From NCBI GenBank assembly GCA_963770895.1, contig CAVYRF010000002.1:480001-544000 (forward strand): a DNA stretch of 64,000 nt, written 5' to 3'. How positions within the stretch are numbered: position 1 is the first letter of the stretch; each line of letters opens with the position of its first letter. A program made the position numbers and the translations under genes. Under the pieces are notes generated by a model. That model made no database searches. It was not told the DNA's origin and worked only from the letters and a program-made list of their open reading frames with translations. Origin of the DNA: an uncultured Acidobacteriota bacterium (GTDB taxonomy: Bacteria > Acidobacteriota > Thermoanaerobaculia > Multivoradales > UBA5704). Shown here one piece after another: positions 1-64,000 of this stretch.

Positions 1-1
1 G

Positions 2-55
2 CGCCAGTCGATCACCGCGGCGATCAAGCGCCGCTGGGGCGTGCCTGAAACCTAG
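2..55 (+). CDS. 3' end of an unidentified gene running in from the left edge (partial)
   Basis: Open frame RQSITAAIKRRWGVPET* with GC3-rich codons; TAG at 53-55 convergent with the EamA stop. Confidence 0.35.
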   Translation, partial: RQSITAAIKRRWGVPET

Positions 56-65
56 TGGCCCGTCA

Positions 66-1031
66 CTAGCTCTGCGGCAGCGGCGCCGGGCCGCGATCGT
101 CCAGCCGGGCGCGCCGCGCGTCGTACCAGCTGTTGAGCAGCGAAGCACCCAGGATCAGCGCGCCACCCGCCAGGACGCGCGCGCCGGCGCGCTCGCCGTG
201 CAGCAGCCAGGCCCATAGCGGGCTCAGCACCGGCTCCAGCATCAACAGAATGGACGCCTCGAATGCCGGCACGCGGCCGATGCCGCGCGTCAGCAGAATG
301 TAGGCGAAGGCGATCTGGAAGAAGCCCAGGTAGGCCAGGATCAACCAGTCCCGCGGGCTTGCCGCGGGCAGCGGCAGGCTGAAGGGCAGCGCGGCGGCGC
401 AAGCCAGGATGTTGCCCCACAGCGCCGCCACGGCGCCGTCGTTCGGCGCGTCGCGCTCCGCGGCGCTGCCGGCACTGGCGGCGTTGCCTGCTTTCGGGGT
501 GTTCGCGGCATGCGCGGGGGTGGCGCCGCCGCGGCGGCCCAGGGCGCGCAGCCCGACGATGGTGAGCGCCCAGGTGAGGCCGATCGCTCCCGCCACCAGG
601 TTGCCGCGCAGCGGGTCGGGCGCGGTGGCCGACGCCGGCGGCAGGCCGGTCACCAGCAGGGCCAGGCCGGCGGCGATCGCGCCGATGGTCGGCAGGTCGC
701 CGCGCCGGATGCGCTCGCCCAGCAGCCACGGCCCGAGCACCAGGACGAAGAGCGGCGCCGTCGCCTGCAGGAAGATGGTGCTTGCGGCGGTGGTCAGCTT
801 GTTCGCCAGGACGAACAGGATCATCGTCGCGGCGTAGCAGGCGGCGACCACCAGCATGCGCGCCGTGGGGCGGCGGCGCACCTGCGGCACGACCGCCAGC
901 AGCACCGCCGCCGCGATCCCCGAGCGCACGCAGGCGACCGGCCAGCCGCTCAGGTGGATCGCCTTGATCGCCGCGCCGCCGGTCGAGAAGAGCGCCGCCG
1001 CGGCGAGCAGCTGCAGGCGCGGCGCCAGCAC
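66..1031 (-). CDS. DMT/EamA family transporter
   Basis: C-terminal part of ORF 66..2204: about 10 hydrophobic helices with EamA-like motifs (FLQATAPLFVLVLGPWLLGER, LMLEPVLSPLWAWLLHGE); GTG start at 1031 or 1055 uncertain. Confidence 0.85.
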   Translation of the reverse strand: MLAPRLQLLAAAALFSTGGAAIKAIHLSGWPVACVRSGIAAAVLLAVVPQVRRRPTARMLVVAACYAATMILFVLANKLTTAASTIFLQATAPLFVLVLGPWLLGERIRRGDLPTIGAIAAGLALLVTGLPPASATAPDPLRGNLVAGAIGLTWALTIVGLRALGRRGGATPAHAANTPKAGNAASAGSAAERDAPNDGAVAALWGNILACAAALPFSLPLPAASPRDWLILAYLGFFQIAFAYILLTRGIGRVPAFEASILLMLEPVLSPLWAWLLHGERAGARVLAGGALILGASLLNSWYDARRARLDDRGPAPLPQS

Positions 1032-1177
1032 CCTGTCCGCGCCCGCCCTCCCCACGTCCCCACCCGCCGCCGCATCGCCCGGTTTGTGCACGCAGCCATT
1101 GTGCACGGCCGCGCTCCCGGCGCAAGCGGTTGCCTGCGGCGGCGCCGGCCGCCGGCCGCCGCCGACCGGCCGGCACG

Positions 1178-2257
1178 TCAAGCGGGAAGGAAAAAGAACA
1201 GCGCCGCCAGCACGGCGTAGACCGCGAGCAGCTGCACGCCCTCCAGCCAGTTGGACTCGCCGTCGGCCGCCACCTGGGCGGCGATCACCACTGCGGCCGC
1301 CACCGCCAGCACCTCGGGGCCCGAAAACACCAGGTCCATCGGCTGCGGCCCGAGCAAGCCGGAGAGCAACACCAGCAGGGGCGCCACGAACAGCGCCACC
1401 TGCACGCTGCTGCCCACCGCGATGCCCAGCGCCAGGTCGGCGCGCCCGCCGCGGGCCACCTGGATCGCGCTCGCATGCTCGGCGGCGTTGCCGACGGTGG
1501 CCAGGACCACCACGCCGACGAACAGGTCGGTCATGCCGAGGGCGCGCGCCGCCGGCTCGACCACCCGCGCCAGCAGCTCGGTGACAAAGACCGTCAGCAC
1601 GGTCGCCGCGGCCAGCACGCCGACGGCCCGCCGCACGCTCCAAGGGGTGAAGGTCACCGGCTCCGCCGCCGTCTCGGAGGCGCGGCAGCCGCTGCCCAGG
1701 AACAGGCGCCGGTGGGTGCGCAGCGAAAACAGCAGGCCGCAGGCGTAGGTGGCGATCAGCACCACGGAGATGGCGAGCGACAGCCCCCCCACCCCTGCAT
1801 CCGCGCCGTGCCGCGCCAGGGCGTGGAACGCCGCCGGCGCCAGCAGCGCGATGACGGCCAGGGTCAGCATGCTGCTCTGGCTGCGCGCCGCGGTGGCGTT
1901 GAAGGTCACCGTCGGCCGCGCCAGGCCGCCCGCCAGCATCGCGGCGCCAAGGACCAGCAGCAGGTTTCCCAGGATCGATCCGGTCAGCGTCGCCTTGACG
2001 ATCGGCACCAGGCCGTGGCGCAGCGCGGCGATGCACAGGATCAGCTCGGCGGCGTTGCCCAGCGTGGCGTTGACCAGGCCGCCGAGCCCCTCGCCGACCC
2101 GATCGGCCAGGTGCTCGGTGGCGCGGCCGATCCAGGCCGCCAGCGGCACCATCGCCGCACAGGCCAGGGCGAACACCAGCACCGACCTTTGCGGCGCCCA
2201 CCACGCGGCCGCTGCCACCGCGGGCAGGAACAACAGCATCCAGTAGCGCGGCGCCAT
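1178..2257 (-). CDS. chaA: Ca2+/H+ antiporter (CaCA/CAX family)
   Basis: Alpha-repeat motifs GGLVNATLGNAAELI and GNAAEHASAI, GSILGNLLLVLG, DGESNWLEGVQLL. Confidence 0.9.
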   Translation of the reverse strand: MAPRYWMLLFLPAVAAAAWWAPQRSVLVFALACAAMVPLAAWIGRATEHLADRVGEGLGGLVNATLGNAAELILCIAALRHGLVPIVKATLTGSILGNLLLVLGAAMLAGGLARPTVTFNATAARSQSSMLTLAVIALLAPAAFHALARHGADAGVGGLSLAISVVLIATYACGLLFSLRTHRRLFLGSGCRASETAAEPVTFTPWSVRRAVGVLAAATVLTVFVTELLARVVEPAARALGMTDLFVGVVVLATVGNAAEHASAIQVARGGRADLALGIAVGSSVQVALFVAPLLVLLSGLLGPQPMDLVFSGPEVLAVAAAVVIAAQVAADGESNWLEGVQLLAVYAVLAALFFFLPA

Positions 2258-2429
2258 CGCCGCATGCTATCCCGTCCGCGGGCGGCGGCGCCGTGCCGCC
2301 GGAGCGCGCGCTCCAGGCGGGAGTCCCTGTTGCCCTGGGGCGGTGGCTGGGTTAGCCTGATGGACAGCCGCCGGTTGTCCGGCCTGCTCAGCTTCTACCG
2401 CCACTCTTACGCTTTCGAACCGAGGACCC

Positions 2430-3761
2430 ATGCCTGGAAGCCTGCCCAAGATCTTTGTCCTGGACACCTCGGTCATCCTCTACGACTTCAACGCCATTCT
2501 CAATTTTCAAGAGCACGACGTCGCCGTCCCCATCACCGTCCTCGAAGAGCTCGACCAGTTCAAGAAGGGCAACACGGTCCTCAACCTGCAGGCGCGGGAA
2601 TTCATCCGCCAGCTCGATCGGCTGTCCAGCACCAACATGCTGGCCGAGTGGATTCCGCTCGACGGCGCCGCGCACGGCCGCTTCCGCGTGCTGACCGAAG
2701 AGAAGGGGCGCGAATTCGACGCGGCCGAAATCTTCGGCGCCAAGAAGGCCGATCACCGCATCCTCAACGCCGTGCTCTCGCTCGCCCGCCAGGAGCCCGA
2801 GCGCAAGGTGATCCTGGTCACCAAGGACATCAACCTGCGGCTCAAGGCGCGCGCCCTCAAGCTCACCGCCGAAGATTACGAAACCGTCAAGATCAAGGAC
2901 CTGGACCATCTCTACAAGGGCAAGAGCGAAATCGAAGTGCCCGACCCGGCCCTGATCGACAGGCTCTATCGCGGCGAAGGGCTGCCGGTCGAAGAGGTGC
3001 TGGCCGAGCGGCCGCTGCCCAACCAGTACTTCATCCTGCGCAGCCGCTCCAACTCGGGGCTGGCCTGCTTCAACCCGCGCACCGACCGCCTGGAGCGGGT
3101 GGTCAAGCCGCTCGCCTACGGCATCTCGCCGCGCAACGCCGAGCAGACCTTCGCGCTGCACGCCGTGCTCAACCACGACGTGCCGCTGGTCACCCTGTCC
3201 GGCGCCGCCGGCACCGGCAAGACCCTGCTGGCGCTGGCGGGAGCGCTGGAGCAGCGCCGCTCGTTCCGCCAGATCTACCTGGCGCGGCCGATCGTGCCGC
3301 TGTCCAACCGCGACCTGGGCTACCTGCCGGGCGACATCAACTCCAAGATCGATCCCTACATGCAGCCGCTGTGGGACAACCTGTCGATCATCAAGAACCA
3401 GTACGGCGAACGGGAACGCGAATACCGCAAGGTCGAAGAGCTGGTGGACACCGAAAAGCTCCACATCGTGCCGCTCGCCTACATCCGCGGGCGCAGCTTC
3501 TCGAACGTCATCTTCATCGTCGACGAAGCGCAGAACCTGACGCCGCACGAGATCAAGACCATCATCACCCGCGCCGGCGAGCGCACCAAGATCATCCTCA
3601 CCGGCGACATCTTCCAGATCGACACCCCCTACCTCGACGCCCACACCAACGGCCTGTCCTATCTCATCGACCGCACCAAAGGCAGCCCCCTCTACACCCA
3701 CGTCAACCTGGAAAAAGGCGAGCGCTCCGAGCTCGCCAACCTGGCCAGCCGCTTGCTCTAG
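2430..3761 (+). CDS. PIN-domain PhoH-family ATPase (PhoH2-like)
   Basis: N-terminal PIN (FVLDTSVIL, VLEELDQFK, LVTKDINLRLKA); Walker A GAAGTGKT; LGYLPGD, YIRGRS, IVDEAQNLT, TGDIFQID. Confidence 0.92.
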   Translation: MPGSLPKIFVLDTSVILYDFNAILNFQEHDVAVPITVLEELDQFKKGNTVLNLQAREFIRQLDRLSSTNMLAEWIPLDGAAHGRFRVLTEEKGREFDAAEIFGAKKADHRILNAVLSLARQEPERKVILVTKDINLRLKARALKLTAEDYETVKIKDLDHLYKGKSEIEVPDPALIDRLYRGEGLPVEEVLAERPLPNQYFILRSRSNSGLACFNPRTDRLERVVKPLAYGISPRNAEQTFALHAVLNHDVPLVTLSGAAGTGKTLLALAGALEQRRSFRQIYLARPIVPLSNRDLGYLPGDINSKIDPYMQPLWDNLSIIKNQYGEREREYRKVEELVDTEKLHIVPLAYIRGRSFSNVIFIVDEAQNLTPHEIKTIITRAGERTKIILTGDIFQIDTPYLDAHTNGLSYLIDRTKGSPLYTHVNLEKGERSELANLASRLL

Positions 3762-3946
3762 TAGTACTAGCCCGGCGCACGCCGGACCGTTGGCACCACG
3801 CGAGATTCCGCGTCTCCCTGGTTGACGCCGGGTGGCCGCAGATCTGCCGGCGCCGACGATCTGCTGGCGCCTGCCTGGTCGACGCCACGCGCCGCTGGGG
3901 GCCGTGGTATGTTTTTAGGGTTTGCCTGACTCCGGGGAGCGACAGC

Positions 3947-4882
3947 GTGAGCACCATCAAACCCATCTTCCTGCTGGCTGACAGCCAGCTGCTGTTCTGG
4001 CGTGACGAAGAGGGGCCGTTCCTGCGCCGCGTGCGCGACCTGGTCGACGAAGACCTGGCCGCCGCGGGCGATGCGGGGACCGCCGTCAAGGCCGCCTACC
4101 TGGGGGCCTCCAACGGCGATGCGCCCGAATTCTACGAGCTCTTTGTGGGCGCCATGGACCAGATCGGCGTGCGCGACTGCCGGCTCATCCCCGAGCACCC
4201 GACCGCGGACGACGTCGACTTCCTGGAACACGCCCACGTCATCCTGCTGGCCGGCGGCGAAGTCGAGCGCGGCTGGGAATCCTTCAAGCAGGCCGGTTTC
4301 GACAAAAAGCTGGTCGAGCGCTACTACGCCGGGGCGCTGTTTCTGGGCATCTCGGCGGGCGCCGTGCAGCTGGGCTTGAAGGGCTGGAACACCAGCGGCG
4401 AAAAGATCGCCGACATGCTGCGCATCGTGCCCTTCGTCGTCGACGTCCACGACGAGCCTGGCTGGGCGCGCCTGCTGCAGGCCGTGCCCAAGGCCGGCGA
4501 ACACGGCCGCGGCATCGGCATCCCCAGCGGCGGCGGCGCCCTGTACCACCCCGACTACTCCGTCGAACCGGTGCGGCACCCCCTGACCGAAGTCAGCCAG
4601 ACCGAAGCCGGCGTGCAGCAAGCCCTGCTGCTACCCGGCGTCGCCTCCGAGCCCGCCGCCCCCCCCACGGCGGCCGGCGCCGCGGACGCCGGCGAACCCG
4701 CCAACACCGCCGACACCGCCGATCCCGCTGACAGCGCGTCCCGGCCCAGCCCAGGAAACGGCGACAGCGACGAACCGACCGATCCGACTGAGCAGAGCCG
4801 GCGCCAGCTGGGCTACTCCATCGGCAGCGACGGCATCATCGAGATCCGCCGTCCCGATCCCGCCGAAGAGTCGATCAACTAG
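3947..4882 (+). CDS. Peptidase E/cyanophycinase-like (S51, class I GATase-like fold) protein with low-complexity tail
   Basis: C-terminal part of ORF 1130..4882; GTG at 3947 after GGGGAG; motifs AYLGASNGD, ILLAGGE and nucleophile elbow GISAGA. Confidence 0.7.
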   Translation: MSTIKPIFLLADSQLLFWRDEEGPFLRRVRDLVDEDLAAAGDAGTAVKAAYLGASNGDAPEFYELFVGAMDQIGVRDCRLIPEHPTADDVDFLEHAHVILLAGGEVERGWESFKQAGFDKKLVERYYAGALFLGISAGAVQLGLKGWNTSGEKIADMLRIVPFVVDVHDEPGWARLLQAVPKAGEHGRGIGIPSGGGALYHPDYSVEPVRHPLTEVSQTEAGVQQALLLPGVASEPAAPPTAAGAADAGEPANTADTADPADSASRPSPGNGDSDEPTDPTEQSRRQLGYSIGSDGIIEIRRPDPAEESIN

Positions 4883-4955
4883 TGGCCTGTCGTTGCTGCA
4901 CCGATCGGCGCGGGGCCGGCGCCGCGGGCTCGCTTGTGGCGGCGGCGTCAGCCCG

Positions 4956-5789
4956 ATGAGGCTGTACGCGCTGGCGGATCTGCACCTCCGCTACGAGGTC
5001 ACGCGCCGGGCGCTGGACACGATGCCGGCCTTCCCCGAAGACTGGCTGATCGTCGCCGGTGACGCCGGCGAAACCGAGCAGCACCTGCGCTACGCCCTGA
5101 CCATGCTCAAGCGCCGCTTCGCCCGTCTGCTGTGGGTGCCGGGCAACCACGAGCTGTGGACCCTGCCGTCGCCGGGCGACGAGCTGCGCGGCGAAGCCAA
5201 ATACCAGCGGCTGGTCGCAATCTGCCGCGAGCTGGGCGTGCTCACCCCCGAAGACCCCTACGTCGTCTGGCCCGGAGATGGGCCGCGCTGCATCCTGGCG
5301 CCGCTCTTCCTGCTCTACGACTACACCTTCCGGCCCGACGACATCCCGCCCGAGGACGCCATCGCCTGGGCCGCCGAAGACAACCTGCTGTGCTCGGACG
5401 AAGTGCTGCTCCACGCCGACCCCTATCCCGACAAGCCCAGCTGGTGCGCCGCCCGTTGCCTGGCCGCCGAGCCCCGCCTGGCCGCCGCCGCCCGACAGGC
5501 CCCGCTGGTCCTGATCAACCACTTTCCTTTGCGCTACGACTTGGCCGTGCTGCCGCGCATCCCCCGCTTCTCCATCTGGTGCGGCACCCGCCGCACCGAA
5601 GACTGGCACCGCCGCTTCAACGCCCAGGTCGTCGTCTACGGCCATCTTCACATCCGCGGCACCTACTACCGCGACGGCGTTCGCTTCGAAGAGGTCTCCC
5701 TGGGCTACCCCCCCAACTACAACGCCAACCTCCCCATCGCCTCCTACCTCCGCGAGATCCTCCCCGGCCCCCCACCACCCCAGGACTGA
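4956..5789 (+). CDS. Calcineurin-like metallophosphoesterase, PptH/Rv2795c-like
   Basis: Metal motifs ADLH, VAGD, VPGNHE, NHFP, YGHLH; C-terminal FEEVSLGYP. Confidence 0.85.
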   Translation: MRLYALADLHLRYEVTRRALDTMPAFPEDWLIVAGDAGETEQHLRYALTMLKRRFARLLWVPGNHELWTLPSPGDELRGEAKYQRLVAICRELGVLTPEDPYVVWPGDGPRCILAPLFLLYDYTFRPDDIPPEDAIAWAAEDNLLCSDEVLLHADPYPDKPSWCAARCLAAEPRLAAAARQAPLVLINHFPLRYDLAVLPRIPRFSIWCGTRRTEDWHRRFNAQVVVYGHLHIRGTYYRDGVRFEEVSLGYPPNYNANLPIASYLREILPGPPPPQD

Positions 5790-5869
5790 TCCGCCCCAAG
5801 CAGGCCTCCCATGCAGGTCAACGCGGTCGGGCCGGCACCTCCACTATCAGGATGGCTGTCCGTCGCACC

Positions 5870-6277
5870 TCATGGCGAACTGCCAGAGGCTGTCTTGTCC
5901 GTTCGCCCGCCAGTCAACTGCACCGCCACGTGCGAAACCAGACCGCCGGGGCTCAAGGTGACGCAGATCCCCGCCGCAAACGTGATCCCCTGCCACTGTG
6001 GCGCCCGAGAATCGCTGCCGGCGTTGTCTGAAGATCGCGCCGCGGCGTGCATCGCGGGATGGAGGCCGCGCACCCGAGCGCGGCGTCGGACCAACGCGCC
6101 ACCGACGATGCAGGCCACCAGCAGCGTCCACGGTCCCGGCAAGCCGACACCCCACGCCTGGACAACCAGCACCTGCACTGCGATGAGCAACGCAACCACG
6201 ACCAGGCAGCGCACCACCAGGCGCCCCAACGGCTCCAGCAAAGGGCGCAGAAATAGCCACCCGACAAGCCCCGTCAC
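5870..6277 (-). CDS. Putative small membrane protein, possibly the frameshifted tail of the upstream LamG-like gene
   Basis: GTG at 6277 overlaps the upstream TGA; hydrophobic stretches (LVVRCLVVVALLIAVQVLVVQAW, WTLLVACIVGGAL). Confidence 0.3.
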   Translation of the reverse strand: MTGLVGWLFLRPLLEPLGRLVVRCLVVVALLIAVQVLVVQAWGVGLPGPWTLLVACIVGGALVRRRARVRGLHPAMHAAARSSDNAGSDSRAPQWQGITFAAGICVTLSPGGLVSHVAVQLTGGRTDKTASGSSP

Positions 6278-7080
6278 GGCACACCCACCGTCGCGAACGC
6301 CGTTTCCGTGAGGCTGGGCGGCAGCGGCCCAAGACGCCAGGGTTGGCCCCTTCCGGCCGCGATCTGCTGGAGACTGCGAGCGTAAAAGGTGAGGCGCCAG
6401 GCGCCCACCTGACCGTCCGGCGGGGCGGCAAGGACGCGACAGGCAGGAAAGGCGAAGCGCCGGCAGTCGGCTGCCTGGTCCTCCAGCGGATCGACGCCCA
6501 GCGGCAGGGTCAGATCGCCCACTCCCCAGCCGGGCAGTGTTGCGTCGGCACCATCGATGGCAAGCCTTGCCGGCGGCGGCGCCGAGACGCTGAGCACCAG
6601 CCGGCGAGCGGGCGGCGGACGCGGAACGCTGAAGCCGGCCACATGCACCCAGCGCCCGAGCGGCACCGGGCGATCGGAGACCCAGGCCCGCCCTTCCAGC
6701 GGACCGGCAAACACCAGATGGCCGTTGGACCATCCGCCGGCGCGGCGGAAGATCTCCAATCGGTAGCCTCGCGCCGCGACCAGCAACGGCCCTCCGCCGT
6801 AGCTCCGCAGAAAGACCCACGCCTCAAGGCACACCGGCCCCTCCCGCACCAAGTCAGCCGCACCCTCCACGCGCGGCGTTCCTGTCGGGCCTGCCCGGCC
6901 AAACGAGCGGAGCGCGCCTGCCCCGGCAGGGCCAGCACTCCACGCGACGGCGGCCGGCGAACCATCAGGCCTGCGCCCCGAGCACCACCGACAGAAAGTG
7001 GGGAGGGTCAGCGCGAGCCCCGCAACCAACAGCACCACACACGATCGTAAACGAATCGGTACGACGACTCCAACCTCCAT
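6274..7080 (-). CDS. LamG/concanavalin-like domain protein with N-terminal hydrophobic segment, possibly degenerate
   Basis: VCLEAWV and VPLGRWVHVAG resemble LamG_3 signature segments; atypical codon usage. Confidence 0.4.
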   Translation of the reverse strand: MEVGVVVPIRLRSCVVLLVAGLALTLPTFCRWCSGRRPDGSPAAVAWSAGPAGAGALRSFGRAGPTGTPRVEGAADLVREGPVCLEAWVFLRSYGGGPLLVAARGYRLEIFRRAGGWSNGHLVFAGPLEGRAWVSDRPVPLGRWVHVAGFSVPRPPPARRLVLSVSAPPPARLAIDGADATLPGWGVGDLTLPLGVDPLEDQAADCRRFAFPACRVLAAPPDGQVGAWRLTFYARSLQQIAAGRGQPWRLGPLPPSLTETAFATVGVP

Positions 7081-7320
7081 CGGGGCTCCTTCGGGGACGG
7101 AAGCGACCCTCCCCTACAGAGGAAGACGCAAAAGACCGCCCGTTTTGGAATCGTTCCCAAACCCGATCTCGGAAGGTGGAACGGTCGCGGATCACACGTT
7201 CGAGATCCGGTTCCTCAGCCCCGGCGTACAGCTGTACGCCTGACCTTTGGCTAGTGCAAATCACCAGGCACGGCCCTGCTCACGGCCGCGCCGCCGCCGC
7301 TCGACAGGGCAGCCGAGCGC

Positions 7321-8469
7321 ATGGCACAATCCCGGCGCTCGGACGAAGCGGAGCGGCACCTTCCTGCGCTCCGCACCTGTCGTGGCTCGGAGGTCAATCT
7401 CATGAGGGACGTTGGCAACGCGGCTGGCGGCGCCGCGATGGAAGCATTCGTCGAGACGCTGACCCCCCTGGACGTCTACCCTCTCTGGATGGAGAAGGGC
7501 CTGCTCGTGCGCAAACCGACGACGCGCGCGCTGCCGCACGTATGGCGGTACGCGCCGCTGCGGGAGCGTCTCCTCGAAGCCGGCCGCCTCATCAGCGCTG
7601 AGCATGCGGAACGCCGCGTCCTCGTGCTCAAGAACCCAGGCCTCGAAGGCAAGCCGGCAGCGACCAGCCGGCTCTACGCCGGACTGCAGCTGGTGCTGCC
7701 TCACGAGATCGCGCCCGCCCACTTCCACGCGGCCTCGGCGATCCGCTTCGTCATCGAAGGCAAGGGCGCGTACACGACGGTCGACGGGGAGCGGGCCATC
7801 ATGGCTCCCGGAGACCTCGTGCTCACCGCGGCCTGGACCGTGCACGATCACGGCAATGAAACCGACGAAGCGATGATCTGGCTCGACGGTCTCGACCTGC
7901 CGCTGGTCAATGGCTTGGAGTGTTCGTTCTTCAGCGAGGTGGACGCGCAAGTTCAGGCCTTGCAGCGTCCGGACGACGCTTCCGCGCACATGTACTCGCG
8001 CGGCCAGCTGCGGCCCACCTCCGTGAAGTGGACGGCAAACTACTCGCCGGCCCTCAAGTATCCGTGGCCTCAGACGGAGAGCATCCTGCTCGACGCCTGG
8101 CACGACGGCGTGAACCACACGCCGGCGGACGGCGTCATGTTCGAGTTCACCAACCCCTTCACCGGCGGCCCCACGCTGCCGACCATCGGCTGTTACGTAC
8201 AGCTCCTGGCGCCGGGCGAGCACACGGCAGCGCATCGCCACACAACCAGCACGGTCTACCATGTCGTCCGCGGCGGCGGCACGTCGATCGTCGATGGCAA
8301 GGTCCTGTCGTGGGAAGAACGGGACACGTTCGCCGTGCCCGGGTGGGCCGTGCACGAACACGTGAACCAGTCCGCAACCGACCCGGCGATTCTCTTCTCC
8401 TTCACCGACGAGCCGACGCTGCGGGCGCTCGGCTTCCACCGTGAGGAGCCCGCCGAAAGGCAGGAGTAA
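7321..8469 (+). CDS. Gentisate 1,2-dioxygenase-like bicupin
   Basis: AERRVLVLKNPG, LYAGLQLVLP, AHFHAASAIRFVIEG, HDHGN, IWLDGLDLP, HRHTTSTVYHV; true start may be 7402 or 7438. Confidence 0.88.
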   Translation: MAQSRRSDEAERHLPALRTCRGSEVNLMRDVGNAAGGAAMEAFVETLTPLDVYPLWMEKGLLVRKPTTRALPHVWRYAPLRERLLEAGRLISAEHAERRVLVLKNPGLEGKPAATSRLYAGLQLVLPHEIAPAHFHAASAIRFVIEGKGAYTTVDGERAIMAPGDLVLTAAWTVHDHGNETDEAMIWLDGLDLPLVNGLECSFFSEVDAQVQALQRPDDASAHMYSRGQLRPTSVKWTANYSPALKYPWPQTESILLDAWHDGVNHTPADGVMFEFTNPFTGGPTLPTIGCYVQLLAPGEHTAAHRHTTSTVYHVVRGGGTSIVDGKVLSWEERDTFAVPGWAVHEHVNQSATDPAILFSFTDEPTLRALGFHREEPAERQE

Positions 8470-8472
8470 ACG

Positions 8473-9315
8473 ATGCGCCTGGTCACGGTGGTCGAAAATG
8501 GAAGAACGATCGCTGCGGTGGAAGGCCCGGCTGGGCGTCACGCGCTGCTCGACGCGAGTGGCACCCCCTACGCCGACATCGGCGAGCTGCTCCGCCGCCA
8601 ACCCGCATGGCGCGAAGTGGCCGCAAGGCCGGGCCGTCTCCTCGCGGCGGACCTGCCGGTGGCGCGGCCGATTCTGAGCCCGGGGGCCACCGTCTGCGTC
8701 GGATTGAACTACCGCCGGCACGTGCTCGAGATGAAGCGCGAAATGCCCACGGTGCCGACGCTCTTTTCAAAGCTGGCCCGCTCCCTCTGTGACCCCGGCG
8801 CCAGGATCGTCCTCCCCTCCGCGTCGGCCGCCGTGGACTACGAAGGCGAGCTGGTGGCGGTCATCGGCCGCGGCGGCCGCGACATTCCCGCCGATCGGGC
8901 CTGGGAGGCCGTGGCAGGGCTCACGCTGATGAACGACGTGTCCATGCGCGACTTCCAGAAGCGGTCGCTGCAATGGTTCGCGGGCAAGGCGTGGCAGGCG
9001 TCGACTCCTGTCGGCCCGGCGATGGTGTCCGTGGAGGCCCTCCCCAACCTGGGCCAGCGGGAGATCGTGACCCGCGTCAACGGCGAGGAACGGCAGCGAT
9101 CGCCGCTGAGCGACCTGATCTTCGACGTGCCGACGCTGGTGGCGGATCTGTCGCGCATCGTCGCGTTGGAACCGGGCGACCTGATCGCGACGGGAACCCC
9201 CGCCGGCGTCGGAGACGCAATGAAGCCGCCGTCCTATCTCCGCCCCGGCGACGTGGTCGAGATCTCCGTCGACGGCATCGGCACGCTGACCAACCAGTTC
9301 GTGGGGGCAGAGTGA
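8473..9315 (+). CDS. Fumarylacetoacetate hydrolase family protein
   Basis: CVGLNYRRH, DYEGELVAVIG, NDVSMRDFQ, LEPGDLIATGTPAGVG. Confidence 0.92.
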   Translation: MRLVTVVENGRTIAAVEGPAGRHALLDASGTPYADIGELLRRQPAWREVAARPGRLLAADLPVARPILSPGATVCVGLNYRRHVLEMKREMPTVPTLFSKLARSLCDPGARIVLPSASAAVDYEGELVAVIGRGGRDIPADRAWEAVAGLTLMNDVSMRDFQKRSLQWFAGKAWQASTPVGPAMVSVEALPNLGQREIVTRVNGEERQRSPLSDLIFDVPTLVADLSRIVALEPGDLIATGTPAGVGDAMKPPSYLRPGDVVEISVDGIGTLTNQFVGAE

Positions 9316-9962
9316 TCTTCGATCCCACGACGCTGGACCGCGCCGCCCTCAATGCGCTGATCAACGGCCTGATCTGCCCGCGTCCCATCGCCTGGGTTTC
9401 CACGGTGAGCGCCGCCGGCGTCTCGAATCTCGCCCCCTTCTCGTTTTTCAATGCGTTCTCGTTCTCGCCGCCGACGGTCGGCATCGGCCCCGGCAGTCGC
9501 AACGGCGTGAACAAGGACTCACTGCGCAACATCCGCGAAACCGGCGAGCTGACGATCTCCGTGGTCACGGAGGACCTGGCGGAGTTGGCGAACGCCACCA
9601 GCGCCGAATTCCCTCCCGAGGTCGACGAATGGGAAGCGCTCGGCATTCAGGGCGCCCCGTCCCTCGAAGTGCGGCCCCGCCGGGTCGCGGCGTCCCCTGC
9701 CGCCTTCGAATGCAAGGTCCTCCAGGTGCTCGAGCTCGGAGCGCTCCCGGCGCGATCCAACTCGCTGGTTGTCGCTCGCGTGGTGAGGATCTACGTGGAC
9801 GATCGCGCCCTGGACGGCACCCGGCCGCGCTCTGAGATCCTGCAGCTCGTGGCGCGCATGGGGGGCGACGAGTGGTGCCGCACCCGCGACAAGTTCGTTC
9901 TGAAGCGCCCCACCAGTGCCGACCCCGACGCGGTGCGCCAAGACCTCGTCAAGACGCAGTGA
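9312..9962 (+). CDS. Flavin reductase-like FMN-binding protein (DIM6/NTAB family)
   Basis: GTG overlapping the upstream TGA; PRPIAWVST, NLAPFSFFN, KDSLRNIRETGE, FECK, VARMGG. Confidence 0.85.
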   Translation: MIFDPTTLDRAALNALINGLICPRPIAWVSTVSAAGVSNLAPFSFFNAFSFSPPTVGIGPGSRNGVNKDSLRNIRETGELTISVVTEDLAELANATSAEFPPEVDEWEALGIQGAPSLEVRPRRVAASPAAFECKVLQVLELGALPARSNSLVVARVVRIYVDDRALDGTRPRSEILQLVARMGGDEWCRTRDKFVLKRPTSADPDAVRQDLVKTQ

Positions 9963-9983
9963 CGGAGCGGCGCTGATCGCGGC

Positions 9984-11198
9984 ATGAGGGAGCGCGAGGT
10001 CGTCGTGGTGGGAGCGGGTCCGGTCGGCCTGACAGCGGCGCTGTCCCTGCGGTCCATGGGACTTGCGGCCACGGTCGTGGAAGCCGGAGAAGCCACCCGA
10101 GCGCGCCCCGGCAGCCGCGCCATCTTCCTGCATCATGCGACGCTCGAAATCCTGGAGGGAATCCGCGGCGGGTTGAGTCAGGAGCTGGTTCGGCACGGCC
10201 TGGAGTTCCTGACCAGAAACACCTGGTACCGCGGCCGTCAGGTTTTTCGGAAGACCTACCAGCCGGGTGTCTTCGGAGCCCTCCCGGCGTCGATCAGTCT
10301 GCCGCAATCCGTGACCGAAAGGATCCTGCTCACAGCCTGCATCGAGGCCGGAGTGGAGTTCATATGGAACGCGCCCGTCGCTCGCGTCCTGCCCGGCGCG
10401 GCCGGCGTGCAGATCCTGTCGGACACTGTCGAACCGTTGCAGGCGCGCTACGTGATCGGCGCAGACGGATCACGCTCCAGCGTGCGGAAGTCCTGCGGCC
10501 TGGCGCTCGAAGGACCCCGCACCACCAACGCCTACGTCATCGTCGACGTGCAGGAAGACCCCCACCAGCCCCTGCCGGTTGAGCGGACGTTCCACTACGA
10601 GCACCCAGCCGTCGACGGGCGCAACGTCCTCTTCGTGCCATTCGCCGGGCATTGGCGCGTCGACCTGCAGTGCCACAAGACCGACGATCCGGACCACTTC
10701 AGCGGACCCGAGGGCGTACGAACCTGGCTGCCCCAAGTCATGCCCACGCGCTACGCGGACCGTGTGACCTGGGTATCCACCTACGTCTTCCGGCAGGCAG
10801 TATCGCGCCGCTTCGCCGACCCAGAACGGCGGGTCCTTCTGGCGGGAGAGGCAGCCCATATCTTCGCGCCCTTCGGAGCACGCGGCCTCAACTCCGGCGT
10901 AGCGGACGCCTTCGTCGCCGCAAGGGCAATCCGCGATGCGATCGGCGCCGCCTCCGCCCAGGACGCCACCGCGTCGATCGACCGCTTCGAAGCCTCAAGG
11001 CGCGCGGCGGCAATGCGCAACCGCGCCGCGTCGTCCACCGCGTTGCGCCACCTCACCGCCCGATCGACCCTGACCCGCAAAATCCGCCGCCTCGCGGCAA
11101 CCCTCGCCCCCAAAGATCCAATGGTGGCGCGATGGCTCGACAAGGCCCCCTACGGCCCCCAGCTCGGCACTCCCGACGCCGAAGGCATGCTGTACTGA
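9984..11198 (+). CDS. FAD-dependent aromatic-ring monooxygenase (PheA/TfdB/MhpA-like)
   Basis: VVGAGPVG Rossmann motif, IGADGSRSSVR, LAGEAAHIFAPFGARGLNSG. Confidence 0.88.
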   Translation: MREREVVVVGAGPVGLTAALSLRSMGLAATVVEAGEATRARPGSRAIFLHHATLEILEGIRGGLSQELVRHGLEFLTRNTWYRGRQVFRKTYQPGVFGALPASISLPQSVTERILLTACIEAGVEFIWNAPVARVLPGAAGVQILSDTVEPLQARYVIGADGSRSSVRKSCGLALEGPRTTNAYVIVDVQEDPHQPLPVERTFHYEHPAVDGRNVLFVPFAGHWRVDLQCHKTDDPDHFSGPEGVRTWLPQVMPTRYADRVTWVSTYVFRQAVSRRFADPERRVLLAGEAAHIFAPFGARGLNSGVADAFVAARAIRDAIGAASAQDATASIDRFEASRRAAAMRNRAASSTALRHLTARSTLTRKIRRLAATLAPKDPMVARWLDKAPYGPQLGTPDAEGMLY

Positions 11199-11309
11199 CT
11201 CACGAAACCGGCGAGCCCGCCACTAGCCAGGCTTGTGGCCGGTTCCGCGGTCGGGAGCCACGGTTGAACCGCGATCACCCCTGCCGGAGGCACTTAAATC
11301 TACGTTACC

Positions 11310-12515
11310 TCAACCCTGGGCGGCCCCCAAGGGGTCTTCCAGTTCGCCGCGGTGGCGCAGCAGGCGGTCGGTCAGGGCTCGCAGGGGAAGCAGGAGGTCG
11401 TTCTGGGGCGCTATCAGCGGCCACTCAGAGCGCCGGCGGCGGAACAGGGCGTCTGCGCCGGGAAAAGTCGTCTGAACCGGCGCGGCAGGAGCGCCGGGAG
11501 CGGCGGCCTGATTGCGGCAGTAGGCTGCCTGGTGATCGCGGGCGATCGTGGCCGCCTCCCGCAGACTGCCTTCCGCCAACAGCCGGGAGCAGACACCTTC
11601 CAGCAACAGCTCGGCCTCAGCGTGCCGGCCTGCCGCCATCGCGATGAGGCCTTCGGTCCAGGCGCGCCGCAATGCTTCGTGCGGTGAGGCCGGCAGGGTA
11701 TAGAGACCTCGCGCGCGCTCCAGCCACACCGTGCCCGAGCCTTCGGCCAGCCGAATCTCGCACTCGGCACAGGCCAGGGCCACCCGCACCGTCAGGGAAG
11801 GGGCCAGCGCCGGCTCCAACAGGTTCCAGGTGCGTTGCAGGGCCTGCCGCGCCAGCATCCAGTCACCGGCAGCGAGCTGGAGGAAGCCGGCCTCGGCCAG
11901 GCACGCCGCGGCGGAACCGCCCAGCGCCAACTGCGCGAAGACGCGGGCAGCTCTCTGGAAATGCTCCGCGGCGTCGCGCCAGGAGCCCGCCTGCTGGTCC
12001 ACCTGTGCGAAGCCGGCCGTCGCCAGCCCCAGCTCCTCGGACGGAGGATCGTAGACGACAAGATCGAGCATCTCTGAAAACGCCTGGCGCGCCCCGGCAA
12101 CGTCTGCGCGGTGCAGGCGGGCTTTGCCGACCAGCCAGTGAGCCAGCGCCCCCGCCTTGCAAGCCCGCCCATCGCCAGCGCCTACCAGGCTGCCAGCGAG
12201 CACCGCCGCCAGCTCCGCCCGTTCCTCCACCATCGAGGCGTCGGCGGATCGCAGAAGCGCATCCTCCGCCTGCAGGTTCAGCAGCATCACCAGCGTCACC
12301 CGGTGGAAGCGAGGCTGCCTGCGAGCGAGCGGCAATCGCTTGTCCCGCACCATCGCCAGCAGCTGGTCCGCCAGGGCGGCATCCAGCAGCGCACCGGCGA
12401 GCAGAGGCGACGCAGGTTCCTCGCCGGGCCGGTTGTCTGCGGCAGAGAACCCTGGATCGAGCGGCTCGCCCGGAGCCGGCTCGGCGCCCCGTCGGCCGCT
12501 GCCATTGCGCACCAT
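11310..12515 (-). CDS. TPR-like alpha-helical hypothetical protein, paralog of 18698..19993
   Basis: Shares PRFHR, AGALAHWL.GKA.LHR.D, PSEELGLA.AG.AQV, AACLAE.GFLQ, VRVALACAECE, LTDRLLR..GELE with the second copy. Confidence 0.75.
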   Translation of the reverse strand: MVRNGSGRRGAEPAPGEPLDPGFSAADNRPGEEPASPLLAGALLDAALADQLLAMVRDKRLPLARRQPRFHRVTLVMLLNLQAEDALLRSADASMVEERAELAAVLAGSLVGAGDGRACKAGALAHWLVGKARLHRADVAGARQAFSEMLDLVVYDPPSEELGLATAGFAQVDQQAGSWRDAAEHFQRAARVFAQLALGGSAAACLAEAGFLQLAAGDWMLARQALQRTWNLLEPALAPSLTVRVALACAECEIRLAEGSGTVWLERARGLYTLPASPHEALRRAWTEGLIAMAAGRHAEAELLLEGVCSRLLAEGSLREAATIARDHQAAYCRNQAAAPGAPAAPVQTTFPGADALFRRRRSEWPLIAPQNDLLLPLRALTDRLLRHRGELEDPLGAAQG

Positions 12516-12553
12516 CAGCTATCCCTTCGCCGCGATCGCATTCGACCGAGCCT

Positions 12554-13126
12554 TCAGCAAGTGCCTCGCCCGTGGCACGCCGCCGGTTGAGCTACTCTGG
12601 CGCCATACGCCGCTCGATCGATGCCGTAGCACAGCACCTCGCTGCCTTGATGCTCCATGCGGTGCTGGAACGTTTCGCCCGCGCGTTCGACCAGCCGCAC
12701 CGCGGCCGTGTTATCGGGATGGATCAGACTGATGACCTGATCCTTGCCCAGGGTGACGAAGGCGTGGGCCAGCGCTGCATGGTTGGCTTCCGTCGCATAG
12801 CCCCGCCCCCAGAAGCCACGAGCCAAGCGGCCGGCCAGCTCGCAACCCGGCCACCCCTCGGCCTCCACCAACCCGATCAAGCCGCAAAATGCGCCGCTCG
12901 CCCGCTCCTCCACCGCCCACATGCCGCACCCGCTGAGATGCCAGCTCCCGATCATGCAGGCCATGTGTCGCCACGACCGGGCGCGATCCCACAGCGCTCC
13001 TTGATCGAAATACCGCATTACCTCCGGGTCCGCATGCAGCGATGCATAGTCATCGAAGTCGGTGCGCTGCAAACACCGCAACATCAGCCTCTCGGTTTCC
13101 AGATTGGGGACTGCCTGCATGAACAT
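12554..13126 (-). CDS. GNAT family N-acetyltransferase (RimJ/RimL-like)
   Basis: LETERLMLR, HADPEVMRY, FWGRGYATEA, IHPDNTAAVRLVERAG. Confidence 0.88.
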   Translation of the reverse strand: MFMQAVPNLETERLMLRCLQRTDFDDYASLHADPEVMRYFDQGALWDRARSWRHMACMIGSWHLSGCGMWAVEERASGAFCGLIGLVEAEGWPGCELAGRLARGFWGRGYATEANHAALAHAFVTLGKDQVISLIHPDNTAAVRLVERAGETFQHRMEHQGSEVLCYGIDRAAYGARVAQPAACHGRGTC

Positions 13127-13487
13127 GCGATGGTCCTCCCAAAAGTGCGTGCGCGATGCGCGACCGAGGAAAACGAGAGCACGGCTAGTCACAGTCGCCC
13201 TCGGGCTCGTCCAGCTGCCACCGGCCGCCAGCGTGGCAAGGCGGCCCGGCATCCCAACGGGATTTATTTTGTAGGGGCCGGTGCCACTTGGGCTGCGGAA
13301 GCAAACTGATGCGAGTAAAAACCACTTACGAGGGCACGAAGCGGTACTTTCGTTCTGCGCGCGCGGGCCAAGGACCAGACCCGCCTGCCCGCCCAGATTT
13401 CTTCGAAGCGAAGCTCCGGGTTCTGGCGCGCGCTGAAGAGGCAATCGATGCCGGCGCCGACAACTGAGGCGGCGTTACCCCAACGCT

Positions 13488-14882
13488 TTAGGCCGCGCGC
13501 CGCAGAAGATCGAGAGCCCGCTGCGCCTCGCTGTGCAGTTCCAATGCCTCGAAAATGGCCATGGATTCATGCGCCAGAGCCTTTACCTCTGCCGACTTGC
13601 CCTGCGTCGCATGAATTTCCGCGAGTTCCAGGGTCACGAGTGCGGCAATGTAGACATTGTGGCTTGCGGCAAAGTCCCGACGCACCTTTTCGAAACCGGT
13701 CACGGCCTCGGCCACGCGGCCCTGGCCGGCCGCCACGCGGCTCTCTAACCAGCTTACTCGCAGGAGTTCCAGCCGCTTGCCGAATCCCTCAGCCATGGAG
13801 CGGATCTCAGAAAGCAGAAGCTCCGCCTCGTGATAACGCTTCAGCTGACATAGATTGACGGCCAGGTTCTTCCGAACGATGTAGTACTTCCATGGCTCTT
13901 GCTCAAAACCGATGTGTCCGGCCGCCTGCTGCAACCACTGGATTGCCCCCTGCAAGTCACCCATTTGTTCCAGGGTCCTGGATTTCCCGAGGAGCAGCGA
14001 TGGCATCTCGCCCCAGCGGTCGATCTTGAGCGCCTCGTCGAGAAGAGCCAGCGCTTCATCGAGCCGACGCTGCGCTCGCCGCAGCGACGCCTTCAGGTGG
14101 AGGACGCGGGCCTCATTGAGATACCCCGGGTCGGCCGCGGCACCCTCCTGCCAGAGCTCCATGCCGTACGCGAATGCCTTTTCGGCTGCCGCGAGATCCC
14201 GACCGCCCACGCGCAGAGCGTTTGCTACATGACATCGTGCATATCCCTCAAGCCGAGAGCGCCACCCGGCACCGACCGGCAGCCGACTGGCGATCAATAC
14301 AGCCAGATCGCCGAGACTTTCAGCCCTCTCGGAGCTATCGCCAGCGGCATCCAGGCTCTTGTCGCAGATCAGCACGCAGAGGCCAGGGCTCTGGAGGTCG
14401 TGAAGGTGGCACACCAACTCCCGCCGCACGGTGTCTGAGTAGCGGTCGATCCGCATCCAAAGCTCCGGCGCTGACCGGCGGCTCTCGATGAAGTCAACGG
14501 GTTCATAGGAGTGCCGGCTTGCCGTCAAATCACGCAGCACAAGGGAAGCAAGGTCAACCCCAAGATCCGCAGCGACGGTTGCGGCTGGAAGGCCTTGTAC
14601 CTGCAAGGTGGTTTGCGCCACAGGTAGGCGTGCCCCTTCGCTGCGAAGCCGGCCCAGAAGCGCAACCACTTCATCGATGGCGCTCAGGGGCATGCCGAGC
14701 GCTGAAGTAATCCGTGCCAGGGTCCCCGGGTTTGGCTCGCCCTTGCCTTGCTCCAGCCGCTTGATCGTATCGACGTGAATTCCCGCCGCACGGGCCAGGG
14801 CCTTCTGCTCCTGGCCTCGCGCCAGACGCAAGAAGCTCAGCGCCAGACCTCTATCGCTTCGATGCCCCGTCTTCGCCCTCAT
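13488..14882 (-). CDS. XRE-family HTH + TPR-like regulator (single HTH; C-terminus truncated)
   Basis: LRLARGQEQKALARAAGIHVDTIKRLEQGKGEP is an HTH_3; C-terminal helical domain homologous to three neighbours; stops about 30 aa early. Confidence 0.8.
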   Translation of the reverse strand: MRAKTGHRSDRGLALSFLRLARGQEQKALARAAGIHVDTIKRLEQGKGEPNPGTLARITSALGMPLSAIDEVVALLGRLRSEGARLPVAQTTLQVQGLPAATVAADLGVDLASLVLRDLTASRHSYEPVDFIESRRSAPELWMRIDRYSDTVRRELVCHLHDLQSPGLCVLICDKSLDAAGDSSERAESLGDLAVLIASRLPVGAGWRSRLEGYARCHVANALRVGGRDLAAAEKAFAYGMELWQEGAAADPGYLNEARVLHLKASLRRAQRRLDEALALLDEALKIDRWGEMPSLLLGKSRTLEQMGDLQGAIQWLQQAAGHIGFEQEPWKYYIVRKNLAVNLCQLKRYHEAELLLSEIRSMAEGFGKRLELLRVSWLESRVAAGQGRVAEAVTGFEKVRRDFAASHNVYIAALVTLELAEIHATQGKSAEVKALAHESMAIFEALELHSEAQRALDLLRRAA

Positions 14883-15037
14883 TTGCGCGCACCCTCATTC
14901 ATTAAGATGGGGCAGGATGACCTCCCCTAGGGAGGCACAGCCTTGTATTTTGTGACCGCCGTCCACATCCAGGATCTTCGAGGCGCCCCGCGGCCAGGCA
15001 GGCCGCGTTGACGTCGCTTCCGAGAAAGGAGCATCCG

Positions 15038-15448
15038 ATGAAGCCGTTCTCCCGTCTTCTGATGGTGGGCATTCTCTTCACGATCTTAGCTGCGCCTGGG
15101 GCGCTTGCGGCCCCTCCATCGCCGCACAGAGTGTCCGCCGGCTCGCCGATTGGTCTCGCCGACGCGTGGGACAGCGTGGTTGCGCGCATGCTGGACTGGC
15201 TGGGCGAGCGGCCCGCAAATCACTCCGGCAGACCGTCCGCTTCGCGGGCGATGTCGCCTGATGAAGGTTGTACAACGGATCCGAATGGACTGTGTGCAGA
15301 TGCAGGGCCGAGAAAGCGGGTGCCATCGAACCTTTCGGCCGGGCCTGGCGGCAAGGCTCTTGGCTTGAGATTCCAATCCAGAATGCCCGTCGAGTCGCCA
15401 GCTGACACTGGTTGCTCGACCGATCCCAACGGGCAGTGCCTTCACTAA
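15038..15448 (+). CDS. Small secreted precursor-like protein with two DxGCxTDPNGxC cores
   Basis: RBS AAAGGAG; signal peptide MKPFSRLLMVGILFTILAAPGALA; cores DEGCTTDPNGLC (15260-15295) and DTGCSTDPNGQC (15404-15439). Confidence 0.75.
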   Translation: MKPFSRLLMVGILFTILAAPGALAAPPSPHRVSAGSPIGLADAWDSVVARMLDWLGERPANHSGRPSASRAMSPDEGCTTDPNGLCADAGPRKRVPSNLSAGPGGKALGLRFQSRMPVESPADTGCSTDPNGQCLH

Positions 15449-15517
15449 GGAGAGGTGGCGCTGGTAATGCCGGACAGGAGCGCTGATAGCGTTCCGATCG
15501 GACCCCAATGCCTCCTC

Positions 15518-17440
15518 TCATGCGGGCGTGCCCTCAAAGGGAAGCTGCGGATTGTGACGGGCCCGGTACAGATACTGGATGAGGCCGCTGAGGAATGAGC
15601 CCGTCGCTCGTTCTTCAGCGGCCGCCCGCCGGAACAGGTCCAGTGCCCGCTGCGCTTCGGCGTGCACCTGCTGCGCGGCGAAAATCGGCGCCGATTTTTC
15701 GGCCAGCACCTTTACCTCGGCCGTGCGCCCCAGGGCAGCATGGATCTGCGCCAGCTCCAGAGTCACCAGGGCGGCATCGTACGCATCCTTGTGACGGGCG
15801 AACTGCTGACGTGCTCGTGCCAGAAGTGAGGCCGCTTCTTTTGTTCGGCCAAGGCCGAATGCGATTTTGCCTTCGAGCCAGATGACCCGAATCTGCTCCA
15901 AGGGCTTGCCAAACTGCATCGCCAATGCATGCACGTTGGGAAGCATCAACGCGGCCTGGCCATACTGTCCGAGATGGCAGAGGGTGGCCGCCAGATTCTT
16001 CTGCACGATGTAGAACTTCCAAGGCTCTTGCTGGGGATCGATACGGGACGAGACCTCCCGCAACACCCTCTCAGCCAGGCTGAAGTCACCCGACTCCTCG
16101 AGCGCTTTAGCCTTGCTGAGGAGCAATGCCGTCGTCTCACCCCAGCGGTCGACCACCAGTGCCTTATTCAACAGCGCCAGAGCGTCCGGAATACGACGTT
16201 GGGCTCGACGCAGTGACGTCTCCAGGTGGAGCACCCGCGCCTCGTTGAGCAGCCCCTGGTCGGCGCCTGCACCGGACCGCCACAGCTGAAGGGCGGCATG
16301 AAATGACTTTTCGGCGGCAACCAGGTCGTCGCCGGCCACACGCATTGCATTGGCGATGTGGCATCGAGCGTAGCCTTCCAGTTGGCAGCGGAATGCCGCA
16401 TCCCCGGGCACTCGCGCCGCGATGAGCAGAGCGAGATCGGCAAGGAGGGCCGCTTCCCTTGCGCTGCCACCCGCGGCCTCCAGGCTCTTGTCGCAGATCA
16501 ACTCGCACAGACCGACGGTGTGGAACTCCGCCCCTTCGCAGACCAAAGCTCGCTGGGCATCCTCCGAGACACGCTGCAGGCACTCCCACTGCAAGGGCGC
16601 CTGCCAGCGGGAAAGCTGAACTCGTGCTACCCACACCAGCCCCTCAAGGCATACCGCCATCCAATCCTCGGCCCGGCGCGCCTGGGCAGCCACCACTTGC
16701 TCGATTGCCTCTCGCGTCGGATCGTCACTGATCGCCATGTGGGATTCCAGCGCCGACGCGGCCAACTGAACGAAACCGAGGGTCCGATCCAGCATCCCTG
16801 GCGGGAATCCCATCCCCTCGACAATGCGGTTGAGCGTCAGCATGCGGGGCACGGTCTTGCCAAGCTCGTAGCTCGAAATCGAGGTTTTGCGAGCACCGAC
16901 GCTCTCGGCAAGATCCTGCTGTCCAGATCTGCGAATCACTCGCAAGATGACCAGCACCACATCCACCGGGAGAGACCCGCGGTCGGACCTGGCCTTTTCA
17001 GGCCGGGAAGACCCGATCCCCGCATCCGTCGCCGGCGTAGCGCCGTCCGCACCTGAACCGTCCGCCTGCTCCCGCACATCGCGAAGGAGGCGCATCAGCA
17101 ACTGGCGAGCGAGCCCTTCCATCCATCCACCGGCTTCGACCGTCAGCCGGTCGAGCCACGCCGAAAGCGCGGGCTGGCCTGCCCCCACGTAAAGCTCTCT
17201 TTCGACCCGCGCCCAGCGCACAAAGGAAACGGTTCGATCGAGAAGCCTGGGTGGATAGCCCATGGCGGCAACCAACAGCTGCCGCGTTTCGAGCGAAGGC
17301 GTCTTCGAACCGCGCTCGAATTTCGCGATCGAGGTGACTTGCAAACCCGCCTGCTGCGCCAGCTCTGAGCGAGTCCAGCGGCGCACCACCCGCAGGATGG
17401 TGAGCGCCTCTGCCCACGGTAGCGCCGCGTCCTCCGCCAT
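15518..17440 (-). CDS. Tandem XRE-HTH + TPR-like regulator
   Basis: Two HTH_3-like segments (LRVVRRWTRSELAQQAGLQVTSIAKFERG; LRVIRRSGQQDLAESVGARKTSISSYELG) plus the conserved helical domain; ATG at 17440 after GGAG. Confidence 0.82.
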   Translation of the reverse strand: MAEDAALPWAEALTILRVVRRWTRSELAQQAGLQVTSIAKFERGSKTPSLETRQLLVAAMGYPPRLLDRTVSFVRWARVERELYVGAGQPALSAWLDRLTVEAGGWMEGLARQLLMRLLRDVREQADGSGADGATPATDAGIGSSRPEKARSDRGSLPVDVVLVILRVIRRSGQQDLAESVGARKTSISSYELGKTVPRMLTLNRIVEGMGFPPGMLDRTLGFVQLAASALESHMAISDDPTREAIEQVVAAQARRAEDWMAVCLEGLVWVARVQLSRWQAPLQWECLQRVSEDAQRALVCEGAEFHTVGLCELICDKSLEAAGGSAREAALLADLALLIAARVPGDAAFRCQLEGYARCHIANAMRVAGDDLVAAEKSFHAALQLWRSGAGADQGLLNEARVLHLETSLRRAQRRIPDALALLNKALVVDRWGETTALLLSKAKALEESGDFSLAERVLREVSSRIDPQQEPWKFYIVQKNLAATLCHLGQYGQAALMLPNVHALAMQFGKPLEQIRVIWLEGKIAFGLGRTKEAASLLARARQQFARHKDAYDAALVTLELAQIHAALGRTAEVKVLAEKSAPIFAAQQVHAEAQRALDLFRRAAAEERATGSFLSGLIQYLYRARHNPQLPFEGTPA

Positions 17441-17625
17441 TCCATGCTCCAACCAAAGTGCCTGCCCTGAGAAAATCCGGTCCCAGCCCGCGGCCGTCCG
17501 CTGCAGAGGAGGACCTTCCAAGGATCTCTAACGTCCAGCACTGTAGAGCTTAAACGATCCCGCCATGATGGCGCTACAACCGAGGCGGTGAGGGCTTTGG
17601 ACCGGTAGCGCAGGCACCTCAACAA

Positions 17626-17892
17626 TTGCCCCGATCGCGACGCGCCTGGCGGCGCGTGCGCGATCGGGCCGGGGGGGGCGGGCGAGGCGTTTTGCCCCGC
17701 TTAGCGCTTCTGGCCGCGGCGGACGCGTTCGAGGAGGCGGGTGGAGTCTTTCATGCACTCCATCATTTTTTCTTGCAGGCCTTCGCCGCGGCCCAGGCCT
17801 CGGGCGTGGGCCAGGACGCTGCGGGCGCGGTCTTCTTCTCCGGAAGCTAGCAGGGCCATGCCGAGGTGGGTGAGGGTGTTGGCGGAGGGGCC
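17626..17892. repeat. Direct repeat copy 1 (267 bp): duplicate of the TPR gene 3' end and its terminator
   Basis: Read base by base as identical to 25418-25685 except G8 versus G9 in a homopolymer. Confidence 0.95.
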
Positions 17893-18268
17893 GACACCGC
17901 ACCTGGGCGACGGCGCCCTGGTGCAGCACCTCGCCCAGGCTGCGCAGCATGCGCAGGACCGAGGCGTGGACGGCCTGCTGCTCCTCCGCGGTCAGGTCAT
18001 CCGCCGGGGCCTCCGCATCCCCGCCGGCCATGGAGAGCAGGAGAGCCACCATCGACGTCGTGAGCTCGCCGACTCCATCCGCCGTGCGCATTGCCGCCAC
18101 CAGTGCGTCGAAGCGCTCTTGGGTCAGGCGGATCTTGCCGTTTTCGTATTGGGACAGCTGACTGCTGCCGGTTCCGCTGGCCTTCGCCAGAGCGGTTTGC
18201 GTCCATCCGTTGATCGCCCGCACGATGGTCAGCGATAGCCCCAGGGCGGAGGGTTGCGATCGGTTCAA
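17893..18268 (-). pseudogene. Truncated XRE-HTH regulator (N-terminal fragment) interrupted by the repeat
   Basis: LGLSLTIVRAINGWTQTALAKASGTGSSQLSQYENG HTH; after about 125 aa it runs out of frame into repeat copy 1; TTG overlaps the upstream TGA. Confidence 0.75.
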
Positions 18269-18690
18269 ACTACCTTCCCCTCATAGAACTGACTTTCCAG
18301 CAGGGCGTTGGTCACCTCGACGGCTGCCAGCAAGGCGTCGGCCGCCGGCTCCAGGTGATCGCTGATCGCGCCTTCTACGGCGGCACGAAGATCCATCCCG
18401 ACGGTGTACGGCGCGCAGTGCTCCTCGCGCGCCTTGAAGTCATCCGGCAGCGGGATCTGTCCGTACAGCTCGCGCAAACGACCCGACAGTTTCTTGATCT
18501 GCGCTGCGATCAGGCGGAGCTGGCGCTTGCGAACCGACAGCGGGTCTTGCGGCCTGCCCGCTTTGCGAGCGGTCTTCCCGGACCGCACCACCGATGCGGG
18601 TCCCCTGCCCGTCCCGGCGTTCCCGGGCGCGCACGACATCCCGTCGAAGGGTGCTGCGATGCGCAGATCAGCAGACCGCTCGCGCGCCAT
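18265..18690 (-). CDS. Hypothetical helical protein
   Basis: ATG at 18690, 8 bp after the upstream stop; stop overlaps the next start; amphipathic helices (RKRQLRLIAAQIKKLSGRLRELY, DLRAAVEGAISDHLEPAADALLAA). Confidence 0.6.
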   Translation of the reverse strand: MARERSADLRIAAPFDGMSCAPGNAGTGRGPASVVRSGKTARKAGRPQDPLSVRKRQLRLIAAQIKKLSGRLRELYGQIPLPDDFKAREEHCAPYTVGMDLRAAVEGAISDHLEPAADALLAAVEVTNALLESQFYEGKVV

Positions 18691-18697
18691 GTCGGAC

Positions 18698-19993
18698 CTA
18701 CTCCAGCATCTCGGGCGAAGCGCCGCACACAGGCTCGAGCTCACCGTGGTAACGCAGCAGCCGGTCGGTCAGGGTGCGCTGCGGGCACAGCAGGTCCGGG
18801 CGCCCCGGCACCGGCTGGTGCGCGCCCAGACGGTCGATCAAGGTGTTGACGGCCTCGTAGTACGCCCGGCGTCCGCGAGCGTCCAAGGCAACCAGATCGC
18901 GCAGCGCCTGCGCCCAGGGGACCCCAGCGATCGCAAAAGCCTGCTCCAGCCCCGCCGCCAGCGCCTCGCCCTGCAAGGCTAGGCCGCCCTCGACCCGCGC
19001 GGTCAGCAGGTCGCAGCTCACGGTGACCGCTTCGGCCAGGCTCCCCTCGCTCAGCAAGCGTGCGTGCACCGCGCCCAGCTGCGCCAGGGCCTCGGCAAAG
19101 CGCCCCGCCGCGGCGGCGATGTGGCCTTCCGCCCAGGTGCGAGCCACGTCCTCGCACCATGGCGCGGGCAGCGCGTACAGCTGTCGCGCGCGCTCCAACC
19201 ACGGTTCCGCATCCAGACCCACCTCGCCCCCCTGGCGGGCTTCGCACTCGGCGCAGGCCAGCGCCACCCGCACCGCCGTCACCGTCGCCGCTGCCTGATC
19301 TTGCAGAAGGACCCAGGCGCGCTTCAGGTTGCCGCGGGCCGCGGCCAGGTCACCCGACTCCATCTGCAGAAAGCCGATTTCGGCCAGGCACGCGGCCAGC
19401 GGCAGGCGCGCCGCGGCCGCGGCGAAGGCGACGGACGCGCGCTGGAAGTACATGACGGCGCTATCCCACCCGCCGTACGCCTGCGCCACCTGCGCCCAGC
19501 CGGCATGCGCCAGGCCCAGTTCCTCGCTCGGCTGGTGCGGCACCTCCAGATAGCTGTGAATACCGCCCAGCGCCGCCGCGGCGGCCGCAGGATCACCACG
19601 GTGCAGGAGCGCCTTGCCCAGCAGCCAATGGGCCAGGGCACCGGCCCGCCTCACGCGACCGCGGGCGTCCCGCACCACGCGCGCCGCCAGAATCGTCGCC
19701 AGCTCGGCCTCCTGCTCGCCGGCATCGGCGCCGTGCGGTGCCAGCACCGCACTTTCGGCCTCCAGGTTGAACAAAGTCAGCAGCTCGGCGCGGTGGAAAC
19801 GTGGGTCTTGTTGGGCCGTTTGTAGCCGCACGGCCCGCGGCATGGCCATCAGCTCCCGCGCCAGGCAGACAGACGCATAGGCGCGTTCCAAAGGCCGGTC
19901 AAGCCAGCCCGAGGCGCCGGGGCCATCTGGCACGGCCGGCGTCAGGCGGAGCGGGGGATTTTCGCCGCGGCGCAAGCTGCCTTCTGGCTCCAT
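18698..19993 (-). CDS. TPR-like alpha-helical hypothetical protein, paralog of 11310..12515
   Basis: Shared motifs with the first copy; start uncertain (ATG 19993 chosen; ORF extends to 20113). Confidence 0.75.
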   Translation of the reverse strand: MEPEGSLRRGENPPLRLTPAVPDGPGASGWLDRPLERAYASVCLARELMAMPRAVRLQTAQQDPRFHRAELLTLFNLEAESAVLAPHGADAGEQEAELATILAARVVRDARGRVRRAGALAHWLLGKALLHRGDPAAAAAALGGIHSYLEVPHQPSEELGLAHAGWAQVAQAYGGWDSAVMYFQRASVAFAAAAARLPLAACLAEIGFLQMESGDLAAARGNLKRAWVLLQDQAAATVTAVRVALACAECEARQGGEVGLDAEPWLERARQLYALPAPWCEDVARTWAEGHIAAAAGRFAEALAQLGAVHARLLSEGSLAEAVTVSCDLLTARVEGGLALQGEALAAGLEQAFAIAGVPWAQALRDLVALDARGRRAYYEAVNTLIDRLGAHQPVPGRPDLLCPQRTLTDRLLRYHGELEPVCGASPEMLE

Positions 19994-20316
19994 GATCGAT
20001 GTCACCCTCCCAAGGATCGGTTCTTCTCGTACCTGCATGTCGGCGTTGCCAGGTGCACGGCTCAGTCCTCGGAACGGGAAATACCCAGCGGCCTTGCCGG
20101 CCTGGCCGAGCACAGGTCACCAGCGGCACGGTTGGCCTGATCGAGCTTCGCTCCGCGCAATCCGGCGGTACCGCGTTACCGGCCACCTCCAGGTCCAGCC
20201 ACCCGATCCATATGCAGACGCTACCCTGCGCTCGACACCTAACCCCCTGGATCTGCCCTGGCGCTGCATCCGGCGTCATTGCCAGGAATCGTGAAATCTC
20301 TTAAGATGGGTATTCG

Positions 20317-20342
20317 TTGACACTTCGTTGCCATGCAACGAA
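20317..20342 (+). promoter_or_regulatory. Candidate -35 (TTGACA) with adjacent palindromic operator
   Basis: TTGACA at 20317-20322 followed by perfect inverted repeat TTCGTTGC-cat-GCAACGAA (20324-20342) in a divergent intergenic region. Confidence 0.45.
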
Positions 20343-20427
20343 ACAGATGCAGCTGGGACGCCGCGCATCGGTCGCGGAGGCGCTGCGCGCCACGCACCCG
20401 GGCATCCACCGATCTTCTGGAGGCGAC

Positions 20428-22347
20428 ATGGCGAAGGACCCGAGGCCGGCCTGGGCCAAGGCCCTCACCACCCTGCGGCTCATCCGTCGTTGGAACCGAA
20501 GAAAGCTGGCGCAGGCGGCAGGGTTGTCGGCCAGCGCGATCACCCGCTACGAAAAAGGCGATCGCGGTACGGTCGAAGACGCGATACGCCTCGGCTTTGC
20601 CATGGGATTCCCCCACCACGTCTGGCAGCGCGTATTGGAATTCGTGGTCGCGGTCGAGGGCATGCACGCAGGTCAGCCGTCGACGCCGGATCAAGGCGCC
20701 AACAGCTCGATTGAAGCGATTGCCAGGACCGCTGCAAAGTGGACAGAGGCGCTGATCAAGTCGGCACTGACCACGACTCTGGTCGAGTCGCGCCGGCAGC
20801 TGAACGTCGCTTCCGTGCCTGCAAAGCGCCAGCCGGCGCGCTCCGCGCTCGCGGGGCGAGCATCGCACGCCAAGCGACCTGCCGCCGCGCCCAGCGCCCC
20901 GCCGGCCACCGGCGAGGCCATCGTCATCCTCCGCATGATGCGTAGCTGGGAACGGCAGGATCTCGCCGACGCAATCGGCCGGCCCGACGAAACCGTCGCC
21001 AACTACGAGTACGGCAGGACTGTGCCCAATCCCCAGGTGCTGCGCGCCCTGCTTGCAGTCATGGACTATCCCCTCGCGGCACTCGAGGCCGCGATCGAGC
21101 TCGTTCATATGGCGCGGGAAGCACACAGGCTCTCGCGCGACGTCGGTCGCGACAGGCAGTCGGCCGAAATCGCCACGATCGCGGCGCAAAAAGCCCGGAG
21201 GGTCGCAGCGTTTACCCGCGGAGAGATGGAAGAGTTGGCGGTCGTGGCGCGGGTCCTGGTGTCCCGCGACGGAGCCGAAAGCCTGTGGGCATCGCTTTCT
21301 GCTTGTTCCGAAAGGAGCCAGCACGACTTGGTGCGCCAGCTGGTTCTGTACCAGACGCCGGGATTTTGCGAGCTGCTCTGCGACGAGAGCCTGAAGGTGG
21401 CGGGGGACAGTGCGCGGCGAGCCAAGCACTTGGCCGAACTGGCGGTCCTGGCCGCCGAGCTGGCCACTGGCAGCGACGCCTTTCGCGCCCGCCTACGCGG
21501 CTTCGCCGGCGCTCACCACGCCAATGCCCTGCGGGTCGCCGGACATCACCTGCCGGCGGCGGGCGCGGCGTTGGATCGCGCCCTGGCGGCGTGGAATGCG
21601 GGTGCCGGGTCCGATGCAGGGATGCTCAATGCAGCGCGGGTATGCGGCCTTCTCGCGTCGATGCGACGCGGACAGCGCCTCCTGCCGGCAGCCATCCAGG
21701 CGCTCGACGAGGGGCTCAGGGTCGACCGCTGGGGCGAGACGCCGGTGCTGCGGCTCGCCAAGGCAAGGGTGCTGATTGAGATGGGAGACTTCGCAGCATC
21801 CATCGATCAGCTGCGGCGGGCGGAGAGCGATTTAGACGGCGAGGCCGAGCCACGACGGTTCTACGTGATCGAGAACTTGCAGGTGCTCAACCTGTGTCAT
21901 CTCGGCCAGTTCGCAGCCGCCGAGCGGAAACTGGCCAGTCTGCGCCGGCTGGCGCGGAGCAATCGGCTCGACCTGCTGCGGGTTGACTGGCTGGCGGGAA
22001 AGGTGGCCGCTGGGCTGAGGCAAGAAACAGAGGCGCTCGCCTTGCTTCTGCAGGCGCGTGCCGGTTTCGTCGAGGTGGGCAACGCCTATGACGCTGCCCT
22101 GGTGACCCTGGAGCTTGCTGAAGTGCAGTCCTCGCTAGGCCACACCGCCGAAGTCAAAGCGCTTGCCCGCAAGTCGGCGCCCATCTTTGCGGACCAGCGG
22201 GTGCACCGGGAAGCGCAGCGGGCGCTCGCATTGTTTCGCGCCGCGGCGGAAGAGGAGAGGGTTACCAGCGACCTGTTGCGTCACCTGATCGTCTATCTCT
22301 GCAAGGCCCGTCACGATCCATCCCTCCGCTTCGCCGCAGAGGGTTGA
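20428..22347 (+). CDS. Tandem XRE-HTH + TPR-like regulator
   Basis: RBS GGAGG then ATG 20428; two HTHs (LRLIRRWNRRKLAQAAGLSASAITRYEKG; LRMMRSWERQDLADAIGRPDETVANYEYG); conserved C-domain ending ARHDPSLRF. Confidence 0.82.
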   Translation: MAKDPRPAWAKALTTLRLIRRWNRRKLAQAAGLSASAITRYEKGDRGTVEDAIRLGFAMGFPHHVWQRVLEFVVAVEGMHAGQPSTPDQGANSSIEAIARTAAKWTEALIKSALTTTLVESRRQLNVASVPAKRQPARSALAGRASHAKRPAAAPSAPPATGEAIVILRMMRSWERQDLADAIGRPDETVANYEYGRTVPNPQVLRALLAVMDYPLAALEAAIELVHMAREAHRLSRDVGRDRQSAEIATIAAQKARRVAAFTRGEMEELAVVARVLVSRDGAESLWASLSACSERSQHDLVRQLVLYQTPGFCELLCDESLKVAGDSARRAKHLAELAVLAAELATGSDAFRARLRGFAGAHHANALRVAGHHLPAAGAALDRALAAWNAGAGSDAGMLNAARVCGLLASMRRGQRLLPAAIQALDEGLRVDRWGETPVLRLAKARVLIEMGDFAASIDQLRRAESDLDGEAEPRRFYVIENLQVLNLCHLGQFAAAERKLASLRRLARSNRLDLLRVDWLAGKVAAGLRQETEALALLLQARAGFVEVGNAYDAALVTLELAEVQSSLGHTAEVKALARKSAPIFADQRVHREAQRALALFRAAAEEERVTSDLLRHLIVYLCKARHDPSLRFAAEG

Positions 22348-22513
22348 ACCATCCACCCCGCCAGGGCTCGGACCGCAACCATGAAACCGCAACCGGTCCT
22401 GGGGGCAAGCTCCTGCGCGAGCTTGTCTGCGACAGGCCTGCTCGGCGGCAGGCTCTCGATCCCGAGCGATTCGACCGCGATCGTGACGGAGAGCCCACCG
22501 TTCGCCGGCGTGC

Positions 22514-22816
22514 CTAGCCGCCGTAGGGGTCGGCTCCCGGTCCTTCGTCGGACTGCGAGGACGGTGGAGGCGCACCGGCCGGTTGCGCCAAGGCGTTCTC
22601 GAGACTCGACGTCGCATGTCCAGACGGGACTCTTGCCGATCCAAGCGTCGGTAGCCGATTCGACAGCCAACCCCAGAGAACCGCCAAGGGTTGCCAGAGT
22701 GAAGAGGAGGCACCACCTGGAGCGTGGGCCGCAACCGGTGAGGCAAAGGCCGCAAGAGGAGGCAGAACGATCAAAAGGACCAGGCCAAGGGCGATGACGC
22801 GGGGGACACGGTGCAT
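22514..22816 (-). CDS. Small secreted precursor-like protein ending DEGPGADPYGG
   Basis: RBS AAGGAGG; signal peptide MHRVPRVIALGLVLLIVLPPLAAFA; Trp-rich SLWQPLAVLWGWL; C-terminal DxGxxxDPxG. Confidence 0.75.
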   Translation of the reverse strand: MHRVPRVIALGLVLLIVLPPLAAFASPVAAHAPGGASSSLWQPLAVLWGWLSNRLPTLGSARVPSGHATSSLENALAQPAGAPPPSSQSDEGPGADPYGG

Positions 22817-23001
22817 ACAGATCCTCCTTGAGCGGGGCGACTGCGAACGCGGCCGGCATGGACCGCGACGGTGCCCCCGAGAGCTACAGTGCCCAGGGTG
22901 TCAAGAATACTGCTAAAAAGTGCGTTTCCAGGGCCTGAAATCTACCCTGTATTGACGCCGCTTTGCCAGGTGCCGTGAGGAGCCTCACTATGCCAGGAGT
23001 G

Positions 23002-24867
23002 ATGGGACGCAGCGACGAGCTGGGATTGGTGCTGATCCTCTTGCGCCACCTCAAGGGCTGGTCGCAGAAGGAGCTGGTGGCTGCGTCGGGAGTCAGCTTC
23101 GGCGGTCTCCGCGGTCTGGAGCAGGGGCAGAGGCGCCAGCCGACGCTGAAGACTCTGGCGCCGCTTGCGATGGCCCTCGGCGTGGACCTGGCAGCCATTG
23201 CCGAGGCGGCAGCCGTGATCCATGGCCTGGGTGGCGCGACCCCACCAGGTGCAGCAGCCGCGGCAACCAGCGGCGCTGAACGGGCCGATGACCTGGTGAT
23301 CACGGTCGAGCCGGACGTTTCTCAGAGCGTCACCGCTGCTCTCTTGGCTGCCGCGTCGGTCGCTTCGCCTGGCCCCGGCCTGCCGCGCAGCGCAGCGCAT
23401 CAGCAGCCGGTGGCGGAAGGGAGCCAGGATCTGGGCCTGGCGGTGAAGCTCCTGCGGTTGCGACGCGGTATGGCGGTGGTGGACCTCGCTCGAATCACGG
23501 GGATGACCGTCGCGACACTGCAAGCGCTCGAGAATGCCAGGCTACGGACACCGCCGGCGAAGCTGTCCGCCGTCCTATCGGCTCTTGGCGTCGACCAAGC
23601 GACGCTGGCAACGACCCTTTCCTTGATCTGCAAGCTCCGGCGCCTGGTGGTCGCGACTGCTTCGTGGGCGGAACAGCCAGCGCTCCCAATGCAAAGCTTG
23701 GCGGAGCCCACCACCTTGCGAGACCAGCTTGCCGCCCTGCTGCTTGACGAGGCCACTGCGGTGCCCGAGCAAGCGGCTTGTGAGGACGAAGCCCGCCAGC
23801 GGGCCACGGCGCTTTGGTCCCTGCTTGCACGTTGCCCACAGACAGCTCTACGGGCGCTGGTACGTCAAGCGCCCGAGCTGCAAAGCGTCGCAGCCTGTGA
23901 AATGTTCTGCCAGCAAAGCCTGGATGTGGCGGGTGACAGCGCGCGCCGGGCAAGGCAGCGGGCCGAGCTGGCGGTCATGGCGGCCGAGCGGGCTCGCGGC
24001 AGCGCAGGCCTTCGCGCGCGCCTTGCAGGCTTCGCCGGCGTTCACCTCGCCAATGCCCTGCGCGTCGCCGGCACCAGCGTACCCACGGCCGGTGTGGCGT
24101 TCGATCGCGCTCTGGCAACCTGGAATGCGGGCGAAGGCGCCGATGGCGGGCGATTGAATGCAGCGCGAGTGCGCGGCCTGGAAGCTTCGATGCGGCGGGC
24201 GCAGCGCCGGCTCACCGAGGCGCTGGCGGCGGTAAACGAAGGTCTCCGCATCGACCGCTGGGGTGAGGCACCGGCCCTGCGCCTCGCCAAGGCCAGGGTG
24301 CTCATCGAGATGGGTGAGTTCGCACCATCGATCGACCAGCTACAGCAGGCCGCCGCTGCAATCGACGGCGATCGCGAGCCGCGCATGCTCTATGTCGTCG
24401 AGAACCTGCACATCCTCAACCTGTGCCACCTGGGGCAGTTCGCGATAGCCGCCCAGCGCCTGCCCAAGCTCCGGCTGCTGGCACAGAGCAATCGCCTCGA
24501 CCTTTTGCTTGCAGAGTGGCTAGCCGGCAAGGTAGCGGCCGGGCTGGGCCGTGTGGCAGAGGCGCTCGCCCTGCTGCTCCAAGTGCGCGCCGATTTCCTG
24601 GAGCGTCACAACGTCTACGACGCGGCCCTGGTCACGCTGGAGATAGCCGAGGTCCACGCATCGCTGGGCCACACGGCAGATGTTAAGGAACTGGCCCGCG
24701 CATCGGCGCCCATCTTCGTGGACCAGCGGGTGCACCGAGAAGCGCGGCGCGGCTTGGCGCTCTTCCGCCAGGCAGCCGAAGACGAAAAGGCGACCGGCGA
24801 GTTGCTCCACCGGCTGCTCGTCTATCTGCGCAGTGCCCGCCAGGATCCCCACCTGCGCTTCGCCTGA
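23002..24867 (+). CDS. Tandem XRE-HTH + TPR-like regulator
   Basis: AGGAG before ATG 23002; HTHs LRHLKGWSQKELVAASGVSFGGLRGLEQG and LRLRRGMAVVDLARITGMTVATLQALEN; conserved C-domain ending ARQDPHLRF. Confidence 0.82.
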   Translation: MGRSDELGLVLILLRHLKGWSQKELVAASGVSFGGLRGLEQGQRRQPTLKTLAPLAMALGVDLAAIAEAAAVIHGLGGATPPGAAAAATSGAERADDLVITVEPDVSQSVTAALLAAASVASPGPGLPRSAAHQQPVAEGSQDLGLAVKLLRLRRGMAVVDLARITGMTVATLQALENARLRTPPAKLSAVLSALGVDQATLATTLSLICKLRRLVVATASWAEQPALPMQSLAEPTTLRDQLAALLLDEATAVPEQAACEDEARQRATALWSLLARCPQTALRALVRQAPELQSVAACEMFCQQSLDVAGDSARRARQRAELAVMAAERARGSAGLRARLAGFAGVHLANALRVAGTSVPTAGVAFDRALATWNAGEGADGGRLNAARVRGLEASMRRAQRRLTEALAAVNEGLRIDRWGEAPALRLAKARVLIEMGEFAPSIDQLQQAAAAIDGDREPRMLYVVENLHILNLCHLGQFAIAAQRLPKLRLLAQSNRLDLLLAEWLAGKVAAGLGRVAEALALLLQVRADFLERHNVYDAALVTLEIAEVHASLGHTADVKELARASAPIFVDQRVHREARRGLALFRQAAEDEKATGELLHRLLVYLRSARQDPHLRFA

Positions 24868-25100
24868 TTCCTATGAGCACGAAGCCCGTATCATGGACGA
24901 GCAAGCCGAGAGACGCCGGACGGGATTCGATCACTGATCTAACACTGCGACGGGCGGCGCTTGGCAGCGGCGAGCCGCACCGTGCGGGCGTTCGTTTTTT
25001 CAGTCTCGACCGCCGGCTTGGCGCCGGTGCGTTCGGCGGCGCCCGCCCCGAGGCCAATCCCGACCGGGCGCGGTTGGCGCGCCAGAAAGGGCACTCGTCC

Positions 25101-25643
25101 ATGCATAGTTCCGTCGCGCTTCGCATCGCCAAGGTCACGGCCGCGCTAGCCCTGATGGTACCCCTGGCCCTGACGGCCAGGACCCCTTGCAGGTTCGCGG
25201 TCTCTCATCAGCAAATGGTCGCGGGCACCAGCATTCTGGACCAGGCATATCGCTGGTTCGTCTCGGTCCTGCCCTGGAGCAGCCCCGGCACCGAGCCCCG
25301 GCCTCTTCAGCGCGCCCCAGCTCGTCCCGTGAAGCCGCTCACCACGTGTACGATCGATCCAAGCGGCGGTTGCGTCAGCAGCAATATCCCGGCATCTATC
25401 CAAAGCGCCAAAAACAGTTGCCCCGATCGCGACGCGCCTGGCGGCGCGTGCGCGATCGGGCCGGGGGGGGGCGGGCGAGGCGTTTTGCCCCGCTTAGCGC
25501 TTCTGGCCGCGGCGGACGCGTTCGAGGAGGCGGGTGGAGTCTTTCATGCACTCCATCATTTTTTCTTGCAGGCCTTCGCCGCGGCCCAGGCCTCGGGCGT
25601 GGGCCAGGACGCTGCGGGCGCGGTCTTCTTCTCCGGAAGCTAG
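25101..25643 (+). CDS. Small secreted precursor-like protein with TTCTIDPSGGC core (3' end uncertain)
   Basis: AGAAAGGG before ATG; hydrophobic N-terminus, ILDQAYRWFVSVLPW, core at 25341-25373; as assembled it reads antisense into the TPR gene. Confidence 0.55.
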   Translation: MHSSVALRIAKVTAALALMVPLALTARTPCRFAVSHQQMVAGTSILDQAYRWFVSVLPWSSPGTEPRPLQRAPARPVKPLTTCTIDPSGGCVSSNIPASIQSAKNSCPDRDAPGGACAIGPGGGGRGVLPRLALLAAADAFEEAGGVFHALHHFFLQAFAAAQASGVGQDAAGAVFFSGS

Positions 25644-25685
25644 CAGGGCCATGCCGAGGTGGGTGAGGGTGTTGGCGGAGGGGCC
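25418..25685. repeat. Direct repeat copy 2 (268 bp), native 3' end of the TPR gene plus terminator
   Basis: Matches 17626-17892. Confidence 0.95.
25422..25460 (-). terminator. Hairpin terminator of the hbd-TPR unit (duplicated at 17630-17668)
   Basis: CCCGATCGCG-ACGCGCC-tggc-GGCGCGT-g-CGCGATCGGG stem; TGTTTTT follows shortly after on the minus strand. Confidence 0.6.
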
Positions 25686-27341
25686 CAGCTCGCTCGACTT
25701 GGAGAGGAAGTCGATGGCTTTGTCGAATTCCTTGCGCTTGTAGTGCACCCAGCCCAGGGCGGCAAGGGGGAACTGGCGGATCTCGTCGGGCGATAGCTCT
25801 ACCGAACGGCGGGCGAAGCCCAGGGCTTCGTCCAGGTCCTCTTCCATCTCTGCCAGGTTGTAGGCCATCTCGTAGTAGGCGATGGTCTTGCTGAAGTTGG
25901 AGCCGGATTCGTCCACCATGCGCTGGCCGATGCGGTTGCCTTCGCGGTATTTGCCCTGGCTGCGCATGGCCTCGATGAGGGCGGCGCAGGCGGTCGCCTT
26001 GAGCATCTCGCCGGGATTGAGGTCCAGGACCTTGCGGGTGACGGCCTCGATCTCCTGGCTGCGGTTGAGGTGCAGGCAGAGCAGGGCGTACGACATCAAA
26101 AGCGTCGGGTTTTCGGGATCCAGGGCCAGGGCCCGGCGGTAGCAGGAGTGGGCCTGCTTGAGGTTTTCGCGCTGCAGGAAGTCTTCGCCCTTGGCCAGCC
26201 ACCCCGCCGCTTCGCCGTCGACGCCGGGCAGCGGGCTGCCGCCGGCCTGACCCGAAAGGTAGTGCACCAGGTCCTGGTACTGGAGCTTCTTGGGGTTGAG
26301 GCGCTGCGCCTGGCGGAACGATTCCAGGGCCTTGCGGTTCCAATGGCGGTCCAGGTAGGCGAGGCCGAGAAGGTGGTGGGCTTCTTCGAAGGCCGGGTCG
26401 TGGCGCACCGCTTCCTGCAGGTGGCGGACGGCGGCGGTCAGCTTGCCCATCTCGTAGCAGCAGCTGCCCAGCAGGAAGAGCGCCTGCGGCACCGCGTCCA
26501 CCTGCACGGCGCGCTCCAGGAAGAGCACCGCCTTGGCGAGGTTGCCCTGGCCGGCGTAGACCGCGCCCAGGCTGAACTGCGGCAGGAAGCTGTCGGGGTA
26601 GATCGCCACCGCACGCTTGAGGTAGTCCTCGGCGCGTCCGTGGTCGCCGCGCTCGTAGTAGATGACGCCGCTGTAGACCAGGCCTTCGTAATGGTCGTGC
26701 TTGACCTCCAGCACGCGCGAAAAGCAGGCCAGGGCGGGCTCCGAGTTGCCTTCGTTGAAGTGGGTCTCACCCAGGAAGTAGGCCAGCTCGTAGTTGTCGC
26801 GGTCCAGCTTGTAGGCCGCGTCCAGCGCCGCCACCGCACGCTCGATGTCGAAGGCGAACAGGGCGTATTCGGCGTCTTCCAGATGCTGCAGGAAGAGCTT
26901 GCGCTTGTCGCCGTGATGCAGGGCGGCGATGCGCTCCTTGATCGACAGGAAGCGCTCGCGCTTTTCGAGCGCCAGCAGCTGGTAGTCCATCTTGGACTCC
27001 CAGAGGTCGCTCCATTCATCGCCGGCGATCAGCCGCTTCTGCTCCAGCAGCTCGCGCAGGGCGGTCATGCCCGTCTGGTTGATGAGGATGTTCTTTTCCT
27101 GCTTGTGCAGCGCTCCCAGCAGCTGGCGCACCGTTTCGGCGGTGCGCTTGACCGCCTCTTCCAGGATGGAGATGCGCTCCAGCAGGTGCTCGTCGAAGGA
27201 GAAGTTCTCCTCCGGCGTGCCCTCTTCGTAGGGCTCTTCGTCTTCGTTGGCGCCGCCCGACAGCACCAGCAGCTTCTGGTGGCAGCGGACGCAGAATTCC
27301 TGGTCGTCCTGGTTGAGGGCGCCGCAGACCTGGCAGTACAT
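25494..27341 (-). CDS. TPR repeat protein with N-terminal zinc ribbon and coiled coil
   Basis: MYCQVCGALN...FCVRC; many canonical TPRs (YFLGETHF, FSLGAVY, HLLGLAYL, AALGWVHY). Confidence 0.88.
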   Translation of the reverse strand: MYCQVCGALNQDDQEFCVRCHQKLLVLSGGANEDEEPYEEGTPEENFSFDEHLLERISILEEAVKRTAETVRQLLGALHKQEKNILINQTGMTALRELLEQKRLIAGDEWSDLWESKMDYQLLALEKRERFLSIKERIAALHHGDKRKLFLQHLEDAEYALFAFDIERAVAALDAAYKLDRDNYELAYFLGETHFNEGNSEPALACFSRVLEVKHDHYEGLVYSGVIYYERGDHGRAEDYLKRAVAIYPDSFLPQFSLGAVYAGQGNLAKAVLFLERAVQVDAVPQALFLLGSCCYEMGKLTAAVRHLQEAVRHDPAFEEAHHLLGLAYLDRHWNRKALESFRQAQRLNPKKLQYQDLVHYLSGQAGGSPLPGVDGEAAGWLAKGEDFLQRENLKQAHSCYRRALALDPENPTLLMSYALLCLHLNRSQEIEAVTRKVLDLNPGEMLKATACAALIEAMRSQGKYREGNRIGQRMVDESGSNFSKTIAYYEMAYNLAEMEEDLDEALGFARRSVELSPDEIRQFPLAALGWVHYKRKEFDKAIDFLSKSSELGPSANTLTHLGMALLASGEEDRARSVLAHARGLGRGEGLQEKMMECMKDSTRLLERVRRGQKR

Positions 27342-27343
27342 CC

Positions 27344-28234
27344 TCACTTGGCCGGGGCCTCCTGGTAGTCGTAAAAGCCGCGTCCCGACTTGCGGCCGAG
27401 GTGGCCGGCGTCGACCATCTTGACCAGCAGCGGGCACGGACGGTACTTGGGATCGCCGAAGCCCTCCTGCAGCACGCGCAGGATGTCCAGGCAGACGTCC
27501 AGCCCGATCAGGTCGGCGAGCGCCAGCGGTCCCATGGGATGGTTCATCCCAAGCTTCATAACCTGATCGATGGCCGCCGCCTTCCCCACTCCCTCGTAGA
27601 GGCAGAAGATCGCCTCGTTGATCATCGGCATCAGCACCCGGTTGGAGACGAACCCCGGCGCGTCGTAGACCTCGACCGGCGTCTTGCCCATCTGCCGCGC
27701 CGCCGCCTCTACCGTGTCGTAGGTGTGCTGGTCGGTCGCCAGGCCGCGGATGATCTCCACCAGCTGCATGACCGGCACCGGGTTCATGAAGTGCATGCCG
27801 ATGACCTTGCCCGGCCGCCGCGTGGCGGCAGCCAGCCGGGTGATCGAGATCGAGCTGGTATTGGTGCCCAGGATCGCGTGCTCCGGGCAGACCCGGTCGA
27901 GCTCGGCAAGCACGCGCTGCTTGACCTCGAGCTTTTCGACCACCGCTTCGATCGCCAGGTCGACCTGGGCCAGCGCCGCCAGGTCGCCGCCGGTCGAGAC
28001 CCGCGCCAGCGCCCGGTCGCGGTCTTCGGCCGCCAGCTTCCCCTTGTCCACCAGCCGGGCCAGCCCCTTGCCGATCTGGGCCACGCCGCGCGCCAGCGCC
28101 GCCGGCGCCGCATCCACCAGGGTCACCTGGTAGCCCGCTTGCGCCGCCACCTGGGCGATGCCATGCCCCATGGTGCCGGCCCCCACCACCCCGATCCGCA
28201 GCCCGCTCGCCTCACCTGCCGCCGTCTCGCTCAT
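27344..28234 (-). CDS. hbd: 3-hydroxybutyryl-CoA dehydrogenase
   Basis: GVVGAGTMGHGIA, IEAVVE, NTSSISIT, GMHFMNPVP, PGFVSNR, HPMGPLALADLIGLD. Confidence 0.93.
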   Translation of the reverse strand: MSETAAGEASGLRIGVVGAGTMGHGIAQVAAQAGYQVTLVDAAPAALARGVAQIGKGLARLVDKGKLAAEDRDRALARVSTGGDLAALAQVDLAIEAVVEKLEVKQRVLAELDRVCPEHAILGTNTSSISITRLAAATRRPGKVIGMHFMNPVPVMQLVEIIRGLATDQHTYDTVEAAARQMGKTPVEVYDAPGFVSNRVLMPMINEAIFCLYEGVGKAAAIDQVMKLGMNHPMGPLALADLIGLDVCLDILRVLQEGFGDPKYRPCPLLVKMVDAGHLGRKSGRGFYDYQEAPAK

Positions 28235-28396
28235 CCGTTGCAGTCGCTCCCTTCGCCGCTGCGCGGCATCGCCGTCCCGAGCCTAAGAGATCGACCCACG
28301 GTGGTCAAGGTCGCTTCTTGATTTGCTGATTCTCTTCAATGCACGGCCGGCGGCCTGGGCGCCACCCGGCGCCGACGGGGGGCAGCCGGCCCAGGA

Positions 28397-29362
28397 TCAG
28401 GCCAGGTCGAACCAGACTTCGCGGCGGCCGAACTTGGTGGAGAGCGTGGCGCCGATGCCGATGAGGGTGCCGGCGGTCCACACCCAGACGCCGACGTAGG
28501 GGAGGAACTTGACCGCTCCCATGACCAGCAGGCCCAGGGTGGCGGCGTTGAGGGGGCGGAGGCTGCGCCGCAGGAGGTGCAGGGCGACCCAGTCGCCCAG
28601 GGCGTAGAAGACGGCGACCATGCCCCATAGCTTCAGCACCAGCAGCAGCAGGCCGACCAGTGCGAGCATCGGCGCCCAGGCCAGACCGCCGACCAGGATG
28701 GTGAAGGCGAGCGCCGTCAGCACCAGGGCCACGACGCCGGTCAAGCCGGTGAAGAAGCTGAGGAACGGTTCCTGCCGCACGTCGTCGGCGGTTTCCAGCA
28801 TCTGCCGGCCGCTGGCGGCAAACAGCAGCAGCAGCAGCGCGGCCCAGGCGGCCAGCAGGGCGAGCTTGGCGCCCAACACCAGGGGCGAGGCGGCGGAGAG
28901 CCCCAGGCTCGGGCCCTCGATGAAGGTCAGCAGAGAGGGAGACGCATCGGGGTACGACACCGAGGTGCCGCCGATCCGCGCCCCCGGCTCGGCTTGAATG
29001 TCGCCGCCCATGACCGAGATGCTGCCTTCGACCACGGCGTGGGGCGCCAGGTGGGCGTTGCCGCCGATGACGATGACGTCGCCCTTGACGTGGCCGCTGA
29101 CCAGCACGGAGCCGTTGAGCGCGGCGACGTCGGCCAGGGCGTCGCCGGCGACTTCGATGTCGCGCGCCACCGCCACCAGCTGGTGGCGCGCCACCGCGCC
29201 GGGCGCCAGCCGCAGCGCCATCCGCGGGGGCGCGACGCGCGCACCATGCGCACTTTTGAGGGGCGCGGCAGGCGCCGCCGCGGTCTGGGCGTGCACACCC
29301 CAGCCCGCGACAGCCGGAGCGGCCGTCGCCACGACGAGCAACCAGACCCTGACACCTCTCAC
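28397..29362 (-). CDS. Bactofilin-like beta-helix plus multi-pass membrane protein
   Basis: Signal peptide; V-x-G-D-V-type repeats (VSGHVKGDVIVIGG, VEGSISVMGG); C-terminal TM helices. Confidence 0.65.
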   Translation of the reverse strand: MRGVRVWLLVVATAAPAVAGWGVHAQTAAAPAAPLKSAHGARVAPPRMALRLAPGAVARHQLVAVARDIEVAGDALADVAALNGSVLVSGHVKGDVIVIGGNAHLAPHAVVEGSISVMGGDIQAEPGARIGGTSVSYPDASPSLLTFIEGPSLGLSAASPLVLGAKLALLAAWAALLLLLFAASGRQMLETADDVRQEPFLSFFTGLTGVVALVLTALAFTILVGGLAWAPMLALVGLLLLVLKLWGMVAVFYALGDWVALHLLRRSLRPLNAATLGLLVMGAVKFLPYVGVWVWTAGTLIGIGATLSTKFGRREVWFDLA

Positions 29363-29415
29363 CAGAAGAATCTAGCGCGGGCGACGCCGCATTGCCAGAC
29401 GTGACCGGCGGGGGG

Positions 29416-29979
29416 TCATCGGCGCGTGGCGGTGGCGCGCGCCAGCCGCCGCCGCCGGATCAGGGAGAACAGCAGCAGGTTGAGGCAGATGACGAAGACG
29501 CCGAACATGACCATGCTGACCGGAGAGGCCAGCAGCTGATCGACGAACAGGCTGCACCAGCGCCACGAGGCGGTGGTGAAGCCGATGCCCGCCACCAGCG
29601 CCGCGCGCAGCATGCCGCCCAACGCGGCCAGGACGCCGTAGGCGGAGCCCAGCCGCGCCGAGCCGGCGCCCAAAAGACCGATGCCGGCGCCGAGCAGCGC
29701 GGTCAGCACGGCGACCGGGAACGTCCAGGTGCGCGGGTGGCGGGCTTCCCAGCCCGCGGCGGGGAGAGATGCCATCACCCGCTGGCGAAATCCGGACATC
29801 ACCTCCAGGCGGGAGGTGTGAAGCAGAGCGTGCAGCGCCGCCAGCTGGTCCCGCTCGGCCTGGCATTCCGGGCAGCGGGCAACGTGGGTGTCGAGAACCG
29901 CCTGCTGCTCGGCGCTCAGGGTGCCGTCGACTCCCTGGTCCAGCAGGTCGCGAAAGGTCGTATGGTCGGAGCTGTTCAT
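29416..29979 (-). CDS. Zinc-binding anti-sigma factor (zf-HC2) with TM helices
   Basis: HVARCPEC (HxxxCxxC); directly downstream of an ECF sigma. Confidence 0.8.
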   Translation of the reverse strand: MNSSDHTTFRDLLDQGVDGTLSAEQQAVLDTHVARCPECQAERDQLAALHALLHTSRLEVMSGFRQRVMASLPAAGWEARHPRTWTFPVAVLTALLGAGIGLLGAGSARLGSAYGVLAALGGMLRAALVAGIGFTTASWRWCSLFVDQLLASPVSMVMFGVFVICLNLLLFSLIRRRRLARATATRR

Positions 29980-30027
29980 CGCGGATCGGTCCTCGTCGAG
30001 CGGTTGATCCTCATGCTGCCGGCGCCC

Positions 30028-30615
30028 TCAATCGGCGAGGAAGCCATGCAGCTTCTCCTTCAACATCTGCCTCCCTCGAAACAGCTTGTTCTTCACCGTG
30101 CCGAGCGGCATCTGTTTGAGCCGCGCAATCTCTTCGTACGGCAGCTCGCCGAAGTGCCGCAGGACGATCAGCTCCCGATACTCCCAGGGCAGGGCGTCGA
30201 TCGCCTTCTGGATGGCGCCGGCGCGTTCCCGGTTGCGCAGGTCGCCATAGGGTCCGCGTTCGGTGGCCGGCAGGTCCCAATCGCGTCCCTCTCCTTCGTC
30301 GTCTTCCACCCGCAGCGACACCAGCTTGAGGCGCCGCCGGCGGATCTGGTCGATCGCGGCGTTCTGCGCGATCCTGAACAGCCAGGTCGAGAACTTATAC
30401 GACGGGTCGTACCGGTCCAGAACCTGATACACCTTGACCAGCACCTCCTGGCTGAGATCGTACGCATCGTCAGGGTTGCGCAGCAGGCGGAACAGGTAAT
30501 TGACCAGCCGCCCCTGATAGCGCTCGACGAGATCGCCGAAACGCTCGCGGTCGCCTTGAAGCACCGCCGTCACCAGATCTTCGTCGGTCGGCTGCTGCAC
30601 CGCGTCCCTTGTCAT
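30028..30615 (-). CDS. ECF RNA polymerase sigma-70 factor
   Basis: FGDLVERYQ, DAYDLSQE, FSTWLFRIAQN, YEEIA...PLGTVKNKLFRGR. Confidence 0.93.
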   Translation of the reverse strand: MTRDAVQQPTDEDLVTAVLQGDRERFGDLVERYQGRLVNYLFRLLRNPDDAYDLSQEVLVKVYQVLDRYDPSYKFSTWLFRIAQNAAIDQIRRRRLKLVSLRVEDDEGEGRDWDLPATERGPYGDLRNRERAGAIQKAIDALPWEYRELIVLRHFGELPYEEIARLKQMPLGTVKNKLFRGRQMLKEKLHGFLAD

Positions 30616-30718
30616 GAGTGGATACGCAACGTGCCAACCAAGGTTGCACGCCGGAGCGGCCGGGGGTGCCGGTCCGCCGGCGCAGCTGCAGCGGGGTTCA
30701 TGGCGGCGGTAGAACCGG

Positions 30719-31474
30719 TTACTTCGGGGGTGCCTGGGGGGCGACGCCGGCGGACTTGGCGCGCTCGCTGGCGCTGACCACGCCCGAGGCCTTGCCGTTG
30801 AGCAGCGCCAGCAGATCGACCTCCACCCCGTTTGGCGACTGCTCGACGATGCGGCCGACTTCCCGGCCGTCGCGGCGCACGATCAGGGTCGGCACGTAGC
30901 GCAGCCCGACCGGCCCGGTGAGCGCCGCGGGTTCTTTCTTTTCCTGGTCGACGCCGACGTAGCGCAGGGTGAACGGCAGCCCGCCGCTGGCACCGCCCTC
31001 CGCGGTGGCGCCGATCTCGTCGAGCACCCGCCACAGCCGCGACACTTCCCGCCGGCTGTCGCTGCACCAGGTTCCCATGAACACCGTCACCTCCGCGCCG
31101 GGTGCGACCAGCGCCAGCGCATGCGCCGCCGCCAGGTCGGGCTTGGATTCAACCCCCACCGTCACCCACGACGGCACCGCCTTTTCCACCTGCTCCCGCG
31201 TCAGCGGCCCGAGCAGCACGGGCGGCGCCGTCGGGTCGGGCGCCGGCGCTGTCACCGGCGCGGGCGCCGCCACCTTGAGGACGCGGGCCGGTGCACTGGT
31301 CGCCGCAGGCGCCGCGCCCGCGGCCGCCGGGCCGGGCGCGGCCGGCGGAACGGCGCAAGCCACCTGGCGAGCCGCGGCCGCCCGCAAAAAGCCCATGCCG
31401 AGCCCCAGGCAAAGAGCGGCTGCTGTCACGACCACCACGGCGACGTCTGGACCGGTTCGCATCGTTCGCACCAT
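30719..31474 (-). CDS. Exported thioredoxin-like protein (CxxS)
   Basis: VFMGTWCSDSRR, YVPTLIV...EVGRIVE; N-terminal signal/TM. Confidence 0.75.
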   Translation of the reverse strand: MVRTMRTGPDVAVVVVTAAALCLGLGMGFLRAAAARQVACAVPPAAPGPAAAGAAPAATSAPARVLKVAAPAPVTAPAPDPTAPPVLLGPLTREQVEKAVPSWVTVGVESKPDLAAAHALALVAPGAEVTVFMGTWCSDSRREVSRLWRVLDEIGATAEGGASGGLPFTLRYVGVDQEKKEPAALTGPVGLRYVPTLIVRRDGREVGRIVEQSPNGVEVDLLALLNGKASGVVSASERAKSAGVAPQAPPK

Positions 31475-31570
31475 GGGCGCAAGTCTATCGTAACTGCGTG
31501 CGCGGAGCGGCCGGCGCCGCCGCTTCAGGTGCGCGGCGCCGCCGGTCAGCCGCCCAGCCGCGCCGCCACG

Positions 31571-33097
31571 CTAGCTGGCCAGCTTCGCGCACCGCAGCAG
31601 CGCGGCAAAGCGGGGCTGGCCACGCAAGCGGTCGTAGGCCGGATCGACCTGCAAGAAGGGGATCTCGAAGCCCGACCGCTCTCTGCACTGTTGGCGCAGC
31701 AGGTCGAGCGCGTGGTCGACCTGGCCGAGCTCGATCGCCGCCACGACGGCAAACCCGAAGCTTGCGGGATCGGCCCTGTCGGTGCCCTGCTCCATGCGCG
31801 CCCAGAAATCGATCAAACTGGCCGGCACCGGGAGGGCCATCGCGCGGGCTTCGTCTTGCGCCGCCGTCTGGGCAACCTGCACGTCGCCCTTCGCCAAGGC
31901 GGCCAGGAGCTGGGTCCAGTAGACGCGCTGCAACACCGGCGCCGGGGAGGCGGCGGCGTGCTTCGCGGCGAGCGCCAGCGCGATCGTCTGCCGCGTCCGC
32001 TCGATGGCCTGGTCATAACGGCGGGCCAGATAGTAGAACCAGCCCGGGTTCATGGCGATCATCCGCTCGGGCTCCAATGCCTCTGCGCGGCTGAGTTCTG
32101 CCAGGGCCTCGTCGTGGCGTCCCTGCGCGGCCAGCACCCTCGCCAAGCCGAAGTGTCCTTGCGCACTTCTGCCTTCGAGGCGGACCGCGCGCCGGAACTC
32201 TTCTTCGGCGCCGCGCCAGTCGTAGTCGTATTGGAACAGGCGCTGGCCGCGCACCACGGCGGCCACGAAGTTGCTCGGGTCGAGTGCAAGCGCTCGCCCT
32301 TCCGCGGCCTCAGCGCTCGCCAGCACATCCCGCGCCGGTTTCCCGGTCCCCAGTATCACCTGGCCGAGGGACGCGAAGGCAGGGGCAGACCGGGGATCGA
32401 GCAGGGCCGCCTCTTCGAAACGACCCTTCGCCTGTGCGGTTTCGCCCAGGGCTGCGAGATATTGCCCCTCAAGGTAGCGCTCTTGGCCTGGCGACCCTCC
32501 TGCCGGAGCCACGATGCCTGGTGACAACGGCCGCACCAGCCGCGGCACCAGGATGACCGCGATCGGCAGGAGCACGCTGAGCACCAGGGCGAGGCCGCCG
32601 GCGGCGGTGAGCGGCGAGCGCCACCGCGCGGTTGGCAGCCGCGGCGCCGGCACCGCCGCGGACATCGGGGCCGCCGCATCGCAATCCACCACCTCGACCC
32701 GGGCCAGAAAGCGATAGCCGCGACGGGGAAGGGTGGCCACGAAGCGCGGCTGGGCGGCGGAATCGCCAAGGGCGCGGCGAATCTGGAGAATGGAGAAGTT
32801 CAGCGCCAGATCGAAGTCGACATAGGTGTCGCCCCCCCAGACGGCGCGCCGGATCGCGTCTCTACTCACCACCTCCCCCGCCTGCCCGGCGAGGATCTCG
32901 AGGACCTTCGCCGGCCGAGGCTGGAGCTTGACAGCGGCACCCGAACGGAAAAGCTCGCCGCTGTCCAGCCTGAGCTCGAATTCTCCGAACCGGAACGAGA
33001 TCGCTCGCCGGCCTGTCGGCGCCTGCGCCATCGCCATGTCACACAGCCCCGATACCGTGCCGGAGCGGCCGTCGGGCTGCATCTCCTGAAACTCCAT
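31571..33097 (-). CDS. CadC/ToxR-like winged-helix regulator with TM and TPR domain
   Basis: FRFGEFEL..SGEL, LQPRPAKVLEIL, IRRALGDSAAQPRFVATLPRRGYRF; TM; TPR region ending LQVDPAYDRLRGQPRF. Confidence 0.85.
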   Translation of the reverse strand: MEFQEMQPDGRSGTVSGLCDMAMAQAPTGRRAISFRFGEFELRLDSGELFRSGAAVKLQPRPAKVLEILAGQAGEVVSRDAIRRAVWGGDTYVDFDLALNFSILQIRRALGDSAAQPRFVATLPRRGYRFLARVEVVDCDAAAPMSAAVPAPRLPTARWRSPLTAAGGLALVLSVLLPIAVILVPRLVRPLSPGIVAPAGGSPGQERYLEGQYLAALGETAQAKGRFEEAALLDPRSAPAFASLGQVILGTGKPARDVLASAEAAEGRALALDPSNFVAAVVRGQRLFQYDYDWRGAEEEFRRAVRLEGRSAQGHFGLARVLAAQGRHDEALAELSRAEALEPERMIAMNPGWFYYLARRYDQAIERTRQTIALALAAKHAAASPAPVLQRVYWTQLLAALAKGDVQVAQTAAQDEARAMALPVPASLIDFWARMEQGTDRADPASFGFAVVAAIELGQVDHALDLLRQQCRERSGFEIPFLQVDPAYDRLRGQPRFAALLRCAKLAS

Positions 33098-33202
33098 TAT
33101 GGCTCATGCGCGGACCAAGGCACCGCTCATCCAGCGCTCAGGGCAACCCGCCGTCCGGCAAATACGTCTACACCGTGGCGTCCGCGCCTTCAGCGGGCGG
33201 CC

Positions 33203-35449
33203 TCAGCGGATCTCGGCGACGCTTTCGATGCGGTCGCCGGCTTCGATCGCGTCCAGCACGTCGGCCCCGGCGATCACCTCGCCGAAGGCGGTGTAGCCGC
33301 CGTCCAGGTGCGGCTGCGGCGACAGGGTGACGAAGAACTGGCTGCCGCCGGTGTCGGCGCCGGCCAGCGCCATGCCCACCACGCCGCGCCGGTAGCGCAG
33401 GCGGTTGATCTCGTCGCGCAGGGTGTAGCCGGGGCCGCCGTAGCCGTCGCCGCGCGGGTCGCCGGCCTGCACCACGAAGTCGGGGACGACGCGGTGGAAC
33501 AGCAGCCCGTCGTAGAAATGCTGGCGGGCCAGCTCGAGAAAATTCAAGCAGGTGCGCGGCGCCAGCGGGCAGTCGAGCCGGATGCGGAAGGGGCCGCGGC
33601 TGGTGCGCACCTCGACGACCTGCTGCCGCCGGGTGCGCTCGATGACCTGCCGGTAGACGTCGATGCCCTGCGGCATCGTCCCGGCCGCCGCATCCAGCGT
33701 CGGGTCCAGCCGCGGCGCCGGCCGCCCCAGGCCGACCAGCGCCGCCGAAGCTTCCCGCCGCAGCACGTAGCTGCTCTGGCCGCCGACCTGTTCGAGCAGC
33801 GCCACCAGGGCTCCCCGCTCGCGCGGCTGGGCCGCGGCGCGCGCCGCCAGCGCCTTGATCGCGCCCAGCGGCGATTCGATCGAGCCGTCGCCCAGCGACG
33901 TCGTCAGGGCCGGCGCCAGCAGCGCGAGCGGCGCCACCGGGTGGTCGCTCAGCCACTCGAGCGCCGTGGTCCGCACCCCCTCGTCCGCGTCGCGCAGCGC
34001 CGCCCGCGCGAAGGCGCCCGCCGTACCGCCGCCATCCAGTCCGCCGCCCCCGCCGCCCAACGCCGGCGCCCCCGCGGTGGCCGCGGCCGCCGCCGCCGGC
34101 GTCTTGCCCGGCGCCAGCCGTGCGCTCAGCACCGTCTCGCGCACCGCCGGGCTGGGGTCGCCGCTCAGCCGCACCAGCAGCGCACCCGGGCCGCACCAAC
34201 CCGCCGCCTCCGCCGCCCGCGCCCGCAGCTGCGGCACGATCGAGTCCGCCATGGCGGCGGCGAGCGCCGGCGCCCGCGCATCGCCGGCCTTGGCCAGCGC
34301 CACCAGCGCCAATCCCCGCTCCACGTCGGCCGGCGCCCGGCCGGTCTTTGCCGGTGCGGTGCCGCCGGCCGGCGCCTCACCGACTGGCGGGGCGGGCGGG
34401 ACGGCGGCGGCCAGGGTCGCCAGGGCGGCGCCCAGCGCCGGATCGGGACCGCGCAGCCAGGCGGCCGACGCCTCGATGGCGCTGACCCGGACGCCGGCGC
34501 GCGGGTCGGCCAGCAGCTCGAGCAGGCGCGGACCCCACGCCGCGCCGGCGCCGCCGCGGCCGGCGGCGGTGAGCGGCACGGCGGCGCGCAGCGCCTCGAT
34601 CACCGGCGCCGCCGCGGCATCGGCCAGCAGCGGCGCCAGCACGTCCAGGTCGGCCGCGGTGCCGACCTTGCCCAGACCGCGCGCCGCCCAGGCCCTCACC
34701 TGCGGGTCGCCGTCGCCGATCAGGCGCCGCAGCAGCGGCGCCGCCGCCGGCAGCGGATCGCGCGCCAAGGCATAGGCCGCCTGCCGGTGCAGCTCGGGGT
34801 CCGCCAGGCCCAGGCCGTGCTCCGCCAGCGGCAGCAGCGCCTCCTCCTTGAAGCGGAACAGGTACGGCAGCAGGCGCGGCCAGCGCTCCTCGTCGGGCAG
34901 CCCCAGCAGCTGCTCGCCGACCTGCACCAGCGGCGTCGCCAGCCGACCCAGCGCCTCGACCGCCAGGGCGCCGGTCTCACGGTCGGCGTCGCGCTCCGCC
35001 TTGAGCAGCGCCGGCCGCGCCTCCGGGTCGCCCAGCAGCCCCAGGCCGAAGGCCGCCTCGCGCCGCACCTCGGGCCGCTCGTCGATCAGCAGCCCTTCCA
35101 GCACCGACCGGCCGTCGCGGTCCGGCGTCCGGCCCAGAGCCGCCGCCAGCTGGACGCGCAGCTCGGGCCCACCCTTGAGCGCCTGCAACACGGTGACCGA
35201 TTCGTAGGTGCGCCGCTCCTGCATCAGCAGCAGCATCGCCAGCAGGTCGCGGTCCGGCGTCGCCACCGCCGGCAGATCGGCAGCCGCGGCCGTCCTGCCT
35301 GCCGCCGACCGACCGCCGGGAGCCCCGGACCCCGCCGCCGCCCCCTCTGCCCTCGCCAGGCAGACCAGGGCGACCGCCATCGCCATCCCGACCGCCATCG
35401 CCATCATCGTCGGGCGGCGCACGGCGACAGAGCAGAAGTTCACAGGCAT
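33203..35449 (-). CDS. HEAT-repeat protein fused to cyclophilin-type PPIase
   Basis: HEAT/PBS repeats; C-terminal APRTCLNF, FHRVVPDFVVQAGDP, GSQFFVT..PQPHLDGGYTAFG; start 35449 or 35458. Confidence 0.88.
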   Translation of the reverse strand: MPVNFCSVAVRRPTMMAMAVGMAMAVALVCLARAEGAAAGSGAPGGRSAAGRTAAAADLPAVATPDRDLLAMLLLMQERRTYESVTVLQALKGGPELRVQLAAALGRTPDRDGRSVLEGLLIDERPEVRREAAFGLGLLGDPEARPALLKAERDADRETGALAVEALGRLATPLVQVGEQLLGLPDEERWPRLLPYLFRFKEEALLPLAEHGLGLADPELHRQAAYALARDPLPAAAPLLRRLIGDGDPQVRAWAARGLGKVGTAADLDVLAPLLADAAAAPVIEALRAAVPLTAAGRGGAGAAWGPRLLELLADPRAGVRVSAIEASAAWLRGPDPALGAALATLAAAVPPAPPVGEAPAGGTAPAKTGRAPADVERGLALVALAKAGDARAPALAAAMADSIVPQLRARAAEAAGWCGPGALLVRLSGDPSPAVRETVLSARLAPGKTPAAAAAATAGAPALGGGGGGLDGGGTAGAFARAALRDADEGVRTTALEWLSDHPVAPLALLAPALTTSLGDGSIESPLGAIKALAARAAAQPRERGALVALLEQVGGQSSYVLRREASAALVGLGRPAPRLDPTLDAAAGTMPQGIDVYRQVIERTRRQQVVEVRTSRGPFRIRLDCPLAPRTCLNFLELARQHFYDGLLFHRVVPDFVVQAGDPRGDGYGGPGYTLRDEINRLRYRRGVVGMALAGADTGGSQFFVTLSPQPHLDGGYTAFGEVIAGADVLDAIEAGDRIESVAEIR

Positions 35450-35503
35450 GCGCGCCATGCTACGTCCGGGCGCCGCCGGGCGGCAAGGTTATACTCGCCG
35501 CCC

Positions 35504-36163
35504 ATGTCTGCCGCCCTGCGCTTCACCGGGCTGTCCCGGCAGTACGGCCGGCTGGCGGTGCTGTCCGGCGTGTCGGCGGCGGTCGCCGCCGGCCAGACGC
35601 TGCTGGTCACCGGCCGCAACGGCGCCGGCAAGAGCACGCTGCTGCGCTGCCTGGCCGGCCTGCTGCCGCCCGACGCGGGGACCATCGACTACCAGGAAGC
35701 CGGCCGCACGCTCGACGCCGCGGAGCGCCGCCGCCACGTCGGCCTGGTGGCGCCCGACCTGGCGCTCTACGGCGAGCTGACGGTGGCCGAAAACCTGGAC
35801 TTCTTCGCCCGCCTGCGCGGCCTGGCGCGGCCCAACGCCGCCGCCGCGGCGCTCCTGGCGCGCCTGCAGCTGCCCGCCCGCCAGCTCGCGGCGACGCTCT
35901 CTTCCGGCCAGCGCCAGCGCCTGCGCTGGGCGTGGGCGCTGCTCCACCGCCCGCGCCTGCTGCTGCTGGACGAACCGTTTCAGAACCTGGACGCCGCCGG
36001 ATTCGCGGTCACCCGCGCCCTGCTCGCCGAGCACCTCGACGGCAGCCTGGACGGCCCCGGTCCCGGCCCCGCCGGCGGCGGCGCGCCGGGCCTGGCCGTG
36101 ATCGCCAGCCCGGTGCCCCTGGAGATCGATCGCGTTGCGGTCACCCTCGACCTGGACCGCTGA
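35504..36163 (+). CDS. ccmA: Heme exporter ATP-binding subunit
   Basis: GRNGAGKST, LSSGQRQR, LLLDEP; first gene of the ccm cluster. Confidence 0.88.
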   Translation: MSAALRFTGLSRQYGRLAVLSGVSAAVAAGQTLLVTGRNGAGKSTLLRCLAGLLPPDAGTIDYQEAGRTLDAAERRRHVGLVAPDLALYGELTVAENLDFFARLRGLARPNAAAAALLARLQLPARQLAATLSSGQRQRLRWAWALLHRPRLLLLDEPFQNLDAAGFAVTRALLAEHLDGSLDGPGPGPAGGGAPGLAVIASPVPLEIDRVAVTLDLDR

Positions 36164-36818
36164 GGCCGCCGCGGTGTTCGTCAAGGAGTGGCGCTGCGAG
36201 CTGCGCACTCGCTACGCGCTCAACACCCTGGCCCTCTTCGCCATCACCACCCTGGTGGTGGTGAGCGCCAGCCTGGGCCCCCTGGGAGCCGCCCCCGGCA
36301 AGGCGAGCGAGACGCTGCCGGTCCTGCTGTGGCTCATCCTGCTGTTTGCCGCCGCCGCCGGCCTGCCGCGCTCGTTCGTCCACGAAGAGGAGTCGCAGAC
36401 CGCCACCGCCCTGCGCCTGGCGGCCACGCCGTCGGCCCTCTTCTGCGGCAAGCTGGTCTATTCGCTCACCCTGCTGGCGACCGTCGAGGCGCTGGTCACG
36501 CCGCTCTACCTGGCGGTGATGAACCTGGACGTGACGCGCCCCGGCCTGCTGGTGGTGACGCTGGCGGCGGGCGGCGTCGGCCTGGCGGCCGGGAGCACGC
36601 TGGTGGCGGCGATCATTGCCCAGGCGCGCGGCAAGGGGACGCTCTTCGCGGTGCTATCGTTTCCGGTGCTCCTGCCGCTGCTGCTGCTGGCGGTCGAGCT
36701 GACGCGCGGCGCCTTTGCCGGCGGCCCTCCAGGGGTTGCGCTGATGCAGCTTTTCCTATACGATGCGACCATCATCACCGCTGGATTCATGCTGTTCCCG
36801 GTAGTATGGAACCCGTGA
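36135..36818 (+). CDS. ccmB: Heme exporter permease
   Basis: KEWRCELRTR, RSFVHEEE, LFAVLSFPVLLPLL; multiple TM helices. Confidence 0.88.
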   Translation: MRSPSTWTAEAAAVFVKEWRCELRTRYALNTLALFAITTLVVVSASLGPLGAAPGKASETLPVLLWLILLFAAAAGLPRSFVHEEESQTATALRLAATPSALFCGKLVYSLTLLATVEALVTPLYLAVMNLDVTRPGLLVVTLAAGGVGLAAGSTLVAAIIAQARGKGTLFAVLSFPVLLPLLLLAVELTRGAFAGGPPGVALMQLFLYDATIITAGFMLFPVVWNP

Positions 36819-37537
36819 AGCGAACGATCGCCACCTGGGGTTTGTGGTTGTGGATCGCCCTGACGATCTACGGCGCCTTCGACTATGCGCCGCTGGCCGC
36901 CAAATTCATCGGCCAGTCCAGCCGCATCCTGTTCTTCCACGTGCCGATGGCGTGGTCGTCGTTCGTCGCCTTCATCGCCGCCGGCGTCTACAGCCTGCTC
37001 TACCTGTTCGGCGGCCGCCGGCAGCGGCACGACCTGGCCGCCCGCGCCGCCGTCGAGCTGGGCCTGCTGTTCGGCCTGCTGGCGACGATCACCGGCGCGC
37101 TGTGGGCGCGCATCATGTGGGGCGCCTATTGGAATTGGGACCCGCGTCAGACCTCGATCGTCCTGGCGCTGCTGTTCAACGGCGCCTACCTGGCGCTGCG
37201 CGACGCGGTGGAAGACGGCGAAAAGCGCTCTCGCCTGGCCGCCGCCTACGCCGCGCTGGGGCTGGTGGTGACGCCGTTCTTCTTCTTCGTGGTGCCGCGG
37301 ATCACCTATTCGCTGCACCCCGACGCGGTGATCAACACCCGCGGCAAGGTCGAAATGGAGCCGCGCATGCTGCTGGTGCTGCTGGCCGGCGCCGCCGGCT
37401 TCACCGCCCTCTTCTTCTGGCTGCACAGCCTGCGCACCCGCCTGCTGAGCCTGGCCGAGCGCCGCGCCGCGGCCGCGGTGCGCGCCGCCGCCCAACAGCA
37501 TCCCGACCGCATGGCAAGCGGCCAGCTGGCGAGCTGA
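36815..37537 (+). CDS. ccmC: Heme exporter/cytochrome c assembly protein
   Basis: FFHVPMAW, WWD motif WARIMWGAYWNWDPRQT, SLHP. Confidence 0.9.
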   Translation: MKRTIATWGLWLWIALTIYGAFDYAPLAAKFIGQSSRILFFHVPMAWSSFVAFIAAGVYSLLYLFGGRRQRHDLAARAAVELGLLFGLLATITGALWARIMWGAYWNWDPRQTSIVLALLFNGAYLALRDAVEDGEKRSRLAAAYAALGLVVTPFFFFVVPRITYSLHPDAVINTRGKVEMEPRMLLVLLAGAAGFTALFFWLHSLRTRLLSLAERRAAAAVRAAAQQHPDRMASGQLAS

Positions 37538-37592
37538 CGGGCGGTACACCGGTTCCCGACGACCACGACGCGACCAGGCGAAAGGTGATCAG

Positions 37593-37721
37593 ATGGCGGT
37601 AAGCGGCGGCATCCAATGGGTTTTGGCGGTCAACCTCATCATCTGGACCGGCCTGTTCCTGTACCTGCGGCGCCTGGATCGCAACCTCCGCGCACTGGAA
37701 GACAAAGAGGGCAAACCATGA
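37593..37721 (+). CDS. ccmD: Heme exporter protein D (42 aa, not in the ORF track)
   Basis: MAVSGGIQWVLAVNLIIWTGLFLYLRRLDRNLRALEDKEGKP: single TM plus charged tail between ccmC and ccmE; TGA overlaps the ccmE ATG. Confidence 0.8.
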   Translation: MAVSGGIQWVLAVNLIIWTGLFLYLRRLDRNLRALEDKEGKP

Positions 37722-38119
37722 ACAAGAACCATCGCCTCTACCTGCTGGGCGCGTTGCTGCTGCTGGTCTTCGCCGGCTTTTCGCTGACCTCGTTCCGCGA
37801 CGCCCTCACCCCCTACGTCAGCTACCAGCAGGCGCGCGACGCCAACCGCGTGGTGCAGGTGGCCGGCGCGCTGCAAAAGGGCAGCTCCGCCTTCGAATCC
37901 GCCGACAGCTCGATGCTGTTCACCCTGCGCGACCCCAAGAGCCACGACACCGTGCGGGTGCGGTACCACGGCCTGCGCCCGGCCAACTTCGAGGATGCCA
38001 TCAGCATCGTCGCCATCGGCCGCTACGACGCGCAGGCCAAGGAATTCGCCGCCAACAAGCTGCTGGTCAAGTGCCCCAGCAAGTACCAGGGAGCCGAAGT
38101 CGAAAAGACCTACAGCTGA
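37718..38119 (+). CDS. ccmE: Heme chaperone CcmE (CxxxY variant)
   Basis: N-terminal TM; C-terminal FAANKLLVKCPSKY. Confidence 0.88.
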   Translation: MNKNHRLYLLGALLLLVFAGFSLTSFRDALTPYVSYQQARDANRVVQVAGALQKGSSAFESADSSMLFTLRDPKSHDTVRVRYHGLRPANFEDAISIVAIGRYDAQAKEFAANKLLVKCPSKYQGAEVEKTYS

Positions 38120-38245
38120 GCCTCGCCGGCGACCTGGCGACCCCGGCGACCCCGGAGAGCACCGGCCGCCAGCCCGCTTCCCGGCGGCGGCCCGCACCAC
38201 CAGACCTGATGCCCTGACGGACCGACCCCGACGGAGACCGCGACC

Positions 38246-40477
38246 GTGGACTACCTGACCCACCTCTACCTGCCCGGCGCCCTGGCGCTGTGGTGCGCGC
38301 TCGCCTTCGCCGTGTCGTCGCTGTGGGGCTACACGATGGTGCTGCGCGGCGACGGCACGGCGCTCGCCTTCGCCCGCCGCTCCTACGGCTTCTTCGCCGC
38401 CGCGGTGGCGATCGCCGCCGGGCTGCTGCTGCTGCTGCTCGCCCTGCGCGACTTCCGCATCGACTACGTGTATCGCTACTCGGGGCTCGACCTGCCGGGC
38501 CACTACCAGCTGGCCGCCTTCTGGGCGGGCCAGCAGGGCAGCTTCATGATCTGGCTGATCTGGGGGGCGCTGCTCGGCCTGCCGCTGCTGCGCAGCGCCG
38601 GCCGCTCCGAACCGGGGGTGATGGGGATCTACCTGCTCACCCTGCTCGGGCTGGTCTTCATCCTGGTGCGCCAGAACCCCTTCGCCATGCGGCTGGACGC
38701 GCCGCTCGACGGCCAGGGGCTCAACCCGCTGCTGCAGGACAACTGGATGGTCATCCATCCGCCGATCATGTTCATCGGCTTCGCGCTGTCCGCGATCCCG
38801 TTTTCGTTCGCCATGGCGGCGCTGTGGACGCGGCGCTTCGACAGCTGGGCGGCGCGCGCCTTCCCCTGGGCGCTGGGCGGCTTCCTGGTCCTGGGCACCG
38901 CCATCCTGATGGGCGGCTACTGGGCCTACAAGACGCTCGGCTGGGGCGGCTTCTGGGGCTGGGACCCGGTCGAAAACGCCTCCTTCGTGCCGTTTCTGTT
39001 CGCCACCGTGCTGATTCACGGCCTCCACCTGGAGCGCACCCGCGGCCGCTACCGGCGCGCCAACTTCGTGCTCGCCACGCTGCAGTTCATGGCGGTGCTC
39101 TACGGCACCTTCCTGACCCGCTCCGGCGTGCTCGCCGACTTCTCGGTGCACAGCTTTGTCGACCTGGGCCTGTCGGGCTGGCTGGTCGGCATCATGGGCA
39201 CCTTCGCGCTGCTGTCGGCGTGGCTGCTGGCAACCCGCCTGCGCCTGGTGCCGACCGCCCCCAACGAGGACCCGGTGCTGTCGCGCGGCACCTTCATGGT
39301 CCTGGCGACCATCACCCTGGGGATCGCGGCGCTGGTCATCCTGGCGGGCACGTCGGCGCCGCTTTTGACCCGCTTCATGGCGACGCCGGGCCAGGTGGGG
39401 CCGGCGTTCTACAACCGCGTCAACCTGCCGATCGCGCTGCTGATCGCCTGGCTGCTGGCGCTGGTGCCCTACCTCACCTGGCGCGGCGAAACGGCGCCCA
39501 GGGACATCGCCCGCAAGCTCATCGGGCCGGGCATCTTCGCCCTGGCGGCGACCGTCGGCGCCGCGATCTGGCGGGTGGACCAGCCGCTGCACCTGCTGTT
39601 CGTGCTGCTCGCCACCCTGGCCTTCGCCAGCAACCTGCAAAAGGTCTGGCAGATGGCGCGCAACGGCGGCCTGGCGTCGGCAGGCGGCTACCTGGCCCAC
39701 GTCGGCGTCGGCATCATCCTGATCGGCGTGCTGGCCTCGTCGGGCTACGACCGCGGCGAAAAGGTGACCTTGGTGCGCGGCGTGCCGCAGCAGGTGGGCG
39801 ACATGAGCCTCACGTTCGTGCGCTACCTGCCGCGCCAGGGGCGCGAAAAGGAGCGCATGGAAGTCGAAGTGGCGCGCCACGGCGAACGCTTCAAGGTGTA
39901 CCCGAAGTTCTTCGTCAACCCGCGCACGCAGCAGCTGATGGTCAACCCGGACATCCGCACCTTCGCGCTGATGGACCTCTACGTATCGCCCATCGAATAC
40001 GACCCGGGCCAGCCGCGCCTGGAGCTGGCGCAGGGTGAGACCGGCGCCTTGGGACAGACCCGCGTCCACTTCGTGCGCTTCGACCTGCAGGCCGAAGGCA
40101 ACGCCATGGCCCAGATGGCGGCCGGGCGGACCATCACCATCGGCGCCACGGTCGAAGTCACCCGCGCCGGCCAGACCGTCACCGTCCGCCCGCTCTACCG
40201 CTTCAATCCGGCCGACGGCAGCGTCCAGTCTCCCAGCACGCCGCTGCCGGGCGGCGCCGCAGTGGCCATCGCCGGCATCGACGCCAGCAAGCAAAAGATA
40301 GTGCTGGACCTGCCCGGCCTGGGCACCCCCGCCAAGCTGTCGCTCGACGTCACCCGCAAGCCGCTCATCGGGTTGGTCTGGGGCGGCCTCTACGTGGTCC
40401 TGGCCGGCGGCGTCCTGTCGGCGATCCAGCGCCTGCGCCAGGCCCGCAAGCTGGAAGCGCTGGGCAAGCTGGCCTGA
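38246..40477 (+). CDS. ccmF: Cytochrome c heme lyase
   Basis: FWAGQQGS, GLNPLLQDNWMVIHPP, WGGFWGWDPVENAS, GTFLTRSG, SVHSF, GGYLAHVG. Confidence 0.93.
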   Translation: MDYLTHLYLPGALALWCALAFAVSSLWGYTMVLRGDGTALAFARRSYGFFAAAVAIAAGLLLLLLALRDFRIDYVYRYSGLDLPGHYQLAAFWAGQQGSFMIWLIWGALLGLPLLRSAGRSEPGVMGIYLLTLLGLVFILVRQNPFAMRLDAPLDGQGLNPLLQDNWMVIHPPIMFIGFALSAIPFSFAMAALWTRRFDSWAARAFPWALGGFLVLGTAILMGGYWAYKTLGWGGFWGWDPVENASFVPFLFATVLIHGLHLERTRGRYRRANFVLATLQFMAVLYGTFLTRSGVLADFSVHSFVDLGLSGWLVGIMGTFALLSAWLLATRLRLVPTAPNEDPVLSRGTFMVLATITLGIAALVILAGTSAPLLTRFMATPGQVGPAFYNRVNLPIALLIAWLLALVPYLTWRGETAPRDIARKLIGPGIFALAATVGAAIWRVDQPLHLLFVLLATLAFASNLQKVWQMARNGGLASAGGYLAHVGVGIILIGVLASSGYDRGEKVTLVRGVPQQVGDMSLTFVRYLPRQGREKERMEVEVARHGERFKVYPKFFVNPRTQQLMVNPDIRTFALMDLYVSPIEYDPGQPRLELAQGETGALGQTRVHFVRFDLQAEGNAMAQMAAGRTITIGATVEVTRAGQTVTVRPLYRFNPADGSVQSPSTPLPGGAAVAIAGIDASKQKIVLDLPGLGTPAKLSLDVTRKPLIGLVWGGLYVVLAGGVLSAIQRLRQARKLEALGKLA

Positions 40478-40510
40478 TCGGCACGTCGCCGGCAGCGCCG
40501 GCAGGCGCCT

Positions 40511-41554
40511 TCAACGCCGCCAGGGCAGCAGCCGCCGCCAGCGGCCCATGCCCGGCGCCGCCAACCCCGGCAGCGCGGCCGGCAGCTGCCGGTCCAGCAG
40601 GTCGATCCAGCACCGGCGCACCGCCTCGGGGGTGACGCCGGCGGCGCGCCGGCGGCCGTTGTCGACCATGGCCAGGTAGAGCGCCGGGTCGCCCAGCAGC
40701 CGGCCCACCGCCTGCCGCGCCTGGCGCGGCGTCGCGATCTCCAGGTAGTCCAGCGGCGATTGGCGCAGCTCGCGGAACGCCACGTCGGGCCCCAGCAGGG
40801 CGGGCACGCCCGCCAGCCAGGCGTTGCTCAGCTTGGTCGCCGGCTTGGTGTCGCCGCGCCCCAGCCGCCGCGGCCGCACCGCCACCACCAGGTCGACGTC
40901 GCGAAAGTCCGGCCATTCGAGCGCATCGCTGCGCGTCGCCCGCTCGGCGAAAGCCACCGAATCGACCACCCAGTCGATGCCCCGCGCGGCCAGAAAGTGC
41001 CGCCACGCCGCGGATCGGAAGTAAGGGTGGAGGTTGCGGTCGAAGCCCTTGTAGGCGGCGCGCGCCACCGTGGCGCCGCGCGCCGGGTCGCGCGGCAAAA
41101 GCCCCGGCTGCGGCCAGTGCGGCACGAAGAAGCTGCGCCGGCCGTCGGCCGTGCGCGCGTTCTGCACCACCTCGAAATCCGCCACCGCCGCCGCCTTGAG
41201 ATCGCCGCGGATGCCCACCAGCACGCGGGCCTCGCTGCCGACGTCGCCGCCGCCCGCTCCACGCCCGCTCGCCGCCGCCCCGCCCGCCTGGCGCCCAGCC
41301 CTGCGCCCCCGCGGCGCGCTCTCTGCGTCGACCAGCCGCTCGACCACCTGCCGCTGCTTGGAATGGAAGACCACCAGCCCCGCCGCCGGCAGGGTTGCCG
41401 CGAGCCGCGCCGGATAGCCGGCCTGCGCCAGCCGCAGCCAGGTTTGCAGCACCCAGGCGCGCTCGCCGCGCTGCAGCTCCCGCCAGTCGCGATCGGGGTC
41501 CAGGCCGCGCAGCCGCTCCAGCTCGGGGTCGTCGAGGAAAAACGTCACCTGCAC
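40511..41554 (-). CDS. Glycosyltransferase-like protein (GT-B C-terminal similarity)
   Basis: C-terminal part of ORF 40511..42397; KPATKLSNAWLAGVPALLG, LYLAMVDNGRRRA; start uncertain. Confidence 0.6.
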   Translation of the reverse strand: MQVTFFLDDPELERLRGLDPDRDWRELQRGERAWVLQTWLRLAQAGYPARLAATLPAAGLVVFHSKQRQVVERLVDAESAPRGRRAGRQAGGAAASGRGAGGGDVGSEARVLVGIRGDLKAAAVADFEVVQNARTADGRRSFFVPHWPQPGLLPRDPARGATVARAAYKGFDRNLHPYFRSAAWRHFLAARGIDWVVDSVAFAERATRSDALEWPDFRDVDLVVAVRPRRLGRGDTKPATKLSNAWLAGVPALLGPDVAFRELRQSPLDYLEIATPRQARQAVGRLLGDPALYLAMVDNGRRRAAGVTPEAVRRCWIDLLDRQLPAALPGLAAPGMGRWRRLLPWRR

Positions 41555-41589
41555 GAGCGCATGCTCGACACTGGCAGCCCGGTCACCTG

Positions 41590-42333
41590 TCAGGCGCCGA
41601 CGGCGAGCCGGTCGGCCAGGGGGTGCGGCAGGCCGGCTTTCAGGATCCTCTTCTGGGCGGTGCCGATCGGGTAGGTCACGCGGTACCAGCGCACCACCCG
41701 GCGGTCGCTGTCGTAGGTCATGTAGGAGGCGCGCGGGTCGCGGTCGCGGGGCTGGCCGATCGAGCCGGGGTTGATCAGGTAGCGGCCGTCGGGATCGAGC
41801 ACGATCCTGCCGCTGCCGCCGCGCAGCGCGGTCACGCCCAGCCGACGGCCCTCCAGCGAGAACAGCGACGGGATGTGGGTGTGGCCGAAGAACGTCACCG
41901 GCATGGTGTAGGCCGAAAAGATCTCGAACGCGTCGATGTCCGAGAACACGTAGGTGTCCTCGTCGAGCGGCGAGCCGTGGCAGATGGCGATGCCGGGACC
42001 GACCGAGAGCGGGCCTTCCGGCAGGTCGCGCACGTATCGCAAGTTGGCGGCGGTCAGCCGCTCCATGGTCCACTGCGCGGCGGCAAGGGCGGTCTGATTG
42101 AAGTTGATGCCGGCCTCCAGGCCCGAGGCGACCTTGTCGTGGTTGCCGCGCACCACCATCAGCCGCGGCGCCAGCTGCCGCACCGCCTCCACCACCTGGT
42201 TGGGCGCCGCGCCGTAGCCCACCAGGTCGCCCAGGACCAGCACGGCGTCGAAGCGCTTGCGCCGCGCCCGCCGCAGGACGACTTCGAAGGCGTCCCAGTT
42301 GGCGTGCATGTCCGACAGGATCAGATAGCGCAT
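41590..42333 (-). CDS. Metallophosphoesterase (YfcE/MJ0936-like)
   Basis: SDMHAN, LGDLVGYG, RGNHD, HGSP, GHTH, NPGSIGQPRD. Confidence 0.9.
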   Translation of the reverse strand: MRYLILSDMHANWDAFEVVLRRARRKRFDAVLVLGDLVGYGAAPNQVVEAVRQLAPRLMVVRGNHDKVASGLEAGINFNQTALAAAQWTMERLTAANLRYVRDLPEGPLSVGPGIAICHGSPLDEDTYVFSDIDAFEIFSAYTMPVTFFGHTHIPSLFSLEGRRLGVTALRGGSGRIVLDPDGRYLINPGSIGQPRDRDPRASYMTYDSDRRVVRWYRVTYPIGTAQKRILKAGLPHPLADRLAVGA

Positions 42334-42836
42334 CGCCTCTCCCGCAGCAGCAGGGCGAGCCGCGCCGCCACCTCGTCCGGCGCCTCGCCAGGCGCAATGT
42401 CCACCGTCAGGTCGGCGCGGCGATAGACCGGCAGCCGCTGCTGGTAGAGCGCCAGCACCTGTGCTTCGTCGCGAAACAGCGGCCGGTCCCCCTTGCCGAG
42501 CGCGCCGATGCGCTTGACGATGGTGGCAAACGAGGGGTTCAGCCACACCGACAGCCCGGCGCCGCGGATCACCCGCGCTCCCAGCTCGGAGGTCATCGTG
42601 CCGCCACCGGTCGCAATCACCACATCCTCCTGTGCCGCCAGCGCCTCCAACGCGGCCAGCTCCAGCTGGCGGAAGGCCGGCTCGCCCTGCGCCGCGAAGA
42701 TCTCGCGCACGGTGGCGCCGGCCCGGCGCTCCAGCTCGTCGTCGAGATCGGCAAAGCGCAGGCCGATCCGCTCCGCCAGCAGCCGTCCGACCGTGGTCTT
42801 GCCGGCGCCCATGAACCCGGTCAGGAAGATGCGCAT
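42321..42836 (-). CDS. aroK: Shikimate kinase
   Basis: GFMGAGKTTVG, DLD, GEPAFRQLE, VIATGGG, RPL. Confidence 0.93.
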   Translation of the reverse strand: MRIFLTGFMGAGKTTVGRLLAERIGLRFADLDDELERRAGATVREIFAAQGEPAFRQLELAALEALAAQEDVVIATGGGTMTSELGARVIRGAGLSVWLNPSFATIVKRIGALGKGDRPLFRDEAQVLALYQQRLPVYRRADLTVDIAPGEAPDEVAARLALLLRERRCAI

Positions 42837-43521
42837 CGTTCCGCCGCCGCGGCGTGCACGGCTGCCGCCCCGAGCAGCCGCCGGCAGTTGGCGCGCACGT
42901 CGCCGCGGCACACGGCGCTGAGCACCACCGCCGCGTCGGCGCCGGCGGCAAGCACCGCCGCCACGGTGCGCTCGTCCAAGCCGCCGATGGCGACCAGGGG
43001 CTTGGCCGTCCGCGCCCGCGCCTGGCGCACGAAATCGAGGCCCACGGCCGGGTCCGGCGGGCCGGAGCGCTTGCTGGCCGTAGGAAAGATCGGCCCCACT
43101 GCAATCAGATCGACGTCGGGGTCGGCGTCGGCCGCCGCGAGCTGCGCCGCGTCGTGCGTCGACTGGCCGATCCAGCAGGCGCCGCCGACCACCCGGCGGA
43201 CCGCCGCCGGCGGCAGGTCGTCCTGCCCCACGTGCACGCCGGCCACCGGAAAGAGCGCCGCCAGGTCGGCGCGGTCGTCCACCCACAGCCGGGCGCCGCT
43301 GCCCTCGATGGCGCGGCAGCAGCCGGCGACCACTTCATGCCACTGCCGCCCGGTCAACAGCTTGCCGCGGATCTGGATGGTCGGGATGCCGGCTTCCGCC
43401 ATCGCCGCCACCGCACCGGGCAGCGCCGCGGGCGACAGGATCCCGGCGTCGGCGATCGCATAGACCGGACCCGGCGCGGGACCGGTGTTGGCGCGGGGGA
43501 CGGGGGGGGCCGGGCGGACGG

Positions 43522-43525
<4 letters not shown>
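42821..43525 (-). CDS. thiE: Thiamine phosphate synthase
   Basis: [42 protein letters not shown]. Confidence 0.9.
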
Positions 43526-44892
<1,367 letters not shown>

Positions 44893-44931
44893 TGCGCGGT
44901 CGTGCCGGAAGACTGGCGCGGCGGCCGGCGG

Positions 44932-45489
<558 letters not shown>

Positions 45490-45507
45490 TGTCTCCCCCG
45501 AGCCGCT

Positions 45508-45864
45508 TCATGTCAGTTCCTGTTCGAGCGCCAGCCGGGCCCGCCGCAGCTCGAACCTGGCGCGGCCGTAATTGCCGTCGGGCCCCAGGACCAGCAGCAA
45601 ATAGTAATCGCGGGTCACCGCGCTGACGATCAACGTCATGCGGTTGGTCAGGATCGACAGCTGCTGCACCTCGCCGACGTCCAGGTCGCGGTGATTTTCG
45701 GTGATCGAGCGCGCCTGCGACACCAGCTCGGCGGCAAGCACCTCGATATCCAGATCCGGGTCCGAGCTGACGGATTCCACCGGAATGCCGTCGCGGGCCA
45801 CCAGGGACAGGGCGAGCACGCCGCCGATCTGGTCGCTGATACGGCTCAGCTGCTCAAGGAACAT
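45508..45864 (-). CDS. Roadblock/LC7 (MglB-like) protein
   Basis: SLVARDGIPVE, NYGRARFELRR; 118 aa. Confidence 0.82.
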   Translation of the reverse strand: MFLEQLSRISDQIGGVLALSLVARDGIPVESVSSDPDLDIEVLAAELVSQARSITENHRDLDVGEVQQLSILTNRMTLIVSAVTRDYYLLLVLGPDGNYGRARFELRRARLALEQELT

Positions 45865-47179
45865 GAGGGCTCCTCACCTGCCGCAGGCGCGTCAGATAGC
45901 CTTGCAAGAGATACGCCTTGCGGGATGCCGGCGAGGCGTTGGGATCGTCCAGCCCGGCGAGCAGGTGCGCAGCTTCGAGCGGCTGCCGGCGGCGATCGAT
46001 TTCGGCCAGCGCCGCCAGGGCCGCGGCGTTGCCGGGATCGCGATCCACCACCTCGCGGAAGATCCGCTCCGCCTCGCTCAAGTGTCCCTGGCGCAGATAC
46101 AGCTCGCCCAGGGTCGCCGTTTCCAACGGTCCGGGCGCCTGCGCCGCGGCCTGCAGGTGCATCGCCGCGGCCTCGCGCCAAGGCTCCGCCGGCGCCGGCG
46201 CGGCAGCCTGCTCCACCACTGGCTGCGGCTGCGGCGCGGGCTCTGCCAGCCGAGGCGGCGGCGCTGCCAGCTGAGGCGCCGGCTCTGCCGCCTGTGGCTC
46301 GGGCTCTGCCGGCTGCGGCGCGGGCGACGGCAGCTCGAAGGCGAAGATCTGCTCGGCGGCCAGGCTGGTCAGGTAGGCGTGGAAGCTGTGGTCGGGCGCA
46401 AGGTCGGGGAAGGGCTCCTCATCGCTCCCCTGGCCCCTGGGGAAGGGACGGCCCGCGCCGGCGGCGGCCGGCGTTTGCGCCGTTTGCGGCATTGCCGCCG
46501 CTTGCGGCAAGGCCGGCGGCGCCGCGGTCACCGGTGCCGCAGCCGCTGCCGGGGCGGAGGCGGCTGCCGCCGGTTCCGGCAGGGCGGGAGGGGGGCCCAG
46601 GTCGAAGATGCCCTGGTCGAGGTCAAGGGGCCGGTCCGGCTGGGCCGGGCCGAGGTCGAAGACCTCCGCGGGCTGGCCGACCGATCCGTCTGGCGTGCCG
46701 CTTCCATCCATGGGCGACCTCTCTGCCTGCTCTTCCGGGTGCGGTTCATCCGGCACCCGGGCAGAACGGCTCATCGCCACGACCCGCCGGCGCAGCTCGT
46801 CAATCTCCGGGTCGCTGTCGTTCAACAGGCTGTACAGGTCCAGGCGCTGCCGCGCGCGCTCGGGGTCTCCGACGTCGAGACAGGCCCGCACCAGCAGCTT
46901 GTTGGCCACCATCTGCGTGGCATCCTGCTGCACCACCCGCTCCAGCACCGTGCGCGCTCCTTCGGCGTCCCCCAGCTCCAGCAGGCACCGCCCCTTGGCG
47001 ACCAGGGCAGACAGGTAGCCGGGGTGCTCCTTGAGCCCGCGGTCCAGCACTTCGAGCGCTTCCTGCACGCGTCCCAGGTGCCGGTACTCCTCCGCCAGCT
47101 GCAGGAACACCCGCGACGAAGGGTCCCCCTGCCAGCGCGCCCGCAGTTGGGTAAGACGGTCGGGGAATCCGTCGCTCAT
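45854..47179 (-). CDS. TPR protein with Pro/Ala-rich linker and C-terminal TPR
   Basis: DPSSRVFLQLAEEYR, HPGYLSA, TATLGELYLRQGH. Confidence 0.82.
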   Translation of the reverse strand: MSDGFPDRLTQLRARWQGDPSSRVFLQLAEEYRHLGRVQEALEVLDRGLKEHPGYLSALVAKGRCLLELGDAEGARTVLERVVQQDATQMVANKLLVRACLDVGDPERARQRLDLYSLLNDSDPEIDELRRRVVAMSRSARVPDEPHPEEQAERSPMDGSGTPDGSVGQPAEVFDLGPAQPDRPLDLDQGIFDLGPPPALPEPAAAASAPAAAAAPVTAAPPALPQAAAMPQTAQTPAAAGAGRPFPRGQGSDEEPFPDLAPDHSFHAYLTSLAAEQIFAFELPSPAPQPAEPEPQAAEPAPQLAAPPPRLAEPAPQPQPVVEQAAAPAPAEPWREAAAMHLQAAAQAPGPLETATLGELYLRQGHLSEAERIFREVVDRDPGNAAALAALAEIDRRRQPLEAAHLLAGLDDPNASPASRKAYLLQGYLTRLRQVRSPHVP

Positions 47180-47250
47180 GCGCCGCCATCCGCCAGGCAG
47201 CAGCAGCTCATCAAGTCGGTGGCGTTGGCGGCGGCTGGCAAAGTGGCGGC

Positions 47251-47259
47251 ATTATAGCA
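47251..47259 (-). promoter_or_regulatory. Extended -10 promoter (TGcTATAAT) for the TPR-roadblock-acc operon
   Basis: Consensus TGnTATAAT on the minus strand about 70 nt upstream of ATG 47179. Confidence 0.5.
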
Positions 47260-47381
47260 GCAGGAGCCCGCCCCCAAAGCCCCTTCCACCAATAATGGCC
47301 GGTAGTTACGCACCGGCGCCCGGATCGCCGCGAGCGCGGCCGGACCGGCAACCGGCCCGGCCGCGGCGGAAAGAGCGCCGC

Positions 47382-47411
47382 GTGGCGACCCGGCGGATGC
47401 CGGGTCGCCAC
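47382..47411 (-). terminator. Perfect 13-bp hairpin after the last Ig-domain lipoprotein gene
   Basis: GTGGCGACCCGGC-ggat-GCCGGGTCGCCAC, 8 nt past the stop at 47420; no U-tract. Confidence 0.6.
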
Positions 47412-47419
47412 CAGTGGGT

Positions 47420-48379
47420 CTACTGCGTGGTGACGGTGATGGTTTCGGAGAAGGTGTTGGAGCCCGCGCCGTTGGTGGCGGTCAGGGACACCGCGAAGGT
47501 TTGCGAGGTGCCGCCGTTGGTCAGGGTGTAGGTATGGACCGGGCTCTCTTCGGTGCTCTGGGTGCCGTCGCCGAAGTTCCACAACCACGAGGTCGGGTTG
47601 TTGGTGCTGGTGTCGGTGAACGACACCGTCAGGCTGCCCGAAACGACGTTGGCGGTGAAGTTGGCCTTGGGCGGCCGGGCGATGGAGACGGCGAAGGTCA
47701 CCGCGGACCCGGTGGCGCCTTGCACGCTGACGTTGAACGAGGTCCCGGTCTGGTTGACCAGGTCTCCCGAGCTTACCTTCAACGTGTCGGTGGCGGTGCC
47801 GGTCGCATCGGTATAGACGAAGCCGCCTCCCGAAGCGAGGGTACCCGCCTGGGTCGAGAAGTTGACCGGGCTGTCGGGCACCGGGTTGCCCTGGGCGTCC
47901 CGCACCAGGGCGATCAGGTGGAGCGTGCCGCCGGTCTGGTTGATCGACGCCGGCACCGCCTGCAGGGTGACCAGGGACGCCTGGGCGCCGATGTTGACCA
48001 TGATCCCGGTAGCCATGACAGCCCCGGAAAAGGCCGAAACCGAGGCGGTGCCGACCCGGCCGTCGCCGGTCAGCCGCGAGGTGGCGTTGCCGCTGTTGTC
48101 GGTGTTGGCAATCGCCGGGGTGAGCGTGCCCAGGGTGGTGCTGAACTGCACCTGCGCTCCCGGCTGCGGCGTGCCGTTGGGCAGGCGCAGGCTGGCGATC
48201 GCGGTGGCGGACCCGGTAGCCGTGGGAATGCTGGTCGGGTTGACGGTGAGCGTCAGCGTCGAACCGCTGGGTGCCGTCGGCGGCGCCTTGCTGCAGCTGA
48301 CGGCCAGGGCAGCCGCGCTGGCGGCGAGCCCGGCCAGGACCAGGAGGAGAGGGGAGTTCTTTAGAGAACGGCCGTTCAT
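47420..48379 (-). CDS. Lipoprotein with invasin/Big_1-like Ig domains and C-terminal PKD domain
   Basis: Lipobox LAVSC; VQFSTTLG, VRDAQGNPV, PKD motif SWLWNFGDG...PVHTY. Confidence 0.8.
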   Translation of the reverse strand: MNGRSLKNSPLLLVLAGLAASAAALAVSCSKAPPTAPSGSTLTLTVNPTSIPTATGSATAIASLRLPNGTPQPGAQVQFSTTLGTLTPAIANTDNSGNATSRLTGDGRVGTASVSAFSGAVMATGIMVNIGAQASLVTLQAVPASINQTGGTLHLIALVRDAQGNPVPDSPVNFSTQAGTLASGGGFVYTDATGTATDTLKVSSGDLVNQTGTSFNVSVQGATGSAVTFAVSIARPPKANFTANVVSGSLTVSFTDTSTNNPTSWLWNFGDGTQSTEESPVHTYTLTNGGTSQTFAVSLTATNGAGSNTFSETITVTTQ

Positions 48380-48455
48380 AATGCCCAGTATACGGACCGG
48401 GGCGACCGCCCGTCCAGGCGGCCGCCCCGTCGGAGCGAAGGGAGGACCACCCTAG

Positions 48456-50438
48456 CTAGGGAGGCGGCACCGTCACGAACTGGCTGGTCGACGAGCTGCC
48501 CGCCGAGTTGCTGGCCTTGAGAGTCACCACGTAGGTCCCGGCGGAGCTGAAGGTGTGCACCGGATCCTGCAGGTTGCTGGCGTTCATCGAACCCGAGGCC
48601 GGGTCGCCGAAGGTCCAGGTCCAGGCGGTCGGCGAGTTGGAGGACCCGTCGCTGAACAGCACCTCGAGCATGTTATCGGGGGCCACCTGGAAGGTGAAGG
48701 CGGCCACCGGCGCCGTCACCGGCGGCGGCGTCACGACGCAGGCATTGCTCGCGGGCGTGTAGATGAAGGCGTTGTTGATCGTGACCGTGCAGGTCGTGAC
48801 CTGGTCGGTGACCACCACGGGCTCCGGCGTAGGCTCTTCCTGCGTGCCGGCCGAGGTGCCCGACGTGCACGCCTGGGTCAGGTACGTGCCGGTGAACTGC
48901 GGCGTGGTGATCGAGATCTGCGACGTGGTGACGTTGGTGATGATGGCGGGAGCGCCGCCGATCGTCACACTGTCGGAGCTGCTGAAGCTGCCGCCGCTGA
49001 TCTGGACCGGCGTGTGGCCGCTGCCCGGTCCCTGGCCCGGCGACAGGTTGGTGACCACCGGCTTGAATACCTGGAAGAAGAAGGTGGGCCCGGTGGCGCT
49101 GTCGCCGGTGTTGATGTTGGTCACCGAAACCGGCCCGCTGATGGTCGAGCACGAGGAGACCTGCGGCACCGGCGACATCACCTGGATCTCGGTGCCGCTG
49201 ACGTTGAGCACCTGGGCGGCGAACCCGTCGAGGGTGACCGCAACCGGGTCTTCGAAGCCCTGACCGTAGATGGTGACCTGCACCGGCTGGTTGTAGACGG
49301 TCTGGGTCGGGCCCACCGAGGTGATCAGCACCTTCGAGCCGTACTTGTAGGCGGACGGCGAGATGGTGGAGAAGCCGTTGTTGATGTTCTTGACCAGGAT
49401 GCTGACCAGCTGGTTGGTGTTGTTCTGGCCAAATCCCTGCGCCGCCGGAGCGACCACCACGATCTTGGTCGCCGTCACCGAAGTGATCGTCGCTTCGACG
49501 CCGTTGAAGCTGGCGGCGGTCGAGCCCGCGCCGAACAGCACCTGCACCGGCGCCACGAAGCCCTGGCCGTTGATCGTGACCACGGTGCCGCCCTGGTTGG
49601 AGCCCGACGCCGGCGTCACCGAGAAGATGACGGGTTGCGAGACGCCGCCGCCGCCGGGGACGTAGGTGAAGGCGTTGGACAGCGTCGCGCTGGCCGCCGC
49701 CGTGCCGCCGATATTGTTGCTGACGCTGATGCTGACCGGCAGCGTCGTGCCCACCGGCACGGCGGTGGTCGAGGCCGGCGCGATGACCGTGATCGAGTTG
49801 GGATGCACGCCGGTGACCGCCGCGTTGCTGCCGGCGAAGGTGACCGACACCGGAGCGATAAAGCCGCCGCCGGCGATGGTGACCGGGTAGCCGCCCGACG
49901 GATCGCCGGTGTTGGGCGTCACGGAGTTCAGGAAGAACGTGCCGTTGCTGTTGATCTGGACCGACGTGGCCCCGGAGCCGGCGCAGGCCGGCGTGGCGCC
50001 CGCCGACGAGCACGCCCCGGTCGTGCCAGGCACGATGTTGGCGCCGACGGTCGCGGTGCCGGCGCTGGTGCCGGGATAGAGGATCGCCGACGCCTTGCCA
50101 TTCACCAGCTGCAAGGTCAGCGACTGCTGGCCGCTGCCGATGCTGTTGAACTCGCCAAGGGTGGTGGTGAGCACCACCGGCGTCAGGTTGGGCGGCGCCG
50201 AGCCGTCCGAGGTGCTGGTCGCCTGGATCGTGATCGTGCTGCCGGTGGAGCTGCCGATGGTCAGGCTGCCCGGCCGGGCGGTCACGGTGATGTTATAGGT
50301 TGGCGTCGAAGCCGGGACCTTGGGATTGGCCGGCGTCCCGGTGGGCTCGGTCGGCGAATGCGACGAGCAGGCCGCGGCCACCGCCAGCAGGGCTGCCATG
50401 AACCATCGAGAGTGACCGCGGTACGCTTTCATACCCAT
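48456..50438 (-). CDS. Lipoprotein with multiple IPT/TIG domains and PKD domain
   Basis: Lipobox AAAC; repeats SVTP..G...GG..VTI.G.GF; PKD motif WTWTFGD...PVHTF. Confidence 0.82.
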   Translation of the reverse strand: MGMKAYRGHSRWFMAALLAVAAACSSHSPTEPTGTPANPKVPASTPTYNITVTARPGSLTIGSSTGSTITIQATSTSDGSAPPNLTPVVLTTTLGEFNSIGSGQQSLTLQLVNGKASAILYPGTSAGTATVGANIVPGTTGACSSAGATPACAGSGATSVQINSNGTFFLNSVTPNTGDPSGGYPVTIAGGGFIAPVSVTFAGSNAAVTGVHPNSITVIAPASTTAVPVGTTLPVSISVSNNIGGTAAASATLSNAFTYVPGGGGVSQPVIFSVTPASGSNQGGTVVTINGQGFVAPVQVLFGAGSTAASFNGVEATITSVTATKIVVVAPAAQGFGQNNTNQLVSILVKNINNGFSTISPSAYKYGSKVLITSVGPTQTVYNQPVQVTIYGQGFEDPVAVTLDGFAAQVLNVSGTEIQVMSPVPQVSSCSTISGPVSVTNINTGDSATGPTFFFQVFKPVVTNLSPGQGPGSGHTPVQISGGSFSSSDSVTIGGAPAIITNVTTSQISITTPQFTGTYLTQACTSGTSAGTQEEPTPEPVVVTDQVTTCTVTINNAFIYTPASNACVVTPPPVTAPVAAFTFQVAPDNMLEVLFSDGSSNSPTAWTWTFGDPASGSMNASNLQDPVHTFSSAGTYVVTLKASNSAGSSSTSQFVTVPPP

Positions 50439-50452
50439 GCTCCTGGCACGCC

Positions 50453-51025
50453 TTACGGCGTGAACTCAATCGTAAAGTCGGCGGGCGACGAGCTGATCGA
50501 GTCGCCCGACAGTGTCTGCCCGTAGAACGTCACCATGGCCTCGAGAACGATGACCGCCGTACCTGTCTCGGTATCGTAGCCGTATTGGAAGAGATCGTAG
50601 AGCGGCGGGTTGAGCAGCTGGTTGGTGCGCACGATCGGCAGGTTGGTGATCGCGGCGGTGGAGTTGACCGGCACCTCGACCTCCAATCCGGCGACCAGCG
50701 TGGGAGGCAGCCGCGTGCCGCTGTCCTGGCGCTTGTAGACAACCTGGTACTGGTTGACCTCGATGTTCTGCAGGTTGCTGGTGGTGCCGGTGGGGTCCTT
50801 GGGAAAGTTCTGCAAGGTGAAGTTCTGGATCACCACGCTGTCGGTACCACCCGGTCCGACGGTCGATCTCATCGATACGACCGCGGGGATGCCGGTGATC
50901 GTGCCGTAGGTCAGGACGACCGTTCCGGCGCTGCGGTCGGTGCGCGAACGGCAGCTGCCGGCGAAAAGGAAAACGGCGAGCGAGCAGAACAGTAAAAGGA
51001 TCGTGCGTTTCATCTTGGGCTCCAC
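50453..51025 (-). CDS. Hypothetical lipoprotein, beta-rich
   Basis: Lipobox FAGSC; 6 bp downstream of pilQ. Confidence 0.7.
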   Translation of the reverse strand: MEPKMKRTILLLFCSLAVFLFAGSCRSRTDRSAGTVVLTYGTITGIPAVVSMRSTVGPGGTDSVVIQNFTLQNFPKDPTGTTSNLQNIEVNQYQVVYKRQDSGTRLPPTLVAGLEVEVPVNSTAAITNLPIVRTNQLLNPPLYDLFQYGYDTETGTAVIVLEAMVTFYGQTLSGDSISSSPADFTIEFTP

Positions 51026-51031
51026 GCCTGG

Positions 51032-53833
51032 TCAGATCTTGATGACCCGCGGCGTAATGAAAATGAGCAGCTCGTCGTTGGTCTGGTCGCGTTCCTTGTT
51101 GCGGAACAGGTAGCCGATGATCGGCAGGTTGGCCAGGCCGGGAACCCGCGACTCGTTGGCATCGGTCGTCACCTTGTAGATGCCGCCGATGACCGCGGTG
51201 CCGCCGTCCCGCACCACCAGGCGCGTCTTGGCGTCCTTGGTCGAGATCGGCGCGTTGGTGGCGCCCGGCACCAGCAGGCCGTTTTCGGGCGCCTTGTCGG
51301 AAACCGTGACGTCCATGACGATGGTGCCCTCGGCGGTGACCTGCGGCGTCACCTCCAGGCGCAGCGTGGCGTTGACGAACTGCACCGTCACGGTGTTGTT
51401 GGCCACCGTCTGGATGGGAATCTGCACGCCGCTCTGGATGTAGGCCTGCTGATTGTTGAGCGTTGCCACCTTGGGCGCCGACAGGATGTTGACCAGGCCC
51501 TCCGATTCGGCCGCCTGCAGGGCGAGATCGAGGGAGAAGGTGTTCAGCACGTTGCCCAGGGTCAGATTGAGGGCGCCGTTGGCCGGCTGCGGCAGGGTGA
51601 CCGAGCCGCTGGCGGTGACGTTGTTGGGGAAGATCAAGCCGGTGGTGTTGCCGTGCGCCGCGTCGGCGATGGCATTGAAGCCCCAGTTGATGCCGAGGCT
51701 GCGGCTGAAGGTCTTGGTGGTTTCGATGATGCGCGCTTCGATCATCACCTGCGGCTCGGGCGTATCCAGGTTGGAGATGACCGCCAGCACGGCGTCCAGG
51801 AAGTCCGGCAGCTCCTTGATGATCAGCGTATTGGTGCGGTCGTCGACGATGACGCTGCCGCGCTGGGTGAGCAGGCCGGCCTGACCGCTGCGCAACAGGT
51901 TGGCGACGTTGGAGGCGCTGGCGTACGACAGCCGGCGCATGACCGTGCGCAGCGGCACCACCAGCGCCCGCGCCTGGGCCAGCTGCTGGCGCTCCTGCGC
52001 TTCGGTGCGCAGCACGTTGTTGGGCGCGATGCGGATGACGTTGCCCTCGCGCTCGTAGCCCAGGTTGTTGATCTTCAACACCTCTTCGAAAGCCTGGTCC
52101 CAGGGGACGTTTTCCAGCTCGGCGGTGACGGTGCCGGTGACGCCCGGCTGCACCACGATGTTGAGGCCGCTGATCTGGGCGAAGGTGCGCAGCACCTCGG
52201 TGACATCGGCGTTGGTGACCTTGAGATCGATCGGCTCGCCGGTGTACGCCTTTTGCGTGCCCGAGATGTCGCCGGCCAGCTTGGCGTCGCCGGTGGCGTC
52301 CTGGCGCCGGCCGAGATCCGCCGGCGGCTGCTGCAGCGAGGTGGGGGTCTGCGCGACACGCGGCAAGCCCGAACCGGCCTTGCTCTTGGCCGCCGGCGCG
52401 TCTTCGATCTCAAGGCCGGGCTGCTTGCGCAACGAAGCCTTGGCCATTTCCGTCGGAGCCGGTGCCAGCGCCAGGTCGGTGGGCGCCGCCGGAGCGGACC
52501 CCGCGGCGGCCGTATCCGGCGCCGGAGCCGGGGCCGGCGCGGCGGGAGCGGGCGCCGACTTGCGGGCCTTGCGGGTCACCGGAGCGGGCGCCGCGTCCGC
52601 CGTCGTCGCGACCGGCGCAGCCGGGGCGACCGGCGCCGGCTGCACGGCGGGCGGCGGGGGCGGCGGGGCGGACTGCATGCCGGCGGCGCTTGCCGCGGCG
52701 GCGGCCCCGGGCTGGAAGCTGACCACCAGCGACCTGGTGGCACGCTCGATGTGCGGCACCGCGCCCTGCTTGAGGTCGAAGACGACGCGCGCCACGGCCT
52801 TGGGAGCGGGCCGGAACTGCGCCACCCGCACGCGCTGCACGACGCCGCCTTCGACCGCCAAAGTCGAGCGCGGGCTGCGATTGACCACTCCTTGCAGATC
52901 GATGACGAACCGCGTCGGGTCGGACAGCACGAAGGTCGAATAGGGGAACTCGCCGTCACCGGAGATGCGGATCACCGCGCCACCGCCGTCGCCGGCCAGT
53001 ACCTCGATTCCTTCCAGCCGGGTGGCGGAGGGGCCGCCGGGCGCCGGCGCCACGGCCGGTTGATCCGGCGTCCCTGCCGCCGCGGCGGATCCCTGCGTGG
53101 TCGGCGCGGGACGGCCCGGCGCCGGCATGGCGGCGGCACCGGTGTCCGCGGCGGGTGCCGGCGCGGGGGCCGCGGCGGCGCTGGGAGGAGGAGGAGGCGG
53201 CGGCGGCGCCATCTGCGCCGTCTGGGTCACGGGTTCAAAAGCCAGCTTCTGCCGCCCCGCGTCGCCGGCCTTGGCGGCCTGGGCGTCGAGCGGCAGCAGG
53301 CGGATCTGCAGATGGGTGCCTTCGGCGGTGACGGAGTGCTCCACTTCGTGCCGCGTCGAGATGACCAGTCGAGTCATCGGACGCAGGCCCTCGGTGTCGC
53401 GCTGCACCCGGACCGACGCGACCAGGCCGTCGTCGGGGGTGAGGTCCTGAAGCCGGGGGGCAGGTGCGGCGTTGGGCAGCTCGATGACCACCTTGCCTTC
53501 GGGATTGCGGAAGCTGGTCCAGACCAGCGGCGCGCTGGCCTCGACGTCGACGAAGACTTCCGGCGCGCCTTCCCGCAGCTCGACGGTGCGAATCTCGGCT
53601 GCCACGCTGGCCGACCTGGTGCCGGCGTCGGCGTTACCGGAGCCAGCCGGCGCCTGCGATCCCGCTGGGGCGGCGGACGTTCCCGCCGGCGCCTGTTCCG
53701 GCGCGGAGCCGGCATCGACGACGTGGGCGGGTTTGGACGAAGTACAACTCGTCGCCGTAGCAAGGATCAGACACGCCGTGGCGATCCGGCGCTGCCACCT
53801 GGCGCTCCCTCTGCTCATGACCACATCTCCCAT
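51032..53833 (-). CDS. pilQ: Type IV pilus secretin with AMIN domains
   Basis: AMIN domains, YTGEPIDL, VPWDQA, DDRTNTLII, QVMIEARIIE, secretin C-terminus ELLIFITPRVI. Confidence 0.93.
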   Translation of the reverse strand: MGDVVMSRGSARWQRRIATACLILATATSCTSSKPAHVVDAGSAPEQAPAGTSAAPAGSQAPAGSGNADAGTRSASVAAEIRTVELREGAPEVFVDVEASAPLVWTSFRNPEGKVVIELPNAAPAPRLQDLTPDDGLVASVRVQRDTEGLRPMTRLVISTRHEVEHSVTAEGTHLQIRLLPLDAQAAKAGDAGRQKLAFEPVTQTAQMAPPPPPPPPSAAAAPAPAPAADTGAAAMPAPGRPAPTTQGSAAAAGTPDQPAVAPAPGGPSATRLEGIEVLAGDGGGAVIRISGDGEFPYSTFVLSDPTRFVIDLQGVVNRSPRSTLAVEGGVVQRVRVAQFRPAPKAVARVVFDLKQGAVPHIERATRSLVVSFQPGAAAAASAAGMQSAPPPPPPAVQPAPVAPAAPVATTADAAPAPVTRKARKSAPAPAAPAPAPAPDTAAAGSAPAAPTDLALAPAPTEMAKASLRKQPGLEIEDAPAAKSKAGSGLPRVAQTPTSLQQPPADLGRRQDATGDAKLAGDISGTQKAYTGEPIDLKVTNADVTEVLRTFAQISGLNIVVQPGVTGTVTAELENVPWDQAFEEVLKINNLGYEREGNVIRIAPNNVLRTEAQERQQLAQARALVVPLRTVMRRLSYASASNVANLLRSGQAGLLTQRGSVIVDDRTNTLIIKELPDFLDAVLAVISNLDTPEPQVMIEARIIETTKTFSRSLGINWGFNAIADAAHGNTTGLIFPNNVTASGSVTLPQPANGALNLTLGNVLNTFSLDLALQAAESEGLVNILSAPKVATLNNQQAYIQSGVQIPIQTVANNTVTVQFVNATLRLEVTPQVTAEGTIVMDVTVSDKAPENGLLVPGATNAPISTKDAKTRLVVRDGGTAVIGGIYKVTTDANESRVPGLANLPIIGYLFRNKERDQTNDELLIFITPRVIKI

Positions 53834-53876
53834 GGCTACGCCTCCGTTCGCCCCCCGTGTGCCCGGCCGCCCGGTG

Positions 53877-54506
53877 CTACTGGGCGTTCAAGCTCTTAAC
53901 CACCTCGCGGAAGGGCTTTAAGGCGGTCGGATCCTGGACGATCTGCTTGAAGACCACCTCGTTCTTGCCGATGCTCACCACATCGCCGTCATACAGCTGG
54001 TCGCCTTCTTTCAACAGATAGCTCTTCTTTTGATTCGATGCGTTGACCTGCGCCACATAGCCGCGCGCGGTGCGGAAGATCCCCTTGAGATCGATCTCGT
54101 CGATCAACAGGCCGGGGATGCCCTCGGGACGCGGCCCACGGAACTCGGGCCGGTCGGGGGCGATCAGCAGCGACTTGAAAGGGTCGCGGCGGTTGCCCGG
54201 ATCGTAGGTGAAGCCGTTGCCGCCGGACAGCACCTCTTCGTCTCCCTCAAGAATCTGATCGATATTGCCCATGTCGGGGGGCGGCGCACCGCCGACTGCA
54301 GGACCAGAGGATGCGCCGCCGCCGCTGGCCGTGGAGCCGCCCGATGCGGAGGGGGCGGGCTGGCCCTTGGGCGCGGCCTGGGCCGGCTGGCTGCCCTTGC
54401 CCTGCTGCGCGCCGGACGGCGAGGACTGCTGCTGGGCGGCGAGCGCCAGCGCACAGCCGACGAGCGCTGCCGACACCAGGATGGTCACCTTGCTTCGCGG
54501 GATCAA
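53877..54506 (-). CDS. pilP: Type IV pilus assembly protein PilP-like
   Basis: YDPGNRRDPF, IDLKGI; position between pilO and pilQ. Confidence 0.75.
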   Translation of the reverse strand: MIPRSKVTILVSAALVGCALALAAQQQSSPSGAQQGKGSQPAQAAPKGQPAPSASGGSTASGGGASSGPAVGGAPPPDMGNIDQILEGDEEVLSGGNGFTYDPGNRRDPFKSLLIAPDRPEFRGPRPEGIPGLLIDEIDLKGIFRTARGYVAQVNASNQKKSYLLKEGDQLYDGDVVSIGKNEVVFKQIVQDPTALKPFREVVKSLNAQ

Positions 54507-55174
54507 TCTCCACCCCCTCCACTCGGCTTGACGGTGGCCGGTGCGCCGGGCGGCGGCGCCAGCTTCAGCTTGGGCGGCGCTGCCGTCTTTGCCGGAGCGT
54601 TGGTGTCGGGCTCCTTGTACACAAAGGTCTTGGCGACGAACGACGCGGTGATGGTATGCAGATTGGCCTTGGTCGGAGTCAGCGCGGTGATCTGCAGATC
54701 GGTGACGTTGATGATCCGCGAGAATCGGCCGATGCGATCGAAGAGCAGCGCCAGGTTATGGTACGTGCCGTCGAGATCGACGGTGATCGGCCACTCGCTG
54801 TAGAACTCCTTGTCGGTGAGCACGCCGGGCCGGAAATCCTTGAGGTTGAAATCGCCCTGCTCGGTCAGGCGGCGGATGCGGCGCAACAGGTCGGGCGTCT
54901 TGCGGCTCGCCGGCAGGATGCGCAGGAGCTTGTCCAGCTCCAGCTCCAGCTGGTGCACCTCTTCGCGGAACTTGGGCAGCTGCGCCTGGGCGCTGGTCCC
55001 CTCCTGGATCTTGTGCTGCAGATCTTCCAGGTGGCTTTCCGCCCCCGCGATCTGGTCGTTGATCGGACCCAGGTACTGCCACTGCGCCAGGAAGTAGAGC
55101 ACCACGCCAAGGCCCAGACCGATACCGAGACCGAAGTACCAGGGCTTGCCTTCCAGACCGGTTTTCATTGCCAT
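54503..55174 (-). CDS. pilO: Type IV pilus assembly protein
   Basis: TM, coiled coil, LPASRKTPDLL, GTYHNLALLFDRIGRFSRIINV. Confidence 0.9.
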   Translation of the reverse strand: MAMKTGLEGKPWYFGLGIGLGLGVVLYFLAQWQYLGPINDQIAGAESHLEDLQHKIQEGTSAQAQLPKFREEVHQLELELDKLLRILPASRKTPDLLRRIRRLTEQGDFNLKDFRPGVLTDKEFYSEWPITVDLDGTYHNLALLFDRIGRFSRIINVTDLQITALTPTKANLHTITASFVAKTFVYKEPDTNAPAKTAAPPKLKLAPPPGAPATVKPSGGGGD

Positions 55175-55184
55175 GGGCGGGCCC

Positions 55185-55892
55185 CTATCGCGTGCTCGGC
55201 AAGGTGGACGCAGCCGGCGCTTTGCCGGCGGCGCCGCCGGCAGGACCGCCCGGCGGCGCCGGGCTGCCGGGAGCTGCCGGCGCACCGGGGACGCCAGGCT
55301 TTGCCGGCGTGCCGGCGGCGGCTTCGTCGGCCTTCTTCGGCGCGAAGGAGTAGTCGAAGGTGATGAGGAACTTGTAGACCTGGTTGTTCTGCGCCGTGAT
55401 GTCCTTGAGCACGCCTTCCTTGAATTCCGGCACCTTGTCCATGTTTTCCATGAAGGCGGCGACGGCGTTGGGATTGAAGGCGCGGCCCTCCAGCTCGATG
55501 GTGCTGGCGTTGAGCTTCATCCGGTCCAGCCACAGCAGCTCCGGCAGGGCGCGCGAGATGTAGTCCATGATCCGCACCGGGCCCTGCTGGTTGGTCTTGA
55601 GATCGTTGATCACCTGGATCTTGTCGGTCAGGTTCTTCTTCTTGGCCTTGTAGTCGTCGACTTCCTTGATCACCGCCTGCAGCGCGTCCACCTGCTGCTG
55701 GGCCACCGCCACTTCGTGCAGCTTTTCCTGCAGGTGGCCGTTGAGGATCCACCAATGGCCGGCGGCGACCAGCACGCCCAGGAAAGCACCGGCAAGCAGC
55801 AGCCACAGCGCCAGGTCTTCGCCCGGCGTGGTTTTGGCCTTGCGTACCGCCGCCGGACGCTTGCCCTCGGAGAGCAGGTTGATCTTGATCAT
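55185..55892 (-). CDS. pilN: Type IV pilus assembly protein
   Basis: MIKINLL motif, TM, coiled coil, LPELLWL. Confidence 0.9.
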   Translation of the reverse strand: MIKINLLSEGKRPAAVRKAKTTPGEDLALWLLLAGAFLGVLVAAGHWWILNGHLQEKLHEVAVAQQQVDALQAVIKEVDDYKAKKKNLTDKIQVINDLKTNQQGPVRIMDYISRALPELLWLDRMKLNASTIELEGRAFNPNAVAAFMENMDKVPEFKEGVLKDITAQNNQVYKFLITFDYSFAPKKADEAAAGTPAKPGVPGAPAAPGSPAPPGGPAGGAAGKAPAASTLPSTR

Positions 55893-55923
55893 GGGCTGTG
55901 GCTCCCGCTTGTCCCCGCGAAGG

Positions 55924-56988
55924 TCAGTCGCCGACTTTGCGGATGCCAAGGCCGACGGCAACCGCCATCATCGGTGCGATGGAATCGAGCCATTCCCGGT
56001 CGAAGGTGCCTTCCTTCCAGTGCACCCGCCGCAGGGGATTCATCAGCTCGGTCGGCACCTCGAAGCGCTCGCGCAGGATCTGCTGCAGGTTGGGAGTGAG
56101 CGCGCAGCCGCCGGAAAGCACCAGCTCGTCGACCGATCCTTCGGATGAGGTCGCGGAGAAGAAATCGAAGGTCTTGCGGATCTCCGACGCCATTTCAGCC
56201 GACACCGTGTCGAGCACCGGGCGCGCGTCGGTCAGGCTGTAGCGATCCACGGCGTCGCCGCGCTTCAAGCTTTCGGCCTGGGCGAACGCCAGGTTGAACT
56301 CCCGCTGCAGCGCTTCGGTGAACTGCTGGCCGCCGAACGAGATGTCGCGCCAGAAGACGGTGGTGCCGCGCGCCAGGATGTTGATATTGGTGACGCCGGC
56401 GCCCATGTTGATCAGCGCCACCACCTTGCGGTTGTCCAGGTCGTAATTGATCTCGTAGGCGTTCTGCACCGCGAAGGCGTCGACGTCGACCAGCGCCGCG
56501 GTCTTGCCGGTCTGGCTGATCACCGATACGTAGTCGTTGACCTTGTCGCGCTTGACCGCCACCAGCAGGACGTCCATGTTGTCGCGCCCCGGCTCGCCCT
56601 CGGACAGGATCTCGTAATCGAGGCGCACGTCGTTGATGTCGAAGGGAATGTATTGCTCGGCTTCCCACTGGATCGACTCCGCCAGCTCTTCGGCCGGCAT
56701 CGCCGGCAGCTGGATCTTCTTGATGATGACGGAGTGACCCGAAAGCGACGTGGCGTAGTTGGCGTTCTTGATCCGCGTCTGGTCGTTGAGCTTGTGGATC
56801 GCGTCGACCACCAGCGACGAGTCCATGATCGACCCGTCCACGATGGCCTCGGGCGACAGCAGCTCCACACCCAGACGCTGGAGGTGAAACTCCCCGGCCT
56901 TGCGCTCGGTCAGCTCGACCAGCTTGACCGCCGAGCTGCCGATATCGAGCCCGACAACCCCCTTCTTAGAGCGGGTAAACAAGGCCAC
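55924..56988 (-). CDS. pilM: Type IV pilus assembly protein
   Basis: VGLDIGSSAVKLVEL, EAEQYIPFDI, VDVDAFA, LSGGCA, AVAVGLGIR. Confidence 0.93.
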   Translation of the reverse strand: MALFTRSKKGVVGLDIGSSAVKLVELTERKAGEFHLQRLGVELLSPEAIVDGSIMDSSLVVDAIHKLNDQTRIKNANYATSLSGHSVIIKKIQLPAMPAEELAESIQWEAEQYIPFDINDVRLDYEILSEGEPGRDNMDVLLVAVKRDKVNDYVSVISQTGKTAALVDVDAFAVQNAYEINYDLDNRKVVALINMGAGVTNINILARGTTVFWRDISFGGQQFTEALQREFNLAFAQAESLKRGDAVDRYSLTDARPVLDTVSAEMASEIRKTFDFFSATSSEGSVDELVLSGGCALTPNLQQILRERFEVPTELMNPLRRVHWKEGTFDREWLDSIAPMMAVAVGLGIRKVGD

Positions 56989-57375
56989 GTGGTGTGCTCC
57001 CTCCGAAAAAGCCCTGCGTTCAACGCAATTTAGAGCCACTTAGTTAAAGCTTCGCAGGAAGCTACCAGGATAAAGTGCCGGTGTCAAGTGACTCATGCGT
57101 AGCTCGCTATATTGCTGACAACCGCTGTACGAGCCTTGTCGCGGACCGCATTTCCTTGCAGGACTTACGTTTACGCACCGCGCCCGAGGTTGGCGCAAAC
57201 CGGGCGTAAAATATTTCGACAGCAGCTCCGAACCGGCGCCGCACCCGCCGGTCTCGGCGCGCCAGCGAGCGCCTGGTCCGCGCGCCACCCTTGTGAGAAT
57301 CAGCGAGCTTTGCTAAGCTTCGCTGCCCTTTGCGCCGCTGGCCGGGGCAATCGACAAGGAAGAAGAGAGGGTTTC

Positions 57376-57630
57376 ATGGCGAAGCAATGCGATCTCTGCG
57401 GCAAGGGCACGGTGTTCGGCAAGAACGTCAGCCATGCGCACAACGTCACCTCGCGCACCTGGGAGCCCAACCTGCAATCCGTCCGCGCCCTGGTGGACGG
57501 CCGCGTGCGGCGGTTGAGGGTCTGCACCCGCTGCCTGCGCAGCGGCCACATTGTCAAGGCGCCGGTGCGCAAGTGGCAGCCCGACGAAGCCGCGGCCACC
57601 GGGTCATCCGACAAGGCCGGCAGCCGCTAG
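57376..57630 (+). CDS. rpmB: 50S ribosomal protein L28 (Zn-binding form)
   Basis: [29 protein letters not shown]...VCTRCLRSG. Confidence 0.95.
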
Positions 57631-57639
57631 CCCACCTGC

Positions 57640-59934
<2,295 letters not shown>

Positions 59935-59984
59935 AAACGGAAAAACAAGTATAGGGCAAGGAGTGTTCCCGGCCTACCGCCGCC

Positions 59985-62009
59985 CTAAGGTATCGGCCGC
60001 GCCGTCGCGTCCACCCCGTCCACCAGGCTGGCCGTCGCCACCACCGCCAGGGTGGTCGCGACGGCGGTGAACAGACCGATCAGCAGCAGCCGCAACCGCG
60101 CCGGGTCGGTCTGACGGGCCAGCCGCTCGTCGAGCGTCGCGTGGTCGTAGTCGGGCAGCTCGGGCGCGATCGCCATCATCTCCTGGTGCAGGCGGCTGCG
60201 CAGCTCGTCGGGCACCGTCCCCAGCCGCGGCCGCACCATGAAGTTGACGGTCAGCGGCAGGCGCAGCGGGAACTGCAGCAGCGACAGGTAGATGTCGGGC
60301 GCCGGCGGCTTCTCGGCCTGGACGCCCTGCCAGCGGACGTCGGCGACCACGCCGATGACGGTCAGCCAGGGCTTGCGGTAGACGTCGCGCGTGTCCAGCT
60401 TGAGGCGCTTGCCGAGCGGGTTCTTGCCGGGCCACTGCTGCTCGGCCATGGCCCTGCTGATCACCACCGCATTCGAGCGCACGTCGCTCGAAAAGAAGCC
60501 GCGGCCGGCCAGGATCGGCACGCCGAGCATGGTGAAGTAGCCCGGCGTCACGGCGTGCATCGTCGCCATGTAGGTGCCGTCGGGCGCATCGCTGGCATGG
60601 TCTTCGGCGGTGATGGAGCCGGCGGCCCAATCGTCGGCAGGCAACGTCGGGTTGACAAGCGCCAGCGCCTGCACCCCGGGCAGGGACGCCAGGCGCGGCA
60701 GATACTGCTCGTCGATCAACTTGCAGACCCGCCAGTCGGCGAGGTAGCGCGGCCCCTGCAGGTCGACGCGCCAGGTCAGCAGTCCCTGGCGCCGAAAGCC
60801 CAGGTCGGCGTTGACCAGCGCTTGAAAACGCGCCGCGGACAGCCCGGAGCGGGCGATCAGGACGACGGCGAGCGACACCTGCGCGATCGCCGCGGCGCCG
60901 CGCCACCACCGCCGGCCGCTGCCGGGGCGCGCCAGCCAGCGCGCCGCGCCGGCACAGACCAGGCCGCAGGCGGCGGCGACGCCGGCGACCGCGACGGCCA
61001 CCTCGGGGTCGAGCGCCACGTGCACGAAGGGCGGCAGCGCAATGCTGCCGGCGGCGAGCAGCGCCGGCGTGATCCAGCGCGCCAGCAGGCACCCCACAAT
61101 CGCGCAGCCGAGCGCCGCGGCCAGGCTCCACAGCCACAGGCGCCGGCCGCCGCCCCAGGCGCGCAGCAGCAGCGCGACGTCGACGCACGCCAGGACCAGC
61201 ACCCACCCGGCGGCGGCGCAGACCTCGGCCAGGCCGCGGCGCAGCGGGCCGAACCAGGACTCCTTGAGCGGCGTCACCCGCACTCCCACGCCGCTGTCCA
61301 CGTCGGGGAACTCGCGGGCCAGGGCGGCGGCGATGCCGCTCATCTGGGCCTGGGCCTGCGCCGGCGACACCGCCGGCTTGAGGCGCGCCACGCCGCCCGC
61401 CCAGCGCATCCGCCGCACCGTCAGGTAATCGCGGGCGGGCGGCAGCATCGACGGCACCCACAGCTCGGCCAGCCCCGACACACCGTGGAATCCTGGCGGC
61501 GCGACGCCGACCACCTGGTAGGCGGTGCCGTTGAGCTGCAGGGTGCGGCCGACCAGACCCGGATCGGCGCCGAAGCTCGACCGCCAGAGTCCGTCGCCGA
61601 TCACCACCACGTAGCGCTCCAGCGGCCGCGCGTCTTCCTCCGGGGTGAAGAAGCGCCCCAGCTGCGGCGCCATGCCGAGCACCGCCAGATAGCTGTCGTC
61701 GACCAGCTCGCCCCACAGGCGCCGGGAACGCCTGGCCTGCTCCAGGTTGAACGCCAGCGGTGCGTACAGCGACATGTCCTCGAACACCGTGTTGCGCCGC
61801 CGCCAATCGGCGAAGTCCGGCTGCGACGCCCGCCACGCCTTGACCTCGCCACGCTCGGCGAACGTGCCGTCGAGCAGCACCAGGCGGCCGGGGTCGCGAT
61901 AGGGCGTCCCGTCCAGGACGACGGCGCGTTCGACCATCGCCACCCCGGCGACGGCGGCAAAGGCAAGGGTGAACAGCAGGGCCACGGCGGCGGCCCGTGC
62001 GGCGTTCAT
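59985..62009 (-). CDS. ADOP/MacB-like ABC permease, shortened
   Basis: Two MacB-type periplasmic domains (PYRDPGRLV, LGRFFTPEED, WRSSFGADPGLVGR, VTPGYFTMLGVPILAGRGF, VIGVVADVR). Confidence 0.8.
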   Translation of the reverse strand: MNAARAAAVALLFTLAFAAVAGVAMVERAVVLDGTPYRDPGRLVLLDGTFAERGEVKAWRASQPDFADWRRRNTVFEDMSLYAPLAFNLEQARRSRRLWGELVDDSYLAVLGMAPQLGRFFTPEEDARPLERYVVVIGDGLWRSSFGADPGLVGRTLQLNGTAYQVVGVAPPGFHGVSGLAELWVPSMLPPARDYLTVRRMRWAGGVARLKPAVSPAQAQAQMSGIAAALAREFPDVDSGVGVRVTPLKESWFGPLRRGLAEVCAAAGWVLVLACVDVALLLRAWGGGRRLWLWSLAAALGCAIVGCLLARWITPALLAAGSIALPPFVHVALDPEVAVAVAGVAAACGLVCAGAARWLARPGSGRRWWRGAAAIAQVSLAVVLIARSGLSAARFQALVNADLGFRRQGLLTWRVDLQGPRYLADWRVCKLIDEQYLPRLASLPGVQALALVNPTLPADDWAAGSITAEDHASDAPDGTYMATMHAVTPGYFTMLGVPILAGRGFFSSDVRSNAVVISRAMAEQQWPGKNPLGKRLKLDTRDVYRKPWLTVIGVVADVRWQGVQAEKPPAPDIYLSLLQFPLRLPLTVNFMVRPRLGTVPDELRSRLHQEMMAIAPELPDYDHATLDERLARQTDPARLRLLLIGLFTAVATTLAVVATASLVDGVDATARPIP

Positions 62010-62036
62010 CGGCTCACCGGTGGGGCGTCCTTTCGG

Positions 62037-62879
62037 TCACGCAACTCCCATGCTGGCGCCGCCGTCCACTTCGACGGTGCGGCCGGTGAAGAACTCGCAT
62101 TCGATGATGAAGCGCACCGCCTGCCAGATGTCCACGGGCCGGCCGAGACGTGCCAGCGGGATCGCCGCCTTCAGGCGGTCCATGGTCTTCTCCGAGAAAC
62201 CCTCCAGAAATCCGGTTTCGGTCACGCCGGGAGCCACGCCGCCGACGCGGATGCCGTGGCGCGCCAGCTCCAGCGCCCAGGTGCGGGTGCAGGCGTCCAG
62301 GCCGGCCTTGGACGCCGCGTAGTTCGACTGGCCGGGGTTGCCGGCGCGGGCGATCGACGACAGGTTGACCACCACCGCATCGCGCACGCCGGCGGTCACG
62401 GCGTGGGCGGCGAACGCCCGCGTCATCAGGAACTGGCCGGTCAGGTTGACGTCGACCACCTTGCGCCACTGCGCCAGCGGCAGGGTTTCGACGGCTCCCC
62501 CGGCGGCCGCCGCGCGCTTGACCAGCAGGCCGTCGCGGGCGATGCCGGCGCTGTTGATCAGCACGTTCAAGCCGCCCATGCGCTCGGCGGCAAGGTCGAC
62601 GAACGACGCCACCGACGCTTCGTCGGTGATGTCGAGCTTGGCAACGAACAGGCGGTCGCCACAGTCCTCCCCGGCGCCGCCGGACCCTCCGTCGCCGGCC
62701 TCACCGGCCTCGCCGGCCTCAAGGTTGCCGCCGGCCTCGGTCACCAGGCGGCGCAGACCGGCGGCGTTGCTGTCGCCCGCCGCCACCCGGCCGCCGGCGC
62801 GCAAAATCTCCAAGGCAAAGGTGCCGCCCAGACCGCCGCCGGCGCCGGTTACGATCGCTTTGACGTTTGCTGGCTGCAT
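62037..62879 (-). CDS. SDR family oxidoreductase (FabG-like)
   Basis: TGAGGGLG, INSAGIARDG, NLSS, YAASK, VDGG. Confidence 0.9.
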   Translation of the reverse strand: MQPANVKAIVTGAGGGLGGTFALEILRAGGRVAAGDSNAAGLRRLVTEAGGNLEAGEAGEAGDGGSGGAGEDCGDRLFVAKLDITDEASVASFVDLAAERMGGLNVLINSAGIARDGLLVKRAAAAGGAVETLPLAQWRKVVDVNLTGQFLMTRAFAAHAVTAGVRDAVVVNLSSIARAGNPGQSNYAASKAGLDACTRTWALELARHGIRVGGVAPGVTETGFLEGFSEKTMDRLKAAIPLARLGRPVDIWQAVRFIIECEFFTGRTVEVDGGASMGVA

Positions 62880-62906
62880 CCTGTCTCCCGTCTCTGTCGC
62901 GAAGGG

Positions 62907-64000
62907 TCAGCGGCCGCCGGCGGCCGGCCGCTGCCGGAGCTGAGCGCCGGGCGCCGGGCGCGGCGCCGCATGCACCTCGCGCGCCGCGCGGTTGCCGGAT
63001 TCGAGCGCCCCCTCCATGGTACGGGCGAGCAGCGAAGTGTGCTCGCCGGCGAAGTGCACGGCGCCCACCGGGCGGGCCAGCTCGGGCTGCCACTCGGTGA
63101 GCTGGCCCGGCCGCCACCACGCGTAGCCGCCGCCGGCCCAGGGGTCGGCGCTCCAGGCCACCGCGGTGCCGGTTTCGAACGCGGCGCGGAAGCCGGGATG
63201 GACCTGCTCCATCGCCGCCACCGCCTGCTCGACCTGGGCCGCCTGGCTCATGCCGGCGAAGCGCGCCGCCTGCGGCCCCTTGACGTGGCATTCCAGGATG
63301 CCGCGCGCCGCCGTCTCCCCCTGGCGCGCCAGCGGCTGTTCGGCGACCTGCTGGATCGGCAGGTCGGTGAAGGCGCCGCCCGCCGTGCCGGCGGCGGTCC
63401 AGCAGTCGCGGCGCGCCTGCAGGTAGATGCGGGTGACCGGGTTGTACTGCAGGTCGTCCAGGATCTGGCGGCGCCGCGGCGGCAGCGCCGGGGTCAGGGC
63501 GATGCGGCGCAAGGCCGGCGCCGGCACGGCGCAGACCACGCGATCGGCGACCAGCGACTGGCGCGCCCCCGCCTGGTCGAAGGTCACGCGGACGCCGCCG
63601 GCTTCCTGCGCGATCGCGGCCACCGGCGCCTGGTAGCGGAGACGCGCGCCGAGCGCCGCCGCAAAGGCGCGCGGCAGCTGGTCGGTGCCGCCGGCCAGGA
63701 CGCGCGTCGGCGCGCCGCGATAGTACAGGGCGACGTCCGACAGCAGCCGGTGCAGGGCCGACACCTGGTCCCAGCCGTAGCCGAACCACAGGCCGTCGCC
63801 CAGCAGCTCGACGGCGGCGGCGGAAGCCCCCTGCTGCGCCAGGTGCTCCGCCAGGGTCACGGCGTCGTAGCTCTTGAACGGTTCGACGCTCCACGCCGGA
63901 TCGGTGGGATCGCCCAGGGCGCGCAGCGCCGGCGAAAAATACTTGCCGAACATCTTGGCAAAGCCCAGGCCGCGCTCCTCCGCGGTGAGCGCGAACGGCC
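62907..64000 (-). CDS. Flavin monoamine oxidase/amino-acid oxidase family protein (5'-partial)
   Basis: GGTDQLP, ADRVVCAVP, WSADPWAGGGY, HFAGEHTS...MEGALESG; frame stays open to the window edge. Confidence 0.85.
   Translation of the reverse strand, partial: PFALTAEERGLGFAKMFGKYFSPALRALGDPTDPAWSVEPFKSYDAVTLAEHLAQQGASAAAVELLGDGLWFGYGWDQVSALHRLLSDVALYYRGAPTRVLAGGTDQLPRAFAAALGARLRYQAPVAAIAQEAGGVRVTFDQAGARQSLVADRVVCAVPAPALRRIALTPALPPRRRQILDDLQYNPVTRIYLQARRDCWTAAGTAGGAFTDLPIQQVAEQPLARQGETAARGILECHVKGPQAARFAGMSQAAQVEQAVAAMEQVHPGFRAAFETGTAVAWSADPWAGGGYAWWRPGQLTEWQPELARPVGAVHFAGEHTSLLARTMEGALESGNRAAREVHAAPRPAPGAQLRQRPAAGGR

What the first reader, a model, noticed from the sequence alone, without database searches (positions are those of the whole stretch)
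13402..25643. Candidate undescribed peptide-signalling system: XRE-HTH-TPR regulators paired with secreted DPxG-core propeptides
Seen: four paralogous HTH+TPR-like proteins share long motifs (CDKSL.AAGDSA, H.ANALRV.G, LN.ARV..L.AS.RR.QR, DRWGE, NLCHLGQ, YDAALVTLELAE, VH.EA.RAL.LFR.AA). Each lies next to one of three small ORFs with an RBS and a signal peptide, ending in or containing a DPxG core. Established: N-terminal XRE-HTH plus TPR peptide-binding domain next to a small exported propeptide is the architecture of Firmicute RRNPP quorum sensing (PlcR/PapR, NprR/NprX, Rgg/SHP). Inference: this is an analogous, diversified receptor-peptide system in a diderm, probably acidobacterial, genome. 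I know of no description of such a system.
Basis: partly seen in the sequence, partly recalled or inferred. Interest (0 to 1): 0.9.

Follow-up and report, generated by a model that had tools for sequence, protein, structure and literature searches.

The report
Regulator pairs flanking secreted repeat-peptide genes
A soil acidobacterium carries many copies of a three-gene cassette, two DNA-binding proteins with a peptide-binding-type domain on either side of a small exported peptide gene, which looks like the peptide quorum sensing of Gram-positive bacteria but arose separately in a bacterium with an outer membrane.

Summary
R1-R4 are paralogous XRE-HTH proteins with a roughly 320-residue TPR-like superhelix. 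P1-P3 belong to an unannotated family of Sec-type propeptides: signal peptide, Trp-rich motif, then 1-6 copies of a core [DK][NEAT]G-C-x-[ILV]-D-P-x-G-x-C. The unit is a cassette, R_A then the peptide gene on the opposite strand then R_B. The genome has 9 such cassettes. In relatives, 28 of 28 peptide loci have a regulator within 1.5 kb, and 66 of 80 regulator loci have a peptide gene nearby, against 7 of 400 random segments, all 7 themselves beside R-like genes. The host is a diderm Thermoanaerobaculia MAG. The regulator family has 2,550 clusters in metagenomes and no dedicated Pfam or NCBIfam model. An HTH-less paralogue (T1, T2) and an HTH-TPR-HTH paralogue accompany the cassettes. Folds match Rap and NprR as well as any TPR protein, but sequence homology to RRNPP receptors is not detectable. 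Export, processing, re-import and binding are all inferred. The complex prediction gave no verdict, no RNA data exist, and the covariation signal is suggestive but underpowered. Best reading: an independently evolved RRNPP-like receptor-peptide system (about 0.5). Main rival: locally regulated secreted effector peptides.

The parts
11310..12515 (-). T1: HTH-less paralogue of the regulators' TPR-like domain (401 aa)
   Evidence: There are 8 T-family matches in the genome, mostly at R loci. The T profile aligns to R C-domain columns 129-445 with hhalign probability 96.9%, E 2e-10.
13488..14882 (-). R1 (R_B position of cassette w1): one XRE-HTH plus a TPR-like superhelix, transcribed divergently from P1
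   Evidence: Pfam HTH_3 E 4.4e-9 and TPR_12 30.8 bits. AF2 pLDDT 84.6, with the HTH at 10-61 and helical repeats at 129-464. VIA Z 21-23.5 to LGN, Rap and NprR.
14883..15037 (.). R1-P1 divergent intergenic region: candidate promoters and operator, with the P1 RBS
   Evidence: GAGAAAGGAG lies 6 nt before the P1 ATG, and there is an AT-rich stretch in 70% GC DNA. In four sister cassettes the equivalent region holds AAAAAGTRTATTTTT, which is found nowhere else in the genome.
15038..15448 (+). P1: propeptide of 136 aa with signal peptide, W-rich motif and two cores, CTTDPNGLC and CSTDPNGQC
   Evidence: No Pfam or NCBIfam family.
15518..17521 (-). R2 (R_A position of cassette w1): two HTH domains plus a TPR-like domain, convergent with P1
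   Evidence: It is sister to R1 in the C-domain tree.
17528..18268 (-). H1: truncated copy of the H subfamily (full length is HTH-TPR-HTH, 668 aa); only about the first 126 aa match
   Evidence: tblastn to four full-length H genes. The ORF runs into the 272-nt repeat.
17621..17892 (.). Copy 1 of a 99%-identical 272-nt direct repeat, carrying the 3' end of a P3-like gene (G8 run) and the 3' end of the 647-aa TPR gene
18698..20113 (-). T2: HTH-less paralogue (471 aa), divergent from R3. The same T(-) R_A(+) pep(-) R_B(+) order is seen in other species
   Evidence: AF2 pLDDT 74.7, helical 72-431.
20317..22347 (+). R3 (R_A of cassette w2): two HTH domains plus a TPR-like domain, convergent with P2
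22514..22816 (-). P2: propeptide of 100 aa, Cys-free type, ending DEGPGADPYGG*
   Evidence: Three further copies in the genome end in DPYGG*. RBS AAGGAGG.
22817..22962 (.). P2-R4 divergent intergenic region with TTGACA-N17-TGTAGCT
22963..24867 (+). R4 (R_B of cassette w2): two HTH domains plus a TPR-like domain, divergent from P2 and upstream of P3
25101..25643 (+). P3: propeptide with signal peptide, W-rich motif, core CTIDPSGGC and a degenerate CPDRDAPGGAC. Its C-terminus is uncertain because of a G9 run near 25462-25470
25413..25685 (.). Copy 2 of the 272-nt repeat

Best explanation
The region holds two copies of a lineage-specific three-gene cassette. Each has two cytoplasmic transcription factors (R_A, R_B: XRE-HTH plus a TPR-like superhelix) flanking a small gene on the opposite strand. 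An extra peptide gene (P3), two HTH-less receptor paralogues (T1, T2) and a truncated HTH-TPR-HTH paralogue (H1) sit alongside.

Proposed mechanism:
- The propeptide is exported by Sec.
- Its 1-6 tandem cores ([DK][NEAT]G-C-x-[ILV]-D-P-x-G-x-C) are cut out, probably as short disulfide-closed loops.
- They accumulate outside the cell, cross the outer membrane and are re-imported.
- They bind in the TPR groove of the cognate regulators.
- Binding changes how the regulators occupy operators in the R_B-peptide intergenic region and elsewhere.

This would be RRNPP-style peptide quorum sensing or kin discrimination that evolved independently in a diderm.

Shown: the genes, their conserved linkage and order, the sequence features, the predicted fold, and the taxonomic range. 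Inferred: export, disulfides, processing, re-import, binding and the regulatory outcome.
For: 1. Linkage. There are 9 R-pep-R cassettes in this genome. All 28 foreign peptide loci have an R homologue within 1.5 kb. Of 80 foreign R loci, 47 have a peptide-HMM hit, and 19 of the remaining 33 hold a missed DPxG signal-peptide ORF in the R-R gap, giving 66 of 80. The control was 7 of 400 random segments, all 7 beside R-like genes. In 43 of 80 loci the peptide gene lies on the opposite strand between two same-strand R genes.

2. The peptide genes look real.
- They have a GAAAGGAG-type RBS in 9 of 9 own cassettes.
- dN/dS is 0.20-0.73 in 8 of 8 pairs.
- The family is found in 23 of 24 genomes of the taxonomic family.
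- Across 223 cores in 93 peptides, Gly at -4 occurs in 207 and Cys at -3 in 175.

3. Receptor-like fold. AF2 pLDDT is 84.6. VIA Z is 22.9 to phage Rap with its pheromone, 22.7 to RapJ-CSF (rmsd 3.7 over 284 residues) and 21.2-21.3 to NprR. These tie with LGN at 23.5, itself a peptide-wrapping TPR.

4. No signal peptide or TM-like segment in R1-R4.

5. Pherotype-like pattern. The residue class at DP-x-G is the same within a precursor in 0.89 of core pairs, against 0.52 between precursors.

6. Covariation. Arg at the R1-S295-equivalent column is present in 37 of 57 receptors beside polar cores against 1 of 46 beside aromatic cores. In 31 further sequences the figures are 15 of 20 against 1 of 11.

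7. An HTH-less paralogue (T) of the same domain parallels Rap against NprR and PlcR.

8. No linked modifying enzyme, immunity gene or transporter that would suggest a RiPP or bacteriocin.

9. The genome has OppA-type binding proteins (2) and a DsbA (1).

10. More distant relatives keep the pairing with different C-terminal cores: YIDPIG in one, and GKLIIPWP with GKLILPHP in another.
Against: - The host is a diderm, with 5 Omp85 matches. A signal would have to cross the outer membrane twice, and no transporter or protease is linked.
- Conserved Cys pairs point to an oxidised extracytoplasmic structure, which would be reduced in the cytoplasm where R sits.
- Two receptors per peptide is not the RRNPP norm.
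- There is no sequence-level homology to RRNPP receptors.
- TPR fold matches are generic: LGN, APC/C and designed CTPR proteins score alike.
- The phylogeny-aware covariation test is not significant. Of 11 independent pairs about 4 are informative, p about 0.125. Raw association can come from shared ancestry.
- Within-precursor homogeneity can come from recent repeat duplication.
- Many cassettes in one genome share DP[NDS]G cores, so specificity may be low.
- There is no expression evidence at all.
Confidence: 0.5

Rival explanations
1. Regulator-effector module. The peptides are the output, not the input. They would be secreted Cys-loop repeat peptides acting outside the cell, for example as antimicrobial or bacteriocin-like agents, as tandem nine-residue disulfide loops inhibiting proteases in the manner of Bowman-Birk loops (a comparison recalled, not tested), or as metal or Ca binders. 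R_A and R_B would be dedicated local regulators whose TPR domain senses something else or only mediates oligomerisation.
For: Adjacency alone fits this equally well. Conserved Cys pairs and a DPxG turn suggest a stable extracellular fold. The diderm envelope makes re-import costly. Many cassettes share similar cores.
Against: No immunity, export or modification gene recurs within 7 kb of 10 loci. Cys-free variants keep the core (GMSIDPDG, DPYGG*, MDPDG*). It is hard to see why each small effector gene would need two private TPR regulators, co-duplicated with it in 2,550 or more clusters. The core-class association with TPR-repeat residues is unexpected if R never meets the peptide.
Confidence: 0.3
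2. Envelope or secretion-feedback module. The regulators meet the unexported precursor, for example its Trp-rich amphipathic motif, or a periplasm-derived fragment of their own cell. They would report on export or envelope state in cis rather than on population density.
For: A conserved W-rich motif lies directly before the first core in 75 of 93 peptides. R is cytoplasmic. No import machinery is linked.
Against: This does not explain the tandem repetition and strong conservation of the C-terminal cores. It also does not explain dozens of diversified copies per genome.
Confidence: 0.1
3. Selfish or defence-type module, such as a phage-like repressor pair, an addiction system or an anti-phage system, in which the XRE-HTH proteins are immunity repressors and the small ORF is incidental.
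For: XRE-HTH domains resemble phage repressors, HipB, C-proteins and RmrA/CapH HTHs. The region's GC is 0.666 against 0.700 for the rest of the window. A 272-nt repeat records a local rearrangement.
Against: PADLOC matches cover only the HTH stretches. No relative was found in IMG/VR viral contigs. No integrase, toxin or nuclease recurs. The small ORF is conserved and under purifying selection.
Confidence: 0.05
4. The small ORFs are chance antisense ORFs in high-GC DNA and only the regulators are genes.
For: High-GC genomes produce many long spurious ORFs. No RNA data exist.
Against: The motif, leader, RBS, position and strand are conserved across genera. dN/dS is below 1 in 8 of 8 pairs. Control segments give no hits away from R genes.
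Confidence: 0.02

Closest known systems
RRNPP/RRNPPA quorum sensing of Bacillota (PlcR-PapR, NprR-NprX, Rap-Phr, AimR-AimP)
   Same: A cytoplasmic receptor made of an N-terminal XRE-HTH and a C-terminal TPR-type superhelix. An adjacent small gene for a Sec-type propeptide whose short C-terminal part is the conserved, diversifying unit. An HTH-less receptor paralogue (T here, Rap there). Fold similarity Z 21-23 to Rap and NprR.
   Different: No detectable sequence homology beyond generic HTH and TPR. The host is diderm. There are two receptors per peptide, with the peptide gene antisense between them. The cores are tandemly repeated, usually Cys-bounded 12-mers rather than one linear 5-10-mer. 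The papers seen describe RRNPP only for Gram-positive bacteria (PMC10075063 and PMC9765709, passages by find).
Alo systems of Paenibacillus (Voichek et al. 2020, PMC7425212; abstract and passages seen)
   Same: Massive within-genome expansion of receptor-peptide pairs. More than 25 pairs is described there as a record. Here there are 41 R-family matches and 14 peptide genes in one genome, and up to 40 or more matches in relatives.
   Different: Alo receptors are RRNPP members in a monoderm, with the peptide downstream in an operon and a single core.
Multi-copy pheromone and RiPP precursors (yeast alpha-factor, cyanobactin PatE); recalled, not examined here
   Same: Several tandem copies of a short core within one exported or processed precursor, each preceded by a conserved short flank.
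   Different: No linked processing or modifying enzyme. The partner is a pair of transcription factors.
PatS-HetR of heterocystous cyanobacteria; recalled, not examined here
   Same: A ribosomal peptide whose short C-terminal part acts on a cytoplasmic DNA-binding protein in a diderm.
   Different: HetR is not an HTH-TPR protein. PatS has no Sec signal peptide or repeats. There are no paralogous expansions.

Membership tests
RRNPP(A) receptor-propeptide systems | C-terminal TPR-type superhelical peptide-binding domain in a cytoplasmic protein | tested here: met
   The AF2 model has pLDDT 84.6 and is helical-repeat from 129 to 464. VIA Z is 22.9 (8rsv), 22.7 (4gyo) and 21.2-21.3 (4gpk, 5dbk), tied with LGN at 23.5. 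There is no TM or signal segment. The fold is predicted, not solved.
RRNPP(A) receptor-propeptide systems | N-terminal XRE-type HTH DNA-binding domain (all members except Rap) | tested here: met
   Pfam HTH_3 and HTH_31 in R1-R4, with E 4e-9 to 2e-17.
RRNPP(A) receptor-propeptide systems | Adjacent small gene for an exported propeptide | tested here: met
   The signal-peptide features were judged by simple rules only.
RRNPP(A) receptor-propeptide systems | Common descent with known RRNPP receptors, detectable by sequence | tested here: inconclusive
   Pfam gave only HTH_* and generic TPR_* names. In the profile search against PDB sequences, no Rap, NprR, PlcR, Rgg, PrgX or AimR chain was among the 60 shown of 124 matches. 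Weaker matches were not seen.
RRNPP(A) receptor-propeptide systems | The mature peptide is re-imported and binds the receptor, switching its activity | not testable with these tools
   This needs binding and reporter assays. The genome has 2 unlinked SBP_bac_5 genes.
RRNPP(A) receptor-propeptide systems | Monoderm (Bacillota) host or its mobile elements, as described in the literature seen | tested here: not met
   Relatives are Acidobacteriota/Thermoanaerobaculia MAGs. There are 5 Omp85 matches in the genome.
RiPP biosynthetic gene cluster | Precursor gene linked to a modifying or processing enzyme | tested here: not met
   All-against-all comparison of ORFs within 7 kb of 10 own-genome loci found only the R, H, T and peptide families recurring. 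MacB/FtsX permeases appeared at 3 loci.
Known anti-phage defence systems (PADLOC) | Match to a system protein over its functional domain | tested here: not met
   Only the HTH stretches of R and H match RmrA, HTH_VI or capH models. T2 and P1 have no match.

The most novel reading that the evidence does not exclude
This would be the first family of cytoplasmic-receptor peptide quorum-sensing (or kin-recognition) systems in diderm bacteria. It would have been assembled independently of RRNPP from an XRE-HTH and a TPR superhelix, and would use multi-copy, disulfide-looped DPxG pheromones. Each pheromone would be read by two receptors plus an HTH-less modulator. The family has diversified into dozens of channels per genome and thousands of variants in soil Thermoanaerobaculia.
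Probability: 0.4. Interest if true: 0.9.

Novelty: new variant of a known kind. Interest (0 to 1): 0.8.

Why it matters
In the papers seen here, peptide quorum sensing through cytoplasmic TPR receptors is described as a Gram-positive trait. Those papers are PMC10075063, PMC9765709 and PMC7425212.

A non-homologous system of the same design in an abundant, mostly uncultured soil phylum would have three consequences:
- It would show convergent evolution of this signalling logic.
- It would raise the question of how short peptides cross a diderm envelope in both directions.
- It would give a large natural library of matched receptor-peptide pairs. The regulator family has 2,550 clusters at 50% identity.

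Even under the main rival reading, it defines two large unannotated protein families and a conserved cassette that dominates the regulatory gene content of these genomes.

Tried and rejected
- Complex prediction. R1 residues 130-464 were co-folded with P1 residues 25-136. The result was no support (ipSAE 0.01 and 0.01), the controls were not run, and the partner's fold had low confidence. This counts neither for nor against binding.
- Sequencing runs. Four DNA soil-metagenome runs from one study hold the stretch. No RNA holder is listed.
- First genome-contig scan, with R1 alone: 44 pattern matches, none confirmed. The second scan, with alignment A2, worked.
- Viral contigs: 96 pattern matches, none confirmed.
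- Phylogeny-aware covariation. Four R columns stand out in raw frequencies. Independent-pairs tests have only 10-11 pairs with about 4 informative, p about 0.125-0.25. Fetching 60 more regions added only 31 non-redundant receptors.
- Accessory genes. MacB/FtsX permeases near 3 of 10 loci are judged to be chance, since this family is abundant in Acidobacteria (recalled).
- A small ORF at 18265-18744(-) has weak homologues both near and away from cassettes, with no consistent position.
- The signal-peptide statistics (91 of 93) are partly circular, because both the HMM seeds and my start-trimming used hydrophobic N-termini.
- The control segments come from the window's own genome only.
- The Foldseek E-value ranking alone put Rap at rank 37 behind generic TPR proteins.
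- ESM Atlas gave only unnamed Acidobacteriota clusters. For the peptide the scores were 0.85-0.88, which is a lead only.
- Supplementary files of papers were not consulted. Those of PMC10075063 could list non-Firmicute candidates that I did not see.
Full report
**What is in the window.** Between 11.3 and 25.7 kb lie four paralogous regulators: R1 13488-14882(-), R2 15518-17521(-), R3 20317-22347(+) and R4 22963-24867(+).
- Each has one (R1) or two (R2-R4) Pfam HTH_3/HTH_31 domains at the N-terminus. Only weak generic TPR hits cover the C-terminal 330 residues.
- NCBIfam offers only sub-threshold HTH matches.
- Three small ORFs lie between or after the regulators: P1 15038-15448(+), P2 22514-22816(-) and P3 25101-25643(+).
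- Each small ORF has a basic N-terminus, a hydrophobic stretch and a GAAAGGAG-like RBS.
- After the signal-like segment comes a Trp-rich amphipathic motif. Then come CTTDPNGLC and CSTDPNGQC in P1, a terminal DPYGG* in P2, or CTIDPSGGC in P3.

**The peptides are a family and the pairing is not chance.**
- In the 8.16-Mb genome (3 contigs, 70.7% GC), C..DP.G.C occurs 10 times in six frames. Seven of these hits lie in 4 small ORFs next to R paralogues.
- An HMM built from 8 seeds recovered further members, giving 14 peptide genes in all, each beside an R-family gene.
- Canonical members carry 3-4 tandem cores, for example KPQNGCGIDPNGGQQC repeated four times.
- With R1 as query, 38 of 41 related genomes have matches, typically 16-41 each. 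That includes 24 of 24 genomes of the same taxonomic family.
- The peptide profile finds 23 of 24 genomes of that family but only 3 of 16 genomes from other families of the order.
- All 30 returned peptide loci (28 foreign, 2 own) have an R homologue in their 1.5-kb flanks.
- In the reverse direction, 47 of 80 foreign R loci have a peptide-HMM hit within 2.5 kb.
- Of 23 peptide-less R-R gaps examined, 19 hold a missed opposite-strand ORF with a hydrophobic N-terminus and [DN]PxG. That brings the total to 66 of 80.
- Only 7 of 400 random own-genome segments have a hit. Six are the family's own members, and the seventh lies 0.4 kb from a weak R-like match.

**The unit is a cassette.**
- The recurring order is R_A, then the peptide gene on the opposite strand (convergent with R_A, divergent from R_B), then R_B.
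- There are 9 such cassettes in this genome, and 43 of 80 foreign loci show the order.
- The window holds two cassettes: R2/P1/R1 and R3/P2/R4.
- A TPR-only protein (T family: T1 11310-12515, T2 18698-20113) often lies divergently upstream of R_A, as T2 does for R3.
- Profile-profile comparison shows that T is an HTH-less paralogue of the whole R C-domain (probability 96.9%, E 2e-10, 308 columns).
- A third subfamily, H, is HTH-TPR-HTH and 668 aa long. The window's H1 (17528-18268) is a truncated copy.
- No protease, transporter, modifying enzyme or immunity-like gene recurs within 7 kb of 10 loci.
- In the C-domain tree, R_A and R_B of one cassette are often sisters (w1, w2, c1824, c4269). 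Four other cassettes show an A-clade and a B-clade. This means either gene conversion or selection on both regulators by the same partner.

**The peptide in detail.**
- From 223 cores in 93 distinct peptides the logo is [DK][NEAT]-G-C-x-[ILAMV]-D-P-[NDYS...]-G-x-C.
- Gly at -4 occurs in 207 cores, Cys at -3 in 175, and Cys at +5 in 126, with a further 15 at +4 and 22 at +6.
- Peptides hold 1-6 cores, most often 2 or 3. Many end in ...GRCxxGH*.
- Cys-free variants keep the rest of the core: GMSIDPDG, DPYGG*, MDPDG*.
- dN/dS is 0.20-0.73 in 8 of 8 pairs.
- None of the 14 own-genome peptides matches Pfam or NCBIfam.
- More distant relatives keep a signal-peptide ORF beside R but with other cores: YIDPIG, and GKLIIPWP with GKLILPHP.

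**The regulator in detail.**
- AF2 with A2 gives pLDDT 84.6, with an HTH at 10-61, a disordered linker at 83-129 and helical repeats at 129-464.
- Foldseek returns generic TPR superhelices.
- On re-alignment, LGN (Z 23.5), phage phi3T Rap with its pheromone (22.9), RapJ-CSF (22.7, rmsd 3.7 over 284 residues) and NprR (21.2-21.3) are effectively tied. APC/C subunits follow at about 20.
- The fold is therefore that of peptide-wrapping TPR receptors, but it is not specific to RRNPP.
- By sequence, the profile matches only XRE HTHs (C.BclI, HipB, 434 repressor) and consensus TPRs in the PDB.
- PADLOC matches are confined to the HTH.

**Host and range.**
- The best 80 relatives in species-representative genomes are all Acidobacteriota MAGs. 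Most are labelled Thermoanaerobaculia and come from soil-type studies.
- In a sample of 301 Acidobacteriota genomes, only 6 have a match at E <= 1e-20. Five belong to the same order and one to the same class.
- The genome has 5 Omp85 matches, so it is diderm. It also has 2 OppA-type binding proteins and 1 DsbA.
- Against 1.84 billion representative proteins the R profile finds 2,550 clusters at E <= 1e-30. Typical lengths are about 490 aa (one HTH) or about 630 aa (two HTH).
- None was found in viral contigs.

**Hints of receptor-ligand coupling.**
- The residue at DP-x-G falls in the same class, polar or aromatic/hydrophobic, in 0.89 of within-precursor core pairs against 0.52 between precursors.
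- Four receptor columns within one stretch (the R1 H262, E283, D288 and S295 equivalents) track that class.
- Arg at the last column occurs in 37 of 57 polar-core receptors against 1 of 46 aromatic-core receptors. In 31 further receptors the figures are 15 of 20 against 1 of 11.
- Glu at the second column occurs in 2 of 57 against 25 of 46, and in the further set 0 of 20 against 5 of 11.
- The phylogeny-aware test has only 11 independent pairs, about 4 of them informative. All go the same way, but p is about 0.125.
- This is suggestive, not shown. R1 and R2 themselves do not follow the rule: they have polar cores but no Arg.

**Cis elements.** Every own-genome peptide gene has a strong RBS. 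Four sister cassettes share ACGGAAAAAGTGTATTTTTAACC in the R_B-peptide intergenic region. The core of that element occurs only in those 4 places in the genome. It is a candidate operator or promoter, consistent with local control.

**Interpretation.**
- The evidence establishes a real, conserved and highly expanded cassette that couples HTH-TPR regulators to exported repeat peptides.
- The design matches RRNPP systems point for point at the level of architecture, down to an HTH-less paralogue.
- It fails the tests of common descent, and it sits in a diderm.
- I rate an independently evolved receptor-peptide signalling system at about 0.5.
- The main rival, at about 0.3, is that the peptides are secreted effectors under dedicated local regulators.
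- Against signalling stand the envelope barrier, the Cys pairs, the lack of linked transport or processing genes, and the absence of any expression or binding data.

**Literature.** Five full-text searches found no description of such a system in Acidobacteria or other diderms. The RRNPP papers consulted (passages only) treat these systems as Gram-positive. Supplements were closed.

Noticed in passing
window 17621-17892 and 25413-25685: A 272-nt direct repeat, 99% identical, carries the 3' end of the P3 gene and the last 190 nt or so of the convergent 647-aa TPR gene. The copies differ by one G in a homopolymer run (G8 against G9), which changes the P3 reading frame and C-terminus. The copy at 17.6 kb truncates the H1 gene. 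This records a recent local rearrangement or a long-read homopolymer error.
   Followed up: partly
window 11310-12515 and 18698-20113; 6 more loci in G000: T family: TPR-only proteins homologous to the regulators' whole C-domain but lacking an HTH. They have disordered N- and C-termini in the AF2 model and a conserved C-terminal LTDRLLRHRGELE motif. The nearest ESM Atlas clusters are unnamed Acidobacteriota TPR proteins.
   Followed up: partly
L134 (G000:C2:1822242-1824275) and three paralogues: H subfamily: HTH, then an R-like TPR domain, then a second C-terminal HTH (668 aa). The four copies in the genome are close to one another and lie divergently upstream of cassettes.
   Followed up: partly
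G000 C2:1901465, 3839027, 5556128; C1:2039672: The AT-rich near-palindrome AAAAAGTRTATTTTT occurs only 4 times in the 8.16-Mb genome, always in the R_B-peptide intergenic region of four sister cassettes.
   Followed up: partly
window 13402-25643: The cassette region has lower GC (0.666; R1 0.629, P1 0.633) than the rest of the window (0.700) and the genome (0.707).
   Followed up: no
window 18265-18744 (-): A 159-aa ORF overlaps the T2 stop and the H1 start by a few bases. Its C-terminal 90 aa or so has weak homologues at four other genome sites, and near R or T genes in four foreign loci, with no consistent position.
   Followed up: partly
window 25494-27437 (-): A 647-aa protein with an N-terminal CxxC...CxxC zinc-ribbon-like stretch and many TPRs. 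It gives sub-threshold NCBIfam matches to PrsT, MamA and PilW-type TPR proteins. It is convergent with P3, and its 3' end is part of the repeat.
   Followed up: no
L147 (G025:C2:251000-257500) and L152 (G079:C27:6000-12500): In more distant families the R-like gene is paired with a same-strand signal-peptide ORF that has different C-terminal cores: ...GVYIDPIGNS*, and QGKLIIPWP with QGKLILPHP. The pairing therefore outlives the DPxG motif.
   Followed up: partly
window 12554-13444 (-) and 9984-11198 (+): A GNAT-like acetyltransferase ORF lies between T1 and R1, and an FAD-monooxygenase-like ORF lies upstream. Both were judged by eye from the translations only.
   Followed up: no

What the first reader, a model, noticed from the sequence alone, without database searches (positions are those of the whole stretch)
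15038..25373. Family of three small secreted precursors: signal peptide, Trp-rich amphipathic helix, linker, DxG(C)xxDPxG(xC) core
The cores align as DEGCTTDPNGLC, DTGCSTDPNGQC (15038..15448), DEGPGADPYGG (22514..22816) and LTTCTIDPSGGC (25101..). All three ORFs have a Trp-containing segment after the signal peptide (LADAWDSVVARMLDWLG; SLWQPLAVLWGWLSNRL; ILDQAYRWFVSVLPWS), while the remainder is divergent. A conserved leader-like element plus a conserved core is typical of processed pheromone or RiPP precursors. CxxDPxGxC could close a disulfide-linked beta-turn loop. Automated annotation would miss these or call them hypothetical.
Basis: partly seen in the sequence, partly recalled or inferred. 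Interest (0 to 1): 0.82.

Follow-up and report, generated by a model that had tools for sequence, protein, structure and literature searches.

The report
Secreted peptide precursors beside paired regulators
Three small genes in this soil acidobacterium belong to a large, unnamed family of exported precursors carrying repeated short Asp-Pro-x-Gly loop modules, and each sits beside its own DNA-binding sensor proteins, which looks like a peptide signalling system of a kind so far described mainly in Gram-positive bacteria.

Summary
ORFs A (15038-15448, +), B (22514-22816, -) and C (25101-, +) each have a signal-peptide-like N-terminus, a Trp-containing segment and the stated cores.

The genome (Thermoanaerobaculia, Acidobacteriota) holds about 22 such genes. 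A profile of them finds 5-50 per genome in 24 of 24 genomes of the same family, and 2,512 cluster representatives in a 1.84-billion-protein library. The only names seen are "hypothetical protein".

The family consensus is [DKE]-x-G-C-x-[IL]-D-P-x-G-x-C, in 1-9 tandem copies. The last copy ends a median of 4 residues from the C-terminus. Cys-free variants exist, as in B.

Nearly every precursor lies next to one or two XRE-HTH + TPR regulators (29 of 30 loci). R1-R4 in the window are such regulators.

The best reading is RRNPP-like peptide-signal/receptor cassettes in a diderm phylum, at roughly 50%. Homology to known RRNPP receptors was not detected.

- C has no stop at 25373; it reads on through a REP-like element.
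- The "amphipathic helix" is not statistically supported.

The parts
13488..14882 (-). R1: regulator with one XRE-type HTH and a TPR sensor domain (464 aa), divergent from precursor A
   Evidence: Pfam HTH_3 4.4e-9, TPR_12 30.8 bits (cut-off 30.1), TPR_2 27.7 (cut-off 27). Of 56 homologues, 55 match TPR_12 and 51 match HTH_3.
14973..15037 (+). Conserved leader of A: GC-rich hairpin or palindrome CGCGGCC-AGGCA-GGCCGCG, followed by the Shine-Dalgarno AAAGGAG (15025-15031)
   Evidence: Covariance-model hit of 42 bits, E 6.3e-5; this sequence was in the seed. Shine-Dalgarno position.
15038..15448 (+). Precursor A (136 aa): signal-like 15038-15109, Trp segment 15155-15205, core 1 at 15260-15295, core 2 at 15404-15439
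   Evidence: Profile match E 2.5e-20; A is a seed member.
15518..17521 (-). R2: regulator with two XRE HTH domains and a TPR-like sensor domain (667 aa), convergent with A
   Evidence: Pfam HTH_3 with 2 stretches, 6.8e-13. 46% identical to R1 over 469 aa.
20317..22347 (+). R3: double-HTH regulator with sensor domain (676 aa), convergent with B
22514..22816 (-). Precursor B (100 aa): signal-like 22742-22816, Trp segment 22652-22702, Cys-free C-terminal core DEGPGADPYGG at 22517-22549
   Evidence: Three paralogs in the genome, two orthologue-like genes in a same-genus genome, and 3 database homologues named 'hypothetical protein'. dN/dS 0.33-0.73.
22817..22882 (-). Conserved leader of B (hairpin or palindrome, then Shine-Dalgarno AAGGAGG)
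   Evidence: Covariance-model hit of 38.3 bits, E 3e-4; seed member. Shine-Dalgarno.
22963..24867 (+). R4: double-HTH regulator with sensor domain (634 aa), divergent from B and upstream of C on the same strand
   Evidence: Pfam HTH_3 2.3e-17 with 2 stretches. Groups with the other DPYGG-type regulators in the tree.
25034..25098 (+). Conserved leader of C
   Evidence: Covariance-model hit of 35.2 bits, E 0.001. This sequence was NOT in the seed, and it is one of only 3 hits in the 64-kb window.
25101..25643 (+). Precursor-like ORF C: signal-like 25101-25178, Trp segment 25233-25280, core LTTCTIDPSGGC at 25338-25373. It has an abnormal 89-aa tail that reads through a REP-like element and antisense to the neighbouring gene.
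   Evidence: In the family, the tail after the last core has a median of 4 aa.
18698..20113 (-). Y: HTH-less protein (471 aa) remotely related to the regulators' sensor domain. A paralog lies at 11310-12515 (-).
   Evidence: hhalign against the regulator alignment: probability 60%, E 8.8e-5 over 317 columns. Eight copies in the genome, 5 of them within about 2 kb of a regulator-like hit. No Pfam family for Y. Its paralog has weak TPR_12 and TPR_MalT matches.
17528..18268 (-). X: truncated HTH regulator of a third, precursor-less subtype. Its C-terminal part is replaced by a 272-nt duplicate of 25413-25685.

Best explanation
A, B and probably C are members of a lineage-specific family of exported pre-pro-peptides, each paired with dedicated cytoplasmic XRE-HTH + TPR regulators.

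Proposed mechanism, all inferred:
1. The N-terminal signal peptide takes the precursor across the inner membrane.
2. The single Trp-containing segment acts as a pro or sorting region.
3. The Pro/Ala/Thr/Ser-rich spacers are cut away. This releases 1-9 copies per precursor of a roughly 12-residue module, [DKE]-x-G-C-x-[IL]-D-P-x-G-x-C.
4. The two Cys of a module can close a 9-residue disulfide ring around a DPxG turn. Cys-free modules such as B's DEGPGADPYGG stay linear.
5. The released peptides accumulate outside the cell and are sensed by the TPR domains of the flanking regulators, most simply after import by an oligopeptide permease.
6. The regulators then act at the conserved palindrome or hairpin in the precursor's leader, and on other unknown targets.

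The x positions, above all the residue after the first Cys, would give each of the 20-50 cassettes per genome its identity.

Shown here: the gene family, its architecture, its conservation pattern, its linkage to regulators, and its taxonomic spread. Not shown: export, processing, disulfide formation, binding, import, or any regulatory effect.
For: Linkage to regulators:
- Regulator paralogs occupy 46 loci in the genome.
- Precursor-like ORFs lie within 1.5 kb of about 25 of them.
- In 29 of 30 loci fetched around the best precursor hit of each of 30 genomes, a regulator homologue lies in the 1.5-kb flanks.

Receptor architecture: 55 of 56 regulators match TPR_12 and 51 of 56 match HTH_3. None has a signal peptide or a clear transmembrane segment.

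The five-point RRNPP signature quoted from PMC10075063 (passages read) is largely met for R1-A. The signature is a small propeptide, Sec secretion, a 250-500-aa receptor, TPRs and adjacency.

Precursor features typical of released peptides:
- Cores are tandemly repeated: 144 of 150 representatives have at least 2 copies.
- Cores are C-terminal: the tail is at most 6 aa in 128 of 150.
- Spacers are P/A/T/S-rich and variable.
- Within a precursor, cores share the residue at position -2 in 57% of pairs, against 10% between precursors.
- Core and Trp segment are conserved while the linker is not.

These are real translated genes. A Shine-Dalgarno GAAAGGAG lies 6-9 nt before the ATG in nearly all of 50 examined. 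dN/dS is 0.33-0.73. The family is widespread: 24 of 24 same-family genomes and 2,512 representatives.

Whole cassettes duplicate as units. In the tree, regulators group by core type, and the divergent and convergent regulators of the KPQ-type cassettes form sister clades.

A conserved leader element precedes the precursors. There are 38 model hits in 244 kb, and 3 in the window, exactly upstream of A, B and C. Its helix is 73.5% paired against 62.7% in shuffles, with 0 of 500 shuffles reaching the observed value.

Two OppA-type peptide-binding proteins are encoded in the genome.
Against: - There is no experimental or expression evidence of any kind.
- The sensor domain has no sequence-detectable relative among solved structures: nothing meaningful at E <= 10, and only HTH hits with the full-length profile. 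No RRNPP-specific Pfam, NCBIfam or PHROG family matches. Homology to RRNPP receptors is therefore not shown.
- The organism is a diderm acidobacterium. Peptides would have to cross an outer membrane twice, and a disulfide ring would meet a reducing cytoplasm.
- G-C...DP.G...C is nearly invariant across paralogs, which leaves only about 3 variable positions for specificity. That invariance could instead reflect a shared processing enzyme or a structural or metal-binding role.
- Precursors are longer (87-192 aa) than the 10-100 aa of the RRNPP signature.
- R2-R4 (634-676 aa) exceed the 250-500 aa range.
- Similarity of cores within a precursor is also expected from recent tandem duplication alone.
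- Co-clustering of regulators and cores follows from duplication of cassettes and does not prove binding.
Confidence: 0.5

Rival explanations
1. The small proteins are secreted end products rather than signals. Candidates are antimicrobial or competition peptides, or intact extracellular repeat proteins whose D-x-G-C-x-I-D-P-x-G-x-C modules bind a metal such as Ca2+. The flanking HTH-TPR proteins would be local transcription factors that respond to some other cue.
For: The near-invariance of G, C, D, P, G, C in every module suits a structural or metal-binding loop, or a shared target, better than a code of many orthogonal signals. Cassettes have lower GC and GC3 than housekeeping genes and are highly expanded and variable, as is often seen for competition loci. 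Nothing here shows binding of peptide to regulator.
Against: The cassettes contain no immunity gene, transporter or modifying enzyme; only regulators flank them. One or two dedicated TPR regulators are kept per small gene, and the whole unit is duplicated many times, which is hard to explain if the regulators sense something unrelated. Variable copy number (1-9) with unstructured P/A/T/S spacers suits released peptides better than a folded protein.
Confidence: 0.22
2. The signal sensed by the regulators is the single Trp-rich hydrophobic segment, by analogy with the Trp-containing XIP peptides sensed by ComR (recalled, not checked here). The DPxG modules would have another role, such as a carrier, a protease decoy or a sorting function.
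For: The Trp segment is as conserved within a subfamily as the core: 0.73 against 0.76. It varies between subfamilies. It is present in 148 of 150 representatives. Hydrophobic peptides are typical ligands of Rgg- and ComR-type receptors (recalled).
Against: It is present once per precursor, whereas the cores are amplified. It lies near the N-terminus of the pro-peptide, whereas known RRNPP signals mostly come from the C-terminal part (recalled). The invariant, C-terminal, repeated modules would be left without a role.
Confidence: 0.12
3. The precursors are RiPP substrates. The Trp segment would be a leader recognised by a modifying enzyme encoded elsewhere, and the DPxG cores would be chemically modified, for example by Asp/Asn-derived isoAsp or aspartimide formation, or by crosslinks.
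For: The leader/core layout and the multi-core precursors resemble some RiPP classes (recalled).
Against: There is no enzyme gene in any of the roughly 50 cassettes inspected. The precursors carry export signals, which is unusual for RiPPs that are modified in the cytoplasm. No NCBIfam or Pfam RiPP-precursor family matches.
Confidence: 0.08
4. The ORFs are chance open frames in GC-rich DNA and are not genes.
For: GC3 gives no coding signal for A and B. C has an implausible read-through tail.
Against: The profile finds the family in 24 of 24 related genomes and in 2,512 library representatives. The genes have Shine-Dalgarno sites, dN/dS below 1, a region-specific conservation pattern and motif enrichment.
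Confidence: 0.02

Closest known systems
RRNPP peptide quorum-sensing systems of Bacillota (Rap-Phr, NprR-NprX, PlcR-PapR, PrgX, Rgg-SHP, AimR-AimP), as defined in PMC10075063 (abstract and passages read)
   Same: A small exported propeptide gene lies directly beside a cytoplasmic receptor with a C-terminal TPR domain and, as in most RRNPP members, an N-terminal XRE-type HTH. The conserved core sits at the C-terminal end of the propeptide. There are many paralogous cassettes per genome.
   Different: - No detectable sequence homology of the sensor domain.
- The host is a diderm phylum, Acidobacteriota.
- Propeptides are 87-192 aa with 1-9 tandem cores and usually a Cys pair.
- An extra conserved Trp segment is present.
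- There are often two regulators per propeptide, many with a duplicated HTH (634-676 aa).
- No paper in the library holds both 'RRNPP' and 'Acidobacteri'.
Rgg2/Rgg3-SHP of Streptococcus pyogenes: two paralogous receptors, an activator and a repressor, for one pheromone (recalled; only a review title was seen)
   Same: Two paralogous HTH-repeat regulators are associated with one small peptide gene. One regulator is divergent from the peptide gene.
   Different: SHPs are short, lack Sec signals and are linear hydrophobic peptides. Here the two regulators flank the precursor and were duplicated together with it.
Multi-copy peptide-hormone or pheromone precursors, for example yeast alpha-factor (recalled)
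   Same: Tandem near-identical peptide modules are separated by spacers in one secreted precursor.
   Different: Those are eukaryotic and are processed by Kex2-type proteases at dibasic sites. No such sites are conserved here; the conserved flank is [DKE]-x-G before the first Cys.

Membership tests
RRNPP (five-criterion signature of PMC10075063) | Propeptide is small (10-100 aa) | tested here: inconclusive
   B is 100 aa, A is 136 aa, and C is at least 91 aa up to its core. The family ranges over 87-192 aa in 53 members.
RRNPP (five-criterion signature) | Propeptide secreted by the Sec translocon (SignalP) | tested here: inconclusive
   Only my own heuristic was available: 145 of 150 representatives are signal-like and 118 of 150 have A-x-A at residues 16-40. 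Of the 150, 82 have RR in the n-region, so Tat export is not excluded. SignalP was not available.
RRNPP (five-criterion signature) | Receptor about 250-500 aa | tested here: inconclusive
   R1 is 464 aa, which meets the criterion. R2, R3 and R4 are 667, 676 and 634 aa because of a second HTH.
RRNPP (five-criterion signature) | Receptor harbours TPRs detectable by HMMs | tested here: met
   TPR_12 matches 55 of 56 homologues, best E 6.5e-14. R1 is just above the cut-offs for TPR_12 and TPR_2.
RRNPP (five-criterion signature) | Receptor and propeptide genes are direct neighbours | tested here: met
   Intergenic gaps of 69-233 bp in the window. A regulator is present in 29 of 30 related loci.
RRNPP (as a homologous protein family) | Sequence or fold homology of the sensor domain to Rap, NprR, PlcR, PrgX, Rgg or AimR | tested here: not met
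   At the sequence level, the PDB profile search with the sensor domain gave nothing meaningful at E <= 10. PlcR appears only through its HTH, at E 0.57. No RRNPP-specific Pfam, NCBIfam or PHROG hits.
RRNPP (mechanism) | Mature peptide imported by Opp and bound in the TPR groove | not testable with these tools
RiPP precursor | Modifying enzyme or recognition protein encoded with the precursor | tested here: not met
   Only regulators flank the precursors in the window and in about 50 other cassettes.

The most novel reading that the evidence does not exclude
An order of soil Acidobacteriota (Thermoanaerobaculia) runs dozens of parallel peptide communication channels per cell. Each channel would be built from a multi-copy precursor of disulfide-cyclised DPxG nonapeptide rings and its own pair of HTH-TPR receptors. 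The system would have evolved independently of, or diverged beyond recognition from, the Gram-positive RRNPP systems. That would make genetically encoded peptide quorum sensing with cytoplasmic receptors a feature of a diderm phylum, and it would define a new pheromone chemotype.
Probability: 0.4. Interest if true: 0.92.

Novelty: new variant of a known kind. Interest (0 to 1): 0.8.

Why it matters
Peptide signalling with adjacent cytoplasmic TPR receptors is textbook for Bacillota and their phages. The paper read here places peptide signals in that phylum and small-molecule signals in Pseudomonadota and Actinomycetota (PMC10075063, passage).

A family of thousands of unnamed precursor genes in an abundant but poorly studied soil phylum would extend that paradigm to diderm bacteria. 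These genes number up to about 50 per genome and each is wired to its own regulators.

The system would offer:
- a ready-made set of candidate orthogonal peptide/receptor pairs;
- a simple, synthesisable ligand class (9-residue disulfide rings, or linear DPYGG peptides) with which to test the idea.

Even if the signalling reading is wrong, the finding names a large conserved secreted-peptide family and a conserved leader element that annotation currently leaves as "hypothetical".

Tried and rejected
Results that did not help or went against a claim:
- GC3 frame analysis did not separate the coding frame for A and B.
- The simple sigma-70 scan found no promoter before A, B or C.
- Single-sequence folding of 12 leaders gave mostly unremarkable z-scores (-0.4 to -1.9, one at +0.35, one at -3.97). 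The hairpin therefore rests on the aligned pair counts, and those come from an alignment fitted to the model.
- The hydrophobic-moment test did not support an amphipathic helix.
- Rfam gave only a sub-threshold speF-leader match (18.8 bits against a 37-bit gathering score) overlapping C's start. I take this as chance.
- The viral contig scan with the regulator alignment found no relatives.
- The genome-contig scan returned only 2 loci and was useful mainly for the taxon name.
- Literature: no paper holds both 'RRNPP' and 'Acidobacteri'. Three papers hold Thermoanaerobaculia, quorum sensing and peptide, and none looks relevant by title or abstract. Motif strings IDPNG, DPYGG and similar retrieve only unrelated GH32 and other papers. 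Supplements were not consulted.
- No RNA holder was listed for the region. The holders were five DNA-type rows from 2 studies, soil metagenomes among them.
- The phylum-wide search scored only 11 candidates per genome, so its 3 of 401 is a lower bound.
- include genomes that contributed seed sequences to profile A3.

Rows dropped:
- One search kept 19 of the signal-like ORFs near regulators, using an ad hoc filter.
- One search dropped 4 signal-like ORFs from related loci that were plainly not family members, as well as open-ended ORFs.
- One search used only the 32 regulator loci of at least 1,000 nt, out of 46.

- The search of earlier findings.
- Structure prediction.
- Complex prediction.
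- The protein-atlas search.

No fold, complex or earlier-finding evidence therefore enters this report.


Full report
**Setting.** The window is C2:480001-544000 of an 8.16-Mb, 70.7% GC genome in three contigs. Record titles of the nearest related contigs read "Thermoanaerobaculia bacterium", and database homologues carry the same label. The host is therefore an acidobacterium of the class Thermoanaerobaculia. DNA-type sequencing rows that hold the stretch include soil metagenomes. The region 12-26 kb is less GC-rich (0.64-0.67) than the genome.

**The observation.** The three ORFs exist as described.
- A runs from ATG 15038 to the stop at 15446-15448 (136 aa). An upstream TTG at 15008 is listed, but the AAAGGAG six bases before the ATG favours 15038.
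- A has a signal-like N-terminus ending ALA, the segment LADAWDSVVARMLDWLG, and two cores, DEGCTTDPNGLC and DTGCSTDPNGQC. The second core ends 2 residues before the stop.
- B (22816 down to 22514, 100 aa) has SLWQPLAVLWGWLSNRL and ends in DEGPGADPYGG.
- C starts at 25101 and has ILDQAYRWFVSVLPWS and LTTCTIDPSGGC, which ends at 25373.
C stays open to 25643. It reads through a 58-nt palindromic element with about 52 copies in the genome and antisense to the end of a TPR/zinc-ribbon gene.
- In the family, the tail after the last core has a median of 4 residues. C's 3' end is therefore abnormal: a lost stop, decay or an assembly error.

**Is it more than chance?** Yes.
- C..DP.G.{0,4}C occurs 32 times in the six-frame translation of the genome. 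Nineteen of these lie in the 1.9% of the genome within 1.5 kb of a regulator paralog (0.6 expected). Three scrambled controls gave 1 of 12, 0 of 13 and 0 of 13.
- Of 40,728 open frames of at least 60 aa, 1,490 have a signal-like start. Twelve of those also have a Trp at residues 25-85 and G...[DE]P.G, and 10 of the 12 lie near regulators.
- In an alignment of B with 3 paralogs, 2 genes from a same-genus genome and 3 database proteins, the signal, the Trp segment (WEPLxxLWGWLS) and the C-terminal QTD[ED]GxxxDPYGG are conserved. The linker varies and carries indels.
- Mean pairwise identity in that alignment is 0.59, 0.73 and 0.76 for those three regions, against 0.35 for the linker.
- dN/dS among the six members with DNA is 0.33-0.73.

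**What it is.** Each small ORF lies beside large genes with XRE-type HTH domains and TPR matches.
- R1 (13488-14882) is divergent from A.
- R2 (15518-17521) is convergent with A.
- R3 (20317-22347) is convergent with B.
- R4 (22963-24867) is divergent from B and upstream of C.
- R2-R4 carry two HTH domains.

tblastn with R1-R4 finds 46 regulator-like loci in the genome. Scanning their 1.5-kb flanks for signal-like ORFs turned up about 22 precursors of the same build. Several carry 3-4 tandem modules, such as KPQNxC..DP.G..C. Others have a linear ...DP.G(G) C-terminus.

The same holds in relatives.
- The regulator is found in 38 of 41 related genomes, at 12-35 matches each in the 24 genomes of the same family.
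- A profile of 33 precursors (A3) matches 35 of 41 genomes. That includes all 24 of the same family, at 5-50 matches each, and several other families of the order.
- In a phylum-wide sample, only 3 of 401 genomes matched at E <= 1e-6, all from the same family. Only 11 candidates per genome were scored.
- Around the best precursor hit of each of 30 genomes, 29 loci have a regulator homologue in the flanks.
- Against 1.84 billion cluster representatives, the profile finds 2,512 proteins at E <= 1e-3 and 459 at E <= 1e-10, all small.
- Where a source names these proteins, the name is "hypothetical protein".
- Pfam, NCBIfam and PHROGs give nothing for the precursors.

**Anatomy of the family.** These figures come from the top 150 representatives.
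- 145 have a signal-like start and 148 have a Trp at residues 30-80.
- All have [DE]P.G after residue 30, and 144 have 2-5 copies.
- The tail after the last copy is at most 6 aa in 128.
- The 414 modules give the logo [D50 K22 E17]-[N E A T]-G97-C95-x-[I58 L21]-D99-P100-x-G100-x-C83.
- Spacers are P/A/T/S/G-rich, and core-to-core spacing is 11-68 residues with a median of 23.
- Cores of one precursor share the residue after the first Cys in 57% of pairs, against 10% between precursors. Shared descent of tandem copies contributes to this.
- More distant families of the order have Cys-free modules, up to nine copies of HGPR[IV]DPNG in one protein.
- About half the representatives have RR in the n-region (82 of 150), so Sec versus Tat export is open.
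- The Trp segment is conserved but is not significantly amphipathic.

**Translation and leader.** Nearly all of 50 precursors examined have GAAAGGAG-like Shine-Dalgarno sites 6-9 nt before the ATG. About 25-30 nt upstream of the ATG, many have a GC-rich hairpin or palindrome centred on CGCGGCC-AT..C-GGCCGCG.

A covariance model of 16 leaders finds 38 matches in 244 kb of window and loci. The three matches in the window are exactly the leaders of A, B and C, and C was not in the seed.

On the model-fitted alignment, 73.5% of cells pair, against 62.7% in shuffles (0 of 500 shuffles reach this). Pairing is at most 58.7% in slid registers. The two outer pairs switch CG/GC in 10-11 sequences each.

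Single-sequence folding energies are unremarkable. The element could be an RNA hairpin or a 19-bp operator for the HTH dimers, and I cannot tell which.

**The regulators.**
- Of 56 homologues, 55 match TPR_12 and 51 match HTH_3.
- They show no signal or convincing membrane segment.
- The sensor domain has no sequence-level relative among solved structures and no RRNPP-specific family match.
- In a tree of 32 sensor domains, regulators group by the core type of the adjacent precursor. In the KPQ-type cassettes, the divergent and the convergent regulators form two sister clades. The three-gene unit was therefore copied as a whole.
- One clade has a simpler layout, with one regulator and the precursor on the same strand.
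- A further, precursor-less regulator subtype (X) and an HTH-less remote relative of the sensor domain (Y: hhalign 60%, E 8.8e-5) also sit in these neighbourhoods.

**Mechanism.** The arrangement meets most of the five-point RRNPP signature as quoted in PMC10075063: an exported small propeptide, a TPR receptor and direct adjacency. Length limits are exceeded by some members.

I therefore think the most likely function is peptide signal plus cognate receptor. The repeated C-terminal modules would be the released signals, the Trp segment a pro-region, and the leader palindrome the site of feedback. Two OppA-type binding proteins make import feasible.

This is inference from anatomy and context. 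Nothing here shows export, cleavage, disulfide formation, binding or regulation.

Points against:
- The host is a diderm.
- Most module positions are invariant.
- No homology to known receptors was detected.

Rivals are a secreted effector or metal-binding repeat protein under local control, the Trp segment as the true ligand, and a RiPP modified by an enzyme encoded elsewhere.

**Novelty.** No paper in the searchable library links RRNPP to Acidobacteria, Thermoanaerobaculia to peptide quorum sensing in any relevant way, or these motifs to peptides. The RRNPP_detector study worked on Firmicutes and viruses (figure legend read).

I file this as a new variant of a known kind. It works like RRNPP by architecture, but membership by homology was tested at the sequence level and not met. 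Its multi-core disulfide-loop precursors and paired double-HTH regulators are new features.

Noticed in passing
window 17621-17892 and 25413-25685: A 272-nt segment is duplicated at 99% identity with a 1-nt difference in a G run. It comprises a REP-like palindrome plus the 3' end of gene 25494-27437. The copy at 17621 replaces the C-terminal part of the HTH gene 17528-18268, leaving a truncated regulator.
   Followed up: partly
window 25413-25470: This 58-nt GC-rich palindromic REP-like element has about 52 blastn matches across contigs C1 and C2. ORF C reads straight through it.
   Followed up: partly
window 14973-15037 (+), 22817-22882 (-), 25034-25098 (+); also upstream of precursors in L020-L071: A conserved leader precedes the precursor genes: a GC-rich hairpin or 19-bp palindrome, then a strong Shine-Dalgarno site. 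A covariance model hits only these three places in the window. It could be an RNA structure or an operator.
   Followed up: partly
window 18698-20113 (-) and 11310-12515 (-): These are HTH-less proteins of about 400-470 aa, remotely related to the regulators' sensor domain. There are 8 copies in the genome, 5 of them near regulator loci. They resemble TPR-only receptors by analogy, but their function is unknown.
   Followed up: partly
L062:1480-2058 (+) (genome G037, another family of the same order): A 192-aa member carries nine tandem Cys-free modules, (E/D)HGPR[IV]DPNG. This is the highest copy number seen.
   Followed up: no
family-wide (P0124-P0273): Of 150 precursors, 82 have RR in the signal n-region and 45 fit a loose twin-arginine pattern. 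The window's A, B and C do not. The export route (Sec or Tat) is open.
   Followed up: partly
window 13488-24867: The regulator genes have GC3 of 0.71-0.78, against 0.88-0.96 for neighbouring housekeeping genes. The region's overall GC is 4-7 points below the genome mean.
   Followed up: no
window 25494-27437 (-): A 647-aa protein has an N-terminal zinc-ribbon and many canonical TPRs (TPR_2 4.4e-39). It is unrelated to the regulator family, and its 3' end is part of the duplicated segment.
   Followed up: no
window 31571-33097 (-): A 508-aa protein combines a Trans_reg_C (OmpR/winged-helix) DNA-binding domain with TPRs. This is a different kind of DNA-binding TPR protein in the same window.
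   Followed up: no
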